Position numbers and translations under genes: made by a program | Part shown: piece after piece, positions 1 to 64,000 of the stretch | Position numbering within the stretch: the stretch's first letter is position 1 | Layout of the letters: the number at the start of each line of letters is the position of its first letter | UHGV virus genome: UHGV-0176771 | Length of the DNA: 64,000 nt | Direction: 5' to 3' (one strand) | DNA from: a virus | The notes under the pieces: model-generated | Told to the model about the DNA's origin: nothing | Seen by the model: only the letters and a program-made list of their open reading frames with translations | Databases searched by the model: none

Positions 1-166
1 AAATGTGTAATTACGACTATTTAAATGATTTATATGATCATTGTGATGAATGTAGAATTTATGGTGATGATTATTACGTAGATGAAAATGGAGAATGGAT
101 TGATGCATGTGAAAATTGCTCTATGAATCCATCGAATTTTGATGATTAAAAAGTGAGGCATAGAAA

Positions 167-496
167 GTGGACAAGAAAAAAGTTAGAGAAGCGATAGGAA
201 GGCTTCAAGTTGGGATTAATGCGAAAAGAGAAAATATAAAACTCAACAAAAAATTTTATCCAAAACAAGACAATATTCAATTAGAAGAAGATATTACTGT
301 TTATGAAACTGCAATCGAAGCACTGAAAAAGCAGTTGCCGAAGAAAGTGAAGATGCGAACAGAATACAGAGACTTAAACGATGAATTGATATGTTACAAA
401 GGGTTTTGCCCTAGTTGCGGAAACGTTGTTGACTCTTACAGAAATAAAAGTTGCAATCATTGCACACAGATGCTTGATTGGTCGGAAGCGCATTAA
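167..496 (+). CDS. hypothetical zinc-ribbon protein
   Basis: 109-aa ORF with a GTG start and a C-terminal CxxC...CxxC motif (CPSCGN...CNHC). Confidence 0.45.
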   Translation: MDKKKVREAIGRLQVGINAKRENIKLNKKFYPKQDNIQLEEDITVYETAIEALKKQLPKKVKMRTEYRDLNDELICYKGFCPSCGNVVDSYRNKSCNHCTQMLDWSEAH

Positions 497-593
497 AACG
501 TGTTAGGAAGCGTTAGAACGTGTTAAAAGTGCGTTAGAGTCGAGTCAAAACAAATTGAGTTGGGTTTCCTGAGAACTCTCTTTAGAACTTGTA

Positions 594-794
594 TTGACTC
601 AGGAAAGGAATGGAATGTGCTGGAAGTATAAAAACAATCATGGAACAGTTTATATTTATTGCGATATTTTGAACGGAAAAAGGCATTCATCAAGTTATTT
701 AACAGTGTTTAATGATTTAATAGATGGCTACGAAAGTAATTATAATTACTGCCCTTATTGTGGAAAGAAACTTGAAAACAAGGAGAGAATATAA
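594..794 (+). CDS. hypothetical small Cys-containing protein
   Basis: 66-aa ORF with CPYCGKKL near the C-terminus; the true start may be the internal ATG at 615. Confidence 0.35.
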   Translation: MTQERNGMCWKYKNNHGTVYIYCDILNGKRHSSSYLTVFNDLIDGYESNYNYCPYCGKKLENKERI

Positions 795-986
795 ATGGAA
801 GAACTAAAGAAATGCCCGTTTTGTGGCGGAGAAGCAAGCCTTATTAAAACAATTTGTTTGAATAATAATTACGAAGGATATTTTGTGCAACATGATTGTA
901 AGATGACAATAGCACCTATTGAGACAAGTAATTTTACCACCGAGAAAATGGCAATCAGAGCATGGAATAGGAGAGTGGAAGAATGA
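795..986 (+). CDS. Lar-family restriction-alleviation-like zinc-finger protein
   Basis: 63 aa starting MEELKKCPFCGG..., the N-terminal CPFCGG motif characteristic of Lar/PF14354 proteins. A paralogue lies at 2474-2683. Confidence 0.5.
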   Translation: MEELKKCPFCGGEASLIKTICLNNNYEGYFVQHDCKMTIAPIETSNFTTEKMAIRAWNRRVEE

Positions 987-1031
987 AAGAACAAACATTT
1001 GAAAGCATCCTGTACATGATTAAAAGATCAT

Positions 1032-1343
1032 GTGACAAGAATTTTACACAAGGAACTGAAACCAGAAATTGTAAGGTGCGCCACAAACATTTACATAGAG
1101 CAGATGCGACAGAACGGAGGAAAGGAAGATGAGCAGAAGGCACTTGGAAATATGGGAGAATACGGTGGAAGAATGACAAATTCAGAAAAAATAAGGAATA
1201 TGACAGATGAAGAACTCGCGACGGTGCTCATATGTCCAGCGGGATTCGATTTGAATTATAATATTAATTATGAGTGTAAAGGTGAAGAAGAATCTGATTG
1301 TTTGGAATGTATAAAACAGTGGTTACAGTCAGAGGAGGTTTAA
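1032..1343 (+). CDS. hypothetical protein
   Basis: 103-aa ORF that fits the + strand gene array. Confidence 0.4.
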   Translation: MTRILHKELKPEIVRCATNIYIEQMRQNGGKEDEQKALGNMGEYGGRMTNSEKIRNMTDEELATVLICPAGFDLNYNINYECKGEEESDCLECIKQWLQSEEV

Positions 1344-1345
1344 TT

Positions 1346-1888
1346 ATGAACAGACAAATCCTTTTTAAAGCAAAGAGAACAGATTGGGAAGAGCTTCCAA
1401 AAGATCAGTGGTGGGTGGAAGGTGATTTGTTGCACACGAGGTATGATGATATAGTTCTGATAAGCAATTTCGAAGACCAATTATTTAGATGTGACGGTAA
1501 TACAGTCTGCCAGTTCACAGGATTACATGACAATACAAAATGGGGAGATCTTACCGAAGCAGAAAAAGAATCATTTCTTTCCGATTGGAATTATAGAGAA
1601 GACAGAAAAAATAAAATTGAAGATTGGAGTGGTCGGAAGATTTGGGAGAATGATATTCTTAGATATAGCTATGACTATGATGGAAGTCCGTTTTTAAAAG
1701 ATGGCGAAGAGATAAAATATCGTGTAGGTGCTGTGTTTTGGAGCGAATGGAGGGGATCATGGGCAGTATGTGGACGAGGAAATAAAAAATATACTAATAA
1801 CGATGTTTTTAAATATAATCGGAATCCAAATAGAGCGGAAGTTATCGGAAACATTTCCGATAATCCAGAGCTGTTGGAGGTGGAATGA
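1346..1888 (+). CDS. YopX-family protein
   Basis: ATG preceded by AGAGGAGG. The N-terminus MNRQILFKAKRTDWEE...WWVEGDLLH matches the YopX signature (M.EIKFRAW...W..G.L). The ORF-track start at 1298 lacks an RBS. Confidence 0.5.
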   Translation: MNRQILFKAKRTDWEELPKDQWWVEGDLLHTRYDDIVLISNFEDQLFRCDGNTVCQFTGLHDNTKWGDLTEAEKESFLSDWNYREDRKNKIEDWSGRKIWENDILRYSYDYDGSPFLKDGEEIKYRVGAVFWSEWRGSWAVCGRGNKKYTNNDVFKYNRNPNRAEVIGNISDNPELLEVE

Positions 1889-1890
1889 TG
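1873..1890 (+). repeat. conserved gene-junction motif TTGGAGGTGGAATGATGG (copy 1 of 3)
   Basis: Shared 18-mer spanning the ...LEVE C-terminus, RBS, stop and start; see copies 2 and 3. Confidence 0.5.
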
Positions 1891-2100
1891 GATCTAAAAA
1901 TGGAATATTTAGGAATGGACACTATGACTTACAATTGTCTTCTTCGTGCAGGCGCAAGATCAATATTAGATGTATGTGATATTTTAAATGGCAAGAGAGC
2001 AATGCAGAGAAAAATTCCAGAATACGTTTTGAGAAAAGCGAAGGAATATGTTGAGACACAAGAAAGTATTTTGGGAGTCCGGTTGTTGGGAGAAGAGTAA
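1885..2100 (+). CDS. RNA polymerase alpha-subunit C-terminal-domain-like DNA-binding protein
   Basis: 71 aa; LGMDTMTYNCLLRAGARSILDV matches the RpoA CTD helix-hairpin-helix motif L.LS.R..NCL..AGI.TV.DL. Confidence 0.4.
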   Translation: MMDLKMEYLGMDTMTYNCLLRAGARSILDVCDILNGKRAMQRKIPEYVLRKAKEYVETQESILGVRLLGEE

Positions 2101-2285
2101 TGAAGTATAACAGGCTGAAGTATAACAGACAAAAGTTTTGCGATTGTAGCGACAAAGAAAAGTTGCGAATTGTAAAGGAAGAATTAGCACTTGAAACACA
2201 CGACAGAACTACGAAAGATGATTTATTGATGCTGCTTGATTGGACGTATAACAGATTAATAAAAGGTGATTTGGAGGTGGAGTGA
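2100..2285 (+). CDS. hypothetical protein
   Basis: 61-aa ORF ending ...LEVE, overlapping the recurrent TTGGAGGTGGAGTGATGA junction. Confidence 0.35.
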   Translation: MKYNRLKYNRQKFCDCSDKEKLRIVKEELALETHDRTTKDDLLMLLDWTYNRLIKGDLEVE

Positions 2286-2288
2286 TGA
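2271..2288 (+). repeat. conserved gene-junction motif TTGGAGGTGGAGTGATGA (copy 2 of 3)
   Basis: Identical 18-mer to 2733-2750. Confidence 0.5.
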
Positions 2289-2467
2289 ACGTATTAGAGA
2301 AAATCGTGGAAGAAATCGAATCCATGAAAAATGACGCCTACGAAACGCTGAAAGAAGAAAGGAAAAGACATGGATCAAGCAAAACAGCAGAAGAGCTGGA
2401 AAGTTATATCTATAGGTTGACCAGTGCAGAAGATATTGTGGAGAAGTATGCAGATAAGGAGGAATAA
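2282..2467 (+). CDS. hypothetical protein (N-terminus paralogous to 2932-3399)
   Basis: 61 aa; the N-terminus MNVLEKIVEEIE is nearly identical to the N-terminus of the DUF551 gene at 2932. Confidence 0.35.
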   Translation: MMNVLEKIVEEIESMKNDAYETLKEERKRHGSSKTAEELESYIYRLTSAEDIVEKYADKEE

Positions 2468-2473
2468 CATAAC

Positions 2474-2683
2474 ATGGAAGAATTGAAGAAATGTCCATTT
2501 TGTGGTTCCAACAGAGGGTATTACCAGATTGAAAGAGTACATAGGGCGTTGCTGTTTGATTTTGACGGCGAACCGATCGGAGGAACAGAAGATGTTACAG
2601 ATTATGCAGGACGTAGGAAACAGTGTATCGATTGTGGCAAGATACTCCCGAGGAAACTGTTTGAGGAAGTGATGGAAAAGTAA
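2474..2683 (+). CDS. Lar-family restriction-alleviation-like zinc-finger protein (second copy)
   Basis: 69 aa starting MEELKKCPFCGSNRGYYQ... with a second CIDCGK pair. Paralogue of 795-986. Confidence 0.5.
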   Translation: MEELKKCPFCGSNRGYYQIERVHRALLFDFDGEPIGGTEDVTDYAGRRKQCIDCGKILPRKLFEEVMEK

Positions 2684-2732
2684 ATTATTATTCCAAATTT
2701 CAGAAGAGCATTTGGAAAAATATTTTGAACTG

Positions 2733-2750
2733 TTGGAGGTGGAGTGATGA
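2733..2750 (+). repeat. conserved gene-junction motif TTGGAGGTGGAGTGATGA (copy 3 of 3)
   Basis: Identical 18-mer to 2271-2288. Confidence 0.5.
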
Positions 2751-2923
2751 AAATTCCAGATTGTGATTTTGTAGAGTCTACAGAATATGGGAATTATTGT
2801 TGTTTGGAACACTGTTCTTGTACCGAGGAAGAATGCGAAGTTCTTAGATATGGACTCGGGAAAGCGGATTTAGAAATAGCAGCCGAAGAGATGATGTTAT
2901 TGAAATCGAGCATGAATAGGTAG
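2747..2923 (+). CDS. hypothetical Cys-rich small protein
   Basis: 58-aa ORF, not in the supplied track because it is under 60 aa. ATG is preceded by GGAGGTGGAGTG; Cys-rich (CDFVE...CCLEHCSCTEEEC). Confidence 0.3.
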   Translation: MKIPDCDFVESTEYGNYCCLEHCSCTEEECEVLRYGLGKADLEIAAEEMMLLKSSMNR

Positions 2924-2931
2924 GTGAAATT

Positions 2932-3399
2932 ATGAACGTATTAGAGAAGATTTTGGAAGAGATTGAAGAACGTGTGAACATGGTTGAAAACATTCCAGTA
3001 GATGAAGATGATGGTTTTCTGGATGGCGAGGAGTGTTATGAAGCCGGAAGAATACAAGGTCGATATGAAGAGCTAGTATGGTGCAGAAATATAATTCGTT
3101 CTCACATGGATGAAGTTCAAAATTGCGGAGATTGTAGCCGAAGAAAATGGTATCAGAAAGGATATGAAGACAGTAAGAAAGATAATGGGTGGATTCCTTA
3201 TACAGAACAAAATATGCCTAAGAAAGAAGGTATATATCTTGTAACGTGTGACGATAAAGAATATCCGGTAAAGAGAATGAGATTTAAAAAAGAGGATGAA
3301 TATGGTCTCTGGTATGACGATTATGGGATTTATGACGGGGTAATATTTGCATGGCAGCCACTTCCAAAACCGTACAAAATGAAGAATGAAGGAGAATAA
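2932..3399 (+). CDS. DUF551-domain protein
   Basis: 155 aa; the C-terminal GWIPYTEQNMPKKEGIYLVT... resembles the DUF551 core (W....LP.....VL) common in phage early regions. Confidence 0.45.
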   Translation: MNVLEKILEEIEERVNMVENIPVDEDDGFLDGEECYEAGRIQGRYEELVWCRNIIRSHMDEVQNCGDCSRRKWYQKGYEDSKKDNGWIPYTEQNMPKKEGIYLVTCDDKEYPVKRMRFKKEDEYGLWYDDYGIYDGVIFAWQPLPKPYKMKNEGE

Positions 3400-3402
3400 A
3401 TA

Positions 3403-3585
3403 ATGTCTGAAAATGCGAAAGAGCAAATAGAAATTGTTCTTGAATTATTGAGAAAATCATTGATAGATAATGGTGTTTCTATGGGGATATCAGAAAAGAA
3501 AATAATGTTTTTTGATACGGAAGAATATTTATCAACAGGAAAGTTTGATGGATTTTCTGTAAATATTGATAGCTTAGTTAAATAA
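3403..3585 (+). CDS. hypothetical protein
   Basis: 60-aa ORF in the + strand array. Confidence 0.3.
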   Translation: MSENAKEQIEIVLELLRKSLIDNGVSMGISEKKIMFFDTEEYLSTGKFDGFSVNIDSLVK

Positions 3586-3625
3586 TGAAAGCAGAATTTC
3601 AAAAGGAGAAAGAGAGAGCTAATAT

Positions 3626-3907
3626 ATGAAGAAAAACAATGTAAAAACAGCCACCATCAGATGTGATGATAATGCAGAAGCAGTTGTGTTTTCTAAATAT
3701 ATAACGGAAAATTCAACTGATTTTGAAATCTCTTTTGAGGATTCATATTGCGGTGGAGATTTTAAAGGAATTATTGGAAGATTTAAAAGAGCATGGATGG
3801 CGTTCTGGAATAAGCCGGTATGTTATACAGGTATATATTGTGAAAGTGGGCGTGATAGAGTAAGAAACTTTCTGAAAGAATGCTTGGAATTGGTAGAAGG
3901 AGAATAG
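3626..3907 (+). CDS. hypothetical protein
   Basis: 93-aa ORF; RBS AAGGAGAAAGAGAG upstream. Confidence 0.4.
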   Translation: MKKNNVKTATIRCDDNAEAVVFSKYITENSTDFEISFEDSYCGGDFKGIIGRFKRAWMAFWNKPVCYTGIYCESGRDRVRNFLKECLELVEGE

Positions 3908-3912
3908 GGAAT

Positions 3913-4452
3913 ATGAAGGTTTTAGTTGTAGTAGATATGCAAAACGATTTTGTGAGTGGAAATTTGGGAACAAAAGAAGCAGTTGCAATTGTTCCGGATG
4001 TAAAGAAAAAAATTGAAGAATATTACAATAACGGTGATGTAGTTTTCTTCACAAAAGACACACATTTGGATGGTTATTTAGATACTCAGGAAGGTAAAAA
4101 ATTGCCTGTAGAGCATTGTGTTATTGGAACAAACGGATGGGAAATTGTAGACGAATTAAAATCTTACGCAAAACACGTAATTAATAAAAATAGATTTGGA
4201 AGTAATTACCTTGCAGAATGTATCCATGGCGGTTTTGCTAGTAATGATTATGATAGCGTTGAACTTGTTGGTGTATGTACTGATATTTGTGTAGTGTCGA
4301 ATGCTCTATTAATTAAAGCATGGGTGCCAGAAATGGAAATTACAGTCGATGCGTCGTGCTGCGCTGGTGTCACTCCTGAAAAGCATAGAGCTGCGTTAGA
4401 AGTGATGAAATCTTGTCAAATTAATGTGATTGGAGAGAAAACTTATGATTAA
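3913..4452 (+). CDS. isochorismatase-family hydrolase, nicotinamidase (PncA)-like
   Basis: MKVLVVVDMQNDF... is the isochorismatase/nicotinamidase N-terminal motif; a catalytic Cys lies in the VGVCTDICV context; His residues sit where PncA has its metal site. First gene of the NAD operon. Confidence 0.6.
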   Translation: MKVLVVVDMQNDFVSGNLGTKEAVAIVPDVKKKIEEYYNNGDVVFFTKDTHLDGYLDTQEGKKLPVEHCVIGTNGWEIVDELKSYAKHVINKNRFGSNYLAECIHGGFASNDYDSVELVGVCTDICVVSNALLIKAWVPEMEITVDASCCAGVTPEKHRAALEVMKSCQINVIGEKTYD

Positions 4453-5260
4453 AATTAACGGAGAGGTGTTAAATACAAAGAAGTTTCCAGACGGAACACT
4501 TTTGATTAAAGAGGATGTTCCTTATAATTTTGAAAATTATAGAGAGGCAACTATTACATGGTTGTTTGAAAATAATGAAGAATTAGTGACGCTAATTTAT
4601 ATTGTAAAGCATCTTAATTCTCATGGTATTGCAAGTCTGTATCTGAATATGCCATATATCCCAAACAGTCGTCAAGACCGTGTTAAAACAACTGAAGACG
4701 TATTTACATTAAAGTATTTTGCGGAAGTTATTAATTGGTTGGATTTTGATTCTGTAACAGTATTAGATCCACATTCATCTGTAAGCGAAGCTCTTATTGA
4801 TAGAGTTTTAATTAAATATCCAGACAAATATGTGTGGAAAGCGATTGAAAGTGAATACATTGGTGGCACAAATAATCTTACAATGTTCTATCCGGACGAA
4901 GGAGCTATGAAACGTTATTCTACAATGTTTGATCTTCCTTATGCTTTTGGTATTAAAAAGCGCGATTGGGAAACAGGGGAGATTAAAGGACTAGATGTTT
5001 CAGGCATGACAAATCTGATTAAAGGAAGAAAAATTTTAATTGTAGATGATATTTCAAGTCGTGGCGGAACATTTTATCATTCAGCTATTAAGTTAAAGGA
5101 ACTGGGAGCAAAGGAGATTTATCTATATGTATCTCATTGTGAAAATACAATCCTCGAAGGAGAAGTATTGAGTAGTGGATTGATTGACAGAGTGTTCACG
5201 ACAAATAGTATTTTTACAAAAGAACATGAGAAAGTAGAGGTATTTGAATATGACGAATAA
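4445..5260 (+). CDS. ribose-phosphate pyrophosphokinase (Prs)-like enzyme, candidate ADPR-PP synthetase (Adps-like)
   Basis: 272 aa; PRPP-binding loop ILIVDDISSRGGTF; two-domain PRTase-like layout; translationally coupled to the NAMPT-like gene, the arrangement reported for phage NARP1. Confidence 0.6.
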   Translation: MIKINGEVLNTKKFPDGTLLIKEDVPYNFENYREATITWLFENNEELVTLIYIVKHLNSHGIASLYLNMPYIPNSRQDRVKTTEDVFTLKYFAEVINWLDFDSVTVLDPHSSVSEALIDRVLIKYPDKYVWKAIESEYIGGTNNLTMFYPDEGAMKRYSTMFDLPYAFGIKKRDWETGEIKGLDVSGMTNLIKGRKILIVDDISSRGGTFYHSAIKLKELGAKEIYLYVSHCENTILEGEVLSSGLIDRVFTTNSIFTKEHEKVEVFEYDE

Positions 5261-6734
5261 GACAAATCCAATGTTATTAATTGACTTTTATAAAGCGGTT
5301 CATGCAGAAATGCTACCTGAAAATATTACAAAATCAGTTTCCTATTTTACTCCTAGAATGAGTCGTGTAAAACGATGGGATAAAGTAGTAATGTTTGGAT
5401 TACAGGGGTTTATTAAAACGTATCTGATTGATTATTTCAATGAAGAATTTTTTGACAAACCTTTTGAAGAAATTATTTATGAATATAAAAGAATTATGGA
5501 TGCATCACTTGGTAAGGATGCGTATAAAATTGACAAGATTGAAAGTCTACATAAATTGGGATATTTGCCAATTGAGATTGTTGCATTGCCAGAAGGTACA
5601 ATTGTTCCAATGCATGTGCCTATGTTTGGTATTACAAATACACATAAAGATTTTGCATGGCTGCCTCAGAGTTTAGAAAGTCTTATCTCGGCAGAAATGT
5701 GGCATCCAATGTTAGCAGCAACAGTAGGAATGACCTATCGTGGCATCGTTAATCACTATTATGGTCTAACTTGTGATGACTATATTCCAAGATCAAAAGC
5801 TCTTGGTGCCTTTGACTTCCGGGGAGAAGAGTGTTTGGAATCAGCGGTAAAAGCAGGCGCTGGGTGGTGTTTATCATTTTTGAATACAGCAACCGTTCCA
5901 ACTATTCCTTATCTTGAAAAGAATTATTTTTGTGATTGTACAAAAGAACCTGTTGCATATGGAAGTCCTAGTACAGAACATTCTGTAATGTGCAGTAATT
6001 ATGCAGTAGATGGAGACGAGATTACATTATTAAGAAGATTACTTACTGAAATCTATCCAAACACAAGTTTTTCAGCAGTTCTTGACTCTTATGATTATTG
6101 GAATATCATCGATAATATTCTTCCTCAATTAAAAACAGAAATCATGAATCATAACGGATGCATGTTGATGCGTGGAGATTCTGGAGATTGTGTAGAAGTT
6201 GTAACAAAAACTGTATTTAAATTATGGGAAGAATTTGGCGGGACAGTTAATAGCAAGGGGTATAAAGTGTTAGATCCACATGTAAAAGCAATTTACGGTG
6301 ACTCAATTACAGTACAGAGATGTGAAAAAATTTACAGAATTCTTATGGAAAATGGATTTGCGTGTTCAAATGTAGCACTAGGAGTTGGATCGTTTTCATT
6401 TCAGTGCATCGAAGAAGATGGAGTATTAAAACCATTTACAAGGGACACTTTTAGTTCTTGTATTAAAGCAACATATTGTGAGATTGATGGAAAAGCTACT
6501 CCAATTTTTAAAAATCCTAAGGACGGTGGTTTTAAGAAATCACAGAAAGGATGCTGCAGAGTATATACACGATGTGATGGAAGTATTTATTACGAGGATG
6601 GGCTTACATGGAAACAGGCTATTGATTATGAAAAACGTGGAAATATGTTAATTCCAGTCTTTAAAGATGGAGAATTATTAAAAGAACAATCGTTAAAAGA
6701 AATTAGAGATAGACTACATGGAGGAGAATTTTAA
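5244..6734 (+). CDS. NAMPT-family nicotinamide phosphoribosyltransferase-like enzyme (NadV/Namat-like)
   Basis: 496 aa. Blocks align to NAMPT: GYLPIEIVALPEG (human GHLPIEIKAVPEG), FDFRGEE (HDFGYRG), AVLDSYD (VVSDSYD), RGDSGD (RPDSGN), NSKGYKVLDPHVKAIYGDSI ([20 protein letters not shown]). Confidence 0.8.
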   Translation: MNMTNKTNPMLLIDFYKAVHAEMLPENITKSVSYFTPRMSRVKRWDKVVMFGLQGFIKTYLIDYFNEEFFDKPFEEIIYEYKRIMDASLGKDAYKIDKIESLHKLGYLPIEIVALPEGTIVPMHVPMFGITNTHKDFAWLPQSLESLISAEMWHPMLAATVGMTYRGIVNHYYGLTCDDYIPRSKALGAFDFRGEECLESAVKAGAGWCLSFLNTATVPTIPYLEKNYFCDCTKEPVAYGSPSTEHSVMCSNYAVDGDEITLLRRLLTEIYPNTSFSAVLDSYDYWNIIDNILPQLKTEIMNHNGCMLMRGDSGDCVEVVTKTVFKLWEEFGGTVNSKGYKVLDPHVKAIYGDSITVQRCEKIYRILMENGFACSNVALGVGSFSFQCIEEDGVLKPFTRDTFSSCIKATYCEIDGKATPIFKNPKDGGFKKSQKGCCRVYTRCDGSIYYEDGLTWKQAIDYEKRGNMLIPVFKDGELLKEQSLKEIRDRLHGGEF

Positions 6735-7486
6735 TGTTTAATGCAAATGAAATTAAAACTGAAATTATTGAATGGATCCAGAACTTCTTTAAAGAGAACG
6801 GGAGTGGTTGTAAAGCAGTTGTTGGTATTTCAGGAGGGAAGGATTCGACGATTGTTGCTGCACTCTGCGTTGAAGCTCTAGGAAAAGAAAGAGTGCTTGG
6901 AGTCCTAATGCCAAACGGTAAACAAAAAGATATTGATGTTGCAAAGAAGGTGGTTGATCATCTTGGAATTGAAAATATCGAGGTGAATATTTTCAATGCA
7001 GTAAGAGATATTAAACATGAAGTGAAGTCTGAATTGGACGATCACTGGAGCAGACAGTCTTCTATCAATCTGCCGGCGCGAATTAGAATGGCTACATTAT
7101 ATGCTGTGTCTCAGACTGTAAATGGAAGAGTTGCGAATACATGTAATTTATCTGAAGATTGGATTGGATATAGTACAAGGTGGGGAGATAGTGTTGGTGA
7201 TTTCAGTCCATTGTCTAATCTGACTGTTACGGAAGTTAAGGAAGTCGGATATGCACTTGGACTTCCGAAAGAGTTCATTGAGAAAATTCCATCAGATGGT
7301 CTTTGTGATAAAACAGATGAAGATAATTTAGGATTTACATATGAAGTTCTCGATAAATATATCAGAACAGGCGTAATTGATGACAAACAATTAAAGAAAA
7401 AAATTGACCAGATGCACGAAAAGAATTTGTTTAAATTGCAAATGATGCCGTCATTTAGTTTTAAACACGAGAGTGATAAAAGTTGA
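6734..7486 (+). CDS. nadE: NH3-dependent NAD+ synthetase
   Basis: 250 aa; PP-loop VVGISGGKDSTIVAAL; NLPARIRM and the downstream SPL/GLP blocks align with B. subtilis NadE. Confidence 0.8.
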   Translation: MFNANEIKTEIIEWIQNFFKENGSGCKAVVGISGGKDSTIVAALCVEALGKERVLGVLMPNGKQKDIDVAKKVVDHLGIENIEVNIFNAVRDIKHEVKSELDDHWSRQSSINLPARIRMATLYAVSQTVNGRVANTCNLSEDWIGYSTRWGDSVGDFSPLSNLTVTEVKEVGYALGLPKEFIEKIPSDGLCDKTDEDNLGFTYEVLDKYIRTGVIDDKQLKKKIDQMHEKNLFKLQMMPSFSFKHESDKS

Positions 7487-7517
7487 TAACAAAAATAAAA
7501 TAATGGAGAGATTAAAT

Positions 7518-8000
7518 ATGAGAACAGTATATATTGCAGACGATGGAAAACAGTTTGAAGATGAGTATGAATGCGAACATCATGAATTTGAGTTGAAACA
7601 TCCACATCTTCAAACAATTGAAGCGTACAATAAAGACGGAGAAAAAATGACAGATCTCTTGGATGAAGATACATATAATAATTGTGAAAAAATTATTCTT
7701 CATTCAGAAGAAGAGTTATCTGATTTACAATATGCCGCAGACTATTTAGGATTTTATTCATACAATGACATTACCGAAATCGGGGAATGGATTTTTGATT
7801 ATGAAACAGAGAATTTTAGTAAAAACAAAAAGTCTACTTTTGTACAGGAGTTATCTGACAAATATGTGGAGATATTAAATGAATGTAGATCAATAAATTA
7901 TCATGAATATGCGGATAATACACTATTAAAATTGTTATCTGATTTAGGATATGCAGATGTTGTTAAAGAATATAAACATATTCCAAAAGTATATTTTTAG
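7518..8000 (+). CDS. hypothetical protein
   Basis: Start moved to the ATG at 7518 with GGAGAG upstream. The track ORF begins at 7473. Confidence 0.4.
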   Translation: MRTVYIADDGKQFEDEYECEHHEFELKHPHLQTIEAYNKDGEKMTDLLDEDTYNNCEKIILHSEEELSDLQYAADYLGFYSYNDITEIGEWIFDYETENFSKNKKSTFVQELSDKYVEILNECRSINYHEYADNTLLKLLSDLGYADVVKEYKHIPKVYF

Positions 8001-8035
8001 TATGAATCTGTGATTTCAATCGAAGGGGAATTAAA

Positions 8036-8377
8036 ATGAACGAGATTATTTTAAGAAAAAGGGAACCAAACATAATCAATGTAGAGTATTGCTGTGAGAT
8101 TACAGAATATTTAAATGAAAATGTTAGATATAATTTTAGGGATGTACATCCATATTCGTTCTGTTATATATATGATTCAAGAAATTTTTGTAATAACACA
8201 GTTGTAATACGTATGCCAGGATCAACAATTGGATGTATTAGATTTAATGATGAAAATGTAATTACAGAATGTTGTATTTATGATGATGTAATGTCTAAGA
8301 GTAGATGTTTTTCCGAAGATATAAATGAGCGGCTGAAGCGATTTGTTGGAAGTGTATTAAAATTTCCGGAAGAATAG
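8036..8377 (+). CDS. hypothetical Cys-rich protein
   Basis: 113-aa ORF; RBS GGGGAATTAAA upstream. Confidence 0.4.
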   Translation: MNEIILRKREPNIINVEYCCEITEYLNENVRYNFRDVHPYSFCYIYDSRNFCNNTVVIRMPGSTIGCIRFNDENVITECCIYDDVMSKSRCFSEDINERLKRFVGSVLKFPEE

Positions 8378-8387
8378 AGGTGATAGA

Positions 8388-8987
8388 GTGAATTATTATA
8401 TTAGTGATCTACATTTATTCCATAAAAATGTGACGAATGAAGGTTCTAATTTTGACAATAGACCGTTTGATACAATGGAAGAAATGCATAAAGTGATTAG
8501 AGAAAATTGGAACTCAAAAGTGACGAATGCAGATCATGTCTATATTTTAGGAGATCTGGCATGGAAAGAAAATGAAGATGCTATTGCATTTGTAAGTACA
8601 TTACGCGGAAACAAACATCTGATTCTTGGAAACCATGATAAAGCGACAGATCAAAGGTATAAACAGTTATTTGTAGAAATAGCAAATTATAAAGAAGCGA
8701 AAGATATGATTGACGGAAAAGAGTATCATGTCGTAATGTCTCACTTTCCATTGGCCTTTTGGAATCATCAGCATCATTACAGAAGAGATGGAAAAGAGCA
8801 TAAAGTGTGGTCTGTTCACTTATATGGGCACGTACATAATTCTGTAGAAGAAGGTTATTATCAAGAATTTATCAGAAAACTAAACATGGAATACGGAATT
8901 AAGTGTATTGCAAAAAATGTAGGATGTATGTTATGGAATTATACTCCAGTAACATTAAAAGAAATTTTAGATAACAAAGGAGAATAA
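8388..8987 (+). CDS. calcineurin-like metallophosphoesterase
   Basis: GTG start after GAGGTGATA. Motifs ISDLHLFH, ILGDLAW, GNHD and HVH in the order of the metallophosphoesterase fold. Confidence 0.6.
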   Translation: MNYYISDLHLFHKNVTNEGSNFDNRPFDTMEEMHKVIRENWNSKVTNADHVYILGDLAWKENEDAIAFVSTLRGNKHLILGNHDKATDQRYKQLFVEIANYKEAKDMIDGKEYHVVMSHFPLAFWNHQHHYRRDGKEHKVWSVHLYGHVHNSVEEGYYQEFIRKLNMEYGIKCIAKNVGCMLWNYTPVTLKEILDNKGE

Positions 8988-8991
8988 GAAT

Positions 8992-9309
8992 ATGAGAGCA
9001 ATGATTTGTCAGCCGATGCCGGGGAAAACAGATGAAGAGATTGTGAATACAAGAGAAAAGGCAGCGCAGTATCTGTTAGATAGAGGATGTGAAATTGTCG
9101 ATACCTTGTTTACAGATGAATGGTATTCAAAAGAGAAGAACGAACGTGATATTTCAAATAGAGCACTTTTCTTTTTGGCAAAGTCTTTAGAGAAGATGTC
9201 GTTATGTAATATTGCTTATTTCTGCAAAGGTTGGGAAGATTACAGAGGATGTCGTATTGAACATGCTGCAGCATCTGCTTACGGGCTAGATATTATTTAT
9301 GAGGAGTAA
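8992..9309 (+). CDS. DUF4406-like protein (nucleoside 2-deoxyribosyltransferase-like fold)
   Basis: 105 aa; N-terminal MRAMICQPMPGKTDEE and C-terminal CKGWEDYRGCRIEHAAASAYGLDII resemble the DUF4406 pattern (I.GPMTG ... GWE.S.GA..E...A...G..V). Confidence 0.4.
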   Translation: MRAMICQPMPGKTDEEIVNTREKAAQYLLDRGCEIVDTLFTDEWYSKEKNERDISNRALFFLAKSLEKMSLCNIAYFCKGWEDYRGCRIEHAAASAYGLDIIYEE

Positions 9310-9314
9310 TTTTA

Positions 9315-9623
9315 ATGGGTAGTTTTGGACTATATGGAATTCAAAATGTAAGTTTTATTGATCTTGAAACTGGAAAGAAGATTAATATAGATAATGCTTC
9401 AGTGTCGATTGAGGATGAAAAAAGAAATTACAATAATAGTAAACTAAATTTCAAGAATATGAATTTAAAGGATAAAACCTTCGTGTGTGAACTTCCTTAT
9501 ATTAATAAGAAGAAATTGTACAATATATTATATGGGATTACAAATAATTACAGACGTTTGCATGGTGGACATGCTTTGAGAGAAGTAACTAGAAGAAGAT
9601 ACATAATGAAAAATAAAAGATAA
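9315..9623 (+). CDS. hypothetical protein
   Basis: 102-aa ORF, basic C-terminus. Confidence 0.35.
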   Translation: MGSFGLYGIQNVSFIDLETGKKINIDNASVSIEDEKRNYNNSKLNFKNMNLKDKTFVCELPYINKKKLYNILYGITNNYRRLHGGHALREVTRRRYIMKNKR

Positions 9624-9647
9624 GCAAGAAAAAGAGAGGTAATAAGT

Positions 9648-11705
9648 ATGGAATTTAAAGAATTTAGAAATATGATTTCTGATCATTTTAAAACAATGAC
9701 AAAAGATGTTGATAGGTTGTTTGAAGTTGGTGTAGATAAGGATGAAATGTGGAATACATATCTTGATAGTTTTCCGTCAGGAACAAATGAGATTTACAGG
9801 AAAAGAAGGGAATATGATTGTAGTTGTTGTAGACAGTTTATCAAGCAAATTGGTAATGCTGTAGTAGTTAAAGACAATAAGCTGGAGACAATTTGGGATT
9901 TAGACATTCATGATAATAAATTTGAAACTGTTGCAAAAGCTATGTCTGATTTTATAAGAAGGCACTGTGTGACAGACGTGTATGTAAGCAAATTCAAAAA
10001 AATTGGAACAGAGTCCAACTATGAACAGTATGAAGACGGAACAATGAAAAAGTGGGAACATTTTCAAATTATTTTAGACGATAAATTTGTGGACAAAACT
10101 ACTCGATCAATTGGTGATATTAAAGGCGGATTTAGAGACACGAAAAATGTATTTAAAAGGTCTCTTGATGAAATTTCTATGGATGCGTTAGAGACAGTGC
10201 TTGAGCTTATCAATTCCAACACTCTATACAAAGGAGAAGAGTGGAAGTCTATCCTGATGGAATTTAAGAGATATAAGAAAGAATATGAAAAATTAAATTC
10301 TGATGAGGATCGCGATTTATATGCATGGGAGAATTCTGTAAAAGCAGGTATTGCAATTGGACGAATTAGAAATCACAGTATCGGAACACTTCTTGTGAAT
10401 GTAAGTAATGACATGGATCTTGATACAGCAGTAAAAAAATATGAACAGATTGTAGCACCGGCAAATTATAAAAGACCTAAAGCAATTTTTACGAAAAAAA
10501 TGTTAGAAGATGCAAAGAAGACAATTTCTGAATTAGGATATATGGATTCTCTCAATAGAAGATTTGCAACTTTGGATGATATTACGGTGAATAATATTTT
10601 GTTCTCAAATAAAGATGCAGCGAAACGAATTTCAGATTCATCTGACATCTTTGGAGAATTAGAAAAACAGGTTGTAGTTAATCCAAGAAAATTTTCAAGA
10701 GTAGAAGAAATTTCTGCAAATGATTTCATTAAAAATGTCTTACCATCAGCGAAAGAAGTAGAAGTGCTAGTGGAAAACAAGCATTCGAATAATTTTGTTT
10801 CTCTAATTGCTCCTTGCAACAAAGATTCTAAATCAATGTTTAAATGGAACAATGGATTGAGTTGGGCTTATTCAGGCAATATTACGGATTCTGACATGAA
10901 GCAGAATGTAAAAGCTGCAGGTGGAAATGTGGATGGTGTTCTTAGATTCTCTATCCAATGGAATGAAGATGGAAGAGACAATTGTGATTTAGATGCACAT
11001 TGTATTGAACCAAACGGAAATGAAATTTATTTCAGTAATTGTAGAAAACCATCAATGTCATATATGACAGGTCAACTTGATGTAGACATTATTCATCCAA
11101 ATGGCAAGGTTGCTGTGGAAAATATTACATGGTCAGATAAATCAAAAATGAAACCAGGTGTTTACAAATTTTTTGTAAATCAGTATTCAGGAAGTGCTAG
11201 AAATGGATTTAGAGCAGAGATTGAATTCAATGGAGAAATTTATTCTTTTGATTATAGCAATTCAATGAGAACGGGACAAGATGTTTATGTAGCTGATGTA
11301 ATTTTGGATACTAATGGGGAATTTACAATCAAGGAAAAAATTTCCGGGAACTCTAAAGTCTCAAGTAGAACAGTTTGGGGAATTTCAACAAATGAGTTTA
11401 CGCCGGTATCGGTAGTTTGTTATAGCCCAAATTATTTTGACGAACAGGACGGTATTGGTCATAGACATTTGTTCTTTATGTTGAACGGATGTAAAAATGA
11501 TGAAGAACCAAATGGATACTATAATGAATTCTTAAAGAGTGAATTAGAAAAGCATAAAAGAGTATTTGAAGCTCTAGGATCAAAATGCCATGTAGAAGAT
11601 TCTGAGGATCAGCTTTCTGGAATTGGTTTTAGCATGACAAAAAGAGCAGAGCTGGTTGTAAAAGTAAAAGGTGCAACAGAGAGAATTTTAAAAATTAAGT
11701 TTTAA
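9648..11705 (+). CDS. large hypothetical protein (685 aa)
   Basis: Long uninterrupted ORF with a strong RBS (AAGAGAGGTAATAAGT ATG); no motif I can assign with confidence. Confidence 0.5.
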   Translation: MEFKEFRNMISDHFKTMTKDVDRLFEVGVDKDEMWNTYLDSFPSGTNEIYRKRREYDCSCCRQFIKQIGNAVVVKDNKLETIWDLDIHDNKFETVAKAMSDFIRRHCVTDVYVSKFKKIGTESNYEQYEDGTMKKWEHFQIILDDKFVDKTTRSIGDIKGGFRDTKNVFKRSLDEISMDALETVLELINSNTLYKGEEWKSILMEFKRYKKEYEKLNSDEDRDLYAWENSVKAGIAIGRIRNHSIGTLLVNVSNDMDLDTAVKKYEQIVAPANYKRPKAIFTKKMLEDAKKTISELGYMDSLNRRFATLDDITVNNILFSNKDAAKRISDSSDIFGELEKQVVVNPRKFSRVEEISANDFIKNVLPSAKEVEVLVENKHSNNFVSLIAPCNKDSKSMFKWNNGLSWAYSGNITDSDMKQNVKAAGGNVDGVLRFSIQWNEDGRDNCDLDAHCIEPNGNEIYFSNCRKPSMSYMTGQLDVDIIHPNGKVAVENITWSDKSKMKPGVYKFFVNQYSGSARNGFRAEIEFNGEIYSFDYSNSMRTGQDVYVADVILDTNGEFTIKEKISGNSKVSSRTVWGISTNEFTPVSVVCYSPNYFDEQDGIGHRHLFFMLNGCKNDEEPNGYYNEFLKSELEKHKRVFEALGSKCHVEDSEDQLSGIGFSMTKRAELVVKVKGATERILKIKF

Positions 11706-11724
11706 TCAAGAAGGAGAAAGTAAT

Positions 11725-12102
11725 ATGAGTACGAACATGTTTGAAATTGCTACTAGAAACAAATTTAGATTTCCATTTAAAGGTGTGATTTCTACCGAAG
11801 ATTTATGGGATTTAAGTGTAGAGAGTCTTGACAATGTGTTCAAGACGCTTAACTCTGAGATGAAGAAAACAAAAGAAGAAAGTCTTTTGAGTACAAAGAG
11901 CAAGGACGATGAAGTGCTTGAACTAAAAATTGAAATTGTTAAACATATTGTTACGGTAAAACAGGAAGAAAAGGAAGCAAGAGAAAGGAAATTCTTGGAT
12001 AGAGAACGTAATCAGAAAATTATGTCTATTATTGCTGCGAAGCAGGATGAACAGTTACATAATATGTCAGTAGAAGAATTGCAGAAATTGCTTGTAGAAT
12101 AA
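11725..12102 (+). CDS. hypothetical protein
   Basis: 125 aa with a coiled-coil-like charged sequence; RBS AAGGAGAAAG. Confidence 0.45.
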   Translation: MSTNMFEIATRNKFRFPFKGVISTEDLWDLSVESLDNVFKTLNSEMKKTKEESLLSTKSKDDEVLELKIEIVKHIVTVKQEEKEARERKFLDRERNQKIMSIIAAKQDEQLHNMSVEELQKLLVE

Positions 12103-12115
12103 GTGAATAATAAAA

Positions 12116-12155
12116 CAGACACTCATCTCCGCGACCAAACTTTGATGGGTGTCTG
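12116..12155 (+). terminator. stem-loop downstream of the 11725-12102 gene (possible terminator or module boundary)
   Basis: CAGACACTCATC-17 nt-GATGGGTGTCTG forms a 12-bp stem with one G-U pair. The flanks are A-rich rather than U-rich, so termination is uncertain. Confidence 0.3.
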
Positions 12156-12260
12156 AAAACACAATACATTGGACAATTAGGAATCCAACGCAACTAATAT
12201 ATTACATATCTTTACATGTTTAGTCAAGCATGGATTCCAAATTTACAAAATTAAATATAG

Positions 12261-13100
12261 GTGGGAGTGATTATTATCGGAGAGTACAAGCCAATTAATT
12301 TTACATATTATAATCCGAGAACCAGCATTTTTAAATCTGGGAAAAGTGACAGAGAACGTATTTCTGTTTATAAGTGTAATAATTGCGAAAATTGCGATGC
12401 TTATAAGCGCAAATGTTGTGTGATGCTGAATGGATTATGGTGGCATAAGTGTCCTTACGGCACAATTGAAAAGAAAGAAGGTTTTACAAAAGCAGCACGT
12501 AAATGCGGATATTTAGTAAGTGAATATAAGGAAAAATACGGAGATGTTGAATATGCGTTAAAACCATTAAATTTTGTATGCGAAATTGGAGATTATGTTT
12601 ATCTTGGATTGCCACATCTTAATGGTTATAATAATCCGATTCGAAATAGTGATTTCTTTGTAGATGATGACATGATTAAGAAAGAAGATTTTACGCCTGA
12701 ATTTATTGTGGGACTTATTAAATATAGACCATATGCACTTATGGGCGGAGAAATATCTTCTTATCAGAAAGAATATGTCCCAAAGTTCTGTGATCAACTT
12801 AAAAGATTTATGCCTGATATGTATACAAGAGTGTGTGAAATTTATCCGGAAATTAGGTCATTGGTAGAGAATATTGATTATACAGGCAAGAGAGCAAAGT
12901 TAATGACACTTCTTCCTGGGGAAGTTAAATTATCGACAGATGTTCTTGAATGGGATGGTGAATTATTACACGGGAAAGGTAAACAAATTTCATTTTGGGG
13001 ATTAGACGACGAAGAAGTAACTATTATTCCAAATGAAAATACAATCGTGACGATTTGTGATAATTCGACAGTGACAAATGAAACAGAATTCGAGGAGTAA
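12261..13100 (+). CDS. hypothetical Cys-rich protein
   Basis: 279-aa ORF with an N-terminal cluster CNNCENCDAYKRKCC...HKCPYG. Start codon uncertain (GTG at 12261 after GGTGGGAG). Confidence 0.4.
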   Translation: MGVIIIGEYKPINFTYYNPRTSIFKSGKSDRERISVYKCNNCENCDAYKRKCCVMLNGLWWHKCPYGTIEKKEGFTKAARKCGYLVSEYKEKYGDVEYALKPLNFVCEIGDYVYLGLPHLNGYNNPIRNSDFFVDDDMIKKEDFTPEFIVGLIKYRPYALMGGEISSYQKEYVPKFCDQLKRFMPDMYTRVCEIYPEIRSLVENIDYTGKRAKLMTLLPGEVKLSTDVLEWDGELLHGKGKQISFWGLDDEEVTIIPNENTIVTICDNSTVTNETEFEE

Positions 13101-13178
13101 AGAAGACAAGAAAAGATACGATGCAGAACGCCGCAGCGACTAGAACATGGTTTGATGAATATGAGAAAGGAAAACAAA

Positions 13179-13505
13179 ATGGTAACTAAAGAATTAGGGA
13201 AAATCACTTTCGCTGAATATGGAACCATTAGAGATTACCCATATTATATAGGTTTGCAACTCGGTTTTCGTATGAATGGAAGTGCTGTTATGGACGGCGG
13301 AAAATATACAGTAAATATTAGTCCAGAATGTAAATGGTGGAAAACGAACCGAGAAGAGTCTATTACGAAATCTGTTGAAGAAGTTAATCGGATTTTAAAA
13401 GATGCAAAAGTAAATTATGTATCTGAGTTAGTAAATAAACCGGTTGAAGTAACTATTGAAAATAACACATTTAAAGACTTCAGGATTCTTACTGAGGTGT
13501 TGTAG
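13179..13505 (+). CDS. hypothetical protein
   Basis: ATG at 13179 with GAGAAAGGAAAA upstream; the track ORF starts at 13152. Confidence 0.4.
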   Translation: MVTKELGKITFAEYGTIRDYPYYIGLQLGFRMNGSAVMDGGKYTVNISPECKWWKTNREESITKSVEEVNRILKDAKVNYVSELVNKPVEVTIENNTFKDFRILTEVL

Positions 13506-13514
13506 GGGTGAAAT

Positions 13515-13979
13515 ATGTTTTTTAAAACAAAGAAGAAAGAAAAACAAAAAACATTTATTTATTGTCCAAAATGCAATACTGAATTAATTAAAAATGGATT
13601 GTTCATAAAAGATGAAGATGGAGTGCTCGAATACGGATGTCCGAAGTGCGGAACAACATCTTTTTGGGATTTTAGTTTCCCGGCTCCGTATTTAAGAACA
13701 TGTAAGGATTGTATGCATATACATGATAATGATTTTGGTTCACCTTATTGTGAAAAAGAGGTAAACAAAAAATGTAGTCCAAATACACAAAAAATGTTTG
13801 ATGTGCGAGGATGTGAATATTGTGATACCGGACTTCCTTTTGCATATGGAAGAACAAACTCTCAAGGAATCTCTATTCAATATCCAAATGAATTAACTGC
13901 TTATGCGTATGACAAAAATATAGCTACTATGAAAATTAAATATTGTCCTATGTGTGGCAAGAAATTGAAAGAGGGATAA
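13515..13979 (+). CDS. hypothetical multi-zinc-ribbon protein
   Basis: 154 aa with four CxxC pairs (CPKC, CPKCG, CEYC, CPMCG). Confidence 0.45.
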   Translation: MFFKTKKKEKQKTFIYCPKCNTELIKNGLFIKDEDGVLEYGCPKCGTTSFWDFSFPAPYLRTCKDCMHIHDNDFGSPYCEKEVNKKCSPNTQKMFDVRGCEYCDTGLPFAYGRTNSQGISIQYPNELTAYAYDKNIATMKIKYCPMCGKKLKEG

Positions 13980-14045
13980 AACAAATAATGGATAAGTTAT
14001 CAAATAAAAACTGGATTTCAAATTATGTTTTAAAAGGAGATATAA

Positions 14046-14327
14046 ATGAAACCTAAAATCGGTAGAAAAGTATATTGTATTTATGGTACAGGAATCATGG
14101 TTGATTATGTTGGTTATGTAGGGAAAGATAGCTTTATAGTTGATAGTTATGGGGGGTGTAAAGAATCAGATAGCTGGGAATGGGATTATGATTTATATGG
14201 TGAAAAATGGTTCACAAGTTTGTCTAAAGCTAAAAAGAAACTAATTGATATGTATAAAGATAAATATGAAAACAAATTAAAAATAGTGAAAATTGCAGAT
14301 GATTGGTATGCACTTGAGTTTTGTTAA
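14046..14327 (+). CDS. hypothetical protein
   Basis: 93-aa ORF; RBS AAAAGGAGATATAA. Confidence 0.4.
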   Translation: MKPKIGRKVYCIYGTGIMVDYVGYVGKDSFIVDSYGGCKESDSWEWDYDLYGEKWFTSLSKAKKKLIDMYKDKYENKLKIVKIADDWYALEFC

Positions 14328-14350
14328 TATGGGAGAAGGTGGTATAGAAA

Positions 14351-14629
14351 ATGAATAAAGATTGGACTTCAGTTAAAAAGACGGGGTTGCCTGAATTAGA
14401 AGAAGTTTCAACAACAAATTTCAGTTCTGTATATAAAAGCAAAGAAGTTTTAATTCAAACCAAACGAGGCGAGCGATTTGTGGCATATTGTAGAAAAGAA
14501 ATGTACGCGAATAAGAAATGGAAAGATGAAGTTTATTGGTTTATATATGGAACAGGCGGAAGGAAAATGAAAGTAATTAGTAAAGTGATTGCTTGGATGG
14601 AATTACCGGATAGATATGAAGGAGAATAG
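14351..14629 (+). CDS. hypothetical protein
   Basis: 92-aa ORF; RBS GGGAGAAGGTGG. Confidence 0.4.
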   Translation: MNKDWTSVKKTGLPELEEVSTTNFSSVYKSKEVLIQTKRGERFVAYCRKEMYANKKWKDEVYWFIYGTGGRKMKVISKVIAWMELPDRYEGE

Positions 14630-14633
14630 TACA

Positions 14634-15272
14634 GTGAACAAATATTTAAGTATTATTACAAATTTTGGGTGTCATTATACATGTCCGTATTGCATTGTAA
14701 AAGAAAATAATTTAAAGATCCCTAAAACAACTATCAAAGGTCTTCACAAGTTGTTGCCTGATATTAATAAATATTGTTGTGATATTATCTCTGTTTCGGG
14801 TGGTGGTGATCCGTTACATAATTACGAAGAAAACAAAGATTGGTGGGATGTACTTTTTAAAAAAGCCGATTCGTATCATTTGCCAATAGAGATTCATACA
14901 TCTTATATTGATAATTTAGCGGTGAACAAATTAGCAGCGAAAACAAAACGAATGGTGTATCATCTTAGAGATTTTTCGCAACTTGAAAAAATTAAAAGGT
15001 TTGGAGATGAAATCATTCGTGTTGTATATGTTGTAACGAAAGATTTTACATTACAGCAGTTAATGGATATTAGTTTATTCGTTAAGAACTCAGACTGTAT
15101 TGATGAATTGAGTTTTAGACAAATGGTGAACGAGGATTACCAAGAAGAACATTATTTAGAAGATTACTTGAAATTAGGACATAAGAAATTATGGCACTAT
15201 ATTGAGCAAAATGATTACAACTTATATTATGCGGAGAATAAAATTTATACAAGTTTTGAAGAGTTTAATTAG
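14634..15272 (+). CDS. radical SAM domain protein (small, QueE/NrdG-like activating-enzyme size class)
   Basis: GTG start 8 nt after AAGGAGAA; CxxxCxxC cluster GCHYTCPYC at residues 10-17; downstream SVSGGGDPL glycine-rich motif; about 212 aa. Distinct from the NrdG at 55274. Confidence 0.55.
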   Translation: MNKYLSIITNFGCHYTCPYCIVKENNLKIPKTTIKGLHKLLPDINKYCCDIISVSGGGDPLHNYEENKDWWDVLFKKADSYHLPIEIHTSYIDNLAVNKLAAKTKRMVYHLRDFSQLEKIKRFGDEIIRVVYVVTKDFTLQQLMDISLFVKNSDCIDELSFRQMVNEDYQEEHYLEDYLKLGHKKLWHYIEQNDYNLYYAENKIYTSFEEFN

Positions 15273-15425
15273 TGATATGGATTTAAAGAGAGAGCAAGAA
15301 TACATTAAGAATTTTTTTTGAAGAGTTAACGTATAAAGAGTTTACGCAGATGCTTGATGAATGTGGAAATAATCTAATATTACCTACAAAACAAATTTAT
15401 TCGGAGTTGGTTAAGGAAGGATTTT

Positions 15426-15854
15426 ATGATTAAAGAATTTTGTTTAGCATGGGAGAAAAATAAAGACAAGCTTGAGGAGTATTTTAAGAATACAAAACAA
15501 GACGAGTATAGTGAGTATATGGATTTAGTTGGGTTACTATTTGATATTGTTATTAATCCTGAACTTGGGGGTTGGGATACTAACAAATTTGATACGAAAA
15601 ATATTTTGAAAATTGATGACGGAGATTATCAAGGAACAGAAATTTATATTTTACATAGGGATGTGTATCAGCCAGGTATCGAAGATTATGTATATACAAA
15701 TACATATTATGGTTCATGCAGCGGATGTGATACTTTGTTATCAATTAACGAATACGAAGATGGATTACCAAGTGAGTCTCAGGTTAATGATTACATGGAT
15801 CTATGTTTACATCTTTTACAAAGATGTCATTATATGATTGACGAGGAGAAATAA
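15426..15854 (+). CDS. hypothetical protein
   Basis: 142-aa ORF; RBS AAGGAAGGATTTT. Confidence 0.45.
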   Translation: MIKEFCLAWEKNKDKLEEYFKNTKQDEYSEYMDLVGLLFDIVINPELGGWDTNKFDTKNILKIDDGDYQGTEIYILHRDVYQPGIEDYVYTNTYYGSCSGCDTLLSINEYEDGLPSESQVNDYMDLCLHLLQRCHYMIDEEK

Positions 15855-15958
15855 CAGGAAGTTAATAGAACAATAGATAATAACAAAAGAGTAAAAGTAA
15901 CAGAAAAATTATTCAAATACAAAGGATGAAATGTCTGTTTTATGAGGTGAAAAATAAA

Positions 15959-16513
15959 ATGAAAAGTTACAAAGAAGAGTATTTAAAAGTATTAGACACA
16001 CTGATAGAAGTACGGCAGATTCTAGAAGAAAATGGATTTGATAAAGGGATGTATAACAGTGACTTGTCAGAATTATATGCTCTAACGAAGAAGCTATTGA
16101 GTATTGCATATAAATATAAAAAATGGAACATTGATAAAAATGTTATGGCGTATAAAGGTTTTACAGAAATTGAATATGGAATAGGAATTTTCAGATTTAA
16201 AAATATTACAAATTATGGTGATATTGACGAGGAAGAATTATTAAAAATATCTTTTCCAACTGGAGGTTATATTTTTGGCGATTATTATGATGTTGAATAT
16301 TTTGAAGAGTTTTATAAAGAGCTACATAATGTAAAACCTAAATACGAAGACGTGTTGAATCACGCATTGTATTATTCAGTGGACAATGGAGATGAGGCAT
16401 ATGCTCATTATAAAAACACATATGATAAGTTTTTAAAAAAATATGACACCAGAAGAAAACAGATGCAGATTAAAGAATTGGAAGAACAGATTAGTAAACT
16501 GAAAGAAGAATAA
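15959..16513 (+). CDS. hypothetical protein
   Basis: ATG at 15959 after GAGGTGAAAAATAAA; the track ORF starts at 15926. Confidence 0.45.
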   Translation: MKSYKEEYLKVLDTLIEVRQILEENGFDKGMYNSDLSELYALTKKLLSIAYKYKKWNIDKNVMAYKGFTEIEYGIGIFRFKNITNYGDIDEEELLKISFPTGGYIFGDYYDVEYFEEFYKELHNVKPKYEDVLNHALYYSVDNGDEAYAHYKNTYDKFLKKYDTRRKQMQIKELEEQISKLKEE

Positions 16514-16561
16514 CATGACTGATAAAATACAATTTTCAAATTATTGTTGAGGTGAGAGAAA

Positions 16562-17251
16562 ATGAGATTTAAAGGAGACATTATTATCACGGATCCATGT
16601 TATATTTGCAAAGAAAAGAAAGAGGTAGGAAAATTTCCTAAAGCAAAAGATTATTTTTCTTATAGTAGAGAGAAATATTATCCAGATTACAGAAAAATGG
16701 ATGAAAACGAAATTGAAGCGTTAGAAGAAGATACTGGTTTTCCAAAAGAGTTTTTATTAGAAGAATGGATTCATAAATCTGAACAGTATGAAGAAGAGAA
16801 TAAAAGATATGAAGCAGCCATTCAGGAATATAGAAAAAATAATGTTGATGATTGGGAACTATGCAATTATGGGGAAGATATGGAAGTGTTAGGAATCAAA
16901 AATTATATTTGTAGAGACACATTGTATGGTGATTGGTCTTGCACTACTTACAATTCTGATACGCATGAAAAGATCGGAGAGTTCTGCGCGGATGCTGGGA
17001 TGGTAGGAGTATTTTTACTTGATGAAGTTTTAAAGTATAATCCAGATTTTAATTATCATATTGAATGTCCGTGGACAACAACACTGATTAAAGATTTTGA
17101 CGGAGAAATTGATTTTGAAATTATCCATACAGAAGGTGTATATGAAGATGATACGGAGTTTCATAGCAAGGGTGATAGATGGGAAGATGATTCTGTAAGT
17201 GTTATTGGAAGAGGGAATATTAATTTTGAAACAAGACAGACAGGATTTTAG
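16562..17251 (+). CDS. hypothetical protein
   Basis: 229-aa ORF; RBS GAGGTGAGAGAAA. Confidence 0.45.
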   Translation: MRFKGDIIITDPCYICKEKKEVGKFPKAKDYFSYSREKYYPDYRKMDENEIEALEEDTGFPKEFLLEEWIHKSEQYEEENKRYEAAIQEYRKNNVDDWELCNYGEDMEVLGIKNYICRDTLYGDWSCTTYNSDTHEKIGEFCADAGMVGVFLLDEVLKYNPDFNYHIECPWTTTLIKDFDGEIDFEIIHTEGVYEDDTEFHSKGDRWEDDSVSVIGRGNINFETRQTGF

Positions 17252-17345
17252 AATTTGTAGTTTCATGGTTCCATAGACAACAGAATTTGGATTAAATAAG
17301 TGGGAATTAAATTGTGAGATTCGCTCATATGAAGTAGTCAGTAAT

Positions 17346-17651
17346 ATGTCTGATCCGGTTCACTTAGCAATAAATAAAGTAGAGGTGATTATATTGATTA
17401 ATAGTTTTAAAATTACAAACATTAATATCGATAAGTTGAACAAAAAAATAGATGAGTTTCAAGTTTCTAATCAACTTTCTCCATACATTTTTATGAATTC
17501 AGATACTATTGAAGAATTAATAAAAATAGCTGGATATAATCCAGACAAAGTGTGGGGAGTAATGGAACAAGAAGGTGTATATGGAACTTATAAAGGAAAT
17601 AAAATATTTTGTGATGAAGAAAAAGGTTTCGGAGAAGTCGAATTGAGATAA
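17346..17651 (+). CDS. hypothetical protein
   Basis: 101-aa ORF; an alternative TTG start at 17395 follows GAGGTGA. Confidence 0.35.
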   Translation: MSDPVHLAINKVEVIILINSFKITNINIDKLNKKIDEFQVSNQLSPYIFMNSDTIEELIKIAGYNPDKVWGVMEQEGVYGTYKGNKIFCDEEKGFGEVELR

Positions 17652-17687
17652 ATATTGTTTTGTTAAAAGCATAAAGAGAATAATATA

Positions 17688-17707
17688 TTGACGGTCATGA
17701 ACGTCAA
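17688..17707 (+). promoter_or_regulatory. 20-bp near-palindrome (operator-like) overlapping a -35-like TTGACG upstream of the methyltransferase gene
   Basis: TTGACGGTCATGAACGTCAA: 6-bp perfect arms plus an inner TCATGA core, with 2 mismatches over 20 bp; A/T-rich -10 candidates (TAAAAT/TATATT) follow. It sits in the 179-bp gap before the MTase. Confidence 0.4.
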
Positions 17708-17830
17708 ATAAAATATATTTTTCATTTGAATCAGATCAGTTGCAAATGGTCTAATTACATAGATATTTAAGAAAGGATAAATGAGCAATCCTAGGTAGAA
17801 TGTGTGTGCACACCTCTTATATAGAGGTAA

Positions 17831-19666
17831 ATGGTAGAAAATAAAGATAAAAAATATAATTCAGATAAACATTGGGAACTTGTAAATTTTTGTGAATTTG
17901 ATAAGTATGCAGCAAAGAGCTACTGTGCAATTCACAATGTAGATGAAAATTTGAATCTTGGTGATATCACAAAGGTCGATGAAACTGAATTAGATGATTT
18001 TAATATGATTTGTGGAGGGTCGCCGTGCCAGGATTTCAGCGTGGCAGGAAAACAAAAGGGGTCTGTATGGACTTGTAAAGATTGTGGACATGAATATAAT
18101 CCATTAACAGTTCATTGGAGTAAAAGAGATTGTTGTCCGAATTGTGGAAGTAAAAATATTGAAAAGACAAGATCTTCTCTCCTTGTAGAATATTTACGAG
18201 TAGTTAGATCAAATAGACCTAATTTTGGAATTTATGAAAATGTAAAGAATATTGTTGGAAAACAGTTTAAAGACACAACATTTAAATTATTTACTGATGA
18301 ATTAGAAGAATATGGATATAACGTATATTGGAAGGTTCTGAATGCTAAAAATTATGGAATTCCACAGAACAGAGAACGTGTGTATCTGTTATTTATTAAA
18401 AAGGATTTGGATAATGGTAAGTTTGAATTTCCAGAGCCTTTTGATAATGGATTAAGATTGAAGGATTTATTGGAAGATGAAGTCGATGAGAAGTTCTATA
18501 TTTCTGATGAGAAAGTTGAAAGATTTATTACAAATTTAAATGACAAAAATTCTTTATTATATGATCCATGCCAAGTGAAAAGAGAAGGAAAGAGCAGAGA
18601 ATATTCTGAATATGCACCAACATTAACTTCGAGAGATTATAAAGATCCAAGATTAGTAAATGAAAATGTTGTAAGACAAGTTGGAAATATTTCCGATTGT
18701 AATGGAGCATGGGACAATCCGCAAGTAGGGAGAGTTTATGATGTAAGTGGTTGCAGCCAAACATTGAATACATGTAGTGGTGGTGGTCATGAACCGAAGG
18801 TTATTACAGGAATTGATAAGTCATATAACAATCCAAAATTCATTGAAACGGCAAATTGTATTACTTCACGAGAAGATCGTGGTATTTCAAATAGGAAGTC
18901 TGAAGGTGCAGCAGTTTTAGAAACTCCAAATATTAGTTATTGTTTGGACTCTAACTATTACAAAGGAACAACAATAGAACAATATATGAATAAACATCGT
19001 AGACAATTGATAGTCGAAAATAATAAAGTTGCAATCAAACAAGCTACTAAACAAGGATATATCGAATGTGAAATTGGTGGTGTTGCAGATTTGTCTTATC
19101 CAGACAGTAAAACTAGAAGAGGCCGAGTGCAGGATAATGGGAATACACGCCCAACCATTACGGCTACAGAAACTTGTATTTGTAGAATTGAACCTAAAGA
19201 AAGATTTTTTAAACAAGCACTTGAAACTTTAAATGAAAATGATTGTAAACCAGGAGATACAATTAACGCATTTAATAAACATGTTGACAAAACTGGATTT
19301 TCTCCAACATTAACTACAAGACCAGAAGGATTTAAAACAGCAATTCTACCTGTTACAGATAATATTAGAATTCGTAAGCTAACGCCGAAGGAGTGCTTTA
19401 GGCTTATGGGATTTTCTGATGAAGATTTTGATTCAGCGCAGAAAGCAGGAATCTCAAACAGTCAATTGTACAAGCAAGCTGGAAATTCAATTGTAGTAGA
19501 TGTTCTTTATTACATATATGTAGAGCTTTATAAAGCTATGCCTTATTTGTTTGATGATCTGAAATTAAGTAGTTTCTTCTCTGGAATTGGCGCTTTTGAG
19601 ATTGCACTTGATAGATTATACAAAGGTATTAATTCCGGAAATTTTATCAATCCACAGACAGAGTAA
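17831..19666 (+). CDS. DNA (cytosine-5)-methyltransferase, circularly permuted (motif I at the C-terminus), with an inserted zinc ribbon
   Basis: The motif order runs motif II/III (ELVNFCEFDKYAAKSY) at the N-terminus, then IV (ICGGSPCQDFSVAG), VI (IYENVKNIV), VIII (GIPQNRERVYLL), X (QAGNSIVVDVL), and the AdoMet motif I (LSSFFSGIGAFEIAL) is the last block. A CxxC...CxxC ribbon lies between IV and VI. Confidence 0.75.
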   Translation: MVENKDKKYNSDKHWELVNFCEFDKYAAKSYCAIHNVDENLNLGDITKVDETELDDFNMICGGSPCQDFSVAGKQKGSVWTCKDCGHEYNPLTVHWSKRDCCPNCGSKNIEKTRSSLLVEYLRVVRSNRPNFGIYENVKNIVGKQFKDTTFKLFTDELEEYGYNVYWKVLNAKNYGIPQNRERVYLLFIKKDLDNGKFEFPEPFDNGLRLKDLLEDEVDEKFYISDEKVERFITNLNDKNSLLYDPCQVKREGKSREYSEYAPTLTSRDYKDPRLVNENVVRQVGNISDCNGAWDNPQVGRVYDVSGCSQTLNTCSGGGHEPKVITGIDKSYNNPKFIETANCITSREDRGISNRKSEGAAVLETPNISYCLDSNYYKGTTIEQYMNKHRRQLIVENNKVAIKQATKQGYIECEIGGVADLSYPDSKTRRGRVQDNGNTRPTITATETCICRIEPKERFFKQALETLNENDCKPGDTINAFNKHVDKTGFSPTLTTRPEGFKTAILPVTDNIRIRKLTPKECFRLMGFSDEDFDSAQKAGISNSQLYKQAGNSIVVDVLYYIYVELYKAMPYLFDDLKLSSFFSGIGAFEIALDRLYKGINSGNFINPQTE

Positions 19667-19931
19667 AATCTGTTTGTGGCAAAGAATATTTATGTTTGAA
19701 ATATCAGAGAACTGAGTATGCAAAAAAAATCAGAAAAGAATATGAAGCGGGCAAAATCAAAGAACGTAGATGCAATATGAGAGAATATACATTTAGAACA
19801 GACAGATGCTGTAATACAATAACAACAGTTCAAAAAGATAATTATATTACAGAGATAAATAATTGAAACTCACGTTTCAAATGGAGAAAATATGAAGTAT
19901 AAAGCAAAATTTGTTTTTATTTGGAGGGATA

Positions 19932-20186
19932 ATGATGATTAAGACATTAAAAGATACAGTAGAATTGATGAACAGCGAAGATTATAGAGATCGGTTTGTC
20001 GCTGAATATAAACAGCTTGTAATTAGATATAAAGGATTAATGAATATGTTGGATAAATGGGATAGAGGAGAGTTGAATTTTGAACCGACTTGTCCAAGAA
20101 GTACATATAATATGCAGATTAAAGCAATGACAGATTATATTGTAGTTCTTGAGGCGAGAGCGGTTATGGAAGGAATTATATTATAA
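19932..20186 (+). CDS. hypothetical protein
   Basis: ATG after GGAGGGATA; the track ORF starts at 19911. Confidence 0.4.
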   Translation: MMIKTLKDTVELMNSEDYRDRFVAEYKQLVIRYKGLMNMLDKWDRGELNFEPTCPRSTYNMQIKAMTDYIVVLEARAVMEGIIL

Positions 20187-20281
20187 AAATAGAATAAATA
20201 AGCACAACAGTTATGAATTTTTAAGAAAGGATAAATGTTCACATGTGAGTAAAGCTGCGCAGCTACTAAGGTGAACTAAAA

Positions 20282-21280
20282 TTGAAAAATTATATTCCCC
20301 AAAAGGCAAGTTCGATTGAAGAGTTAATCAAAGATTGTCCCAAAAATCAAGTTATTCTTGATAATCTAATAAGAGCGTGGGCGATTATTAATAGTCCTAA
20401 ATATAAAAAAATATTATGTAGTATTTCAGGTGGATCTGACAGCGATATTATGTTGGATATTGTTTGGAGATGTGATAAAGACAACAAGGTTGATTACGTT
20501 TGGTTTGATACTGGACTTGAATATCAAGCGACAAAAGACCATTTGGAATATCTTGAGAGAAAATATGATATAAAATTTATTCGCAAAAAAGCAATTAAGC
20601 CTATTCCTATTGCTTGTAAAGAACATGGGAAACCATTCATTTCTAAAAATGTTAGTGAATTTATACAAAGATTACAACGACATAATTTTCAATGGGAAGA
20701 TGAATCTTTTGATGTATTAATAAAAAAATATCCTAAGTGTCAATCTGCTCTTGAATGGTGGTGCAATACTAAAGGGGAAAATTCTCAATTTAATATAAAG
20801 AATAAGAAATGGTTGAAAGAATTTATGATTAAAAATCCACCAGTATTTAAGATTTCAAACAAGTGTTGTACTTACGCAAAAAAGAAAGTTGCGAATAAAA
20901 TATTAAAAGAAAATAAATATGATTTGAATATCATAGGTGTGAGAAAATCTGAAGGTGGTGCTAGAGCAACAGCATACAAAAATTGTTTTGATGATACTGA
21001 TGGAGACTATGATAATTACAGACCTATTTTTTGGTACAGAGATCAAGATAAGATTGATTATGAAAATACATATGGAATTATACATAGCAATTGTTATACA
21101 GAATATGGATTAAAACGTACGGGTTGTGTTGGATGTCCATATGGAAGAAATTTCGAGGATGAATTAGAAGTAGTAAAACAATATGAGCCAAAACTATACA
21201 AGGCTGTTTGTAATATATTTAAGGATTCTTATGAGTATACACGACAATACAAAGAGTTTATAGAAAATATGAAAGGTTAG
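20282..21280 (+). CDS. PAPS-reductase-like PP-loop ATP-pyrophosphatase family protein
   Basis: 332 aa; PP-loop CSISGGSDSD; C-terminal Cys motif GCVGCPYG, as in phage PAPS-reductase/DUF3440-type proteins. TTG start. Confidence 0.5.
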   Translation: MKNYIPQKASSIEELIKDCPKNQVILDNLIRAWAIINSPKYKKILCSISGGSDSDIMLDIVWRCDKDNKVDYVWFDTGLEYQATKDHLEYLERKYDIKFIRKKAIKPIPIACKEHGKPFISKNVSEFIQRLQRHNFQWEDESFDVLIKKYPKCQSALEWWCNTKGENSQFNIKNKKWLKEFMIKNPPVFKISNKCCTYAKKKVANKILKENKYDLNIIGVRKSEGGARATAYKNCFDDTDGDYDNYRPIFWYRDQDKIDYENTYGIIHSNCYTEYGLKRTGCVGCPYGRNFEDELEVVKQYEPKLYKAVCNIFKDSYEYTRQYKEFIENMKG

Positions 21281-21304
21281 TTTCGTTTGGAGGTGTATTA
21301 AGTT

Positions 21305-21550
21305 TTGACAGTTAAAGATCTGATTAAGAATAAAGATTACGATTACATCTCATGTAGATTAAAGATTCCAAAAGATAAAGAAAAATATTACGGAAAATCC
21401 ATATTCATTGGTTGCGCTGCGAGTAAGAATGGGAAACTGATTTCCATGGATGGAGACACCTATGAAGAAGATGATACAGTCTTGGAATATGAAGAGTGGA
21501 GTAAACCAGAAGAGAATATAAAGAGTGGATTAACTGTGGTGATAGATTGA
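21305..21550 (+). CDS. hypothetical protein
   Basis: 81-aa ORF with a TTG start after GGAGGTGTATTAAGT. Confidence 0.3.
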   Translation: MTVKDLIKNKDYDYISCRLKIPKDKEKYYGKSIFIGCAASKNGKLISMDGDTYEEDDTVLEYEEWSKPEENIKSGLTVVID

Positions 21551-21579
21551 ATAGCATATAAAACAAGCGAGGTGATAGT

Positions 21580-22095
21580 ATGACCGATTATCAAAAACAG
21601 TTAGTAACTGACAATCATAATTTGATTTATAGATTTTTACAGAAAGAAAAATTAAATATGGAAGATTGGTATGATTTGGCTGCAATTGGAATGTGTAAAG
21701 CAGCGAAAACATTTAATGAAGGAACGTCCAAATTTTCTACATATGCATTCAAATGTATGTTTAATGAAGTGTATAGCGAAAAGAAAAAAGAATTGCGTCA
21801 GAGGGCAATTCCAAAAAATGAGATTCTATATTATAACACAGAGTACGAGAATGAATCCGGAAACAAGGTAGAATTTATTGATAAAATTCAATCGGATCAA
21901 AATGTTGAAAACGATTGTATTCATAAAGTTGCTATTCGAAATGCATTTAATAAAATGAAAGAAAAACATAAACCTATCATCTCATTATTTTTGCAAGGAT
22001 ATAAACAAGTGGAAATAATGAAAATTGCTGGATGTTCTCAGCCACATGTTTCGAGAGTAATGAAGAAATTTGTAGATGAATATGCGAGATGTTGA
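21580..22095 (+). CDS. sigma-70 family RNA polymerase sigma factor (regions 2 and 4 only)
   Basis: 171 aa; region 2-like LVTDNHNLIYRFL...YDLAAIGMCKAAKTFN; region 4 HTH LQGYKQVEIMKIAGCSQPHVSRVMKK. Confidence 0.6.
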   Translation: MTDYQKQLVTDNHNLIYRFLQKEKLNMEDWYDLAAIGMCKAAKTFNEGTSKFSTYAFKCMFNEVYSEKKKELRQRAIPKNEILYYNTEYENESGNKVEFIDKIQSDQNVENDCIHKVAIRNAFNKMKEKHKPIISLFLQGYKQVEIMKIAGCSQPHVSRVMKKFVDEYARC

Positions 22096-22115
22096 GATAA
22101 AAGGAGAATCAATTT

Positions 22116-22676
22116 ATGCCAATAGTAAGAAGCGTAGATAGTGTACATATTGAATATACAATTCCATCAGATATTAAAATTTTGATCACAGATGATTTTT
22201 TGAATGAATTTTTATATCAACTTATTCGAATTGCAGGAATTTCACCGTACGACTTTGCAGACGAAGGAATTGAGTATGTGACGGGAACGTGCTCGTGGTA
22301 TGCAGCTTTTGGAAAAGCTTGTATTGACACAGATAATAAGAAATTATTTGATTATAGAAATTCACTGGAATGGTATGATTCAGATATTTTTGATTCAGAA
22401 ATAATTGGGGTTTTAATTGAGAAAGAATTCATCCTAGGATATAAGATTGATATTATCAAAAGAGAACTTGATGTTGAATTTGAAGATGTAGATGTGTGTG
22501 ATAAATGCGGGATGCTAATGCGAACAGATATCCTTATTAAAAACGGAGAAGGATATATATGTCCATATTGTAAAGATGTAGATGATGGAGATAAATATGA
22601 AAATGGAACATCTGATTATTATAGGGAGATATGTAGAGAAGTAGACGAATATAGGGGAAATAATAATGAGCGATAA
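22116..22676 (+). CDS. hypothetical protein with a C-terminal zinc ribbon
   Basis: 186 aa; CDKCG...CPYC. Confidence 0.45.
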   Translation: MPIVRSVDSVHIEYTIPSDIKILITDDFLNEFLYQLIRIAGISPYDFADEGIEYVTGTCSWYAAFGKACIDTDNKKLFDYRNSLEWYDSDIFDSEIIGVLIEKEFILGYKIDIIKRELDVEFEDVDVCDKCGMLMRTDILIKNGEGYICPYCKDVDDGDKYENGTSDYYREICREVDEYRGNNNER

Positions 22677-23037
22677 AGAATTATGCGATGAGTACTTTCT
22701 GAATCGTGGATACAAAAAATACGACAAAACACAATTCCAGAGATCAGATATATATTTGTATAATTTTCAAAAAAGATTTGATGATGAAAAAGGCAAGAAA
22801 TATTTTATTGATGTACATAAAATATCGAACGAATGGATGCCGGAACACGATAAAAGTAAAGAGTGGTACAAGCCATTTCAATATACATATTCTTGTCAGT
22901 TATATAAGAAAGATACTCATGCACCTGTAAATATGGAATTCTTTTCTGATTGGACGATTGAGCAGGTAGAGAAGTTTGTTGAAAAACTATTTCAGAATGG
23001 TGAATTGGATTATTACGAAAGGTGGGATGAAGAGTGA
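22666..23037 (+). CDS. hypothetical protein
   Basis: 123-aa ORF overlapping its upstream neighbour by 11 nt. Confidence 0.45.
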   Translation: MSDKELCDEYFLNRGYKKYDKTQFQRSDIYLYNFQKRFDDEKGKKYFIDVHKISNEWMPEHDKSKEWYKPFQYTYSCQLYKKDTHAPVNMEFFSDWTIEQVEKFVEKLFQNGELDYYERWDEE

Positions 23038-23098
23038 ATAAATATTGTGCAAGCAAGGATGGATATATAGTTTTTGAAGATGGAGGGGGGTAAACCCA

Positions 23099-23326
23099 AT
23101 GTGTTATGGTGCTTCCGAAAGGTGGTTCCAGGATTACGATAAAGCAATGGAGTATGCCATAGGTATTGTATTAAAAAGAGTCAATGAATTCAAAGATCGT
23201 ATAGATTATAACTCCGTTGTAGTTTATGGGGGAAGCGAAGAACATTTGAAGTTAAATTCTGTTTCTGACAGGGGAAGGACAATCTTTCAATGGAATAATT
23301 ATGGAATGAATGTACGTAATAAATAA
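23099..23326 (+). CDS. hypothetical protein
   Basis: 75-aa ORF. Confidence 0.35.
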   Translation: MCYGASERWFQDYDKAMEYAIGIVLKRVNEFKDRIDYNSVVVYGGSEEHLKLNSVSDRGRTIFQWNNYGMNVRNK

Positions 23327-23341
23327 AGCGAGGTGTGAATA

Positions 23342-23644
23342 ATGAGAAAATTATCTGAAGAAAATTTCGATACAATTAGACAATATAACAAAAATTTGAG
23401 TGAATTATATTTGATGGTAGAAAACGGATGTCAATCAGATATTACTGTTAATGATATGACAGAATGTATGGAGTGTATTTGTTCATTGATAAAAACAAAT
23501 ACAATGGCTAATACATCTACTGACATGCATAAAAAAGATATTGAAATTTTACGCGAGATTATTTGTGATCAGGCAATTAAGATTCAGAAACAGAAGAAAG
23601 AAATGGAGCGATTTAAATATGAAGATTTGTACCGGAGCATGTAA
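23342..23644 (+). CDS. hypothetical protein
   Basis: 100-aa ORF; RBS AAGCGAGGTGTGAATA. Confidence 0.4.
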   Translation: MRKLSEENFDTIRQYNKNLSELYLMVENGCQSDITVNDMTECMECICSLIKTNTMANTSTDMHKKDIEILREIICDQAIKIQKQKKEMERFKYEDLYRSM

Positions 23645-23789
23645 AAATTGTAGCGAAAAACCAGAGCCAGAGTGTGGAGAGATTTGCAGAGAAATGGCTG
23701 AATTGCAGCTTGATTTATTAAATGAGATTCTGCTTACAGAACTCACAGAAAAACAGGCGGATTTAGTAAATAAATGGTGTCATTTATAA
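23619..23789 (+). CDS. hypothetical small Cys-rich protein
   Basis: 56 aa from the ATG at 23619 (RBS GGAGCG); CTGACKNCSE...ECGEICRE. The track ORF (23541) begins upstream without an RBS. Confidence 0.3.
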   Translation: MKICTGACKNCSEKPEPECGEICREMAELQLDLLNEILLTELTEKQADLVNKWCHL

Positions 23790-23812
23790 AAATAGGAAGG
23801 ATGACTGATTAT

Positions 23813-24055
23813 ATGAAAATTGTATCGAATAAGAAAATGATGACAAATGTAATGAATATTAAATCAGGACATGTATTTTGCTTCAGAGAAACTTACTATA
23901 TGAAACTTGCAGATATCGGAGAAAATTGTGCGGTGAATTTATTAGATGGACTTGTTTACAGTAACTCATTCTTTAAGTCGGATGTCTATGAAGTTTATGC
24001 AGAACTACATGTAAAAGATAATCCTAAAGATAATAATGTAATCGTGCAAGAATAA
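23813..24055 (+). CDS. hypothetical protein
   Basis: ATG at 23813 after GGAAGG; the track ORF starts at 23774. Confidence 0.35.
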   Translation: MKIVSNKKMMTNVMNIKSGHVFCFRETYYMKLADIGENCAVNLLDGLVYSNSFFKSDVYEVYAELHVKDNPKDNNVIVQE

Positions 24056-24090
24056 TTTGAAAGAGAACTTTTATTCAGGAGAATAAAAAT

Positions 24091-24384
24091 ATGAACAAGC
24101 AATTTATTGATAAACAAAAATTGGCGGAGCAGTTTGTAAAAGAGACAGGATTTTCTCCTGGTCAAGTTGGAGTTGGATACATTGACGATTTGATTGATAA
24201 ACAGCCGGTAGCTTTTGATATGGATAGGGTTATTGATCAAATCAGATTGTATGCAGCATTAAATGGAGAATTTATTTGCGGAGATAATTCAATGGATGAA
24301 ACTGTTTATATTCCAGTTAATATTGCTATTGAGATTGTAAAGTTATGTGGAATTGGAGATCCGTATAGATTACTTAGAAAGTAG
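24091..24384 (+). CDS. hypothetical protein
   Basis: 97-aa ORF; RBS AGGAGAATAAAAAT. Confidence 0.4.
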   Translation: MNKQFIDKQKLAEQFVKETGFSPGQVGVGYIDDLIDKQPVAFDMDRVIDQIRLYAALNGEFICGDNSMDETVYIPVNIAIEIVKLCGIGDPYRLLRK

Positions 24385-24391
24385 GTGAAAT

Positions 24392-25144
24392 ATGAAACAG
24401 GGATTTGAGAAAAGATTTAAAAATGGAGATATTGTTTATTGGTGTCATAGTGAAGGGAATGGAAGATACACAGTAAAATATGGAATGGTAGATGAGCAGT
24501 TTTCTGATGCGGTTGTGATTGATCATTTAACTGCAAGGGAAAGAAGATTAGTAAATGGAATCCCAATTGATGAGTTTGAGAGCGAAACAAAATACAAGAA
24601 GCTTCCAAAAGGTTGGACATATGATACTAGGTTATTTGAAATTACACATTCTGATTTAACAGACGAAGAAATTTCATTTCTTATCGATTTTAAGAAACCA
24701 GAAATGATTAAGAAAGGATATGATTTTGGATATTTGGTAAAGGATTGTACAATTTTCCACGGCGTAATTGAAAATGAAATTACAAAGGACGGATATAGAA
24801 TTGTAAAGAAATATCCAATGTGGAAACATCATATTGATCATGTATCTATTCGTCCGGACAAAGTCTATTTTACATATGAAGAAGCAAAATCCGAAGTAAA
24901 CAAAAATGTAAAAGAGTTTGAAAGACAATTATCGTTAACGGATTATGAATGGTCAGTAGAGCATATTTGTAAGAATTTAGACATTTTTAAAGCAATTCAT
25001 GGTTTATCCGAGAGAGATATTGATTCTTATAGAGAATTTATCCTTGGTATGGATAATGTAGAGAATATAGAAACCAGAATTTACCAAGGACAGATCCAGT
25101 GGAAATATGAAGATAAGAAAAGATGGAATTATATTGAATTGTAA
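24392..25144 (+). CDS. hypothetical protein
   Basis: 250-aa ORF; RBS AGGTGAAAT. Confidence 0.45.
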   Translation: MKQGFEKRFKNGDIVYWCHSEGNGRYTVKYGMVDEQFSDAVVIDHLTARERRLVNGIPIDEFESETKYKKLPKGWTYDTRLFEITHSDLTDEEISFLIDFKKPEMIKKGYDFGYLVKDCTIFHGVIENEITKDGYRIVKKYPMWKHHIDHVSIRPDKVYFTYEEAKSEVNKNVKEFERQLSLTDYEWSVEHICKNLDIFKAIHGLSERDIDSYREFILGMDNVENIETRIYQGQIQWKYEDKKRWNYIEL

Positions 25145-25158
25145 GGGAGAATAAATGA

Positions 25159-25374
25159 ATGTGTGGAATATATAGATATGATAAATGTTTGAGATGTGGA
25201 CGTGGAAATATTTTATATATTTCTGAACAAGAACATGATTATGAGTGGACGTGTAAAAATTGTAATCATGTAAATAGAAAATTAAATAAATGGGTACAAC
25301 CTCCTAATTTAAAGAGAAGAGTTTCGTTAGGCTGGATTCCATTAGAGGAGTTAAAAAAATATGAAAAAAGTTGA
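25159..25374 (+). CDS. hypothetical zinc-ribbon protein
   Basis: 71 aa; CLRCG...CKNC. Confidence 0.4.
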   Translation: MCGIYRYDKCLRCGRGNILYISEQEHDYEWTCKNCNHVNRKLNKWVQPPNLKRRVSLGWIPLEELKKYEKS

Positions 25375-25603
25375 AGAGAGATACTATTGTGATATATGCG
25401 GTAAAGAGTGTGAACATACGCCTGATTATGTGTTACCGGAGTTGTTTACAGGAGCTTTTCAAAATGTAAAAGTTAATTCTGTAGAAAAGGATTTATGTCC
25501 TGAATGTGAAAAAGAAATTGCTAGTATCGTGCGACTATTAAAAGGAAGCCATACTATCAGTATTGCGAATCAAAATGGAGAATCATTTACTATTGTAAAA
25601 TAA
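25361..25603 (+). CDS. hypothetical zinc-ribbon protein
   Basis: 80 aa; CDICG...CPEC. Confidence 0.4.
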   Translation: MKKVEERYYCDICGKECEHTPDYVLPELFTGAFQNVKVNSVEKDLCPECEKEIASIVRLLKGSHTISIANQNGESFTIVK

Positions 25604-25618
25604 ATTCTTGGTTTTATA

Positions 25619-25951
25619 TTGCAGCAGAACGGAGGGTGGATTTTAGTGATTATTGTATCGTGGATTTTTGTAGGTTTTCTTTCATGGCTGTTTTTGCTTC
25701 TTAGTACTTTAAGGAAAAGTGAATATAACAAAGAAGATTTAAAGGATTATTTTAATGTAAGAGATTTATCGTGTATATGTTTATGCGGATGGTTTTCACC
25801 TGTAATTATATTTGTAATCATATTACTTTGCTACATAGCTGATAAACTTGAATCACGAAAGTGTAGTTTTCGTGAATGGTTATACGATATTCTTTATAAA
25901 ATAGCGAACGTTGGAGTAAATCAAAAAGAGAATAAGAAAAAAGAGGACTAA
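25619..25951 (+). CDS. hypothetical membrane protein
   Basis: Two predicted TM helices (WILVIIVSWIFVGFLSWLFLLL; FSPVIIFVIILLCYI). The start may be the GTG at 25646 after GGAGGGTGG. Confidence 0.4.
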   Translation: MQQNGGWILVIIVSWIFVGFLSWLFLLLSTLRKSEYNKEDLKDYFNVRDLSCICLCGWFSPVIIFVIILLCYIADKLESRKCSFREWLYDILYKIANVGVNQKENKKKED

Positions 25952-25953
25952 TT

Positions 25954-26367
25954 ATGCTGGTGAGATCAGAGAGAACATGTAGGACAGTTCAGGACGCAGT
26001 TGATTTTATTATGGACGAATGTAAAAACAAAAATATGCGCATTGACCGTCTTGTAAAAGAGAATAAAAGACTGACAGACGAATATAGCAAAGATGAAGAA
26101 ATTCAGAAGATGAATCAACAGTTAGATAATATGAGAGAAGATCTTCTGCGCGGATTTCCAATTACAGAGATTGAAAATGAGAGAATTAAGGAATGGAAGA
26201 ATGAACACGAAGAAAAAGTTCATGGAATTACAAAATCTTCTAAAAAGATTAGGTATGGTGGAGCAATTGGCGGAAGCTATACATATAAATTTACACCAAC
26301 ATCAATTGGAGTGTTTGGAACAGTTGAGTGTAGCTGCGGAGAGCGATTTGATTTTTCGGAATTGTAA
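25954..26367 (+). CDS. hypothetical protein
   Basis: 137-aa ORF; RBS AAAGAGGACTAATT. Confidence 0.4.
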   Translation: MLVRSERTCRTVQDAVDFIMDECKNKNMRIDRLVKENKRLTDEYSKDEEIQKMNQQLDNMREDLLRGFPITEIENERIKEWKNEHEEKVHGITKSSKKIRYGGAIGGSYTYKFTPTSIGVFGTVECSCGERFDFSEL

Positions 26368-26469
26368 TTAAATAAAATGGAATAAAATTAATATGTATAT
26401 AGCTTTATTATTTTTTGACTAATTTTTGTTATAGATATTATAAAACATATAGATAAAAGGAGAATAGAG

Positions 26470-26598
26470 AATGTGGGTAGTATTTTTACTTGCAGCAATG
26501 GGATTTGCGGTTGCTACCTTGTTAGTGATTTACATCGGAAATAAAGTTGTGATTGCAATGAAAAAAGATGATGCAAAATTGAACAAGGATATCAATAA
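26470..26598 (+). CDS. small hydrophobic peptide upstream of the SPFH gene
   Basis: 42-aa ORF (MWVVFLLAAMGFAVATLLVIYIG...) after AAAGGAGAATAGAGA; a single TM helix. Confidence 0.25.
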
Positions 26599-26630
26599 AG
26601 AAAACACAAACGAAAAGGAGAATGTAGCAC

Positions 26631-27473
26631 ATGAGTAAAAAGGGATTAGTATTGGGAGTTGTTGTAGCTGTAGCAGTTGTAGGAGGAGTGTTTACTGTTA
26701 AATCTGTAGAGAGAATTGGAACCGGTAAATTAGGAGTGCAGTATTCAGTAAATGGGATTAAAGAAGAGACATTGTCCGAGGGGTGGCATTTTATTAATCC
26801 ATTCTTAAAGATTAAGGAATTTTCCATTGGGAATGAACAGCTTGTACTTGAAAAGGGCAAAGAAGATAATTCAATTAAGGTTGCTACTTCAGATGATGCA
26901 AGTATTTCAGTAAGTTTTCAGATGTCGTATCGGTATAAACCAGAAGAAGTAGTTTCTACATATAAGAAGTTCCGCGGTATGGACGGAGAAGACATCGTTG
27001 ATCAGAGAGTGAAATCCGTACTCAAATCGAAAATTTCAGAAGTGACATCTGGATATTCCATGATGGACGTATATTCAGGAAGTCGTACTGAAATTAACAA
27101 TAAAATTACAGAATATTTAAATGAAGTATTTGGCAAAGAATATGGAATTGAAGTGCTTGATGCGTCTATTATTGATGTCCATCCGGATGACAAATTAAAG
27201 GAATCTATCGATGCTAGAGTTAAAGCGCTTCAGGAGAAACAGCAAGCAGAGGCGGAGCAGGAGAAGGTAAAAGTTCAGAAAGAGACTGAAAAAATTCAGG
27301 CAGAAGCAGATGCTCAGATTGAAATTACAAAGGCGAAAGCTGAAGCGGAGGCTAACAGATTAAAGTCAGAATCGATTACAGATGAACTGATCAGAATGAA
27401 AGAAGCAGAAGCTCACATGGAACATGGATTTGTAACAGTGAATGGAGCAAATACTGTTGTAACGGACAAATAA
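26631..27473 (+). CDS. SPFH/band-7 (prohibitin/HflC-like) membrane protein
   Basis: 280 aa; N-terminal TM helix (LVLGVVVAVAVVGGVF), then a band-7 core (GTGKLGVQYSVNG...EGWHFINPF...) and a long C-terminal coiled-coil KALQEKQQAEAEQEKVKVQKETEKIQAEADAQIEITKAKAEAEAN. Confidence 0.6.
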   Translation: MSKKGLVLGVVVAVAVVGGVFTVKSVERIGTGKLGVQYSVNGIKEETLSEGWHFINPFLKIKEFSIGNEQLVLEKGKEDNSIKVATSDDASISVSFQMSYRYKPEEVVSTYKKFRGMDGEDIVDQRVKSVLKSKISEVTSGYSMMDVYSGSRTEINNKITEYLNEVFGKEYGIEVLDASIIDVHPDDKLKESIDARVKALQEKQQAEAEQEKVKVQKETEKIQAEADAQIEITKAKAEAEANRLKSESITDELIRMKEAEAHMEHGFVTVNGANTVVTDK

Positions 27474-27551
27474 GAGAATAATATATTAGCTGCATATGGT
27501 GTCACAGCTATATGCAGTATTCCAAAATGACAAGTAAAAGGAGAATGAGAT

Positions 27552-28331
27552 TTGAAATCTATTTATGAAGTAAGTAAAAGATTGGTAATAAATGAAGAAA
27601 TATTTGTTTACATATCTGACGGCAATTTAAGATACATAGAGGATAAAGGCGATATGTACGATACGAAAGAAGTTGTTGATGTTGATTATATTAGGAAAAT
27701 GATAATTGATGAAATTATACCTTGGTCAAAAATAAAAAAATCTCTTATAAAAAAGGAAGAAGTATTTTGTTTTTGGGACGAGTTTGTCGTTAAGATAAAA
27801 AGTAAAAAAATACAAAATGCATATATACACACTCTTTTTAGTAAAAGGAATAGAGTGTTTACATTTGAAGATGCAAAAAAGAAATTGCCGTTAGATGAGT
27901 TTGTTGAGTATTTAAGTGAGCAGGATCAAAAGATTTTTTTAAATAAAACTTTCGTTTTATGGGAGGTGAATAAAGAAATGGGAAGAGATACTGAATTAAA
28001 AAATGCTGAATTGTATCGAGAAAACGGAGAATATTTTTTAGATTTGACGTATGTTGAAAAAGGTTGTGGCAATGAATGCGAATTGAAAATTCCAAAGGTG
28101 AGTTTAAATTTTTTGAATAGTGATTTTTATTTAAAACGTTCATCAGATGGTTATTTTGATAACTGTTCTATTGAATATTGTTATCCTAATCATGTCTCTC
28201 TTAATTTATTTCAAGATGATAATAAAGAATATTTTTATCAAAAACTACTAAAGAAAAAAATGACGATAAAAGACATCGAAAAAGAATTAGGATATGAAAT
28301 TGAACTAATAAATGAGGAAGAAGGTGAATAA
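27552..28331 (+). CDS. hypothetical protein
   Basis: 259-aa ORF with a TTG start after AAAGGAGAATGAGA. Confidence 0.4.
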   Translation: MKSIYEVSKRLVINEEIFVYISDGNLRYIEDKGDMYDTKEVVDVDYIRKMIIDEIIPWSKIKKSLIKKEEVFCFWDEFVVKIKSKKIQNAYIHTLFSKRNRVFTFEDAKKKLPLDEFVEYLSEQDQKIFLNKTFVLWEVNKEMGRDTELKNAELYRENGEYFLDLTYVEKGCGNECELKIPKVSLNFLNSDFYLKRSSDGYFDNCSIEYCYPNHVSLNLFQDDNKEYFYQKLLKKKMTIKDIEKELGYEIELINEEEGE

Positions 28332-28336
28332 ATAGC

Positions 28337-28861
28337 ATGTCAGAACACGGATTAGATTTTAGCAATATAAGACATGTTAAAGTTTGGCATGAACAGTTTG
28401 AAGCTATTAAAAATAAAGGGGAATTCTTAATTGTAGAAGATAAGACTAATGGTAAATGTGTGTCATTTACAAGAGATAATCCTGAAGGTCGTGAACAAGA
28501 TGAGTCTTATTTAAAATTAAAAAAGATATTAGAAGACACAAGAGAAATTGTAAGAAATTTAGAAAGAAAAAAGGAGAACAAGATTATGAGTAGTGAAAAA
28601 TTTATTGAATTATGTAAAGAAAATGTGGTGAAGTATTTTAATGAAAATGCTGATAAAACAGACAACGTACTTATTACGCAGGAAGATGTATATCTTGTGT
28701 GGTATTGCAAAACGCTACAGAATCATAAAGCATTATTAAGCACAAATATTTCTGACGGTATGTATTACGAACTTACATATAACGGTGATAAAAATGAATT
28801 GTATTTGGACGCTTATAAAAAATGGCAGAATGTAAAAATTAATTTGAACGAAGAGGAGTAA
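28337..28861 (+). CDS. hypothetical protein
   Basis: 174-aa ORF; RBS GGAAGAAGGTGAATAA. Confidence 0.4.
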   Translation: MSEHGLDFSNIRHVKVWHEQFEAIKNKGEFLIVEDKTNGKCVSFTRDNPEGREQDESYLKLKKILEDTREIVRNLERKKENKIMSSEKFIELCKENVVKYFNENADKTDNVLITQEDVYLVWYCKTLQNHKALLSTNISDGMYYELTYNGDKNELYLDAYKKWQNVKINLNEEE

Positions 28862-28867
28862 TTAAGT

Positions 28868-29371
28868 ATGGAGAATAACATTACAGTAAATATGGAGAAT
28901 CTTTCAGAAGAAGAAAGAGAACAGTTAATGAAATTGATTCAGAAATCCAATGGATCTAAAAGAAAGATTTGGAAGCCGAATTATGGGAGAAAATATTTTT
29001 ATATAAATGACTGCGGTGGAATTATGAATAGCGAATGGTACGATGATAGAATTGATAGTGAATTCTATAAAATTGGCAACTGCTTTAAAACTAAAGAAGG
29101 AGCAGAATTTGAATTAGAAAGAATAAAAGTAAAAACAGAATTGCGTCGATTTTCAGAAGAAAATAATGAGTATGAAATTGATTGGAAAGATAGGAAACAG
29201 GAGAAATGGGTCATTTTTTATAATTGTAAAGAAGAAATCATCAATCCAATGTATGTATATGATTTTTGTATTTGTAATATTTGTTTTACGTCAGAAGAGA
29301 TCGCACGACAGGCAATTAAATCTATTGGCGAGGAACGCTTAAAGAAATATTATTTTGGAATTGAGGATTGA
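28868..29371 (+). CDS. hypothetical protein
   Basis: 167-aa ORF; RBS GAGGAGTAATTAAGT. Confidence 0.4.
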   Translation: MENNITVNMENLSEEEREQLMKLIQKSNGSKRKIWKPNYGRKYFYINDCGGIMNSEWYDDRIDSEFYKIGNCFKTKEGAEFELERIKVKTELRRFSEENNEYEIDWKDRKQEKWVIFYNCKEEIINPMYVYDFCICNICFTSEEIARQAIKSIGEERLKKYYFGIED

Positions 29372-29829
29372 TTATGTTGATTGGTAAGACAGAATATGAT
29401 ACATTGCTTCGAAGCGTAGAAGATACAAATAGATTAGTCAGAGAAATTTATGAAGACCTGTGGTACTATACTCATCTTTACGAAGATTTAAAAGAACAGT
29501 TTGATGAAATTAACAGATATTTTAGATACGGAAACGAAAAAGGCATCGTTGTTGTTAATCCAAAAGGAGACCATTTTGTAGAAACAGATAAAGGAAGAAA
29601 ATGCGTTCATGATTGTTTTTACATCTATAAGAATGGTAAAGAATATAAAGTAAAAGGTGTTCTTTTAGGTGGAAGAGATAATGATCCGGGAGCTATTTTT
29701 GAAGCCGAACAGGATATAGACGATGTGGATATTATTAGGCTGAAAGAAACTTATATGGATAAGTATAGAGAGAAGCATGTTAATAAATATGTAATTAACT
29801 TAAGAAACTGCAATTGTGTAAAGATTTAA
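29368..29829 (+). CDS. hypothetical protein
   Basis: 153-aa ORF overlapping its upstream neighbour by 4 nt (ATGA). Confidence 0.4.
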   Translation: MIMLIGKTEYDTLLRSVEDTNRLVREIYEDLWYYTHLYEDLKEQFDEINRYFRYGNEKGIVVVNPKGDHFVETDKGRKCVHDCFYIYKNGKEYKVKGVLLGGRDNDPGAIFEAEQDIDDVDIIRLKETYMDKYREKHVNKYVINLRNCNCVKI

Positions 29830-29841
29830 AAAGGGGATGCT

Positions 29842-30051
29842 ATGAAAAAGAATTTTAAAATTACAGGATTCTCAGCATTTATATTTATCAGCATTCTGTT
29901 CTCCATTCAGTGTTTGCTTGTATGTGGAGCAATGAAATTATTAACGTTGATTTTACCTATTGACTTTAACCTGGAATTAACAGTTACAACATTTGTAGCA
30001 TGTAAAGCATTTCAGATTATTGGATATTTTGCTGGATTTAGAGGTGAATAA
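29842..30051 (+). CDS. hypothetical small membrane protein
   Basis: 69 aa; two hydrophobic helices; RBS AAAGGGGATGCT. Confidence 0.3.
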   Translation: MKKNFKITGFSAFIFISILFSIQCLLVCGAMKLLTLILPIDFNLELTVTTFVACKAFQIIGYFAGFRGE

Positions 30052-30415
30052 AACGAAAGAGGTGTTAAAAGAAGTGTGGGTTAGCAAGGATAGATTTGTG
30101 GAGCTAGAAGAAAAATATAAGAAGTTAGAAGAAAAATGTGATCGTATTGAAAGGATTTTAGAATATTCAGATGAACCAACATGTGTGTGTACATCATATA
30201 TTAATAGTGAATATTATTTGTATCTTGATGGAAAAGAATATGAGCTTAAAATTCCAAGTGATTTGAATATATATTATTTAGATAAAACTAATGAGGATAA
30301 AATTGTTAAAGTTAAATGCTATGAAAAGTTATGTCCATGGAGAAAAAGATACTATCTTTTTGATTTAAAATCTGGTGAAAAGATAGAAGTAAATTCAGAA
30401 GATATGAAAATTTAG
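30020..30415 (+). CDS. hypothetical protein
   Basis: ORF overlaps the previous gene; the true start is probably an internal GTG (30062 or 30077) after AAAGAGGTG. Coiled-coil-like. Confidence 0.3.
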   Translation: MDILLDLEVNKTKEVLKEVWVSKDRFVELEEKYKKLEEKCDRIERILEYSDEPTCVCTSYINSEYYLYLDGKEYELKIPSDLNIYYLDKTNEDKIVKVKCYEKLCPWRKRYYLFDLKSGEKIEVNSEDMKI

Positions 30416-30426
30416 TTTCATTATAA

Positions 30427-30732
30427 ATGAGAAGGGATAATATGAAAATAGGAAAATTATTAAATAAAGCCTACAAAAAGGGTGGGTATATTCGAATGAT
30501 TGACGGTCGTAAAAAAGGAGCTATTAGATATTCAAGAGCATGTGGAACTTTTGCTGAGGCAGATTATAAAACGGGTTCATTTATTTATAATGAAAATCAA
30601 AAACATAAGCCTGTTTATATAAATAATATAATGTTGCAATCTAAAGAATGGGAATATATACCTATGCCATGTAATTGTAGTTGTTGTGATATTTATAAAA
30701 AAGAATTAGTAGAGAAATATAATAATAGGTAA
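30427..30732 (+). CDS. hypothetical protein
   Basis: 101 aa; C-terminal CNCSCCD cluster. Confidence 0.4.
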   Translation: MRRDNMKIGKLLNKAYKKGGYIRMIDGRKKGAIRYSRACGTFAEADYKTGSFIYNENQKHKPVYINNIMLQSKEWEYIPMPCNCSCCDIYKKELVEKYNNR

Positions 30733-30737
30733 AGAGT

Positions 30738-31766
30738 ATGAATCTGAAACAAATTAAAGAAACGATAAAGAAACAAGAATATGATTTCTTAAAAGAGAAT
30801 GAGCACTTAGGTAACAATATTGTCTTACTTACGCTTGGCGGCAGTCACGCATATGGAATGGATAAAGAGGACAGTGATTTAGACGTAAGAGGAGTTACAC
30901 TAAATAGCAAAGAGGAAATTCTTCTTGGAAAAGACTTTGAACAGGTTGTAGAGATTGATACAGATACGACAGTTTATTCATTTAATAAAATTTTACAATT
31001 ACTAAAATCAAACAATCCTAACACTATTGAAATTTTAGGATGCAAACCTGAGCATTATTTATATTTGTCTGATGTTGGGAGAGAATTATTAAATAATAGA
31101 AAAATGTTCTTATCCAAGATTTGTATTAATTCTTTTGCAGGATACGCATCAAGCCAATTACGACGTATGGAGAACAAAGCTGCTAGATTAGTTGGACAGG
31201 CACAAAACGAAGAGTACATTTTAAAATCAATCAATAATGCAAGCTATGACTTTAAAAACCATTACTTCCCAATGAGTGATGGATCACTCAATCTTTATAC
31301 AGATAAAGCAGTGCAGGAAGGTTATGACACTGAAATTTTTATGGACATTGATTTAAAGCATTATCCACTAAGAGATTGGACTGGTATGTGGAATGAGATG
31401 AAAGCTATTGTAAGTAGTTATAACAAAATTGGTAGGCGAAACGAAAAAGCAATGAACAAGGACAAACTTGGAAAGCATATGGCTCATTTGATCAGATTAT
31501 ACATGATGTGTATTGACATTCTTGAAAAAGAAGAAATTATCACTTATCGAGATAAAGAACATAATTTACTTATGAGTATACGAAACGGAGAATACTTAGA
31601 TAGCAATAGACAGCCAACTTCTGAATTTTATGATTTGCTAAATGAGTATGAAAAACGTTTTGATTATGCCAAAGAAAATACTTCGTTGTCAGATGTGCCG
31701 GACTACAAGAGAATTGAAGAGTTCAAAATGTATATAAATGAACGAATTGTGAAAGGAGATATTTAA
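30738..31766 (+). CDS. Pol-beta-superfamily nucleotidyltransferase (RlaP/PF10127-like or MenT/AbiEii-like)
   Basis: 342 aa; N-terminal NTase signature LTLGGSHAYGMDKEDSDLDVRGV (GS...[DE]xD after a beta-strand), followed by a long alpha-helical region. Confidence 0.5.
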   Translation: MNLKQIKETIKKQEYDFLKENEHLGNNIVLLTLGGSHAYGMDKEDSDLDVRGVTLNSKEEILLGKDFEQVVEIDTDTTVYSFNKILQLLKSNNPNTIEILGCKPEHYLYLSDVGRELLNNRKMFLSKICINSFAGYASSQLRRMENKAARLVGQAQNEEYILKSINNASYDFKNHYFPMSDGSLNLYTDKAVQEGYDTEIFMDIDLKHYPLRDWTGMWNEMKAIVSSYNKIGRRNEKAMNKDKLGKHMAHLIRLYMMCIDILEKEEIITYRDKEHNLLMSIRNGEYLDSNRQPTSEFYDLLNEYEKRFDYAKENTSLSDVPDYKRIEEFKMYINERIVKGDI

Positions 31767-32728
31767 TGGATATTTCTGAAAAACTGAAAGAACGTTTCTG
31801 TAAAGATTGTAATATTCCATTGAAACTATTTAAGGAACCATATTTTACAGACAGACTTCAATTATATGATAACTATTACAATACATTGGATAAATGGAAT
31901 ATTTTTGTAAGAGAGTTAGAGAAATATAAGTGTGAGCAAGATTATCTTGAAGAATATAATCGAGTAAAGGATGCTGCAATAAAGGACATTAAAGATTCCG
32001 ATGGTTACAAGAGATTAAATGCTGAAGACATGGGAAAATATTCATTAAAATACAAAGATCTCCCAGGTAAAGATATTTATAAACCATCAAATGTTGGGAA
32101 ACTGTTTATTAGTATTGATATGAGAAAGGCAAATTTTTCAGCATTAAAATTTTATGCTAAAAGTATTTTTAGTAACTCTGATACATGGGAAGAATTTATT
32201 GAAAGATATACGGAGAATAAACATATCGTAAACAGCAAATATATTAGACAAGTTATTCTTGGAAACTGTAATCCTAAAAGGCAGGTGACTTATGAAAAAT
32301 ATTTGATGGGTCTTGTATTAGAAGTTCTTATTGATGAATTAGGATATTCCACTAGTGATATTGCGTTTTACTCTAATGATGAAATTGTTATTGATATGGG
32401 AAAATATAAAGGCTGTATAAATAAACAAAAAATATTAGAAATGGCAGTTAACGTACGTTTTAATATTCCATTCAGGATTGAATTGTTTTACTTACACAAA
32501 ATTACTGGTACAGATGGATATTGCAAGGAAATTGTAAAAAATATTATTGAAAGAGAATATGAATTTAAATGCTTAAACAATTATACATTACCATTTGTGC
32601 TGAGAAAGTTTAATGGAGAAGAAATCACTGAAAACGATAAAGTATTTTATCATGAAGGATTACTATCGAAATTTATGGAAGTACCAAATATGGAGGTAAA
32701 ATTGAATGAAAATAAATATTCCGTCTGA
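31766..32728 (+). CDS. hypothetical protein (320 aa) coupled between the NTase and the CCA-adding enzyme
   Basis: Start overlaps the upstream stop (ATG inside ...TTTAATGG); its end overlaps the CCA-adding enzyme start by 23 nt. No motif assigned. Confidence 0.45.
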   Translation: MDISEKLKERFCKDCNIPLKLFKEPYFTDRLQLYDNYYNTLDKWNIFVRELEKYKCEQDYLEEYNRVKDAAIKDIKDSDGYKRLNAEDMGKYSLKYKDLPGKDIYKPSNVGKLFISIDMRKANFSALKFYAKSIFSNSDTWEEFIERYTENKHIVNSKYIRQVILGNCNPKRQVTYEKYLMGLVLEVLIDELGYSTSDIAFYSNDEIVIDMGKYKGCINKQKILEMAVNVRFNIPFRIELFYLHKITGTDGYCKEIVKNIIEREYEFKCLNNYTLPFVLRKFNGEEITENDKVFYHEGLLSKFMEVPNMEVKLNENKYSV

Positions 32729-34043
32729 TGCAAATGAGTTGATTCATACACTTCAAAATCACGGACATTCCGCTTATGTGGTAGGTGGTTGTGTAAGAGA
32801 TAGCATCATTGGAAGACAAATTCACGATTGGGATATTTGTACATCTGCAACACCAGACGAAATGCTGGAGATTTTTAAGGATAAAAAAGTAATTGAAACT
32901 GGCTTAAAACACGGAACTATAACTGTTGTGGTAAAAGGAGAATCATATGAATTAACAACATTTCGTATTGATGGAAAATATTCTGATAGTCGTAGACCTG
33001 ATTCAGTAATTTTCACAAGTAGTTTAATTGAAGATTTAAAGAGACGTGATTTCACAATCAATGCAATGGCATATAATGATGACGAAGGATTAATTGATCC
33101 ATTTGGGGGATTAGAAGATATTGAATATAAAAAAATTCAATGTGTAGGTTCTGCAAAAGATAGATTTGGAGAAGATGCTTTAAGGATATTGAGAGCAATT
33201 CGTTTTGCTTCTCAACTTGAATTTGTGATGACCTCGGAAACAAGTTATGAAATCAATAAACAATACAAAAATTTGAAGAATATTTCGATTGAGAGAATAA
33301 ATAGTGAGTTTTGCAAAATCGCCGCATCAAGAGATTTCTGTGTAGAAATGGTTTTATATAAAGATGTGTTTGCATTGTTTATACCGGAATTAAAAGATAT
33401 GTTTGAATTCCAACAGAATAACCCATATCACGATTATGATGTTTACAGTCATACAGTACATTCAATTGAACATTGTAAATCCGATAATTTGGTTGTTAGA
33501 TTGGCGGTTTTCTTTCATGATATTGGAAAACCTCATTCATTTCAAGATGGCGAAGACGGTATTAGACACTTTAAAGGACATGGAAAAGTTAGTGCAGACA
33601 TTACAGACAATATTATGAAACGTCTCAAATTTGACAATGAAACAAGAAATAATGTGGTTGAATTGGTGTATTACCATGATGCAACCTTTGAGGTTGGTAA
33701 AAAATATGTGAGAAGATGGATCAATAAGATTGGAGTAGAACAGTTTAGAAGACTATTGGAAGTTAGGAAAGCAGATATTTTAGGACAGAAAGAATCTTAT
33801 GAACAGTATAGGATTGACAATGTCGATAATATTAAACAGATTCTTGAAGAAGTTCTACGAGAAGAAACATGTTTTACGCTTAAAGATTTAGCTGTTAATG
33901 GCAACGATTTAATGAGTATTGGTTATAAAGAAAACAAAGAATTAGGCAATACACTAAATGAATTATTACGATTAGTAATTGATGAAGAATGTCCTAATAA
34001 AAAAGAAAAATTATTAGAAGTAGCAATTGAAAGGAGAATGTAA
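32706..34043 (+). CDS. cca: CCA-adding tRNA nucleotidyltransferase (class II) with a C-terminal HD phosphohydrolase domain
   Basis: 445 aa; class II head motif VVGGCVRDSIIGRQIHDWDICT (GGxVRD...DxD) plus RDFTINAMAY; HD motif FFHDIGKP in the C-terminal half. Confidence 0.75.
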   Translation: MKINIPSDANELIHTLQNHGHSAYVVGGCVRDSIIGRQIHDWDICTSATPDEMLEIFKDKKVIETGLKHGTITVVVKGESYELTTFRIDGKYSDSRRPDSVIFTSSLIEDLKRRDFTINAMAYNDDEGLIDPFGGLEDIEYKKIQCVGSAKDRFGEDALRILRAIRFASQLEFVMTSETSYEINKQYKNLKNISIERINSEFCKIAASRDFCVEMVLYKDVFALFIPELKDMFEFQQNNPYHDYDVYSHTVHSIEHCKSDNLVVRLAVFFHDIGKPHSFQDGEDGIRHFKGHGKVSADITDNIMKRLKFDNETRNNVVELVYYHDATFEVGKKYVRRWINKIGVEQFRRLLEVRKADILGQKESYEQYRIDNVDNIKQILEEVLREETCFTLKDLAVNGNDLMSIGYKENKELGNTLNELLRLVIDEECPNKKEKLLEVAIERRM

Positions 34044-34952
34044 TTGATTAAATTATTCACACACCGGGATTTAGATGGAATAGGTTGTGCGATTTTGGCG
34101 CGATTGACATTCGGTGAAAATGTAGACATTACATATTGTAATTATGATGAAGTAGATGTACTTGTAAGAGAATATATTTCTAAAATAGACAAAGGACATG
34201 ATACATGTTTTATTACAGACATTTGTATTAAGGATGATTTGGCTTCTGTGATTGATGGTAATTATAAAAATAATTTTAAATTAATTGATCATCACAAAAC
34301 AGCATTAGAACTCAATAAATATGATTGGTGTACTGTTGAAACAGAGAATAATGATACAGGTCTTATGACAAGCGGTACAGAATTATTTAGTAAATATCTG
34401 ATTGACCATAAATATTTAGATGTGGATGTAAGTGATTTTGTAAGAATTGTAACAGATTACGACACATGGAGATGGTCAACACTTGGTAAGGACGGACTCG
34501 TTTCAAAAGATGTAAATGACTTGTTGTATTTATATGGAAGAGAAAAATTTGAAACGAGGTGTATTAGATGTATTGAATCTGGCAGATTTCCTCATTTTGA
34601 CCAAGAGTCAAGTTTAATGTTGTCATTTAACAGGAATGAAATTGAAAAATATATCAAAGAAAAAGATAAGACAATTATTGTTAAGTGCAATGGAGAATAT
34701 ATGTATGGTGTTGTTTTTGCAGATAAATATATCAGTGAATTAGGTAATGAATTATGTAAATTGAATAGAGAACTTGATTATATTGCAATTGTAAATATGA
34801 GTACACGTTCAGTTTCTTATAGAACTATCAAAGATGATATTGACATGGGTATGATTGCAAAGAAATATGGAGGCGGTGGTCATCCAAAAGCAGCAGGATC
34901 AAAATTTGATGTTTATAAACTTGCAAGATTTCTTGACGAATTATTAGATTAG
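34044..34952 (+). CDS. DHH/DHHA1 phosphoesterase, NrnA-like (oligoribonuclease / pAp-phosphatase family)
   Basis: TTG start after AAAGGAGAATG; DHH motifs FTHRDLDGIGCAIL, FITDI and LIDHH; DHHA1 motif KKYGGGGHPKAAG near the C-terminus; 302 aa fits the NrnA size class. Confidence 0.6.
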   Translation: MIKLFTHRDLDGIGCAILARLTFGENVDITYCNYDEVDVLVREYISKIDKGHDTCFITDICIKDDLASVIDGNYKNNFKLIDHHKTALELNKYDWCTVETENNDTGLMTSGTELFSKYLIDHKYLDVDVSDFVRIVTDYDTWRWSTLGKDGLVSKDVNDLLYLYGREKFETRCIRCIESGRFPHFDQESSLMLSFNRNEIEKYIKEKDKTIIVKCNGEYMYGVVFADKYISELGNELCKLNRELDYIAIVNMSTRSVSYRTIKDDIDMGMIAKKYGGGGHPKAAGSKFDVYKLARFLDELLD

Positions 34953-34968
34953 AGGAGAAATAAGAAAT

Positions 34969-35250
34969 ATGACGATATTAAATATTATCATGTGTCATTT
35001 GATTGGTGATTACGTTTTACAATGTGACTTTATTGCAAAGACGAAAGGTCAGAACTGGTATCACTTGTTTGTACATTGCTTTCTGTATTGTTTCCCATTT
35101 TATATTGTGTTTGGATTTACATGGCAGCTACCAATCATTTTTATTGTTCATGTAGTAACAGATGCATTAAAAGCAAGATGGAATAAAATAACTTATACTC
35201 AGGATCAAATTATACATTATGTGATTGCACTTATTTACTTGGCTTTTTGA
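34969..35250 (+). CDS. DUF3307-like small membrane protein
   Basis: 93 aa; HLIGDYVLQ near the N-terminus matches the DUF3307 H..DF.LQ signature; 2-3 TM helices. Confidence 0.4.
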   Translation: MTILNIIMCHLIGDYVLQCDFIAKTKGQNWYHLFVHCFLYCFPFYIVFGFTWQLPIIFIVHVVTDALKARWNKITYTQDQIIHYVIALIYLAF

Positions 35251-35296
35251 TAGTAAAAATTGAAAGAAGCATTATTTCATAAGGAGAATAAGAAAT

Positions 35297-35653
35297 ATGA
35301 AATTAACAAGAGAAGAAGCAGTCTCAGGACATAGAAAAATGTGGAATTGGATTGCAGATTGGGTTGAAGAAAAAGAAAATAGCGATGGGATTCAATGGTT
35401 GAAGAATAAGTATTGCACACAGAATAATCTTGAATTGAGAAGCGATTGCTTTTGTTGTGAATATACGCAAAGAAATTGTAGTGCCTGTCCGATTCAATGG
35501 GGTGGTTCTCTTGAAGATTTTATGTGTATGCAAAAATATGAAGAAGATGATGACGAAGGATTGTATGCATTATGTTGTAATGAACTAGATTGGGAAGAAC
35601 AGGCAAAATTAGCAAGACAAATTGCAAATTTACCAGAAAGACAGGATTTGTAA
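35297..35653 (+). CDS. hypothetical Cys-rich protein
   Basis: 118 aa; CFCCEYTQRNCSAC cluster; RBS AAGGAGAATAAGAAAT. Confidence 0.4.
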   Translation: MKLTREEAVSGHRKMWNWIADWVEEKENSDGIQWLKNKYCTQNNLELRSDCFCCEYTQRNCSACPIQWGGSLEDFMCMQKYEEDDDEGLYALCCNELDWEEQAKLARQIANLPERQDL

Positions 35654-35654
35654 T

Positions 35655-36020
35655 ATGGATAGGCTTACATATAGAACAGAATTAGGTGTTAGTTTAGATA
35701 TAGACGATAAATGCCCTACGTGTAGTATTTGCTGGAATTGTGATATCCCAGTAAGAGAATGTGGATACATATACGATGCACTAGAAAAACTTGCAGAATA
35801 TGAAGATACAAAATTGACACTTGAGCAGATACGGAACCTGAAGGAGCGTGATACAGCGAAGAAACCAAGTATCGAGGGAGACGGGTATGCTCCAGATGGA
35901 ACATTTATATGGGATACATGGATCTGTCCAAACTGTAATGAACATTATGAAATTGATTATGATGAATATGATTTTTGTCCGAAATGTGGACAAAGAATTG
36001 ACAGGAGGGAATTAGAATAA
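35655..36020 (+). CDS. hypothetical zinc-ribbon protein
   Basis: CPTCSICWNC ... CPNC...CPKCG; ATG at 35655 right after the upstream stop. The track ORF starts at 35622. Confidence 0.4.
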   Translation: MDRLTYRTELGVSLDIDDKCPTCSICWNCDIPVRECGYIYDALEKLAEYEDTKLTLEQIRNLKERDTAKKPSIEGDGYAPDGTFIWDTWICPNCNEHYEIDYDEYDFCPKCGQRIDRRELE

Positions 36021-36113
36021 AATGGCGAATAAGAGATACAACAATTTAAAAATTCAAAAATTTGTATTTCACGAACCCGCATGGTTGCTACGTTTGTTGG
36101 GGGTAAAAATCGA

Positions 36114-36350
36114 ATGAAACTGGAATTTCATACAAACAAAAACGAGATTAAGGTTATATCTCATCCGAGGAACAAGAAAGAGCTTTGGAGAGATATAGAT
36201 AAAGTATTAGAAGACAGAAGATTCAAGACATATTACCAGAGATTATATCTTGAGAATGATAAATTAAAAATAGATTTTGGATCACACACAGAATTCTTCT
36301 ATGTAACTGATTTGACAGTTGCAGATCTAAGAGAATTATCAATTGAGTAA
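36114..36350 (+). CDS. hypothetical protein
   Basis: ATG at 36114 after GGGGGTAAAAATCGA; the track ORF starts at 36081. Confidence 0.35.
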   Translation: MKLEFHTNKNEIKVISHPRNKKELWRDIDKVLEDRRFKTYYQRLYLENDKLKIDFGSHTEFFYVTDLTVADLRELSIE

Positions 36351-36565
36351 GATAATTCACATATAAAATTGCAAATCAATAGTTTCTATAAATCACAATT
36401 ATAGAATTGAATATTTTAAAAATTTGTCGTGAAAGAGCGACAGTTTCTTAAATGCACCCATTTTCGGGGTTTACATAGAAATTTACATATTAGTAATTCT
36501 ATGCTCCGGCTGCAGCGCGGTCGTTCACATATAAAAAATATACATACAAAAGGAGATTTTATTTT

Positions 36566-37774
36566 ATGAATTTTGAAATGACAGGAAGACTTAGCATCTC
36601 GAAGGAAACAGAGAAGTTTAAACCATGGGAAGAGAAAACTTATGATTCTGGATGGGTGAAACGACGGTTACTATTTAATGTTACCTGTGGAGATAATAGA
36701 CACATGTTGGCTGTAGATGATGGTTCATTTTCAGACGGACATGGTGATGTGTACACATTTAGTAAAGCAACAATTGATGAATCTGGAAATAAAAAGAAAG
36801 GTGAATCAATGATTATTCCATTTAAAGAGAGACTTACTTCTCCGAAGATTGCAGAGGTAGCAGAATTTAAAAAATATATTTTCGATCTTGAGAAACCAGG
36901 AAGAAGATATGGACTTGAGAAAGCTTCTGAAAGACTTAAAGAAGGAAGAAATTTAACAGATGAAGAACTGAAAGATTTGGGTCTTGAGAATGAATCAGAA
37001 GTTACAGAAGCACTCGAAAAGAGTAAAAAGAAACGCCATGAGTTTATCACAAAATGGGATTATGCAGAGTTTATTAAAAAAGTAATCGATAGTGGAAAGT
37101 ATTCAGATGCAAAATTCTTTATTCGTGGAAATGGAGAGTATTCTTACTCTGAAAACAACGAAAGAGTATATGAATCATATGTTCCTACCCGTATTTATCT
37201 TGCCGCAGACGATGCAGAGGAGAGTTCAACTGCTACCGTAAACATTCTGTTTAATAGTGAGAGTCTTGACACAATGAGTGCAGACGAGAAGAAGAAATAT
37301 TACGTAAATGGATGGATGATGGAATACGACAATAACAGAAGAGGTAATATCCCGGTTCCGGTTACTGTGACAATCCCACTTCCGGGAGACGACGCGGATC
37401 AGAAAGCAAAACGTAGAGTAGAGTCGCTGAAACATAAATTTGCAGTAGACGATGAATCTATCAAAGAGTACGGAGTCGTAGTGAATATGTTGAACGGCGC
37501 ACAGAAAACAGAAATCACAGAGGATATGCTTACAGATGAACAGAGAGATGATCTTGAATGTGGTCTTATTACAATGGATGATATTAGGGCTGAACTTGGA
37601 GGAAGTGTTTATGGTGAACGAATTCGTGAATATGAATTTGTTAAACCTGCAAGAGGATTTACAAAAGGAAGACAGGATACTGTTTACACAGTAGAAGACA
37701 TGGTTATCAGACCAATCGAAGAAACTCTTCCAGAAGGAACCGAAGACTTATTCGATGATGATGATGATCTTTAA
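36566..37774 (+). CDS. putative single-stranded DNA-binding protein (OB-fold) with an acidic C-terminal tail
   Basis: 402 aa; the N-terminus FEMTGRLSISKE...RLLFNVTC resembles the SSB OB-fold entry; the C-terminus ends EDLFDDDDDL, an SSB-like acidic tip; first gene of the replication module after a 215-bp gap. Confidence 0.4.
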   Translation: MNFEMTGRLSISKETEKFKPWEEKTYDSGWVKRRLLFNVTCGDNRHMLAVDDGSFSDGHGDVYTFSKATIDESGNKKKGESMIIPFKERLTSPKIAEVAEFKKYIFDLEKPGRRYGLEKASERLKEGRNLTDEELKDLGLENESEVTEALEKSKKKRHEFITKWDYAEFIKKVIDSGKYSDAKFFIRGNGEYSYSENNERVYESYVPTRIYLAADDAEESSTATVNILFNSESLDTMSADEKKKYYVNGWMMEYDNNRRGNIPVPVTVTIPLPGDDADQKAKRRVESLKHKFAVDDESIKEYGVVVNMLNGAQKTEITEDMLTDEQRDDLECGLITMDDIRAELGGSVYGERIREYEFVKPARGFTKGRQDTVYTVEDMVIRPIEETLPEGTEDLFDDDDDL

Positions 37775-37849
37775 AATGGAGGGTTAATTACCCTCTATAC
37801 AACTTAAAACAAAACACAAATACATTGAATACAATTGGAGGAATTAAAT

Positions 37850-39001
37850 ATGGCATTTGTAAAACCAGTAATTAATGAAATTAAACCGGATATTAAAAAC
37901 TTATCGATTTATCTTAGAAGTACAAAAAAGTTTGGAAAATCTACGCTTTTTAGAGATGTAGTCCTTGCAAAATATGGAGATCCATCAAGAGGTCTTCTGG
38001 TAGGATGTGGCAATGAGGTTGGATATAAGATGTTGGACAACCTGAATGTAACCCAGGTTAATACATATAAAGATATGATTGAATTGCAGAAGTGGCTTAT
38101 TGAAGAAAAAGGAAGAGAACATCACATTGAAATGATTGCTTTTGACACTGGGGACGAGCTTGCCCTCCTCGCAGACGCTGAAACGATCCGTCAGAGCAAT
38201 ATTGAAAACCCAAGTAAAAAATGTAAATCAATTAAGGCTGCATTTGGAGGTTATACTGCAGGAGAAAAATATTCAGCAAATGATTTGATTAAACCGTACA
38301 TGGCTAAATTGCAGGATGCAGGCTTTGGAGTATGGGTGATTGCTCATACTAAATTTAAAACAATCAAGGAAAAAGGTGGATTAGATGAGGACGGTTACAT
38401 GCAGTTATCTTCAAACATGGGTGCAGATTATGAAGCTGCATTTGGAGATATCTTTGATGTAACACTCACAGGTGTTATTGATCGTGATTTAGAAGAGAAA
38501 AAAGTTGGAGATAAAACGAAGAAATATGCAACTGATGAAGTTAGAAAGTTGTATTTTAGAGGAACAACTCTGATTGATGCTGGCGGTCGTTTTGCTGATG
38601 GGGCGGTTCCTGAATATCTTGTATTTGATAAACCAAATATGGCAGAAGATTTTATTAGAACAGTAGAAGAGGGTATGGAGAAATCAAAAACATCAATGAA
38701 GAAATCTCCTTCAAAATCTGTTGAACGAGTAAAAGAGAAACCTGTGGTTAAAGTGCAGGAGGAATCAGTAGTTGAAAATGATGACGATATTTTTGATGAA
38801 GATGTTGTAAAAGAAACAGCAGTTGAGACAGTATCGGTATCTGAATATCCGGAAAACTTGGATGCTGTAATTAGAAAGATGTTCAAAGAATGTACAGATT
38901 CAGATTTAAAAGCATCTGTGAGAGAAGTCATTTCTGAGTATGGAAAATTGAATGATGTCGATAGAGAGGGACTTGAGAAAATTTACGACATGATGAAATA
39001 G
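37850..39001 (+). CDS. RecA-like ATPase (Sak4/AAA_24-like recombination-replication protein)
   Basis: ATG after TTGGAGGAATTAAAT; degenerate P-loop LRSTKKFGKSTLF; Walker-B-like IAFDTGDEL; long acidic C-terminal extension. Confidence 0.45.
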   Translation: MAFVKPVINEIKPDIKNLSIYLRSTKKFGKSTLFRDVVLAKYGDPSRGLLVGCGNEVGYKMLDNLNVTQVNTYKDMIELQKWLIEEKGREHHIEMIAFDTGDELALLADAETIRQSNIENPSKKCKSIKAAFGGYTAGEKYSANDLIKPYMAKLQDAGFGVWVIAHTKFKTIKEKGGLDEDGYMQLSSNMGADYEAAFGDIFDVTLTGVIDRDLEEKKVGDKTKKYATDEVRKLYFRGTTLIDAGGRFADGAVPEYLVFDKPNMAEDFIRTVEEGMEKSKTSMKKSPSKSVERVKEKPVVKVQEESVVENDDDIFDEDVVKETAVETVSVSEYPENLDAVIRKMFKECTDSDLKASVREVISEYGKLNDVDREGLEKIYDMMK

Positions 39002-39010
39002 GAGAAATAG

Positions 39011-39505
39011 ATGCTGGTAAAATGCAGGAAATGTAATAAAAAAGTAGAACGCAATGAAGCATTTAAAGTAGTAGTGGGTGGCAAGAACACCTACTACTGC
39101 AATGAAGATGAATATAATGAGATTTTGCGAAACAAAGAATTGAAAGATGAAGCATATTCTTATATCTATAATATTTTCGGTTATAAAGTTACAAATACAT
39201 GTATTTATAAGGAAGTTAACGAATTGGTAGATGTGTTTGGATATGAACTGTTACTTTCCTATTTAAAAGAAAATGAAGTGTATTTAACATCAGTAATTCA
39301 AGGAAAAGATTTTCCTAAAGAGTATGGAAAAATAAGATACTTTGCAGCCATTCTAAAAAATTCATTGGCTGATTATGTCAATATATCAGGGAATAGTAAT
39401 GTTGAGCATGAAAAATGCATTGAATATGATTTACCAGAAGTGAAATATAAGAGGAAGAAAAAGAGAAGAAATTTATCAGATATTGAAGCGGAAGTTGGTG
39501 ACTAA
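39011..39505 (+). CDS. hypothetical protein with an N-terminal zinc ribbon
   Basis: 164 aa; CRKCNKKV...YYCNEDEY. Confidence 0.4.
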   Translation: MLVKCRKCNKKVERNEAFKVVVGGKNTYYCNEDEYNEILRNKELKDEAYSYIYNIFGYKVTNTCIYKEVNELVDVFGYELLLSYLKENEVYLTSVIQGKDFPKEYGKIRYFAAILKNSLADYVNISGNSNVEHEKCIEYDLPEVKYKRKKKRRNLSDIEAEVGD

Positions 39506-39612
39506 TTATAGACAGGGAATTTATTACAGGTGTTAAAGAAAAATATCCAGCACAGCTTCTAAAGAAAAGAATAGAAGCAGAGGGGAATGTAGTTAGCTGT
39601 TTCTTTAAGGAT

Positions 39613-41061
39613 ATGTTGCTACTTGATGATACGAAATTCCAAAAAGAAGATTTTATAACAAAAGATGGACGATTTTACTTTTCAATGCTCGATTTATTGC
39701 GAAAAAAGGGATTTTATTCTCTAGATGAAATTACCATTTTGTCAAATTTGAAACAGGAAGTGATTGATCGTTTTGAGGATATGGGAGGATGGGAAACCAT
39801 TCAGCATCAGATTGACATTATCAATATACATAATTTTGATATTTATGCGGATATTTTGTACAGAGAGAATATTTTGCTACATATGCACGATGATGGATTT
39901 GGACTTCTGCAAGAAATTGACGTTGATGGAAAGAGAATTATTCCACTGAAATTATTCAGAAAAATGTCTGCTGAAGAAGTGACGGACTGGTACGAAGCGA
40001 GGATGAGTACATATGGAACTGGGTATTCAAGCAAAATTATTGAGGAAGAAGAGATTGATTTCGATGATGAATTTATTGAGTCCTGCAGCAGTGGAGAAGA
40101 AAATGGAGTTCCATTTGATATTGCAGGATATGACAAAAATGGTGAAGAAATAAATTGTTTTCCTTTTTTATCCAGACAGACAATGGGTTTGTTAGAAGGC
40201 ACGTTTACTATGATGGGAGGATTCTCAAGTGCTGGTAAATCTACATGGTGGGTTACTGTAATTATGGCGCTTTTATATTATGACAAAAAAGTATTGATTA
40301 TTTCGAATGAGGAGAATATTAAAAAATTTAAAATTAAATTCATGGTATGGCTTCTTGGTAAGAGAAATCGATATTTCAAATTGACAAAAAAGAAAATGGG
40401 ATCTGGAGATATCAGCAAAGAAAGTAGAGATCAGTTATCAGATGTTCAGAAGTTTTGGAGAGAGAATTATAAGGGGAAAGTAAAATTTATTGCAATCAGC
40501 GATGCAGATATGAGTGTCGTTAAAAAGAAGATTCGTGAGAATGTATTGAGGTATGGATACGATACGGTTCTTTACGATACATTTAAAATTCAAGACGGAG
40601 ATTTTCAGGGTCAGAGACAAGACTTATCTCTTGTAAGAGATAGTCGCGAGCTTGATAAGATGGCAAAAAAATACGGAATCATTATGTTGGCTTCTGTACA
40701 GCTGGCAGAATATATGAAAGGCAAATTGTTTTTGGACAGCTCAGTTTTATCTAACTCAAAACAAATAAAGGAAGTGCTTGAGAATCTTTTCCTTATGAGA
40801 ACAGTATATGATGAAGAACTTGATGAAAAAAGTAAATATTATTGTCGTCCATTTAGACTAAAAAAAGTAAATGATAAATGGATAGAGGAAGAATACAAAC
40901 CAGATAGAAATGCAGTGTGGAGAGCATTATTTGTAGAAAAGACACGAAGCGGTTCCAACTCTTCAGACACAGGGATTGGATATTTGCTTAAATTTGACGG
41001 AGATCACTGTATTTTCAGAGAGGTTTCACAAGCGCGATTTAAACATGGTGAAATAAGATAA
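39613..41061 (+). CDS. DnaB-like replicative DNA helicase
   Basis: 482 aa; Walker A GGFSSAGKST; RecA-fold helicase blocks (LIISNEENI, ASVQLAE...FLDSSVLSNSKQIKEVLENLFLMR) in the C-terminal half. First ATG at 39613, but the frame is open back to 39502 (see findings). Confidence 0.6.
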   Translation: MLLLDDTKFQKEDFITKDGRFYFSMLDLLRKKGFYSLDEITILSNLKQEVIDRFEDMGGWETIQHQIDIINIHNFDIYADILYRENILLHMHDDGFGLLQEIDVDGKRIIPLKLFRKMSAEEVTDWYEARMSTYGTGYSSKIIEEEEIDFDDEFIESCSSGEENGVPFDIAGYDKNGEEINCFPFLSRQTMGLLEGTFTMMGGFSSAGKSTWWVTVIMALLYYDKKVLIISNEENIKKFKIKFMVWLLGKRNRYFKLTKKKMGSGDISKESRDQLSDVQKFWRENYKGKVKFIAISDADMSVVKKKIRENVLRYGYDTVLYDTFKIQDGDFQGQRQDLSLVRDSRELDKMAKKYGIIMLASVQLAEYMKGKLFLDSSVLSNSKQIKEVLENLFLMRTVYDEELDEKSKYYCRPFRLKKVNDKWIEEEYKPDRNAVWRALFVEKTRSGSNSSDTGIGYLLKFDGDHCIFREVSQARFKHGEIR

Positions 41062-41078
41062 GAAACTTGGAGTGATAT

Positions 41079-42113
41079 ATGCTTGAAGATATTAAAAAAG
41101 AATTGCTAAATAATCCAGAAAAGATAAAAGAAGTGTTGGAACATTTTGGATTCAGAAACATTGTGATTCGAAATACATATATGCAATTTGGAAGAGACAA
41201 CAACCCAAAATCTTCTAAAAAATCCATATCTATCAAATTAGTAAATAATAGGTTCCTATATGTTCATGATTATCCCAAAGCAGTAAAAAAAGATTTTTTC
41301 TCATACATCATGGAAGAGAAACGTGTGGACTTTACAGACGTTTTATCTGAGGTGAAACAAGCTTTAAATATTGTTGACTATTATGAACATTTTGAGAGAA
41401 GGGGAATTTTTGGTGGATTTTATGAAAAGATTTATAAAAGAAGTTCTGGAAAGAACTTTACATATGATGAATCTGTTCTACGTGAATATCAGCCAGTATG
41501 TAATTTGAAATTTCTAAAAGATAATATATCACTCGAAGCTCAAAGATATTTTGGAATCAGATATGATATAGAGTCTCAAGGAATTGTGATACCAATTTAT
41601 GATCAAATTGGTCAAATAATAGGTATAAAAGAACGTTTTAATTACGATGTTGAAGATGGCGAAATGAAGTATTTTTATAGTCTTCCTTGCAGCATGTCAC
41701 AAACATTGTATGGATATTCTCATAATTACAACTTTTTAGTAAACGGTACTGTATACATATTTGAAGCAGAGAAGTCAGTTATGCAATGCTACACGTATGG
41801 AATAAGGAACTGTGTTGCCTTGGGAAGTGGAACAATAAGCAAAAAGCAATGTCAAATGATCCTTGAACTTAATCCACAGAAAGTTGTTTTCATGCATGAC
41901 GTTGGTTATGAAATTGAATCTATAGAAAGAAATATTACAATGCTTAGAAATTATTCAAGGTTTTCAGAAATGGAAATTTGGTATTGGGACTATTTTAATA
42001 AGGGATATAAAGACAAAGTGTCTCCATCAGATATGGGGAAGAAAACATTAGAACACATTATAGAAAATGAAATTCATAAGATTGGGGATGATGACATCGA
42101 AGAAGAATTATAA
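41079..42113 (+). CDS. DNA primase (Toprim-containing, DnaG-like)
   Basis: 344 aa; Toprim-like acidic residues IFEAEKSVM ... VFMHDVGYE; lies between the helicase and polymerase genes. Confidence 0.5.
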   Translation: MLEDIKKELLNNPEKIKEVLEHFGFRNIVIRNTYMQFGRDNNPKSSKKSISIKLVNNRFLYVHDYPKAVKKDFFSYIMEEKRVDFTDVLSEVKQALNIVDYYEHFERRGIFGGFYEKIYKRSSGKNFTYDESVLREYQPVCNLKFLKDNISLEAQRYFGIRYDIESQGIVIPIYDQIGQIIGIKERFNYDVEDGEMKYFYSLPCSMSQTLYGYSHNYNFLVNGTVYIFEAEKSVMQCYTYGIRNCVALGSGTISKKQCQMILELNPQKVVFMHDVGYEIESIERNITMLRNYSRFSEMEIWYWDYFNKGYKDKVSPSDMGKKTLEHIIENEIHKIGDDDIEEEL

Positions 42114-43698
42114 AGTGCTAAATGATTGTAGACAAATGTATGAAGATGAAGTGTTTGAGGTGATTCTAAAACAAAGAGGAATTGCAGATCCGGAGCATTT
42201 TTTTAACCCAACAGAAGATGATTTGTTTCCGTTAGATAACTTATACAGAATTGATGAAGCATTTGACAGACTAGATAAAGCCATAAAGGAAGATGAAAAG
42301 ATTGCTATATTATTCGATACAGATCTTGATGGAACAGCATCTGGAGCTATTATCACACGTTATTTAAGAAACTTTACAAATAATATTGAAACATATATCG
42401 ATGAAGGGAAGCAGCATGGTCTTATTGGACAAGATATTGAGAAATTTTTCGATGCAGATTTACTAATTGTCGTAGACAGTCTTGATAAAAACGAACATCA
42501 ATATAAGAAATTATATGAAAACAAAACGGATGTTATCATTTTGGATCACCATGCAATAAAAGAATCTGTACCATATGATGATTATTCTATTTTGGTTTCA
42601 TCTCAGAGAAAATATAGCAATCCACAATTATCTGGATCAGGAGTAACATGGAAATTCTGTAAATACATGGACGAGCAGTATTTAACTGATTATGCTGACG
42701 AATTAGCTGACCTTGCTGCATGTGGATTAGTAGGAGATATGATGGATATGACCGTTATGGAGAACAGGTACATTGTTTCCAAAGGTTTATCTAAGATCAA
42801 TAATCCTGCAATTAAGAAAATTGTTGGTGGATTTGAGTTTAACAGTACTGCCATTTCTTTCAGTGTTGCTCCCATTATAAATGCAAGTAATAGAATAGGT
42901 AAGAATGATATTGCCATGAAAGCATTTATTGAAGATGATAATAAGACCCTTCTAAAGTATATGAGAGAACTAAAGAAATGTAGAGTACTGCAAAATGAAG
43001 AAGTAGATAGGATTTTACCAGCGGCTATTAATTCGTGTGAAGAACAGAAAGACAAGAAGATGATTGTTGTTTTTATAGATACAGATTATGGAATCAGTGG
43101 ACTGCTTGGGAATAAACTTCTTGAAATATATCAAAGACCTATTTTGATTTTAAAAGATTGTGGTGATACATATAAAGGTTCTATGCGAGCAACCGGTGTA
43201 GATGATTTTAGAAAAATCTGTAATGAAAGTGGACTTGCAAAAGCAGATGGTCATGAGTTAGCCAGTGGTATCGAAATAAAAAAAGAGTTATTGAACGAAT
43301 TTACAATATATATAGAAGAAACTCTTCCGGAATTAAAAGACGATTCGACTACGAATATAGATATTCAACTCGACATTTCTGATATTACAAGAAAGATGGT
43401 AGATCTGATTAAAAGACTTGACAGAATTTCAGGGACAAATTTCCCGTCTGTAAAAGTATATATTGATAATATCTATGATTATGAAATTGGCAATATGAGT
43501 GACTATAAACATTTGACTATTAAACCGAATGACTATCTTCTTATTATAAAGTGGAATTACAATGGTTCTTTTGAAGAGATGGAAGATCATAGTTTAGTTA
43601 ATGATGAATTAAGAGTTGTCGGGACAATTGATTCTGGATTTTTAGGAAGAAAATTTGTTTTAAAAGTAATTTGCGATGAGATTGAAGAGGTGGAATAA
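42088..43698 (+). CDS. DHH-family nuclease, RecJ-like
   Basis: DHH motifs I-IV in order: AILFDTDLDGTAS, LLIVVDS, VIILDHHAI, GLVGDMMDM, plus a DHHA1-like ADGHELASG; about 535 aa; overlaps the primase end. Confidence 0.55.
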   Translation: MMTSKKNYKVLNDCRQMYEDEVFEVILKQRGIADPEHFFNPTEDDLFPLDNLYRIDEAFDRLDKAIKEDEKIAILFDTDLDGTASGAIITRYLRNFTNNIETYIDEGKQHGLIGQDIEKFFDADLLIVVDSLDKNEHQYKKLYENKTDVIILDHHAIKESVPYDDYSILVSSQRKYSNPQLSGSGVTWKFCKYMDEQYLTDYADELADLAACGLVGDMMDMTVMENRYIVSKGLSKINNPAIKKIVGGFEFNSTAISFSVAPIINASNRIGKNDIAMKAFIEDDNKTLLKYMRELKKCRVLQNEEVDRILPAAINSCEEQKDKKMIVVFIDTDYGISGLLGNKLLEIYQRPILILKDCGDTYKGSMRATGVDDFRKICNESGLAKADGHELASGIEIKKELLNEFTIYIEETLPELKDDSTTNIDIQLDISDITRKMVDLIKRLDRISGTNFPSVKVYIDNIYDYEIGNMSDYKHLTIKPNDYLLIIKWNYNGSFEEMEDHSLVNDELRVVGTIDSGFLGRKFVLKVICDEIEEVE

Positions 43699-46600
43699 AT
43701 GAACTATAAAAATTTGATTGAAAAAATTATTCCAACTCTAACATTTAAGTTTCCGTATTCAGTCGATGATTATGCCGAAAATTTATACTTAGAAAATTAT
43801 CATTGTCATAAAGATTTCAGTAACGTAAGTACGGCAGATTGTGCTGAATCAATTGAAAATTACGCAAATAGAATTCATCAATTTGGAACAAAGTGTTTAT
43901 TTTCTGGAGACCATGGTTCCCAAGGAAATCAGTTCTATGTATATAAAGTTGCAGAAAATGAAAAACTGAAATACATACATTCCTGTGAAGCATATTGGGT
44001 AAAAGACAGAAAAGAAAAAGATCGAGCAAATTGCCATATGGTTATTGCTGCGAAGAATGCGGAAGGAAGAGAAGACATAAACTATGCGTTGTCTATTGCA
44101 AATGAAGATGGGTATTATTATAAACCAAGAATTGATTTAGATTTGCTTTTTAATATCCCAAAAGACAATGTGATTGTAACTTCAGCATGTATATCTGGAT
44201 GGAATTATGAGGATGCTGAAGAAATCTGGCTAAAAATACATGATTATTTTGGCGATAATTTTTTTCTTGAAATACAATATCATAATACGGAAAAGCAAAA
44301 ACGTTTAAATGAAAGAATTTTATCTCTAGCAAAAAAACATAATATTCAAATTATTTGTGGGTTGGACAGTCATTATGTAAAAGATGAAAATTCTGTTAAA
44401 AGAGATCAGATTTTAAAATATAAAGATATATCTTATCCAGATGAGTATGGATGGTATATGGATTATCCAGACACAAAAACAGTAATTTGCAGATTAAAAG
44501 AACAAGGAGTTTTATCAGATGAAGAAATCATGAGATCCATTATGAATACAAACATATTTGTTTCTGAATGCGATGAAATTGTCCTTGATAGAACGTTCAA
44601 GATCCCAAGTGTTTACAAAGGCAAAACTTACGAAGAAAAATGCAGAGTATATAAGAATCTTCTAAATGTTGCTTATGCAAAAGAAAAAGAAAAATCAAAA
44701 GAAAAAGCAAATGGAATTCGATATGAAGCGAAAGAAGTAATAGAATCTAATGTTGTTGATTACTTTTTGACAAGCCAAAGAATAGTACATGATGCGGTTA
44801 ATAACGAAGGTGGAATTTTGACCAGAACGTCCAGAGGAAGTGCTGCTTCATTTATTACAAATAAGCTACTGGGATTAACAACAGTCGATAGATTTAATGC
44901 AGATATACCGATTTATCCTGAAAGATTCCTAACAAAAGAGCGTGTGCTTGCAGGTCAAATGCCCGATATTGATTTGAATGTTTCAGCCCAGGAACCATTT
45001 GTAAGAGCTACAAAAAAGCTATTAGGAGAACATGGTTGTTACCCGTTGATGGCTATAGAAAAATTAAAAGAAAAAGCAGCGTGGCAATTGTACGCGGGAG
45101 TAAATGATGTTAGTCCGGAAGACGCTAATAAAATTTCGAAATATCTTGATGAGTATAATAAAGCATTAAAATACGCTGAAGATGATGAGAAAGATGATAT
45201 CCATGTTGAAGACTTTATTCCAAATGAATATGTAGAATTATTTAAAAGAAGTAATGAGTATCAAGGGATTACAATAAATTTAAAGGTTCATGCTTGTGGT
45301 CACTTTATTTTTGATGGAGATATCAGAAGAGAAGTAGGATTGATCAGTGCAGTATCTGAAACAACTGGAAAGAGAACTTTATGTGCTGCCATAGAAGGTG
45401 GAATGCTGGATGAATTTGGATATGTAAAAGAAGATTTTCTCATTGTAGATAGTGTGTCTCTTACATATAAATTCTTTAATGCAATAGGAAGAGAAGTTCC
45501 TACATTTGATGAGCTAAGACATATGATTGACGGAGATAAATTGACATGGGATATCTATGAAAAAGGGATCACTTGTTGCATTAATCAGTGTGAAAAAGAA
45601 GCTACTACAAATAGAGTAAAGAAATATAAACCAAAAACTTTGGCGGAGTTAAGTAGCTTCATTGCAGCCATTAGACCAGGGTTTGCTTCGCTTTTAAGTA
45701 CGTTTTTGAATAGAGAATATTATACAACAGGTGAGTCTAAAATTGATGAGTTATTACAAGATACTGCTCATTTTATGATTTACCAAGAATCAATTATGAA
45801 AGTTTTATCATTCCTTAAATTGGAAATGGGGGAAACATATGGAGTAATTAAATCTATTTCAAAGAAGAAATTAAAAGGCGAAAAAAAGAAAAACTTACTT
45901 AATGATTTGACGGATTCCTGGATAGAAGAGTTTCATAATAAAAATAATTTCAACAATGTTTGGAATGTAATTGAAGACTCTGCCAGATACGCATTTAATG
46001 CTCCTCATGCTTACAGTATGGGAGGGGACAGTGCATATCAGGCGTGGTTCAAGGCACATTATACAGCAACGTTTTATGAGGTGGCGATTAACCACTATCA
46101 AGAAAAGGGAAATAAAGATAAAATCGATGCACTCATTAAAGAAGCAATTAAGTTTTTTGGCTATAAATTTGGTGACTATGAATTTGGGGTAGATAATAGA
46201 AGAGTTGTTATAGATGAAGAAAATAAAATTATTTATCCAAATTTATCTAAGATAAAAGGATTTGGAGAAGGTGTTGCGGAGGCTTTGTATAATATTGGAA
46301 AACAAGATTACGAAAATTTTATAGAAGTAATTTCAGCAGCTCTTAAAAATTCTATTAGTAAGACTATTTTGAAAAATCTTATTAAGATAAAATATTTCAA
46401 AAAATATGGAGATGTCAACACTCTTTTAGCCACTTTTAAATATTATAACCTATTAAAAGGAGGGGAGACTAAAGTAATTTCTAAAGAAAAGGCAATGGAT
46501 AATAATTTAACTTTTGATTTGCTTAATAAATATGGGAATGAAACGGAAAAACAATTCAATAAAATTGATTCAAAAGGGTTACTAAATGAATTGATAAATA

Positions 46601-46989
46601 CGATTGAGTACAAACCTTTGACAGTAAAAGAAGAATTAGACAATCAAAAAGATGTTCTTGATATCATTACATATGTAAATCCAAAAGTTAGTAAAAGATT
46701 ATATTATGTCGATATTTTGGATGAAAAGAAAACGGTTACTAATATTTCTTTATATGAGATATTCAGTGGGAAAACTCGTAAAGTCAAGATGTGGACAAGT
46801 CAATTTTCAAGAAATCCATTTTCAGAAAAAGACTTATTAAACATACATGTTATTGAAAAGAAACATAAGAAAGAGCCTACAGGAGAAATAAATCCAAAGA
46901 CAGGAAAGAAAATCTATGCAGATGTTCCGGACAAATTTGAATACTGGTTGAAAGCTTACACAATTAAAAGAGAGGATGATGATTTATAA
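43699..46989 (+). CDS. dnaE: DNA polymerase III alpha subunit (DnaE-type) with an N-terminal PHP domain
   Basis: 1096 aa; PHP motif YHCHKDFSNVS; Pol III alpha signature FNAPHAYSMGGDSAYQAWFKAHY (compare [24 protein letters not shown]). Confidence 0.75.
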   Translation: MNYKNLIEKIIPTLTFKFPYSVDDYAENLYLENYHCHKDFSNVSTADCAESIENYANRIHQFGTKCLFSGDHGSQGNQFYVYKVAENEKLKYIHSCEAYWVKDRKEKDRANCHMVIAAKNAEGREDINYALSIANEDGYYYKPRIDLDLLFNIPKDNVIVTSACISGWNYEDAEEIWLKIHDYFGDNFFLEIQYHNTEKQKRLNERILSLAKKHNIQIICGLDSHYVKDENSVKRDQILKYKDISYPDEYGWYMDYPDTKTVICRLKEQGVLSDEEIMRSIMNTNIFVSECDEIVLDRTFKIPSVYKGKTYEEKCRVYKNLLNVAYAKEKEKSKEKANGIRYEAKEVIESNVVDYFLTSQRIVHDAVNNEGGILTRTSRGSAASFITNKLLGLTTVDRFNADIPIYPERFLTKERVLAGQMPDIDLNVSAQEPFVRATKKLLGEHGCYPLMAIEKLKEKAAWQLYAGVNDVSPEDANKISKYLDEYNKALKYAEDDEKDDIHVEDFIPNEYVELFKRSNEYQGITINLKVHACGHFIFDGDIRREVGLISAVSETTGKRTLCAAIEGGMLDEFGYVKEDFLIVDSVSLTYKFFNAIGREVPTFDELRHMIDGDKLTWDIYEKGITCCINQCEKEATTNRVKKYKPKTLAELSSFIAAIRPGFASLLSTFLNREYYTTGESKIDELLQDTAHFMIYQESIMKVLSFLKLEMGETYGVIKSISKKKLKGEKKKNLLNDLTDSWIEEFHNKNNFNNVWNVIEDSARYAFNAPHAYSMGGDSAYQAWFKAHYTATFYEVAINHYQEKGNKDKIDALIKEAIKFFGYKFGDYEFGVDNRRVVIDEENKIIYPNLSKIKGFGEGVAEALYNIGKQDYENFIEVISAALKNSISKTILKNLIKIKYFKKYGDVNTLLATFKYYNLLKGGETKVISKEKAMDNNLTFDLLNKYGNETEKQFNKIDSKGLLNELINTIEYKPLTVKEELDNQKDVLDIITYVNPKVSKRLYYVDILDEKKTVTNISLYEIFSGKTRKVKMWTSQFSRNPFSEKDLLNIHVIEKKHKKEPTGEINPKTGKKIYADVPDKFEYWLKAYTIKREDDDL

Positions 46990-47024
46990 AATTTTATTAT
47001 ACCGCGGCGCAATTAAAAGATCTT

Positions 47025-47516
47025 GTGTCACACTTAGTTGTGCTGCACACAGGAAATGAACAAAAGAATCAACACATTTTGGATTATTTTGATAAAAAAG
47101 GTATTAAGCATAAGGCAAAAGCTCTGAAGACAGGAGACTATAGTTTTATGATTGAAGCATGTCCAGAGTTGGGTTTTGTGAGAGATACATATTTTACAGA
47201 TGAGCTATGCATTGAGAGAAAAAATTCTATTGGTGAACTTGCAGGAAATATAAAAGAAAAGGATGAGAGGTTCTTCAAAGAATTAAATCGTATGATAAAT
47301 ATTAAAAATACGTATCTTTTAATAGAAAATAATTGTGTAGATGATATCATTGAGCACCGTTATGACTCACAATATAATGAGCTAGCTTTTATAAGAAGAA
47401 TTCTTGGAATACAAAAGACGGCGAATCTATATGTAAATTTCGTTAAGAAAGAGAACATGGGATTTATGATTTACGAAATTTGTTATAGTGCATTAATGAA
47501 TCATATTTTGAAATAA
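47025..47516 (+). CDS. ERCC4/XPF-Mus81-like nuclease (PD-(D/E)xK), possible junction or flap resolvase
   Basis: 163 aa; GDYSF...ELCIERKNSIGELAGNI matches the ERCC4 signature GDY...ERK...DL. GTG start. Confidence 0.4.
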   Translation: MSHLVVLHTGNEQKNQHILDYFDKKGIKHKAKALKTGDYSFMIEACPELGFVRDTYFTDELCIERKNSIGELAGNIKEKDERFFKELNRMINIKNTYLLIENNCVDDIIEHRYDSQYNELAFIRRILGIQKTANLYVNFVKKENMGFMIYEICYSALMNHILK

Positions 47517-47532
47517 AAAAGGAGAGTTGACA

Positions 47533-47763
47533 ATGAACGCAGATAATGTTATTGTGTTAAGTTTTTCAATTTTATTTGTGATATATGCAATTGTTGAAAT
47601 CTTAAATGTTGTGGCAAATGTAAAAGTTAGAAACACTTATTCTGAATATCGAGATTTAATAAAAGAGCAGAATGATTTATTAATTCAAGATATTCATTAC
47701 TTAAAAACACTTCTTGGAATTGCAATCGACAAAGCAGAATCAAATAATAAAGTTGGTGAATAA
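47533..47763 (+). CDS. hypothetical small membrane protein
   Basis: ATG after AAAAGGAGAGTTGACA; one TM helix (VIVLSFSILFVIYAIVEIL). Confidence 0.35.
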   Translation: MNADNVIVLSFSILFVIYAIVEILNVVANVKVRNTYSEYRDLIKEQNDLLIQDIHYLKTLLGIAIDKAESNNKVGE

Positions 47764-47905
47764 GGATGAACAAAATTGAAATTATATTTTGGTTTTTGAT
47801 CTTATTATTTTGTAGTTTGTACATCATTACTTATCTAGTTATGTTATCTAATTTTATACAAGCAGAAAGGTTCGAAAAGAAGATTAGGAAATGGAGAAAT
47901 AGAAA

Positions 47906-48736
47906 ATGAGAACTGAAATTGTATCTTGCAAAGACTATGTAGACATTAAAAAGAAGGAACTAAAAGAAGAGATCAAACATCTTGATAAAAAACCAGTCCT
48001 TGCCGTAATTCAGATTGATGATGATAAGGCTTCAAATTCCTATATTAAAGGAAAGCAAAAAGATTGCGATGAAATCGGAATGGAAATGCGTCATGTAAAT
48101 ATTTATTCCAATGCGGCAGAACAGAAGGAAGTCGAATGTATTATAAAAGATATTGCAAATTCTGACGCAGATGGTATTATTATTCAACTTCCAATTCCAG
48201 ATAAATATGATTTGGAAAGATTACAGAATCTGATTCCGCCAGAAAAAGATGTGGATGGATTTAGAAGAGATAGTTGTTTCAAACCATGTACGCCAAAAGG
48301 AATTATCGATTGGATGGAATACAATGACTTTGAATTTAAAGGCAAAGACTGCTGTGTATTAGGCAGAAGTAAAATTGTTGGACTTCCGTTGACTAATATG
48401 TTGATCGAAAAAGGTGCAACTGTTACATGCTGCAATAGTACGACTCCGAGTACATGGTACTACACTAGACACGCAGATTATGTTTTTTCTGCAGTTGGAA
48501 TTCCAAACTATTTTGATTTTTCTGACTTCACAAATTTATGCGAACTTATTGTAGATATTGGAATTAATCGAGATGAGGATGGAAAATTATGTGGTGATGT
48601 AAACAATGTTGGTTTTGAGAATAGTTTAAATGATACATTTGTTACGCCGGTACCTGGCGGGGTAGGATTACTCACAAGATTGGCATTAATGCAAAATGTT
48701 GTAGATGCATATAAAGTTCAGAAAATGAAAGGATGA
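47906..48736 (+). CDS. folD: bifunctional 5,10-methylene-tetrahydrofolate dehydrogenase / methenyl-THF cyclohydrolase
   Basis: 276 aa; aligns with E. coli FolD throughout: IIQLPIPD (QLPLP), KDVDGF, CTPKGI, VLGRSKIVGLPL, IVDIGIN, TPVPGGVG. Confidence 0.8.
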   Translation: MRTEIVSCKDYVDIKKKELKEEIKHLDKKPVLAVIQIDDDKASNSYIKGKQKDCDEIGMEMRHVNIYSNAAEQKEVECIIKDIANSDADGIIIQLPIPDKYDLERLQNLIPPEKDVDGFRRDSCFKPCTPKGIIDWMEYNDFEFKGKDCCVLGRSKIVGLPLTNMLIEKGATVTCCNSTTPSTWYYTRHADYVFSAVGIPNYFDFSDFTNLCELIVDIGINRDEDGKLCGDVNNVGFENSLNDTFVTPVPGGVGLLTRLALMQNVVDAYKVQKMKG

Positions 48737-48740
48737 TTGA

Positions 48741-49019
48741 ATGTTTAAATTTTTTAAATGTAATCACGAATATAAAGAAGTCGGCAAATATTACACAATC
48801 GTAATGGATTATGACTGTAAACATATTATGGCTGTTTCCGTATCCGAGTGTGCAGTTTGTGGAGAACGAAAATCTGATGTTGTATATGAAGAAACTATTT
48901 CTTCAAATTCAGAATACGAAGTTGATGACGTGATTCAAACATTAGAAGATAGAGGGTTTTGTCCGAAATTAAACTTCATGTTGGATGATTATGAACGAAG
49001 AAAAAATGCAAAGGAGTGA
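48741..49019 (+). CDS. hypothetical zinc-ribbon protein
   Basis: 92 aa; CNHEY...CAVCGERK. Confidence 0.4.
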   Translation: MFKFFKCNHEYKEVGKYYTIVMDYDCKHIMAVSVSECAVCGERKSDVVYEETISSNSEYEVDDVIQTLEDRGFCPKLNFMLDDYERRKNAKE

Positions 49020-49023
49020 TTTG

Positions 49024-50976
49024 ATGGACAAGGTCAAAAGAATTAAAGAGCTTGTAGAGCAGCTAAACGAATATAGAGATGCTTACTATAATGAAGCAAG
49101 ATCTGATGTTTCTGATGCAGAATACGATAGATTATTCGATGAATTATCGGAGCTTGAAAATGAAACTGGTGTTGTGTATACGAATTCGCCAACACAGTCC
49201 GTTGGGTATGAGGTGAAATCTGAACTAGAAAAGGTTAAACATTCCCATCCAATGCTATCACTTGATAAAACAAAATCTGTAGATGATTTAGTAAAATTTG
49301 CTAGAGATAAAGACTGTATTTTAAGTCTGAAAATGGATGGATTGACATGTCTTCTTACATATGAAAATGGAGAGTTGGTTCAGGCAGAAACTCGTGGAGA
49401 TGGAGAGATTGGTGAATTAATTACTCACAATGCAAGAGTATTTGATAATATTCCGTTATCGATTGATTATAAAGGTCATTTTGAAATCGAAGGAGAAGCT
49501 ATTATTACATATGAAGACTTTGACAAAATCAATAAGTCATTGCCAGACGATAAAAAATATAAGAATCCGAGAAATTTAGCTTCTGGATCTGTACGACAAT
49601 TAGACAGTAAAATTGCAGCACAACGTCATATCAAATTTATTGCGTGGAAAGTGCCAACAGATATTGCGTCAAGTAGTTTTATCAATAGATTGCAGTATGC
49701 TGTAGAATTGGGATTTGACACTGTTCCGCTTTTGCCTATTCGTGGAAATTGCAATGCTGAATTTATTAATATTGTGGTAGAACAATTACGAAAACGTGCA
49801 AATGAAAAGAGCTTTCCGATTGATGGCTTAGTGGCAACGTACAATGATATTACATACGGAGAGTCACTTGGAATGACAGGTCATCATCCCAAACATTCTA
49901 TTGCATTTAAATTCGCAGAGGACTCAGAAGAAACTGTATTGAGAGAAATTGAATGGAGTATGGGCAAGACAGGAACTCTTACGCCAGTAGCAATTTTTGA
50001 TTCAGTTGATTTGGCAGGAACATCAGTGAGTAGAGCTTCATTGCACAACATTAGTATTATGAAAGAATTGAATATTTCTATCGGATCAACAGTAACAGTT
50101 GTAAAGAAGAATGAAATTATTCCACAGATTATTTCCTGCGATGCAAATGCTATGGATGCAGATATTCCTACAACATGTCCTGTATGTGGCGGAGAGACTC
50201 GGATTGTAAAAGAAAACGATTCAGAAGTTTTAATGTGTGTTAATCCTCATTGTAAAGGCAAGCTACTAGGAAGAGTTTCTCATTTTGTTTCCAAGAAAGG
50301 TATGGATATCTCAGGTTTGTCAGAAGAAACAATTAAGAAACTCATTGAACTTGGATGGATTGCAGAGATTACAGACATCTACAATCTTGACCAGTATTAT
50401 GATAGGCTTTCTACGATGTCTGGATTTGGAAAGAAATCAGTAGACAAGTTAAGAAAATCAATTGAAAACAGCAAAACCGTAAGATTGGATAAATTTATTG
50501 CATCATTAAGTATTCCTGGGATTGGAACATCACAGTCAAAAGAGCTGGTTAAAGCTTTTGGTGCATGGGACAAGTTTAGGGATGCCAGCGTTGGTTATTA
50601 TAACTTTACGCAGCTTGACGGTTTTGGAGACGTATTAAATAACAATATTCATTCTTGGTTTGAAGATATGAGTAATATTGCAGATTATCTTGCTTCTCTT
50701 ATGACGTTTGAATCAGAAGACAATTCTAAAACAAGCAATTCTTTGAATGGCAAATCATTTGTTGTTACCGGAAAAGTATATAAATTCAAAAATCGTGATG
50801 AAGTAAAAGAAGCTATTGAAAAATTCGGTGGGAAAGTAACAGGTTCTGTAACAAAATCCACATTTGCTTTAATCAATAACGATATAGAATCCAATAGCAG
50901 TAAAAATAAAAAAGCAAAGGAACTTGGTGTTCAGATTATTAACGAAGAACAGTTAATTGAGATGTTGGGCATGTAG
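49024..50976 (+). CDS. ligA: NAD+-dependent DNA ligase
   Basis: ATG after AAAGGAGTGATTTG; adenylation motif LKMDGLTC (KxDG); Zn finger CPVCGGE...C..C; HhH region; C-terminal BRCT-like FVVTGKVYKF...; about 650 aa. Confidence 0.85.
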   Translation: MDKVKRIKELVEQLNEYRDAYYNEARSDVSDAEYDRLFDELSELENETGVVYTNSPTQSVGYEVKSELEKVKHSHPMLSLDKTKSVDDLVKFARDKDCILSLKMDGLTCLLTYENGELVQAETRGDGEIGELITHNARVFDNIPLSIDYKGHFEIEGEAIITYEDFDKINKSLPDDKKYKNPRNLASGSVRQLDSKIAAQRHIKFIAWKVPTDIASSSFINRLQYAVELGFDTVPLLPIRGNCNAEFINIVVEQLRKRANEKSFPIDGLVATYNDITYGESLGMTGHHPKHSIAFKFAEDSEETVLREIEWSMGKTGTLTPVAIFDSVDLAGTSVSRASLHNISIMKELNISIGSTVTVVKKNEIIPQIISCDANAMDADIPTTCPVCGGETRIVKENDSEVLMCVNPHCKGKLLGRVSHFVSKKGMDISGLSEETIKKLIELGWIAEITDIYNLDQYYDRLSTMSGFGKKSVDKLRKSIENSKTVRLDKFIASLSIPGIGTSQSKELVKAFGAWDKFRDASVGYYNFTQLDGFGDVLNNNIHSWFEDMSNIADYLASLMTFESEDNSKTSNSLNGKSFVVTGKVYKFKNRDEVKEAIEKFGGKVTGSVTKSTFALINNDIESNSSKNKKAKELGVQIINEEQLIEMLGM

Positions 50977-51023
50977 TTATTCTGCATACCGAAACAACAT
51001 TATAATAGGAAGGAGTTTTGATT

Positions 51024-51263
51024 ATGGAAATTAGAATTAAATTAAATACTGTAAAAAATGCAATGCTATTTGCAACGGTTTGTGACAATTATGAAGAAGA
51101 CATTGATTATATTTGTGGGAGATATCAGATTGATGCTAAATCAATTCTTGGGATTATGGGAATTGGACTCGAAAGAGAATGCACAGTTGTGTTCCATTCA
51201 GAAGATGAGTATGTAAAAAATAAATTTAAAGAAGATATGAAACTATGGATTGTGGAGGAATAA
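51024..51263 (+). CDS. HPr-like phosphocarrier-fold protein lacking His15 (Crh-like)
   Basis: 79 aa after AGGAAGGAG; aligns to HPr: IKLNTVKNAMLFATV (His15 replaced by Lys) ... IDAKSILGIMGIGL (the Ser46 region LKSIMGVMSLG is conserved) ... TVVFHSEDE. Confidence 0.55.
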   Translation: MEIRIKLNTVKNAMLFATVCDNYEEDIDYICGRYQIDAKSILGIMGIGLERECTVVFHSEDEYVKNKFKEDMKLWIVEE

Positions 51264-51266
51264 TTT

Positions 51267-51914
51267 ATGAATAAACCCGATTTATCAAAAATGCGCGTAG
51301 AAATCAAATGGGCTGAAGATATGTGGCAGCAGATTAAAGATGCAACAATGACTACGATTGGGAAAGACAAAGGTTCTTATCCTGATCATGATTGGAAGTT
51401 GAAACTTTTAATGGCTGAGCATTCTCCAATTAGACTTGGTTCTGTTATCGTAAAAATTTACGATGCACCTCAATTTGTGCATGGACATTTAGTACGTCAT
51501 TCCAATGGTGCCATCCCATTTGATCCTAGTGGAATCGTTCCGTTTGTATCATCGCTCAGAAGTGACAGAAATGATTATGATGAAGTGCCAAACAGAAATA
51601 CATTACAGAGTGCTACATATTACTTTAATTTTCAGGCATTGATTAATGTATCACGAAGGAGATTGTGCAATTGTGCAAGCTATGAGACAAGGAAGGCGTT
51701 TGGAATGATTAGAGACGAAATTGTTAAATTTGAGCCAGAAGCAGCAAGCAGAATGGTTAAAGAATGTGTGTATAGAAATGGTCTGTGTCCGGAAATGTTT
51801 ACGTGCAAATATAATAAAACGAAAGCATTTGAAGAGGAACTAAAGGAATATATTAAAGGATTTGAAAACCAAATCTGCGATAAAACTAATATTAGAAAAG
51901 GGATGGACGAATAA
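51267..51914 (+). CDS. ThyX-like (flavin-dependent thymidylate synthase family) protein, divergent
   Basis: 215 aa; EHSP..., HGHLVRHSNGA (the ThyX RHR region reads RHS here), and NFQALINVSRRRL (compare NARSLMNFLNLR). The canonical RHRxxxxxxxSxR motif is degenerate. Confidence 0.45.
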   Translation: MNKPDLSKMRVEIKWAEDMWQQIKDATMTTIGKDKGSYPDHDWKLKLLMAEHSPIRLGSVIVKIYDAPQFVHGHLVRHSNGAIPFDPSGIVPFVSSLRSDRNDYDEVPNRNTLQSATYYFNFQALINVSRRRLCNCASYETRKAFGMIRDEIVKFEPEAASRMVKECVYRNGLCPEMFTCKYNKTKAFEEELKEYIKGFENQICDKTNIRKGMDE

Positions 51915-52040
51915 TGTCAGATGCAATTTATTATTGTAAACATGAAGAAAATGATTGTCCTGTAAAAGATACATGTGAAAGATATGTGGATGCAGAACAG
52001 CACCAATTATTGCAGAAGAATCAGAGGTGAAATCTGAATA

Positions 52041-52595
52041 ATGGCGATTATTATTTTTGGGAAAACAGCAAGCGGGAAAAGCAGAATTGTGAATGAGCTT
52101 GTGAAAAGAGGATATAAAAAGATTGTAACGACTACAACAAGACCAGCAAGAAAAGGTGAAGTTGACGGAATTGATTACAACTTTATTACCGATGATGAAT
52201 TTAAAGAGCTTATTAATACAAGATATTTTGCAGAGTGGAAGAAATATGACACAGTAGACGGAACGTGGTATTATGGTTCTCCGCTCGATGAAATATCCAG
52301 ATCTGATAACAAATCAATCGTGATTCTAACTCCGGATGGTTATAGAGATATCAAAGATGAGTTAGATGAACACATTTCTATTTATATATACGCAAATAAT
52401 AAGACAATTCGAAACAGATTATCCAAACGTGGAGATAAAAAAGAAGAAGCTGATCGTAGGATTTTACATGACAATAAAGATTTTAAAGGTGCGGAAGAAT
52501 TAGCAGATAGAATCTTTTATAACAACGACGGTAAAAATATCGATGATTTAGTAGATGAAATATTTGAATATTTAAAAACGAGAGAGGGAGAATAA
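52041..52595 (+). CDS. guanylate kinase-like nucleoside monophosphate kinase
   Basis: P-loop IIFGKTASGKS; TTTRPARKGEVDGIDYNFI matches the Gmk motif TTR.pR.GE.dG.dY.F; 184 aa. Confidence 0.65.
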   Translation: MAIIIFGKTASGKSRIVNELVKRGYKKIVTTTTRPARKGEVDGIDYNFITDDEFKELINTRYFAEWKKYDTVDGTWYYGSPLDEISRSDNKSIVILTPDGYRDIKDELDEHISIYIYANNKTIRNRLSKRGDKKEEADRRILHDNKDFKGAEELADRIFYNNDGKNIDDLVDEIFEYLKTREGE

Positions 52596-52596
52596 A

Positions 52597-52788
52597 TTGA
52601 TTAGAACAAGTGGGATGTTGATGAGAGAGTTAGGGATGTATCCTGACGATTTCATCACAGTTAGATTAGGAGAAGAAGAATATGTAATTGATAGTATTGG
52701 ACACACGAAAACACATGGAAATATTGATGACACCTCTCATTTATGTTTAAACGTGAGAGATGGTGGTAGTGGTTTTGTTAGGAGGTGA
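52597..52788 (+). CDS. hypothetical protein
   Basis: 63 aa; TTG start after GAGAGGGAGAATAAA. Confidence 0.3.
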   Translation: MIRTSGMLMRELGMYPDDFITVRLGEEEYVIDSIGHTKTHGNIDDTSHLCLNVRDGGSGFVRR

Positions 52789-52795
52789 AACGAAC

Positions 52796-53080
52796 ATGGA
52801 TTTTAATCAACTGGGTACAGTAATTTTCGCAATCGGTACAACAATGTGGATCCCAATCTGGGCGCTGTTTGAAGGTGTTGCAAAATGTATTCGTGCATTC
52901 AAAGGTACAGATGTGACTATGGAAGAGTTTAGAAGTAACAAAAGTCATGATGAATGGTCTGATTCTGATGATGAAGATTTGGAAGAAAACAAACCGAAAG
53001 AAGCGAATAATGTAACGGAACAGAAAACCAAAAGAACTAGAACTACAACGAAGACAGCAAAAGATAGTTCTCAGAAGTAA
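52796..53080 (+). CDS. hypothetical membrane-anchored protein
   Basis: ATG after AGGAGGTGAAACGAAC; N-terminal TM helix, then an acidic/basic low-complexity tail. Confidence 0.4.
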   Translation: MDFNQLGTVIFAIGTTMWIPIWALFEGVAKCIRAFKGTDVTMEEFRSNKSHDEWSDSDDEDLEENKPKEANNVTEQKTKRTRTTTKTAKDSSQK

Positions 53081-53098
53081 GAAAGGATGATGTGATTA

Positions 53099-55270
53099 AT
53101 GAAAGTAATTAAGAGAGATTGTACAGAGGCAAGATTTGAAAAGAAGAAAATTTATGATGCTATTATGAAAGCTATGAAAAATGGTAGTGGTATCATTAAG
53201 CCTAAAATTGCAGAATCTATTGCGGATGAAATTTATGAAGAAAATAAGGACAAATCAGATATAAGCATTTCTGAAATTGAATCGTTGGTATATGACAAGT
53301 TGATCACTAAAAAGCAAAGGCTAACGGCAAAAGCATATGAGGGATATAGAAGTATCCGAGAATTTCAAAGAGAAAATATGAATACAACAGATGAACAGAT
53401 CTCAGAGCTTTTGAGTGGATCAAGCGATTATTGGAATAATGAGAATTCAAATAAAAATCCAAAATTGCTCACAACTCAGAGAGATTATATGGCTGGGATT
53501 TTAAGCACGGATATCACAAGAAGGTTTTTACTTCCTCCTGAAATTGTACAAGCACATGATGAAGGGATGATACATTTTCATGATGCAGATTATTACGCAC
53601 AGAATGCAATTTCAAACTGCTGCTTGATTAATCTTGAAGATATGTTGCAGAACGGAACATGTATTAATAAGGTAACGATTGACAAACCACATAGGCTAAT
53701 TACTGCAACCACAATTGCAACACAAATCATAACTGCAGTTACGTCAAGTCAGTATGGGGGCGCTACGATTACATTAACACATTTAGCTCCGTTTGTAAGA
53801 GATAGCTTTAATATCTATATGGAGAAATATAAAAACAGAGGATTGTCTTATCAGCAATGTCTTGAATTTTCGAGAGAAGATATTAAAAAAGAAATTGCAG
53901 ATTCAGTACAGACCTTCAATTATCAGGTAAATTCTATGACGACAACAAATGGACAAAGCCCCTTCCTCAGCGTATTTATGTATATTGGAGAAACTGAAGA
54001 GTATAAAGAAGAACTTGCAATGCTTATTGAAGAATTTTTAAAGCAAAGAATCCAAGGATTAAAAAATGAAGAAGGCGTATATGTTACACAGGCTTTCCCC
54101 AAATTATTATACGTGTTAGAGCCATGTAATATTGACAAAGACGGAAGTTACTTCTATTTGACAAAACTGGCAGCAGAATGTACAGCAAAGAGAATGGTTC
54201 CTGATTATATTTCCGAAAAAATTATGCTTGAAAACAAGATTGATAAAAATGGAAATGGAAATGTTTATGGATGCATGGGCTGCAGAAGCTTTCTTACCAC
54301 ATACATTAACAAGTCTGGTAAACCGCAGTATTATGGACGGTTTAATCAAGGCGTTGTTACATTAAATTTAGTAGATATTGCATTGTCATCTGGAGGAGAC
54401 ATGGATTCGTTTTGGACGATTTTTGATGAAAGAACGGAATTGTGCCACAAAGCATTGCGTCTTAGACATGAAAGACTGGAGGGTACTTTATCAGACGTGG
54501 CACCTGTTTTATATCAAGACGGAGCATTTGCAAGACTTAAAAAAGGAGAGAAGATTGACGAGCTTTTGCATAATGGATATTCAACAATTTCTCTTGGATA
54601 CGCCGGGTTATACGAATGTGTAAAATACATGACAGGCAATTCTCACACTGACAATGGAGTCGGAACATCATTTGGATTGGAAGTTATGAGCAAGCTTAAT
54701 GATAAATGTAGTGAATGGAAAGGAAAAGAAAACATTGATTACAGTTTATATGGCAGTCCTATTGAATCAACAACATATAAATTTGCCAAATGTTTAAAGA
54801 AAAGATTTGGAGTGATTGATGGAATTACAGATAGAGACTATATTACAAATTCATATCATGTTCCTGTATTTGAAGAGATTGATCCGTTTGAGAAATTAGA
54901 GTTAGAGAGTAAATTTCAGAAGTTAAGTCCGGGTGGTGCAATCAGCTATGTAGAATGTGCAGATCTAACTAGAAATACAGATGTAGTAATTGAAATTATG
55001 AAATTTATTTATGAGCATATCATGTATGCGGAGTTAAATACTAAATCTGATTATTGCCAGGAATGTGGTTATGACGGTGAGATTAAAATTATTGATGAAG
55101 ATGGAGAACTTATCTGGGAATGTCCGAATTGTGGTAACAGAAATAAAGATAAGATGAATGTCACTAGAAGAACATGTGGATATATTGGTACAAATTTCTG
55201 GAATCAAGGAAGAACAGAAGAGATCAAAGAAAGATATGTTCATGTAGACGACCATGAAGCGGAGGTATAA
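53099..55270 (+). CDS. nrdD: anaerobic ribonucleoside-triphosphate reductase
   Basis: 723 aa; N-terminal ATP-cone (VIKRDCTEARFEKKKIYDAI); C-terminal Zn ribbon CQECGYDGE...CPNCGN; glycyl-radical motif TRRTCGYIG. Confidence 0.9.
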   Translation: MKVIKRDCTEARFEKKKIYDAIMKAMKNGSGIIKPKIAESIADEIYEENKDKSDISISEIESLVYDKLITKKQRLTAKAYEGYRSIREFQRENMNTTDEQISELLSGSSDYWNNENSNKNPKLLTTQRDYMAGILSTDITRRFLLPPEIVQAHDEGMIHFHDADYYAQNAISNCCLINLEDMLQNGTCINKVTIDKPHRLITATTIATQIITAVTSSQYGGATITLTHLAPFVRDSFNIYMEKYKNRGLSYQQCLEFSREDIKKEIADSVQTFNYQVNSMTTTNGQSPFLSVFMYIGETEEYKEELAMLIEEFLKQRIQGLKNEEGVYVTQAFPKLLYVLEPCNIDKDGSYFYLTKLAAECTAKRMVPDYISEKIMLENKIDKNGNGNVYGCMGCRSFLTTYINKSGKPQYYGRFNQGVVTLNLVDIALSSGGDMDSFWTIFDERTELCHKALRLRHERLEGTLSDVAPVLYQDGAFARLKKGEKIDELLHNGYSTISLGYAGLYECVKYMTGNSHTDNGVGTSFGLEVMSKLNDKCSEWKGKENIDYSLYGSPIESTTYKFAKCLKKRFGVIDGITDRDYITNSYHVPVFEEIDPFEKLELESKFQKLSPGGAISYVECADLTRNTDVVIEIMKFIYEHIMYAELNTKSDYCQECGYDGEIKIIDEDGELIWECPNCGNRNKDKMNVTRRTCGYIGTNFWNQGRTEEIKERYVHVDDHEAEV

Positions 55271-55273
55271 ATA

Positions 55274-55918
55274 GTGAGATATGCATCAATAAGGAAGCTT
55301 GACATTTCCAACGGAGAGGGTATTGGTGCATCTCTCTTCGTTCAAGGATGTCATTTTCATTGCGAGAATTGTTTTAACAAGGATACGTGGGATTTTGATG
55401 GTGGAAAAGAGTGGACAAAAGATGTTAAGAAAAAATTTATGCAATTAACGGAATCGTCATACATAAAAAGGATTAGCATTCTCGGAGGAGAGCCACTCGC
55501 AAATGAAAATCTTAAAGATGTTTTTGACTTGATTACAGACTTACGGTCAAAGTATCCAATAAAAAGAAAAATAGGCACAATATATAGTTGTGGAAACAAT
55601 TATAAACACAATATATTGACAAGAAATTCGGATGAAGTTCGTCTTTTATATCCAGAAAAAACAATCTGGCTGTATTCTGGATTTACATGGGAACAGATTA
55701 TGTATCCGGTTGTTACAGATGACTTCAATCCAGAACGAGATGAACTTTTAAAAATGCGCCGAGAAATTGTAAAACAGTGTGATGTACTTGTAGATGGGCG
55801 CTATGAAGAAGACAAGAGAGATGTTACATATCACTGGGCAGGCAGTACAAACCAGAGAGTGATTGATGTCAAGAAAACATTAGAGCAAGGAAGTGTGGTT
55901 CTATGGGAGAATCAGTAA
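55274..55918 (+). CDS. nrdG: anaerobic ribonucleotide reductase activating protein (radical SAM)
   Basis: GTG after GGAGGTATAAATA; VQGCHFHCENCFN (CxxxCxxC); ILGGEPL; directly downstream of nrdD. Confidence 0.85.
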   Translation: MRYASIRKLDISNGEGIGASLFVQGCHFHCENCFNKDTWDFDGGKEWTKDVKKKFMQLTESSYIKRISILGGEPLANENLKDVFDLITDLRSKYPIKRKIGTIYSCGNNYKHNILTRNSDEVRLLYPEKTIWLYSGFTWEQIMYPVVTDDFNPERDELLKMRREIVKQCDVLVDGRYEEDKRDVTYHWAGSTNQRVIDVKKTLEQGSVVLWENQ

Positions 55919-56178
55919 AAGTAAAAGATATTCTGTATTATGCAAGAATCATTCCTACGGTTGGCATATTTGATGTATGCCAACTTATAATCAGAACAGT
56001 AAGAAAAGATTATTTTGTTGGATGCGACAAAGTAGACAAACATGCTTATCTATTTAATTATTCTGATTTAGGAGAAGTCGTGTTTCACGATCGTAAACAA
56101 GCATTAAATAAAGTTCTTGCTGCAGAGGCGAATAATAAAAAGAAAATAAGTAAAGAGACATTTTACGAGGAATATTGA
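55903..56178 (+). CDS. hypothetical protein
   Basis: 91-aa ORF overlapping the nrdG end. Confidence 0.4.
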   Translation: MGESVKVKDILYYARIIPTVGIFDVCQLIIRTVRKDYFVGCDKVDKHAYLFNYSDLGEVVFHDRKQALNKVLAAEANNKKKISKETFYEEY

Positions 56179-56292
56179 TATGAGTGGATTTATAGGATTT
56201 ATGGTTGGATTTTTTATTGGAGTAGCTGCTAGCTTGTTTGCTATTTCTCTATGTGCTGCTTCAGATAAAAGAGAAGAATTTTATGACGAATA
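56179..56292 (+). CDS. small hydrophobic peptide
   Basis: 37-aa ORF (MSGFIGFMVGFFIGVAASLFAISLCAASDKREEFYDE), not in the track; a single TM helix. Confidence 0.25.
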
Positions 56293-56320
56293 GGATGGTG
56301 ATAGATAGTTGTCATACTTG

Positions 56321-56938
56321 ATGAGATATAAAGGAACGTATAGATTAAAAGCTCCGTATGATTTGCGAAACAATCAATATGGAAGAAAGCTGAATGGTAC
56401 ATTAGAAGATATCGACGTTTACATAGATTGTCAGCATGGTAATAAAGTTTTTCATTATGGAAGATCAATATTACAGGCATATATTCCATCATTGATTCGT
56501 GGGCATAACGTTCTGAAGAAACTTACAGAATTATACGGACAAGATATTGTATCAGATATTGAAGAAAGTGATTCGGAAGTTTTGTTTAGATTCAATGCAA
56601 AAGATATTGAGAAGATTATTCCATTATTAAAACCTAGAACAAATGGTTCTGGCATTAGTCCTTTTAGTAGTAAAAATCTACCCAAAACAAAGTATATTAT
56701 TCCAGACGAAGATTTTGCTATGTATAGAAATATCATCAAAAATATACCTCAAAAAGAGATTTTAGGCATAAGTCATATGACAAATGATTTCATACGCAGT
56801 CTCTCTACTAAAAAGAATACTTATGAAGATATCAAAAATGACATGATAGCAAAAGGGTTAAAAGGTAAAGAATATATTCACAGTATTGGGAAATGGAATG
56901 AATATATAGAATTTTTACGAGACAAATTAAAGGAGTAG
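56321..56938 (+). CDS. hypothetical protein
   Basis: ATG at 56321; the track ORF starts at a TTG at 56309. Confidence 0.45.
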   Translation: MRYKGTYRLKAPYDLRNNQYGRKLNGTLEDIDVYIDCQHGNKVFHYGRSILQAYIPSLIRGHNVLKKLTELYGQDIVSDIEESDSEVLFRFNAKDIEKIIPLLKPRTNGSGISPFSSKNLPKTKYIIPDEDFAMYRNIIKNIPQKEILGISHMTNDFIRSLSTKKNTYEDIKNDMIAKGLKGKEYIHSIGKWNEYIEFLRDKLKE

Positions 56939-56944
56939 TAGATT

Positions 56945-57277
56945 ATGAAACAGCTTAAATTACATAGACAATGTACGCATAGTAAATTAACCAATTTTGG
57001 ATTCAGGAAGTACGGCTTAAATTATAAGCTGTTTCTTCCTCTATATGAGCACAAGTCAAAGACAGTAATTGCTGCAGAATTTCTTGTCTCATCTTTAGAT
57101 AACTATATTGGATACGATGTCATGGATGTGTGTAACGATACATTATATACAGCATTTTACGACAGAGAATATACAAACGAAGAAAAGAACGATGTCTATA
57201 GAACAGTATATACAAGACTGTCTGACATTATGGATGACATGGTAAAAGCAAAAATTATTAGAAAGAGAGTGATTTAA
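56945..57277 (+). CDS. hypothetical protein
   Basis: 110-aa ORF; RBS AAGGAGTAGTAGATT. Confidence 0.4.
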   Translation: MKQLKLHRQCTHSKLTNFGFRKYGLNYKLFLPLYEHKSKTVIAAEFLVSSLDNYIGYDVMDVCNDTLYTAFYDREYTNEEKNDVYRTVYTRLSDIMDDMVKAKIIRKRVI

Positions 57278-57280
57278 TTT

Positions 57281-57799
57281 ATGAAAAAAGTAGCGAAGTT
57301 TAGCAAGGTGAGTTTTGAACAGTTTGTAGAAGATTGCAAAGGTATTTTAGGAGATGTCTACATTGAAAACAAAATGGAATGCTTATCAGAAAAATATAAG
57401 AATATTAATATTCCAAAGAGAAGCACAGCATGTAGTGCCGGGCATGATATTAGTACGCCTTTCAATATTAAAATGACTTCGCATCAAAGTATTACAATTC
57501 CAACTGGTCTTAGGTGTGAAATGGATAGAGATTACGTAATGCTGATTTTCCCGCGTAGTAGTCTTGGGATTAAGAAAGGAATGACGATCGCCAATACTGT
57601 TCCAGTTGTAGATGCCGATTATGCCTATGCGGATAACGAAGGACATATTTTTATCTGTATTAAGAACAATGGAGAGGACATGCTTGAATTGGAAGAAGGA
57701 GACAAAATTGTACAGGCTGTATTTGTTCCATTCGGTGTTGCAGACGAGGAAGAAATCACAACTGAACGCACTGGCGGTATTGGCTCAACAGGAAAGTAG
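57281..57799 (+). CDS. dut: dUTP diphosphatase
   Basis: 172 aa; dUTPase motifs AGHDI, PRSSLGIKKG, VVDADYAY, and C-terminal RTGGIGSTGK. Confidence 0.75.
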   Translation: MKKVAKFSKVSFEQFVEDCKGILGDVYIENKMECLSEKYKNINIPKRSTACSAGHDISTPFNIKMTSHQSITIPTGLRCEMDRDYVMLIFPRSSLGIKKGMTIANTVPVVDADYAYADNEGHIFICIKNNGEDMLELEEGDKIVQAVFVPFGVADEEEITTERTGGIGSTGK

Positions 57800-57807
57800 G
57801 TGATAAA

Positions 57808-57990
57808 ATGATTGAATTTGTTTTAGGGAATGTCATTCTATTTTTTCTATCTATTGTGGTTGTACATGCTCTGTTTAAATCAACAGGTGATACAATCGAT
57901 AAATATGACATTCCGTATTTTGTGATCAGTGTAGCGATTATTTATAGTTTGTCAGCACAATTTTATAATGTGTTTGCTGGAACGATTTAG
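57808..57990 (+). CDS. hypothetical small membrane protein
   Basis: 60 aa; two hydrophobic segments; last + strand phage-type ORF before the transposon. Confidence 0.35.
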   Translation: MIEFVLGNVILFFLSIVVVHALFKSTGDTIDKYDIPYFVISVAIIYSLSAQFYNVFAGTI

Positions 57991-58021
57991 GGAACAACGG
58001 AGATATGGTAAAAAATATCCC

Positions 58022-58051
58022 TTGTAAAATTTTGTAGAATCATGATATACT
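58022..58051 (+). promoter_or_regulatory. sigma-A-type promoter candidate (TTGTAA-18-TGaTATACT, extended -10)
   Basis: -35 TTGTAA (58022-58027), 18-nt spacer, TGnTATACT extended -10 (58043-58051). The predicted transcript would run into the terminator at 58152-58198. Confidence 0.4.
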
Positions 58052-58151
58052 GAATACAAAGGTATGATTCTATGTCAAAAGGCAAACACCATTTACTTCA
58101 AAAGGGCAAAACCGATTTTTGTCTCATAATTTTATAGCACAAATAGAATTA

Positions 58152-58198
58152 GACCTTGAAAAATGTATTTTTACATTTTCAGGGTCTTTTTTACTTTT
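58152..58198 (+). terminator. rho-independent terminator
   Basis: GACCTTGAAAAATGTA-tttt-TACATTTTCAGGGTC is a 15-bp near-perfect stem (one mismatch, one bulge), followed by TTTTTTACTTTT. Confidence 0.6.
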
Positions 58199-58315
58199 AC
58201 AAAGTGGCTTAAAACCTAGGGAAATTGAGTGTTATTTCTGAATGAAAGTGCAATTTCATTCGGTTATAAAAGCCTTCATTTTTTATATTTGAAATCTGCG
58301 AAAGGAAAATCAACT

Positions 58316-58520
58316 TTGCCCTTTTTGGGAAAACGGATGTTGCCCCTTGACATATAGAAATTTAAAAATGCTGTTTTTGGGAAAACTATTTTTGGGAGAA
58401 AACAACGCAAATTCAACGTTTATTGGCATCTTCACTCTCCCAAAAATAAAGGATTTGGGGAAAAAATTTATCCCAAAAACGTTTTTGGGAGATTTTTGGG
58501 AGCATTTTTGGGAAAATCAT
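58316..58520. repeat. cluster of at least 9 direct and inverted copies of TTTTTGGGAR; candidate TnsB-binding sites of the transposon right end
   Basis: Copies at about 58323, 58374, 58389, 58436 (rc), 58451 (variant), 58464 (rc), 58480, 58491 and 58505; three are tandem immediately upstream of tnsA. Confidence 0.5.
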
Positions 58521-58552
58521 GCCTTAAAAATTCAGAAGGAGAATACAAGAAA

Positions 58553-58897
58553 ATGCGTAAAAAAAATTACAAGGGTCGATGTGAGAAGAGGACAATATCG
58601 AAAAGTAAAGATGTGTGCAGATTCTACGATCCAATTCAATCGAGTTTTGCAGAAATTCTTAACGCAGATCCAGACATTGAGGAAATTCGTTGCAATGTAG
58701 TTTTAGATGGAAAAGACACAGGCGAATATATGACAGATTTTCTTTGTATTAAAACAAACGGAGATATGCTTGTCCGTGAATGTGTCTATCGAAAATTTCT
58801 CACAAAACCTATGACAGTCAAATTCTTAGACATTAGCAAAGATTATTGGTTGAGACACGGTATTGAAGATTGGGGTGTTGTAATTGATGCAGAATAA
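58553..58897 (+). CDS. tnsA: TnsA-like PD-(D/E)xK endonuclease, short (catalytic domain only)
   Basis: ATG after AAGGAGAATACAAGAAA; MTDFLCIKTNGDMLVRECVYRK aligns to Tn7 TnsA STDFLVDCKDGPFEQFAIQVKP (D114...K132 region); overlaps the tnsB start. Only 115 aa, against about 270 aa for Tn7 TnsA. Confidence 0.5.
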   Translation: MRKKNYKGRCEKRTISKSKDVCRFYDPIQSSFAEILNADPDIEEIRCNVVLDGKDTGEYMTDFLCIKTNGDMLVRECVYRKFLTKPMTVKFLDISKDYWLRHGIEDWGVVIDAE

Positions 58898-60716
58898 TTA
58901 TTTATTAAAAAACAATGACGATATTATTCGAGTTTTGGATGTGCAGCATGGACAGTCTTTAATCATAGATTGCATTAAACTGTCTATGCCAAAGTGGATT
59001 CTTAACAATCAGATAGATTCATTTGTGCCCTTTTCTGAAAATGATTTGTCTGAAATAACAGGCATATACACACAAGATATGGAAGATTTTTCATCTAACA
59101 GTAGAAAATTTATTCATGAACATTTCTCATTAATTGCAAGTATTCTGCCATATATATCTGAACCACAGAAAAGAAATGAAGCCATAAATACTATTTCGGA
59201 AGAGAGAGGCGTCTCAAAAACAACTATAAGAAAATACTTATGTTTGTATTTAGCGTATCAAGATATGTCTGTATTCGCACCAAAAAAGAAAAATCGAAAA
59301 TTAGAACTGTCTACAGATGAAAAGAATATGAGATGGGCGTTAAATAAATTTTACTATACTAGGAAGAAAAATACTCTTAATACAGCTTATACAATGCTTT
59401 TAAAAGAAAAATACTGTGATACAAATGGAAAGTTATTGACACATCATCCATCATTTTATCAGTTCCGGTATTTTTATCGCAAGACAAAAAAACTGCAAAC
59501 CTATTATATCTCAAGAAATGGGATAAAAAATTACCAGAGGAATAACAGACCGTTGATAGGAGATGGTGTACAACAATTTGCTCCAAATGTAGGGATTGGG
59601 ATGTTGGACGCAACAGTATGTGATATATATTTGGTTGATAATTCAGGAAATCTAGTTGGAAGACCAATATTAACCACATGTATAGATGCGTATAGCAGCC
59701 TGTGTTGTGGATATGCATTAACATGGGAAGGTGGAATATATAGTCTAAAAAACTTGATGCTAAATATCATTACAGACAAAGTAGAATTGTGCAAGAAACA
59801 TGGAATTATTATAAGTAAGCAAGAATGGAATATTGATCAGGTTCCCGGAGTGATGATTACAGATAAGGGTAGCGAATATAAATCAGAAGTATTTGAACAA
59901 TTAACTGAACTTGGGATTACAATAACAAATTTGCCACCATATAGACCAGAATTAAAAGGTTCTGTAGAGAAGTTTTTTGATTTAGTACAAGGATACTACA
60001 AAGAATATTTAAAAGGTAAAGGAGTAGTTAATCCAGACTTTCAAGAGCGTGGATGTCATGACTATAGAAAAGACGCCTGCCTGACATTAGAAGACTTTGA
60101 AAAGATAATATTGCGTTGTATATTGTATTATAATTCACAACGCATTTTAAAGAATTTTCCATACACAGAAGATATGATAAAAAATAATATTCAACCATAT
60201 GCAAATACAATATTTGAATATGGCAAAAAACGTATCGGAGCAAACTTAATATCTGTAAGTTCTAAAAATATAATTTATTCAATGCTTCCGAGAATAACAG
60301 GGAAATTTTCGCGTCGTGGTTTGATTGTAAATAAAATGAGATATCACTGTGATGGATATACGGAAGAATATTTAAACGGCGATTATGTAAAAGTGGCATA
60401 TGATTCAAATGACGTTACCACAGTATGGGCTATTTTGAACGGTGAATATGTTCCGTTTAATATTATTGAAAATAGGTTCAATGGAATGGATATTACAGAA
60501 ACAGATGCATTGCTGCAAGAACAAAAAAGGTTGGTGGCAAAAGAAGAATATAATAACATGCAGTCGAAAATTGATTTGGCTAAATATATAGAGACGATTG
60601 CTAATAATGTATGTCGAAAGCAAGATACAAAAATTAAAAATGTTAAACAAACAAGGAAAAGAGAAACGTATCGCACACACATTGACCATATAAACGGAGG
60701 AGTCGATTATGAGTAA
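58884..60716 (+). CDS. tnsB: Tn7-like transposase TnsB (DDE / rve-fold, Mu-transposase family)
   Basis: 610 aa; DDE triad contexts MLDATVCDIYLVDN ... VMITDKGSEYKS ... KGSVEKFF; N-terminal HTH region; gene order A-B-C-D. Confidence 0.75.
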   Translation: MMQNNYLLKNNDDIIRVLDVQHGQSLIIDCIKLSMPKWILNNQIDSFVPFSENDLSEITGIYTQDMEDFSSNSRKFIHEHFSLIASILPYISEPQKRNEAINTISEERGVSKTTIRKYLCLYLAYQDMSVFAPKKKNRKLELSTDEKNMRWALNKFYYTRKKNTLNTAYTMLLKEKYCDTNGKLLTHHPSFYQFRYFYRKTKKLQTYYISRNGIKNYQRNNRPLIGDGVQQFAPNVGIGMLDATVCDIYLVDNSGNLVGRPILTTCIDAYSSLCCGYALTWEGGIYSLKNLMLNIITDKVELCKKHGIIISKQEWNIDQVPGVMITDKGSEYKSEVFEQLTELGITITNLPPYRPELKGSVEKFFDLVQGYYKEYLKGKGVVNPDFQERGCHDYRKDACLTLEDFEKIILRCILYYNSQRILKNFPYTEDMIKNNIQPYANTIFEYGKKRIGANLISVSSKNIIYSMLPRITGKFSRRGLIVNKMRYHCDGYTEEYLNGDYVKVAYDSNDVTTVWAILNGEYVPFNIIENRFNGMDITETDALLQEQKRLVAKEEYNNMQSKIDLAKYIETIANNVCRKQDTKIKNVKQTRKRETYRTHIDHINGGVDYE

Positions 60717-61959
60717 AACTACGGAATCAATTTATAATTTACCACCTATTTTATCAGGAGAACGACTGATTTCGTCTTTGACTGTATTGCCAGAATATGA
60801 GCCATCAATTATTCATAAAAGCGAAACAGAACGTTTAATGGCGCTGTCAGATATATATAGAATATATATACCATCAAAAATGTCCCAAGAGATATATAGC
60901 AAATTGTATCTTTCATTAATGCGTTCATTGCAGAAGAAAAGGACAGATCCATTTGTTATGCAACAGCAACAAAACAATTTTAGAATGATTCAAAAGAAGT
61001 TTTATAATGGTGGAATTATAGGTGGGTCAGATTCTTTTTCTATTATTGGTAATTCTGGAATAGGGAAAAGTGCATCTATATTTAGAGCAATTGATTTAAT
61101 AACAGACAGTACAGTCATAGAGTTTGAAAATCCATATGCAAAGGTAATACCGTCTCTGGTGGTGCAATGCCCCTTTGACTCTTCTGTAAAAGGACTTCTA
61201 TTGGAAATATTAAGAAAAGCTGATGAACTTCTTGGCTCAAAATACTATGAAAATGCGATCAAAATAAAGGCTACAACAGATACATTAATAGGTTGTGTCA
61301 GTCAAATTGCCTTGAACAATATCGGATTGTTAATTGTCGATGAAATACAAAATATATGTAATTCAAAAAATGGCAAAACTTTAGTTGGTAGTATAACGCA
61401 ACTGGTCAATAATTCCGGTATAAGTATTTGCTTTGTAGGAACTCCGGAATGTAAAAATTTTTTTGACAAAGCAATGCATCTTGCAAGGAGAACAATGGGG
61501 TTAGAATATACGTCTCTTGACTTTGATGTTGAATTTACCATGTTTTGTAAAATTATTTTTCAGTATCAGTACATGGAAGAAAGAATTGAAATTACTGATA
61601 AGATTATTAAATGGCTATACGACCACTCGTCTGGGAATGTTTCTATTGTTATAGCGCTTCTACATGACGCACAGGAGATAGGCATTCTGTCCGGACATAA
61701 ATCATTAAGTATTGATCTTTTTGAAATAGCATATAAACAAAGAATGTCTGTTTTACACGATTATATAAATATTCCAGACAAACAAAAATTAAAGCTGTGC
61801 AGTAAAAAAGATAAGCAAATTATCGAACGAGATAGTACAAAAGAAATAAACGATAATTTAAAAATATCTGATATTGTACAGGAATCGAAACAAAACAATA
61901 TTAATATTGTTTTATTGCTGAAAAAATACAATTTAATCGCCGAGGAGATATCGCTATGA
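60709..61959 (+). CDS. tnsC: TnsC/TniB-like AAA+ ATPase
   Basis: 416 aa; Walker A IIGNSGIGKSAS; Walker B LLIVDEIQNI; overlaps tnsB and tnsD. Confidence 0.7.
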   Translation: MSKTTESIYNLPPILSGERLISSLTVLPEYEPSIIHKSETERLMALSDIYRIYIPSKMSQEIYSKLYLSLMRSLQKKRTDPFVMQQQQNNFRMIQKKFYNGGIIGGSDSFSIIGNSGIGKSASIFRAIDLITDSTVIEFENPYAKVIPSLVVQCPFDSSVKGLLLEILRKADELLGSKYYENAIKIKATTDTLIGCVSQIALNNIGLLIVDEIQNICNSKNGKTLVGSITQLVNNSGISICFVGTPECKNFFDKAMHLARRTMGLEYTSLDFDVEFTMFCKIIFQYQYMEERIEITDKIIKWLYDHSSGNVSIVIALLHDAQEIGILSGHKSLSIDLFEIAYKQRMSVLHDYINIPDKQKLKLCSKKDKQIIERDSTKEINDNLKISDIVQESKQNNINIVLLLKKYNLIAEEISL

Positions 61960-63566
61960 TTGCTTATGTGCCAACAATGTATCCAGATGAAACTGTGTAT
62001 AGCTTACTTACAAGAATATATGAAAAAAGTGGATATCTATCATATGCTCATGCAAAAAATGATTTTTTTGTTAATCCAAAAGAGGGAATTGAATTTTTGT
62101 TCTTAAATAAGTTAAGCAAAGAACTCATAGATATTATCACTCGGAATCAAACGCTAGATGACGTAATAAAGAATCACACGCTATATAATTATTATGGAAG
62201 ATATCTTGGAGTTGAAAAAAGAAAAGATGCATACAATTCTCTGTGCAACATGACAGGAGATTATTTCCGTATTTTCGTATTAAATAAAAAATCTTCAGAG
62301 GAAACTTATCTCCGTTATTGTCCCATGTGCGTAAGTGAAGATAAACATATTTATGGGGAAACATATTGGAAACGTACACATCAAATACCAGAATTAGAAG
62401 TGTGTCCTGTCCATGGGTGCAAATTATTAAATAGTAATGTTTCAAATAATAAACATAGGGCTATGTCATTTATCTCTGCAAATACAGCCGTGAAAGACTT
62501 AACCATAATTCAAGGATCAGAACAAGATATAAAACTGGCAGAATATATAGGTGCTTCAGTGTGCGAAAATATAGAATACAATGACGATTTATTGATCGGT
62601 AAATATCTCACATCCAAGTTGGAAGGTACAAAATATTTATCATCATGTGGGAATGGAATCAATCGAAAATTATTATTTCAGGACTTAACAAATTTTTATA
62701 GTGGGTGTAAATATGTAATTCAAGAAATAAATCATTTATCTAAGATTTTTCATGGGAAAAGAACAAAGCCTTTTGAAATTATTCAGATTGCTATGTTTTT
62801 AAAAATCCCATGTAATGAATTAGCTAACGCACAGAATCCAGACAAGACTCCATCAGAAAAATTTGAGCAAAAGGTTATTAACATGCTCCGGGACAAAACA
62901 ATGGAAGAGGTGTCTTCTAAATTAAATATTTCAAAATCCGCCATTAAAATTATTATACGAAAACATAACGGAGTAGCAGATAATTACACAAAATACGAAA
63001 TACAAGAATGTAGGAAAATATGGACTGATACCATAAAAGAATATCCAAACTGTTCTTTTCAAGAGATTTGTATGTACTCTAAATATAGATTAAGTTTACA
63101 ATGGTTAAGAAGAAACGATAAAGAATGGACAGACAAACATTATCCACGTAAACAAATAAATTCTGTCAGGCAACAAAATATCGACTTATTAGACAAAAAA
63201 TATCTGTCACAAATTGAAAATGTAATTCAAGAGTATAGGGAGCGCCAAGGTGAAATGCCAAAACGAATAACGATAAACGCAATTAGCAACTATATTGGTA
63301 TCCCTGGTAGACAATTATATTATATGAAACAATGCAGAGCTGTTATAGAAAAATATGCAGAAACAGACGAGGAATTTCGAGTCAGAAAAATATTATGGGC
63401 TGTTGATATGTTACAAAGAGATAATAAGAAGTTGACTTTCAATCAGATAAGAAAACTGACACATATTCATTCAGGGCACTATTACAAATGTCGTCCTCTT
63501 CTTGTAGATACGATAGGGGAGGAAACAGTTCTTCGTATTGATCCAAATACTTCTATTGTGAGTTAA
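61956..63566 (+). CDS. tnsD: TnsD/TniQ-family target-selection protein
   Basis: 536 aa; TniQ N-terminus (YVPTMYPDETVYSLLTRIYEKSGY) and zinc finger YCPMCVSEDKHIYGETYWKRTHQIPELEVCPVHGCKLL. Confidence 0.7.
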   Translation: MIAYVPTMYPDETVYSLLTRIYEKSGYLSYAHAKNDFFVNPKEGIEFLFLNKLSKELIDIITRNQTLDDVIKNHTLYNYYGRYLGVEKRKDAYNSLCNMTGDYFRIFVLNKKSSEETYLRYCPMCVSEDKHIYGETYWKRTHQIPELEVCPVHGCKLLNSNVSNNKHRAMSFISANTAVKDLTIIQGSEQDIKLAEYIGASVCENIEYNDDLLIGKYLTSKLEGTKYLSSCGNGINRKLLFQDLTNFYSGCKYVIQEINHLSKIFHGKRTKPFEIIQIAMFLKIPCNELANAQNPDKTPSEKFEQKVINMLRDKTMEEVSSKLNISKSAIKIIIRKHNGVADNYTKYEIQECRKIWTDTIKEYPNCSFQEICMYSKYRLSLQWLRRNDKEWTDKHYPRKQINSVRQQNIDLLDKKYLSQIENVIQEYRERQGEMPKRITINAISNYIGIPGRQLYYMKQCRAVIEKYAETDEEFRVRKILWAVDMLQRDNKKLTFNQIRKLTHIHSGHYYKCRPLLVDTIGEETVLRIDPNTSIVS

Positions 63567-63577
63567 AAGGTAAAAAA

Positions 63578-63625
63578 ATGGGTAGAAGAGGAATTAACCT
63601 CAACTACCCATATCATTATTATTTA
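63578..63625. terminator. bidirectional rho-independent terminator between the convergent tnsD and minus-strand genes
   Basis: ATGGGTAGAAGAGG-aattaa-CCTCAACTACCCAT is a perfect 8-bp outer stem plus a 4-bp inner stem, followed by a T-rich run on the + strand and an A-rich run upstream. Confidence 0.55.
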
Positions 63626-63888
63626 ATTCTTTTTGCTGCAGCTTCAAGTCTAATATGCCACGGAGCATCTTTTGTAAATTGATAACTCGGCATTTCTTTA
63701 CCGTTGTTGTCTCTGTAAATTTTTGTCAGAATATTTAATTCGTCCGGATGACCAAGAGGATGTACGGACTGTCCATCAAAATAGTAAACACAATTTTCTC
63801 CCTTTACACTATATAAACATTGCATAGTCGTTTCTCCTTTCTTTTCTGAAACATTATTTGGATTTCCATTACTTACAGAACCACCCAT
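63619..63888 (-). CDS. hypothetical protein (possible transposon cargo)
   Basis: 89-aa minus-strand ORF, convergent with tnsD, outside any + strand gene; RBS GGTGGTTCTG-like on the minus strand is unclear. Confidence 0.35.
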   Translation of the reverse strand: MGGSVSNGNPNNVSEKKGETTMQCLYSVKGENCVYYFDGQSVHPLGHPDELNILTKIYRDNNGKEMPSYQFTKDAPWHIRLEAAAKRIK

Positions 63889-64000
63889 AAGTTCTCTGAT
63901 TCGTTTAACAAAATATGCCTTTGTTGCCGCAACACCACCATGTATTTCTACTGACCTATGCGGACAAGCAGTAGGGAATACTTCTTGATGTAGGCGGATC

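Follow-up and report, generated by a model that had tools for sequence, protein, structure and literature searches.

Within a 64-kb stretch of phage DNA (the window, meaning the whole of the sequence analysed), four adjacent genes on the plus strand encode enzymes of NAD+ metabolism, which raises the question of the route, and of the pyridine base, from which they would rebuild NAD+. NARP1, composed of Adps and Namat, is the closest described pathway (Osterman et al. 2024), and structures of SpβL1 Namat are available (9W5W/9W5X). A preliminary description of the locus had offered two readings: a NARP1-type Adps/Namat pair that works through nicotinate together with PncA and NadE, or NARP1 combined with separate salvage steps.

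Four translationally coupled genes

The first gene (3913..4452, plus strand) encodes a 179 aa protein that matches the Isochorismatase family (PF00857, 3.9e-27) and aligns full-length with the P. horikoshii pyrazinamidase/nicotinamidase (1ILW/1IM5). The isochorismatase fold carries an Asp-Lys-Cys catalytic triad, D8 (3934-3936), K92 (4186-4188) and C126 (4288-4290), together with the Asp-His-His metal ligands of nicotinamidases, D49, H51 and H68, in keeping with the isochorismatase/nicotinamidase-like hydrolase described previously. By alignment, we take these residues to be the equivalents of P. horikoshii PncA D10/K94/C133 and D52/H54/H71, with roles as given by Du et al. 2001. D8, C126, D49, H51 and H68 are invariant across 122 distinct homologues, and K92 is a Lys in 117/123. 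The protein scores 24.6 bits against the NCBIfam E. coli-type PncA equivalog NF008623, for which the cut-off is 174, and judged by its sequence it is a distant PncA member; it also matches phrog_19305 (1.4e-40), a family that has no annotated function.

The second gene (4445..5260, plus strand, 271 aa) encodes a Prs homologue of the Adps type, as had been proposed. Its product matches phrog_619 (1e-67, 229 bits), the family in which the characterised SpβL1 Adps scores 248 bits, and it shares 43% identity with SpβL1 Adps (174 bits), while any solved Prs gives 60 bits or less. The protein also lies below every one of the NCBIfam Prs equivalog cut-offs. Previously, SpβL1 Adps yielded no product in a Prs-type assay (bioRxiv 10.1101/2024.02.11.579819).

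The third gene (5250..6734, plus strand, 494 aa) probably starts at ATG 5250 and not at the alternative TTG 5244, judging by gene callers and by where its Shine-Dalgarno sequence lies. The encoded protein displays NAPRTase and NAMPT_N domains and matches phrog_448 (4.5e-157). It had been described as a clear NAMPT homologue, and it does belong to the NAMPT family, although both sequence and fold are closer to Namat: in the PDB it matches SpβL1 Namat (9W5W/9W5X) best, at 2.5e-117 and 396 bits, as compared to about 155 bits for NAMPT, and an AF2 model (pLDDT 94.2) superposes on 9W5X with a TM of 0.92-0.94 and an rmsd of 1.7 Å, against 0.86 and 2.9 Å for human NAMPT. A plain NAMPT identity was rejected on these grounds. 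Bit scores and model superposition thus place the products of 4445-5260 and 5244-6734 nearer to Adps and Namat than to the canonical enzymes, the comparison that the preliminary description had called for. The core residues D12, Y14, R191, H244, R308, D310 and TRD 397-399 are all kept.

The fourth gene (6734..7486, plus strand, 250 aa) is nadE, again as described: its product matches PF02540 (1.4e-54), exceeds the TIGR00552 cut-off (184 bits, cut-off 63.65) and has the PP-loop SGGKDS at residues 33-38 (6830-6847). It is a single-domain protein that lacks a glutaminase domain, as in NH3-dependent NAD+ synthetases. All elements of the translationally coupled operon were found where they had been placed. 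A base-by-base check located the overlap of the pncA stop with the adps start in ATGATTAA and the adps stop 11 nt into the Namat-like gene; TAATG is common to the stop of the latter and the nadE start, and a GGAG-type Shine-Dalgarno sequence lies 5' of each start. The NAD-dependent ligase reported at 49024..50976 (plus strand) was likewise confirmed as LigA, a phage-encoded NAD+ consumer, by its DNA_ligase_aden match (4.2e-56) and by its OB, HhH and BRCT domains. The phage also encodes many nucleotide-metabolism genes.

Ligand pockets and gene neighbourhoods of the Namat family

In alignments of the Namat-like protein, Ala214 (codon 5889..5891, plus strand) takes the place of Namat Asp215, equivalent to human NAMPT Asp219, and Ser241 (5970..5972, plus strand) that of Ala242, a residue of the nicotinamide pocket. 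The nicotinamide-binding Asp, which NARP1 needs to take nicotinamide as its base substrate, is thus an Ala in this phage. D215 of SpβL1 Namat makes a hydrogen bond to NAM in 9W5X (PMC12774641). Human NAPRT has a Ser at the position of NAMPT D219 (PMC4442680), and the NAMPT substitutions D219S and D219A are listed as switching substrate affinity and as activity loss, respectively (PMC4919578, Table 2). The Asp is in this way connected with the amide of nicotinamide, and a Ser in its place with specificity for nicotinate. Since human NAMPT D219A is listed as inactive and not as switched, and since the wild-type enzyme was crystallised with nicotinic acid (6TA0/6TA2), position 219 is not an absolute gate.

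Among about 155 diverse family members, positions 215 and 242 covary (D/A in 98, A/S in 34 and S/S in 17), and the sampled canonical Namats all keep the Asp (Glu in a few) together with the Ala. An unbiased scan of 443 columns returned position 242 as the top discriminator after the group-defining column; the next-best columns (187, 185/186, 213, 239/240 and 302/304/307) flank the segments that form the pocket, while the ribose, phosphate and catalytic contacts rank lowest, being conserved in both groups.

We compared the gene neighbourhoods of about 400 loci, de-replicated at 70% and 90% identity. Whichever the pocket type, nearly every locus has an Adps-like gene beside that of the Namat-family protein. 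In contrast, clusters with the Asp/Ala pocket never carry PncA or NadE (0/77 with either at 70%, 0/123 at 90%), whereas those with an Ala/Ser or Ser/Ser pocket all have PncA and/or NadE by Adps at 70% (10 clusters with both, 2 with one); at 90%, 36 variant-pocket clusters have both, 7 have one and 1 has neither. The linkage recurs in an independent genome-derived set (41/45) and is kept across three gene orders (114, 22 and 12 loci). Six loci (L053, L057, L185, L211, L017 and L409) have intact flanks, yet NadE or PncA is absent within 6-8 kb. Variant-pocket proteins group as a single clade with moderate NJ support (21/40 bootstraps), and the association between pocket and neighbours may reflect one ancestral event and co-inheritance, not repeated convergence.

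Basal variants with the A/S pocket occur in PncA/Adps/NadE operons of phage Phass-1 and in NrtR-headed Clostridium operons, including that of Clostridium botulinum, which contain nrtR, a prs-like gene, pncA, a Namat-like gene with the A/S pocket and nadE, and which lie in chromosomes without phage context. NrtR is an ADPR-sensing repressor. Because these chromosomes carry the same module, the phage version was probably exchanged with its Clostridia hosts. Besides, genes for a Macro-domain (Adpp-like) ADPR-1''-P phosphatase are found inside 68/231 variant operons, which points to a pathway fed by ADPR; the 64-kb window has no Macro domain match, and in 97%-identical relatives such a gene separates the Namat-like gene from nadE. 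No NadD/NMNAT (CTP_transf_like) was found within the 64-kb window, nor within 10 kb on either side in the relatives and bacterial operons, nor in the complete Phass-1 genome. The PncB-type NAPRT and NadD of the Preiss-Handler pathway are therefore not what the window holds, its transferase being of the Namat/NAMPT type. Bacillus phage G, for comparison, has a classical PncA-PncB-NadD-NadE set, with NadD and no Adps.

The second ligand site that differs is the adenine clamp. The stacking residue at the third SCL position (Arg, Lys or Tyr) is R39 in PRMSRVK, which aligns with SpβL1 R40, and F382 is retained as well. The adenine 'selectivity-clamp helix' (SCH) departs from the NARP1 motif and reads GSFSFQC-IEEDGVLKP-FTRD, with Phe at position 3, C386 at position 7 in place of Namat Y396, and then the nine-residue insertion IEEDGVLKP (6408..6434, plus strand), which is predicted to form an ordered beta-hairpin (AF2 model, pLDDT about 93). 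Among viral loci with a variant pocket, Phass-1 is the one exception in lacking the insertion, which no basal or bacterial variant and no canonical Namat has either; the basal A/S-pocket relatives have the clamp motif intact (GSYTYQYNTRD). With Y396 changed to Cys and the hairpin added, it is less sure in the subclade of the source phage than in its basal relatives that ADPR-PP would be preferred to PRPP.

A candidate route through nicotinate and its rivals

On sequence and gene context, we consider it rather probable that the operon encodes a deamidated NARP1. A host NADase would cleave NAD+ to ADP-ribose and nicotinamide; the phage nicotinamidase would convert the nicotinamide to nicotinate and NH3 (step 1), and the Adps-type enzyme would make ADPR-pyrophosphate (ADPR-PP) from ADPR and ATP (step 2). 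The Namat-family enzyme, with A214 and S241, would then join nicotinate and ADPR-PP into NaAD and PPi, bypassing NaMN and NadD (step 3), and NadE would turn NaAD, ATP and NH3 into NAD+ (step 4), at a net cost of one ATP above that of NARP1. The gene identities, catalytic motifs and pocket substitutions, and the strict linkage of the latter to PncA and NadE, come directly from the data; what steps 2 and 3 act on, and a role against host defence, are inferred. The nicotinate reading of the preliminary description is supported by the Adps and Namat types of the core pair, by the two pocket substitutions, by the co-occurring neighbours and by the absence of NadD from the window, from the surroundings of the relatives' operons and from the complete Phass-1 genome. 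To our knowledge, formation of NaAD from nicotinate and ADPR-PP has never been described. A nicotinate route is not mentioned in the consulted papers on NARP1, NARP1-AP, NARP2 and NARP3, and we rate the nicotinate-routed variant as putatively new, NAD+ reconstitution by Adps and Namat being already known. We lean, if only slightly, towards the view that this reaction constitutes a further NAD+ reconstitution route of gut Clostridia phages and also a native Clostridium pathway. If so, a PncA-Adps-'nicotinate ADPR-transferase'-NadE route would be abundant among such phages, and Clostridium species, C. botulinum and C. sporogenes among them, would possess an NrtR/ADPR-controlled native NAD recycling that bypasses NaMN and NadD.

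A rival without ADPR-PP chemistry is a Preiss-Handler pathway with a NAMPT-fold NAPRT, in which the nicotinate switch is real but the Prs-like protein makes PRPP, nicotinate and PRPP give NaMN, host NadD converts this to NaAD and phage NadE completes the route. Pocket switch and PncA/NadE linkage are equally compatible with it, the clamp of the source phage's subclade is disrupted by C386 and the insertion, and host NadD could finish the classical route. NadD is essential in bacteria and would be supplied by the host. PRPP is, moreover, still usable by SpβL1 Namat in vitro (PMC12774641; bioRxiv 10.1101/2024.02.11.579819). We nevertheless regard this pathway as unlikely: the Prs-like protein is of the Adps family and below every Prs equivalog cut-off, the full clamp signature is present in the basal variants with R39 and F382 kept in the source phage, variant operons contain Macro/Adpp genes and the ADPR-sensing NrtR, and these operons have all steps minus NadD, whereas the classical set of phage G includes it. 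An ordinary nicotinamide-using NARP1 next to two independent salvage genes, with PncA and NadE feeding the host Preiss-Handler pathway and the pocket changes being neutral drift, could draw on the fact that characterised systems need no more than Adps and Namat to reconstitute NAD+ (bioRxiv 10.1101/2024.02.11.579819; PMC12774641) and that phages, such as phage G, mix NAD genes. This version, the second of the two proposed originally, fits poorly and seems very improbable, because the co-translated nicotinamidase would compete for nicotinamide and, by destroying it, would starve a nicotinamide-dependent Namat. Again, the Asp is gone from every PncA/NadE-linked protein and present (Glu in a few) in the unlinked ones, the discriminating columns cluster at the pyridine pocket, D219A abolishes the nicotinamide activity of human NAMPT (PMC4919578), and neither three rearrangements nor a location in bacterial chromosomes has separated the four genes.

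A different alternative concerns the role and is compatible with the deamidated NARP1 chemistry, namely that the phage took over from the Clostridia NrtR regulon a housekeeping module for recycling ADPR and niacin, and employs it as a set of auxiliary metabolic genes that raises NAD+, for instance for LigA, without being dedicated to countering NAD-depleting defence. The NrtR-controlled operons in Clostridium chromosomes without phage context, the presence in the phage of LigA and many nucleotide-metabolism genes, and the treatment of bacterial NARP1 homologues as homeostatic modules (PMC12774641) are in favour of such a role. We hold it possible but doubtful, given that canonical NARP1, with the same two core enzymes, is proven to act against defence (bioRxiv 10.1101/2024.02.11.579819), that the Adpp-like Macro phosphatase added in 68/231 variant operons is a known aRES counter (bioRxiv 10.64898/2026.01.28.702374), and that free ADPR, the input of the pathway, arises mainly when NADases fire.

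Relation to known NAD+ pathways

The operon has in common with NARP1 the translational coupling of an Adps-family to a Namat-family gene (11 nt overlap), the fold of the transferase (TM 0.92-0.94) and the presumed input, ADPR; the catalytic core, the Arg of the SCL and the first aromatic residue of the SCH are kept too. Unlike NARP1, the source phage has Asp215 replaced by Ala, Ala242 by Ser and the second SCH aromatic by Cys followed by the nine-residue hairpin insertion; its operon includes a nicotinamidase and NadE, and the transferase is predicted to yield NaAD and not NAD+, with one extra ATP spent. Extension of a NARP1 operon by accessory enzymes has a precedent in NARP1-AP and its Macro-domain ADPR-1''-P phosphatase Adpp (bioRxiv 10.64898/2026.01.28.702374), although the operon of the source phage lacks a Macro gene and is extended on the pyridine half (PncA and NadE), not on the ADPR half; PncA, NadE and nicotinate are not mentioned in that preprint.

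The Preiss-Handler pathway is represented by Bacillus phage G gp275/277/281/283 and by the NrtR regulon of C. acetobutylicum; the operon shares with it a nicotinamidase as first enzyme, NaAD as the proposed intermediate and NadE as last enzyme, but the window has neither a PncB-type NAPRT nor NadD, both of which the Namat-family enzyme and Adps would replace via ADPR-PP. The NrtR-regulated prs-nadV operons of gamma-proteobacteria also couple a Prs paralogue to a NAMPT-family gene under ADPR-responsive NrtR (Rodionov et al. 2008, PMC2330246); in contrast to the variant operons, they contain no pncA or nadE, and the Clostridium nrtR/prs-like/pncA/Namat-like/nadE operons are not listed in that study. 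Finally, NARP2 (NAMPT and NMNAT) and NARP3 (PnuC and NadR; PMC13464706) are phage-encoded NAD+ restoration pathways as well, but they employ other enzymes, with NMN or nicotinamide riboside as intermediates and without Adps, PncA or NadE.

The operon and its Adps- and Namat-type enzymes

The window has a low GC content (~32%), carries nearly all of its genes on the + strand and displays replication and nucleotide-metabolism genes of the phage type. The preliminary description had placed a four-gene operon at 3913–7486, and domain matches together with the gene junctions confirm it in full. On the + strand, it encodes an isochorismatase-family, PncA-like protein (3913–4452; PF00857, 3.9e-27), a Prs-like protein (4445–5260; phrog_619, 1e-67) that falls under all NCBIfam Prs cut-offs, a NAMPT-family protein (5250–6734; phrog_448, 4.5e-157), hereafter the Namat-like protein, and NadE (6734–7486; TIGR00552, 184 bits for a cut-off of 63.65). 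The third gene, previously started at 5244, is present, while ATG 5250 is its likelier start. Because the junctions overlap or are shared (ATGATTAA, then an 11-nt overlap, then TAATG) and each has a Shine-Dalgarno sequence, the four genes are translationally coupled. The NAD-dependent ligase attributed to the phage was likewise found at 49024–50976 (+ strand). The operon is real and conserved, and its best reading, in which we place moderate confidence, is a variant of the NAD+ reconstitution pathway NARP1 routed through nicotinate.

In the original NARP1 work, SpβL1 Adps converts ADPR to ADPR-PP and gave no product in a Prs-type assay, while SpβL1 Namat prefers ADPR-PP over PRPP, nicotinamide being the only base tested. 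The closest solved structures of the Namat-like protein are 9W5W and 9W5X (2.5e-117, 396 bits), which are SpβL1 Namat with bound NAD+ and nicotinamide, respectively (PMC12774641); canonical NAMPTs reach ~155 bits. Its AlphaFold2 model (pLDDT 94.2) fits 9W5X at a TM of 0.92–0.94 and 1.7 Å, compared with 0.86 and 2.9 Å for human NAMPT. The Prs-like protein shares 43% identity (174 bits) and one PHROG with SpβL1 Adps, and no solved Prs structure exceeds 60 bits. By score, PHROG and fold, Adps and Namat are thus the nearest characterised enzymes, and the proposed NARP1-type pairing of the two genes is borne out. The match to NF006629 (431 bits), which NCBIfam calls "nicotinate phosphoribosyltransferase", was discarded as a sign of nicotinate use, since canonical Namat and NadV proteins carry the same label.

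Base pocket and adenine clamp of the Namat-like protein

Alignment of the Namat-like protein to SpβL1 Namat, whose numbering is used here, shows that D13, Y15, F189, R192, the catalytic His, R306, D308, G360-D361, G390-S391 and T398-R399-D400 are kept, as are Arg40 and Phe392 of the two adenine selectivity-clamp elements, SCL and SCH. The nicotinamide pocket has two changes, Asp215 to Ala214 and Ala242 to Ser241. In 9W5X, nicotinamide is hydrogen-bonded by Asp215 (PMC12774641), which aligns with Asp219 of human NAMPT; there, D219S is listed as switching substrate affinity and D219A as abolishing activity (PMC4919578, Table 2, citing Khan 2006). In the clamp helix, the motif GSFTYQYNTRD becomes GSFSFQC-IEEDGVLKP-FTRD, Tyr396 being replaced by Cys and followed by nine added residues that are confidently predicted by AlphaFold2 to form a beta-hairpin. 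Several canonical Namat homologues (P0173, P0202, P0231) have an insertion of ~300 residues, intein-like in appearance, exactly within the SCH motif (GS[FY]C...SHNTYQ); the clamp helix is apparently an insertion hotspot.

Across 150 family representatives at ≤50% identity, aligned with references, the residues at 215 and 242 change together (Asp/Ala in 98, Ala/Ser in 34, Ser/Ser in 17, and few others). When all 443 well-aligned columns were scored for separation of the two pocket groups, column 242 ranked first after the group-defining 215, and the next-best columns (187, 304, 213, 239, 185, 240, 302 and 307) lie beside the segments forming the pyridine pocket. The ribose, phosphate and catalytic contacts all rank 407–443, being conserved in both groups, and the remodelling is therefore concentrated at the base-binding site rather than on the ADPR-PP side. 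In a neighbour-joining tree of the Namat family built with columns 215 and 242 left out, the variant-pocket proteins form a single clade, with only moderate support (21/40 bootstraps). Insertion-free variants are basal, and the insertion-bearing forms, including that of the window, are nested inside them (23/40 bootstraps), which suggests that the pocket switched before the clamp acquired its insertion. The association between pocket and neighbouring genes described below is probably a clade-level trait and not repeated convergence.

Gene context of the two pocket types and the proposed pathway

In order to relate pocket to context, each of ~400 loci from IMG/VR and GenBank was classified by its pocket and by which of the genes for Adps, isochorismatase and NadE, detected with iterated HMMs, occur in its flanks. 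Adps, PncA and NadE occur together in 148 of 162 loci with an Ala/Ser or Ser/Ser pocket, nearly all of which have PncA or NadE and nearly all Adps. Among 154 loci with an Asp/Ala or Glu/Ala pocket, Adps is found in 148, PncA or NadE in none, and hence all three in none. An enlarged locus set gave the same picture; it includes repeat-fetched contigs, so that the de-replicated counts are fairer. At 90% single-linkage, 36 variant clusters have both PncA and NadE, 7 have one and 1 has neither, with 0/123 canonical clusters having either; at 70% the corresponding figures are 10, 2, 0 and 0/77. Variant loci lacking the full gene set are mostly truncated contigs, and a handful have intact flanks with no NadE or PncA in range. 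Three gene orders recur, X being the Namat-like gene: PncA-Adps-X-NadE (114 loci), Adps-X-NadE-PncA (22) and PncA-X-NadE-Adps (12). An independent set of bacterial and MAG assemblies agrees in 41 of the 45 cases with intact flanks. Neighbourhood searches of IMG/VR for the basal variants (A1 alignment; P0141, P0155 and P0152 as queries) either found nothing or brought up loci that were mostly canonical or of the insertion type. Fusion ("Rosetta stone") evidence was sought and set aside: the extra N-terminal sequence in P0151, P0158, P0263 and other proteins is an HNH domain or unannotated, not PncA, Adps or NadE.

In the pathway that we propose, PncA would deamidate nicotinamide, Adps would make ADPR-PP, the Ala/Ser-pocket Namat homologue would condense nicotinate with ADPR-PP to NaAD, and NadE would amidate NaAD, the NH3 freed by PncA offsetting that used by NadE. 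The net reaction would be Nam + ADPR + 2 ATP → NAD+ + 2 AMP + 2 PPi, at a cost of one ATP more than NARP1. The analysis shows the identities of the genes, their motifs and their linkage, whereas we infer the substrates of the Adps and Namat steps and a role against host defence. The NadD/NMNAT family was not detected in the 64-kb window, nor within 10 kb on each side in 97%-identical relatives, nor in the bacterial operons, and tblastn with phage G NadD as query found none in the complete genome of the gut phage Phass-1. With NadD alone absent, the operon thus covers every step from nicotinamide and ADPR to NAD+ but one that ADPR-PP chemistry would spare. Bacillus phage G, unlike the variant operons, has a classical PncA-PncB-NadD-NadE set, with NadD and without Adps.

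We consider a route in which nicotinate and PRPP give NaMN and host NadD completes the synthesis less likely; it has most weight in the subclade of the window, whose adenine clamp is altered. Plain NARP1 accompanied by unrelated salvage genes fits poorly. A housekeeping or auxiliary-metabolism role of the operon is compatible with the chemistry proposed for the nicotinate-routed variant. Regarding what that variant might gain, pncA in Clostridia belongs to an ADPR-induced regulon of NrtR, the ADPR-responsive repressor of NAD genes (PMC2330246), so that nicotinamide freed by NADases may undergo deamidation before a Namat that depends on it can use it. The ATP-driven NadE step would also make the nicotinate route irreversible.

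In 97%-identical phages (L413–L415), the Namat-like gene and NadE are separated by a Macro-domain gene (L413:11485–12000, 171 aa), which is missing from the window. This gene scores 27.6 bits in Pfam for a cut-off of 22, matches solved Appr-1''-p processing enzymes and ADPR-1''-phosphate phosphatases, and corresponds to Adpp of the recently described NARP1-AP. Its presence in 68/231 variant operons, versus 12/174 canonical ones, supports an ADPR-fed pathway.

Distribution of the variant operon and neighbouring features

Phass-1, a code-15 gut phage unrelated to that of the window, has the order nicotinamidase, Prs-like, NAMPT-like, small ORF, NadE, and its transferase combines an Ala/Ser pocket with an intact clamp motif (GAYTYQYVTRD). 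The small ORF (L078:4784–5203, − strand; 139 aa) has no Pfam match, and its DxDxT-like motif FDFDDTVF suggests that it may be a HAD-type phosphatase. A profile search seeded with the basal variants recovered 120 proteins, every one with an Ala/Ser pocket; with a single exception they are free of the insertion and have an SCH of canonical length, e.g. GSYTYQYNTRD. Many are encoded on Clostridium chromosomes, including those of botulinum, sporogenes and paraputrificum. The C. botulinum operon (DF384213.1) consists of NrtR (NUDIX plus NrtR winged helix), Prs-like, isochorismatase, Namat-like (Ala/Ser, intact clamp) and NadE genes, and two further bacterial contigs have the same set; in one bacterial genome (L409) NadE is not adjacent. 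The bacterial operon of L410 is extended by an AAA_33 kinase-like gene and two ORFs that carry no annotation. The NrtR regulon was described in 2008 with prs-nadV and classical pncA-pncB-nadD-nadE operons, and the combination of nrtR, Prs-like, pncA, Namat-like and nadE is not among the operons there (PMC2330246).

NadE, PncA, nicotinate and deamidation are not mentioned in the NARP1 preprint (Osterman 2024) or in the Namat structure and NARP3 papers and the aRES/NARP1-AP and RyR preprints, and the 2022 survey of viral NAD systems (Iyer 2022) mentions neither NadE nor PncA. NARP3, considered as a prior description, is PnuC plus NadR and unrelated. Among 50,697 GenBank phage records, only MT835544 and Phass-1 have PncA-like and NadE-like genes beside a Namat-family gene, and this scarcity in cultured phages is probably why INPHARED-based operon surveys did not report the arrangement. 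It is abundant in gut metagenomes, on contigs binned chiefly with Lachnospiraceae, Ruminococcus and other Clostridia. If true, the proposed pathway would add a new branch, built on a new enzymatic reaction, to the phage–bacteria NAD+ arms race, one that is common in the gut viromes of humans and animals. It would also offer a testable specificity code (D215/A242 versus A or S/S) by which to sort thousands of genes named "NAMPT", "NadV" or "nicotinate phosphoribosyltransferase". The bacterial operons suggest an ADPR-to-NAD recycling pathway owned by Clostridia under the ADPR sensor NrtR, which would bear on the purpose of bacterial NARP1 homologues, a question raised in PMC12774641.

Downstream of the operon, a conserved 685-aa ORF (9648–11705) has no Pfam match, is syntenic in close relatives and shows DUF8224 in relatives. 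An RNA-repair/tRNA cluster comprises RlaP (30738–31766), a CCA-adding enzyme with an HD domain (32706–34043) and two DHH-family phosphoesterases (34044–34952 and 42067–43698), and a DnaB-like helicase is encoded at 39613–41061. The region 12261–58000 also encodes anaerobic RNR NrdD and its activase, FolD, DNA Pol III alpha, dUTPase, guanylate kinase, an ERCC4 nuclease, a C5 cytosine methylase, and PAPS-reductase-like, SPFH/Band7 and sigma-70 region 2 proteins. At the right end, TniB/AAA_22 (60709–61959) and a TniQ/TnsD-family ORF assigned by elimination (61956–63566) make up a Tn7-like transposition module and are preceded by a 610-aa ORF with no Pfam match (58884–60716); in this region (58884–63566), GC skew falls from ~0.25 to 0.04–0.15. 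In L413 and L415, two of the 97%-identical phages, the upstream side of the operon (1–4500) carries a reverse transcriptase beside a bAvd-like ORF, resembling a diversity-generating retroelement, as well as a GmrSD_N-domain protein and a radical SAM gene.

Follow-up and report, generated by a model that had tools for sequence, protein, structure and literature searches.

Close to its 3' end, the window (the whole stretch of DNA analysed, 64,000 nucleotides of the virus genome UHGV-0176771) carries the four genes tnsA, tnsB, tnsC and tnsD/tniQ, preceded by a repeat array and by a 280-bp end unit, and all of these lie between a small phage ORF following dut and the endolysin gene (Table 1). The phage is represented by a contig of 174,048 nt, self-closing at k = 31, and about 74 of its 174 kb were read directly. 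It encodes its own replisome genes (DnaB-like helicase, DNA polymerase and ligase), and no close relative of it was found among GenBank phages and PLSDB plasmids.

Table 1. Positions of the features of the locus in the window
Feature	Position	Strand	Basis and remarks
Small phage ORF, 60 aa	57808..57990	+	Last gene common with integrase-type siblings; left border of replaceable slot
Promoter-like site TTGTAA-18-TATACT, TG upstream	58022..58051	+	Scan match; reads into end unit
End unit, 280 bp, TGT...ACA	58073..58352	.	Host junctions exactly at 58073 and 58352; conserved across family
Left arm, terminus 5'-TGT	58073..58119	+	Repeat families D6, I1; motif scan
Predicted intrinsic terminator, hairpin and U-tract within unit	58151..58195	+	RNA fold dG -20.3 kcal/mol, z -6.2
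Right arm, terminus ...ACA-3'	58306..58352	-	Inverted copy of left arm; inverted repeat I1, 49 nt, 73% complementary
Donor flank, 19 nt (TATAG/TAGAG...), unit-to-array spacer	58353..58371	+	Length conserved across family
TTTTTGGGA repeat array, both orientations, between unit and tnsA	58372..58516	.	Outside duplicated unit; conserved in all relatives examined
tnsA, minimal, nuclease domain only, 114 aa	58553..58897	+	From ATG; mechanical ORF from TTG 58496 is 133 aa
tnsB, DDE transposase, 609 aa	58887..60716	+	Pfam, PHROGs, PF27135 HTH_TnsB annotation
tnsC, TniB-type AAA+ regulator, 416 aa	60709..61959	+	Pfam, PHROGs
tnsD/tniQ, target selector, 536 aa	61956..63566	+	Pfam TniQ, TnsD
Hairpin between convergent tnsD and endolysin	63578..63611	.	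RNA fold dG -18.1, z -5.7; right border of replaceable slot
Phage endolysin (amidase) gene, 3' part	63619..64000	-	Phage backbone, not transposon cargo

The tns proteins and the end unit

The Tn7-like tnsABCD set of the original prediction was borne out by gene calls, Pfam, PHROGs and a fold match of TnsA. In Pfam, TnsD matched TniQ (8.4e-19) and TnsD (9.6e-16), TnsC matched TniB (1.7e-10) and AAA_22 (2.6e-11), and TnsB matched Mu-transpos_C (2e-4) with a weak rve match, while PHROGs gave the transposase family phrog_310 for TnsB (7e-31) and a DNA transposition protein for TnsC (1e-9). The DDE triad of TnsB (D242, D327 and E362) is invariant in 11 homologues. For TnsA, Pfam gave TnsA_N at only 8e-3, and a weak match was seen in 15 of 17 members. 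Searching PDB sequences with a profile of the short TnsA did not find TnsA, and the fold search did: the AlphaFold model (pLDDT 88; the prediction used database homologues) has Tn7 TnsA (1t0f/1f1z) as its best fold match, with E 9e-6 and TM 0.81.

As had been predicted, TnsA is short and consists of the nuclease domain without the C-terminal domain. The D...E.K core that had also been read in it was not recovered; the site reads D62 ... R75-E76-C77-V78, with no literal E.K motif. A local hhalign comparison, weak, of low confidence and made with a Tn7 TnsA sequence, aligned D114 with D62 and E63 with Q29 and placed no Lys at K132. As D62, R75 and E76 are invariant, TnsA may be active, judging from sequence conservation. 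A frameshift or sequencing error in tnsA had been raised as a possible cause of its length, as had decay of the element; the short form occurs in 80 of 80 genome loci examined, so that neither is its cause, and most of 746 TnsA homologues listed have about 114-115 aa, the longer entries seeming to be ORF calls with an N-terminal extension. Neither a resolvase nor an excision factor was identified, and the module itself contains no resolvase.

The left arm of the end unit contains two direct sites of about 16 bp, TCAAAAGGCAAACACC and TCAAAAGGGCAAAACC, 23 bp apart, and such arm sites, two per arm, are presumed to be bound by TnsB. The TGT terminus is abutted by a conserved 'CAAGGT..CTA' flank that follows the promoter-like site; the same promoter and flank lie 5' of the unit in diverged phages and also 5' of the distal unit in the chromosomal elements L115 and L096. 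Nearly all family members have the terminator hairpin, with the conserved stem GACCTTG. This predicted terminator, previously taken for the end of the phage dut operon, is part of the mobile end unit, and in the lysogen it halts read-through from the host gene gdh (glutamate dehydrogenase). Position 58230, once proposed as the start of the element, falls inside the unit, and the start of the module is at about 57991/58073. The repeat-rich end was confirmed: TTTTTGGGA is present in 8 copies in 58322-58513, one of them within the right arm, against 1.2 expected for the whole window. We infer that this array is an operator or enhancer of the tns operon.

Other identities of the unit were considered. 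As an ncRNA gene or an att-site mimic it gave Rfam matches only at chance level, and no CRISPR-type repeat or known RNA family was found in 57500-59000. A separate MITE beside a real right end does not suffice as an explanation, given that the 19-nt spacing to the array is fixed in every family member.

Integrated, free and empty forms of the phage

Two sibling phages of the integrase type (L019 and L023) share the phage backbone and a slot bounded by the small ORF that follows dut and by the endolysin terminator. Their blastn homology with the window stops at 57982 and resumes at 63565, the tnsD stop codon, with 100% identity over 63565-63612. In these siblings, which offer the comparison with phages lacking the insertion that the original prediction had called for, the place of tnsABCD and the end unit is taken by a tyrosine integrase, an HTH_17 excisionase-like protein and attP-like repeats. 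On the other side, tnsD is followed after 53 nt by the phage endolysin gene and then by tail genes, so that a transposon resident in the phage, with its left end and cargo past position 64000, is not what lies there. A left end with cargo 3' of tnsD was also dropped as a candidate after scans of the window and 10 kb beyond found nothing.

We found near-identical phages inserted whole in the host chromosome, 13 nt 3' of the gdh stop codon, the prophage having ACAAA, a target duplication of 5 bp, on both sides. Each prophage end carries one copy of the unit, in direct orientation and identical at 279/279 positions, with the tns genes next to gdh, and exactly 58073-58352 is duplicated at the two prophage/host junctions. 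Three junction types were recovered, in which the unit is 277-279/279 identical: dut-unit-tns, the free form, also present in this window (L170, L171 and L173); gdh-unit-tns-phage, in the isolate GCA_000218465.1 (L169) and metagenome contigs (L172, L174-L176); and dut-unit-host (L009). The host junctions belong to a variant that matches the window unit at 271/279 positions, with tns genes 97-99% identical; the variant present in the window, with a unit of 280 nt and a TATAG flank, was seen in phage junctions only. The empty site, with a single ACAAA, was found in 49 gut-metagenome contigs, by a search pattern that could detect only empty sites. The whole genome thus occurs integrated, with the hallmarks of transposition, and unintegrated, as in a temperate phage with transposition-based lysogeny, and phage-borne dissemination, one of the options offered by the original prediction, fits.

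Some of the junction contigs needed closer reading. An apparent 245-nt insertion between 58352 and 58353 (L009 and L025), considered as a small mobile element or captured DNA, is host sequence 3' of gdh. L009, in which the host flank starts directly after 58352, is a true prophage/host junction confirmed against the empty site; L025 is a mis-scaffold whose false join is marked by an N, and in L169 duplicated units flank a gap of N.

The 280-bp unit is probably a mini-transposon; it shares a circular molecule with tnsABCD and the entire phage, neither of which it encloses. Contigs break 29, 54, 76 or 80 nt inside the unit, the repeat-edge expectation at k = 31, 55, 77 and 81; since the ends or starts of many contigs fall about k-1 nt inside it, as counted from TGT or ACA, it is a repeat that has two different contexts in those samples. 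The window is a one-unit junction and belongs to the free or replicating form. No second end was found by inverted-repeat and motif scans within 58 kb upstream and 10 kb downstream, the self-closing contig argues against a second unit copy, and related phages show the arm pattern a single time in each contig of 205-222 kb. An assembler collapsing two identical prophage units could in principle yield a one-unit junction; however, the same junction is seen repeatedly, in many assemblies and also in diverged phages, where the contigs are long.

The cassette is kept in the same neighbourhood in diverged phages of 100-220 kb, with an intact DDE triad and TnsB only 51-72% identical. Insertions of phages carrying this TnsD adjoin gdh; relatives are found after ppdK, guaA and gpmI (chromosomal) and after asnA, always with tnsA proximal. 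L026, a related phage, borders on a host-like asnA gene at the 3' end of that gene. A scan of GTDB genomes turned up 80 members of the family, all chromosomal, and did not reveal this phage as a prophage. L115, a complete chromosomal relative, reads ppdK-unit-tnsABCQ-cargo-unit, with direct units 94% identical to each other and the flanks ATTTT/ATTTC, and in L096 the units are in tandem. In a neighbour-joining tree of TnsB, built without support values and thus used only to deny a single shallow phage clade, the phage-borne copies did not form one.

Routes to the integrated form

We consider it likely that 57991-63565 is the lysogeny module of a temperate phage of about 174 kb from gut Lachnospiraceae, in which the Tn7-like set is no passenger but the phage's own means of integration, by way of a replicative cointegrate. 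We infer that TnsD recognises the 3' end of the host gdh. TnsC would then recruit TnsB, which would nick and transfer only the 3' ends of the 280-bp unit; with a minimal TnsA making no 5' cuts, replication through the unit would fuse phage and chromosome, and the resulting cointegrate would be the prophage. Excision would be recombination between the two 280-bp direct repeats. The prophage flanked by units matches a replicative cointegrate, which would fit the minimal TnsA, and to this extent the earlier suggestion of a replicative variant agrees with the two direct unit copies. The replicative step is read from its product, which other routes would give as well. Units that are 94% identical, as in L115, are a better fit to an old insertion or to conventional cut-and-paste than to a fresh cointegrate.

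Cut-and-paste is the first of these routes: an active TnsA and TnsB would excise unit-phage-unit from a donor with two units (a concatemer, a dimer or terminally redundant virion DNA) and insert it behind gdh in the manner of Tn7 or of infecting Mu. The product would be the same (two direct units, 5-bp duplication), phages make concatemers, TnsA keeps the nuclease fold with D62 and E76 invariant, and the non-identical L115 units suit an element moving whole. We nonetheless regard this route as unlikely, considering that TnsA has no Lys at Tn7 K132, Q29 at E63 (both from the low-confidence alignment) and no C-terminal domain, that a concatemeric stage is not obvious for chromosomal family members and that the units of the lysogen are identical. 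A two-step route, by which the 280-bp unit alone moves to the gdh site and the phage circle then joins by homologous recombination between units (through RecA or a phage recombinase), would demand two rare events where one suffices. No solo unit was seen at gdh, 49 of 49 matching contigs being empty with a pattern blind to other states, and we find this route quite improbable, even if it leads to the same end product, the unit has all that a mini-transposon needs and L096 shows units in tandem.

The remaining explanations do not treat the set as the phage's own. The gene order and the repeat-rich end resemble the right end of Tn7, as expected if an ordinary Tn7-like transposon had landed in the phage after dut, its left end and cargo lying beyond 64000, or if a decaying one-ended relic were left there; but phage lysis and tail genes begin directly past tnsD, no second end appeared in the scans of 58 kb upstream and 10 kb downstream, the genome assembles as one self-closing contig, cassette and DDE triad are conserved in place across diverged phages, and whole-phage host junctions exist, which makes such a transposon very improbable. 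A false join near 58000 between a phage and a chromosomal transposon, that is, the chimeric contig against which the original prediction had warned, deserves hardly any credence. The unit is indeed a repeat able to break or mis-join assemblies, as in L025 and L169, but there is no composition break at the junction, and the order dut-unit-tnsABCD-endolysin is found again in diverged phages and in assemblies made independently (ENA, Logan, JGI and IMG/VR).

The reading as a phage lysogeny module can be widened into one joint claim, for which we see about even chances: that phages of gut Bacillota, in a broad group with genomes of 100-220 kb, achieve lysogeny by a Tn7-like TnsA-B-C-D acting on a single unit of 250-280 bp; that transposition is replicative, with TnsD guiding it to where a housekeeping gene has its 3' end, and gives a stable cointegrate; that the minimal TnsA is kept for a role other than 5' cleavage; and that thousands of chromosomal islands of Lachnospiraceae and Oscillospiraceae have the same design. 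As part of this reading, the system may be under the control of a promoter-driven RNA spanning the left arm as far as the conserved terminator.

Relation to known elements and meaning

Tn7 uses TnsABC with TnsD/TniQ to home to attTn7 downstream of glmS. With Tn7 and Tn7-like elements, the module shares four protein families in the same order, the TnsA fold and the DDE residues of TnsB, 5'-TGT...ACA-3' termini with repeated subterminal sites, the 5-bp target duplication and orientation-specific insertion at a fixed short distance 3' of a conserved housekeeping gene. It differs in its TnsA, which has apparently non-canonical active-site residues besides lacking the C-terminal domain, and in its short, TniB-like TnsC. 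Moreover, distinct inverted left and right ends enclosing tns genes and cargo were not found; both ends are contained in one unit of 250-280 bp with inverted arms, the tns genes lie outside it in the free form, and in the integrated element each border carries the unit in full, the two copies being direct repeats. What takes the place of "cargo" is a phage of 174 kb, complete and self-replicating.

Elements of the Tn5053/Tn402 family and type V-K CASTs, which have TnsB/TniA, TnsC/TniB and TniQ but no TnsA, transpose replicatively and form cointegrates. Like the present module they combine a TniB-type ATPase with TniQ, and full TnsA function, absent from them, may be lacking here too. The TnsA-fold protein, in contrast, is strictly conserved here, there is no dedicated resolvase/res (TniR) in the module as in Tn5053/Tn402, and neither Cas12k or other cas genes nor a CRISPR array was found inside the element, in which the gap after tnsD is so small. 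The cointegrate here would be a functional end state, the prophage, and not an intermediate.

Phage Mu inserts at nearly random sites and replicates by transposition; it is not known to form a free circle or to encode TniQ/TnsD or TnsA, and its DNA is packaged together with host flanks. As with MuA and MuB, a phage would integrate here by a DDE transposase of the same superfamily and an AAA+ partner, with a 5-bp duplication, and the matches of TnsB to Mu-transpos_C and the PHROGs transposase and of TnsC to the DNA transposition family reflect this likeness. However, the present phage has replisome genes of its own, a self-closing genome map and a single specific att site, together with TniQ/TnsD and TnsA.

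A survey of 2021 did not find Tn7-like transposase homologues in viruses (PMC8649781), which is contradicted by the phage-borne tnsABCD. In the literature searched, we found no later report and no published phage using Tn7-type machinery for lysogeny. The mobile DNA would be the 280-bp unit, with the rest of the circle, here 174 kb, as payload, and this accounts for the assembly breaks at fixed points of these prophages and islands. With so compact a set (114, 609, 416 and 536 aa) and such large payloads, targeted cointegrates may interest builders of insertion tools. The system also gives a handle on the role of TnsA in the choice between cut-and-paste and replicative transposition. To routes of lysogeny such as integrases, random transposition of the Mu type and plasmid-like maintenance, it would, if true, add one in which a large phage is transposed whole to a specific site under the direction of TniQ/TnsD.

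Genes of the tns module and the slot they occupy

All the ORFs described in the original prediction were recovered by ORF calling (table). The tnsD product matched the Pfam families TniQ (8e-19) and TnsD (1e-15) and the tnsC product TniB and AAA_22 (both about 1e-10); the match of TnsB was weak (Mu-transpos_C, 2e-4) and that of TnsA marginal (8e-3). PHROGs classed tnsB as a transposase (7e-31) and tnsC as a DNA transposition protein (1e-9), and D242, D327 and E362 of TnsB are invariant in an alignment of 11 TnsB homologues. The remainder of the window is a large phage, with genes for replication and repair (DnaB-like helicase, RecJ-like exonuclease, DNA polymerase, NAD-dependent ligase) and for nucleotide metabolism (NrdD/NrdG, dUTPase, nicotinamide phosphoribosyltransferase). 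The phage also encodes a tRNA nucleotidyltransferase and a PAPS-reductase-like protein, which, like the last of these enzymes, belong to the usual auxiliary repertoire of large phages.

Table. Coordinates of the features discussed, in the window unless a comparison locus (L-number) is named
Feature	Position	Size	Remark
end unit	58073-58352	280 bp	49-nt inverted arms at the borders
promoter-like site, extended -10	58022-58051		reads into the end unit
region of the predicted transcript	58058-58198		conserved CAAGGT(C/T)T near its start
TTTTTGGGA repeats	58372-58516		both orientations
tnsA-like	58553-58897	114 aa counted from ATG	ORF call
tnsB	58887-60716	609 aa	ORF call
tnsC	60709-61959	416 aa	ORF call
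tnsD	61956-63566	536 aa	ORF call
nicotinamide phosphoribosyltransferase gene	5244-6734
PAPS-reductase-like gene	20282-21280
tRNA nucleotidyltransferase gene	32706-34043
nrdD	53099-55270		intact
split nrdD	L028 4245-6684; L078 2226-4651; L170 5054-7479
broken tnsB	L003/L074 2988-4817		three ORFs (268, 242, 76 aa)
ribozymes	L005 19317-19388 and 19903-19958		both exceed the Rfam gathering score
opposite-strand gene 3' of tniQ	L005 14940-15422; L006 6001-6483; L041 14982-15440	about 150-180 aa	also in 8 genome loci
mishandled unit in public assemblies	L025 about 3049; L169 9211-9706

The + strand holds nearly all the long ORFs of window 1-63600, with a strong positive GC skew that declines to zero near 63 kb, at the start of the convergent lysis and structural genes; the lysogeny module is located at this strand switch. 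In several related phages the anaerobic ribonucleotide reductase gene nrdD is split into two ORFs of about 407 and 320 aa that lie roughly 130-240 nt apart, which suggests an intron or other intervening element absent from the window.

The tns genes had been predicted to form a transposon with its left end and cargo beyond 64000. Protein look-up showed that the window falls on contigs of about 174 kb, in which a convergent endolysin gene follows 53 nt past tnsD and a tail protein gene lies further on, and neither of the repeat motifs lying 5' of tnsA appears again in the rest of the window (58 kb) or within 10 kb downstream, which argues against such an extension. The tnsABCD genes are missing from two viral contigs, L019 and L023, whose backbones are closely related. 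Their homology to the window breaks off at 57982, where the 60-aa ORF that follows dut ends, and is regained at 63565-63612, which covers the stop codon of tnsD and its trailing hairpin. The intervening stretch of these contigs holds an HTH_17 excisionase-like gene and attP-like direct repeats, together with the gene for a tyrosine integrase of 442 aa. Several sibling contigs part from L019 within the attP-like repeat region, as integrated copies would be expected to do. The slot of tnsABCD is a lysogeny slot.

Integrated and free forms of the phage

The tnsA-covering ORF of the NCBI isolate Lachnospiraceae bacterium 2_1_58FAA is 99% identical to that of the window and was seen in two contexts. 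In the phage context (L170, L171, L173) the order is dut, small ORF, end unit, tnsABCD and endolysin; in the host context, found in the isolate scaffold GL945346.1 (L169) and in metagenome contigs L172 and L174-L176, it is metH ... alaS, rpsU, gdh (glutamate dehydrogenase), end unit, tnsABCD, then endolysin and phage genes. After the gdh stop codon, L174 reads ACGATATTACAAA up to the TGT equivalent to window 58073, and contig L009 matches the window through 58352 and thereafter reads ACAAATCATAC... The uninterrupted site, present in 49 human-gut metagenome contigs, reads gdh-TAA-ACGATAT(C/T)-ACAAA-TCATACAAAAAT..., then the gdh terminator. Comparison of the junction contigs with this site therefore places the insertion point 13 nt past gdh and shows that 5 bp (ACAAA) were duplicated; each prophage end has one unit. 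The units at the left, right and phage junctions are identical (279/279). Moreover, contigs of the phage and its relatives end 29, 54, 76 or 80 nt past TGT, or begin 53-55 or 76 nt ahead of ACA, which is the repeat-boundary behaviour expected for k = 31, 55, 77 or 81 and an independent sign of the two-copy state. These results showed that the whole phage is inserted site-specifically beside a housekeeping gene, with the hallmarks of Tn7-type transposition. The original view of a transposon resident in a phage is not compatible with a phage integrated whole and a module sitting in the lysogeny slot.

Public assemblies mishandle the repeated unit: L169 has an N gap with the same unit on both sides, and the host sequence between unit and tnsA in L025 was rejected as a false join, with an N at the join.

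Regarding the free form, contig SRR5899003_10 (174,048 nt) starts at window 58460 and ends at window 58476; its ends overlap in the window, therefore the map is closed. An assembly at k=31 would be expected to break at a second 280-bp copy, and three contigs (205-222 kb) from a related phage group each show the right-arm pattern once. The free form thus appears to carry a single unit. GC content is even across the phage/tns junction, and this lack of a composition break speaks against a chimeric contig at about 58000, as had been considered.

The end unit has the termini 5'-TGT and ACA-3', a pair of ~16-bp sites spaced 23 bp apart in each arm, and a strong terminator hairpin in its interior (dG -20.3, z -6.2). 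After the unit come a 19-nt flank and the TTTTTGGGA array. This layout (TGT arm, terminator with stem GACCTTG, arm ending GACA, TAGAG-type 19-nt flank, TTTTTGGGA repeats, tnsA) is kept in all relatives inspected, phage and chromosomal. The TTTTTGGGA repeats, conserved in all family members, are outside the duplicated unit and confined to the tnsA side; the array may be an operator or a transposition enhancer. A transcript of about 140 nt, predicted to run from the promoter-like site to the terminator at 58187, would start near a conserved CAAGGT(C/T)T motif, which was compared with the terminator stem in the window and in relatives L028, L038, L070, L096 and L115. Its complementarity to the stem's conserved 5' half (AGACCTTG) means that the motif could, judging from sequence, be an anti-terminator. 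The predicted RNA would also include the left arm, complementary to the right arm upstream of tnsA, and may provide RNA-level control of tns expression.

Relatives in phages and chromosomes

The phage contigs L027 and L028 (TnsB 71% and 65% identical to that of the window) carry tnsABCD between dut and convergent lysis and tail genes, and some 30 viral contigs of 100-220 kb (TnsB 51-55% identical) have the cassette downstream of nrdD/nrdG and, where present, dut. Contig L026 (185.8 kb, TnsB 63%), with phage genes after tnsD, opens at its end with the 3'-terminal 46 codons of a host-like asnA (GC about 52%, versus 30% for the phage), and its unit starts 4 nt past the asnA stop codon. In a rough NJ tree, phage-borne TnsB falls in several clades, some deep, and the window's clade is sister to gpmI-type chromosomal elements. 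In a low-coverage (5x) contig of the window's phage (L003/L074), the broken tnsB, accompanied by a shorter endolysin, could stem from sequencing error or mark a copy that is inactivated.

Close homologues of TnsB, about 609 aa long, number more than 4,000, and the cassette sits after ppdK, guaA or gpmI in genomes of Lachnospiraceae, Oscillospiraceae, Ruminococcus, Blautia and Negativicutes; in the chromosomal loci read, the unit begins about 10-20 nt past the stop codon. Locus L115 (Anaerotruncus sp. G3) is a whole element, in the order ppdK, unit, 19 nt, repeats, tnsABCQ, about 5 kb of cargo, promoter and 'CAAGGTCAAGGATACTA' flank, second unit and host terminator. Its second unit is in direct orientation and 94% identical to the first, and the element is flanked by ATTTT and ATTTC. 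Two units lie back to back in L096, where two elements are in tandem, and the flank before the distal unit in L115 and L096 is of the same kind as that before the single unit in phages.

The tandem elements L088 and L096 (contig CATLHM010000007.1) follow one ppdK, about 27 kb apart, with 4 nt between the distal unit of the first and the proximal unit of the second; therefore, the same att site was used twice despite any target immunity. The cargo of L005, a chromosomal member inserted after ppdK, contains a Pistol (64.8 bits) and a type-P5 twister ribozyme (55.2 bits), about 500 nt apart. An opposite-strand gene without family assignment, shortly 3' of tniQ, recurs in chromosomal members and one phage member (table).

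Short TnsA and the route of integration

The AlphaFold model of TnsA, built from 28 homologues (pLDDT 88), had Tn7 TnsA (1t0f/1f1z) as its sole significant PDB match (E about 1e-5, TM 0.81 over the query), and this fold comparison identified the protein as the N-terminal nuclease domain, the C-terminal domain being missing. The same ~114-aa gene lies immediately 5' of tnsB in 80 of 80 related bacterial-genome loci; the protein database holds 746 homologues, mostly of 114-115 aa, and the greater length of the others apparently comes from ORF calls that extend the N terminus. The short protein is a genuine TnsA and the family norm: considering that this form is general among relatives, it reflects neither the frameshift nor the decay originally suspected. 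In a weak local profile alignment with Tn7 TnsA, the invariant D62 lies opposite D114 and the invariant Q29 opposite E63, with no Lys opposite K132 (local residues R75-E76-C77-V78); the numbering of the Tn7 TnsA sequence used fits the E63, D114 and K132 of the literature.

Such a minimal TnsA would fit cointegrate formation. Active-site mutants of Tn7 TnsA yield cointegrates, as do the TnsA-less relatives Tn5053 and type V-K CASTs. In the integrated form the tns genes lie on the side of the housekeeping gene and the phage is bracketed by two direct copies of the 280-bp unit, from which we infer that the product has cointegrate geometry. Presumably, a small transposon (the unit) would move replicatively from a circular donor (the phage) into the target, and recombination between the two direct units would be the simplest route of excision; no enzyme dedicated to this step was found. 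The same product would arise by cut-and-paste of unit-phage-unit from concatemeric or terminally redundant DNA, or by homologous recombination of the phage with a unit transposed earlier; we rank both below the replicative route. The initial reading thus stands for a Tn7-like, probably cointegrate-forming system with a minimal TnsA, and falls for a resident transposon with distant cargo; the element is not in decay, nor is the contig chimeric.

The system resembles Tn7-like homing systems: its proteins, its termini, the duplication of 5 bp and the position of the att site behind a conserved gene all agree. It differs from them in one defining trait of structure, two inverted ends enclosing the tns genes. 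With Mu, the only common point is that a phage employs a DDE transposase together with an AAA+ partner. In viral genomes, a 2021 survey of 6,549 Tn7-like elements detected no homologues (PMC8649781), and a 2023 survey of target selectors mentions phages for Mu only (PMC10293859). Our full-text literature search, which covered only a minority of subscription-journal papers, returned no comparable phage system, and an earlier description may exist.

In conclusion, the finding is stronger than originally put: rather than a resident transposon, the tns module is the lysogeny module of a phage that integrates whole through targeted transposition.
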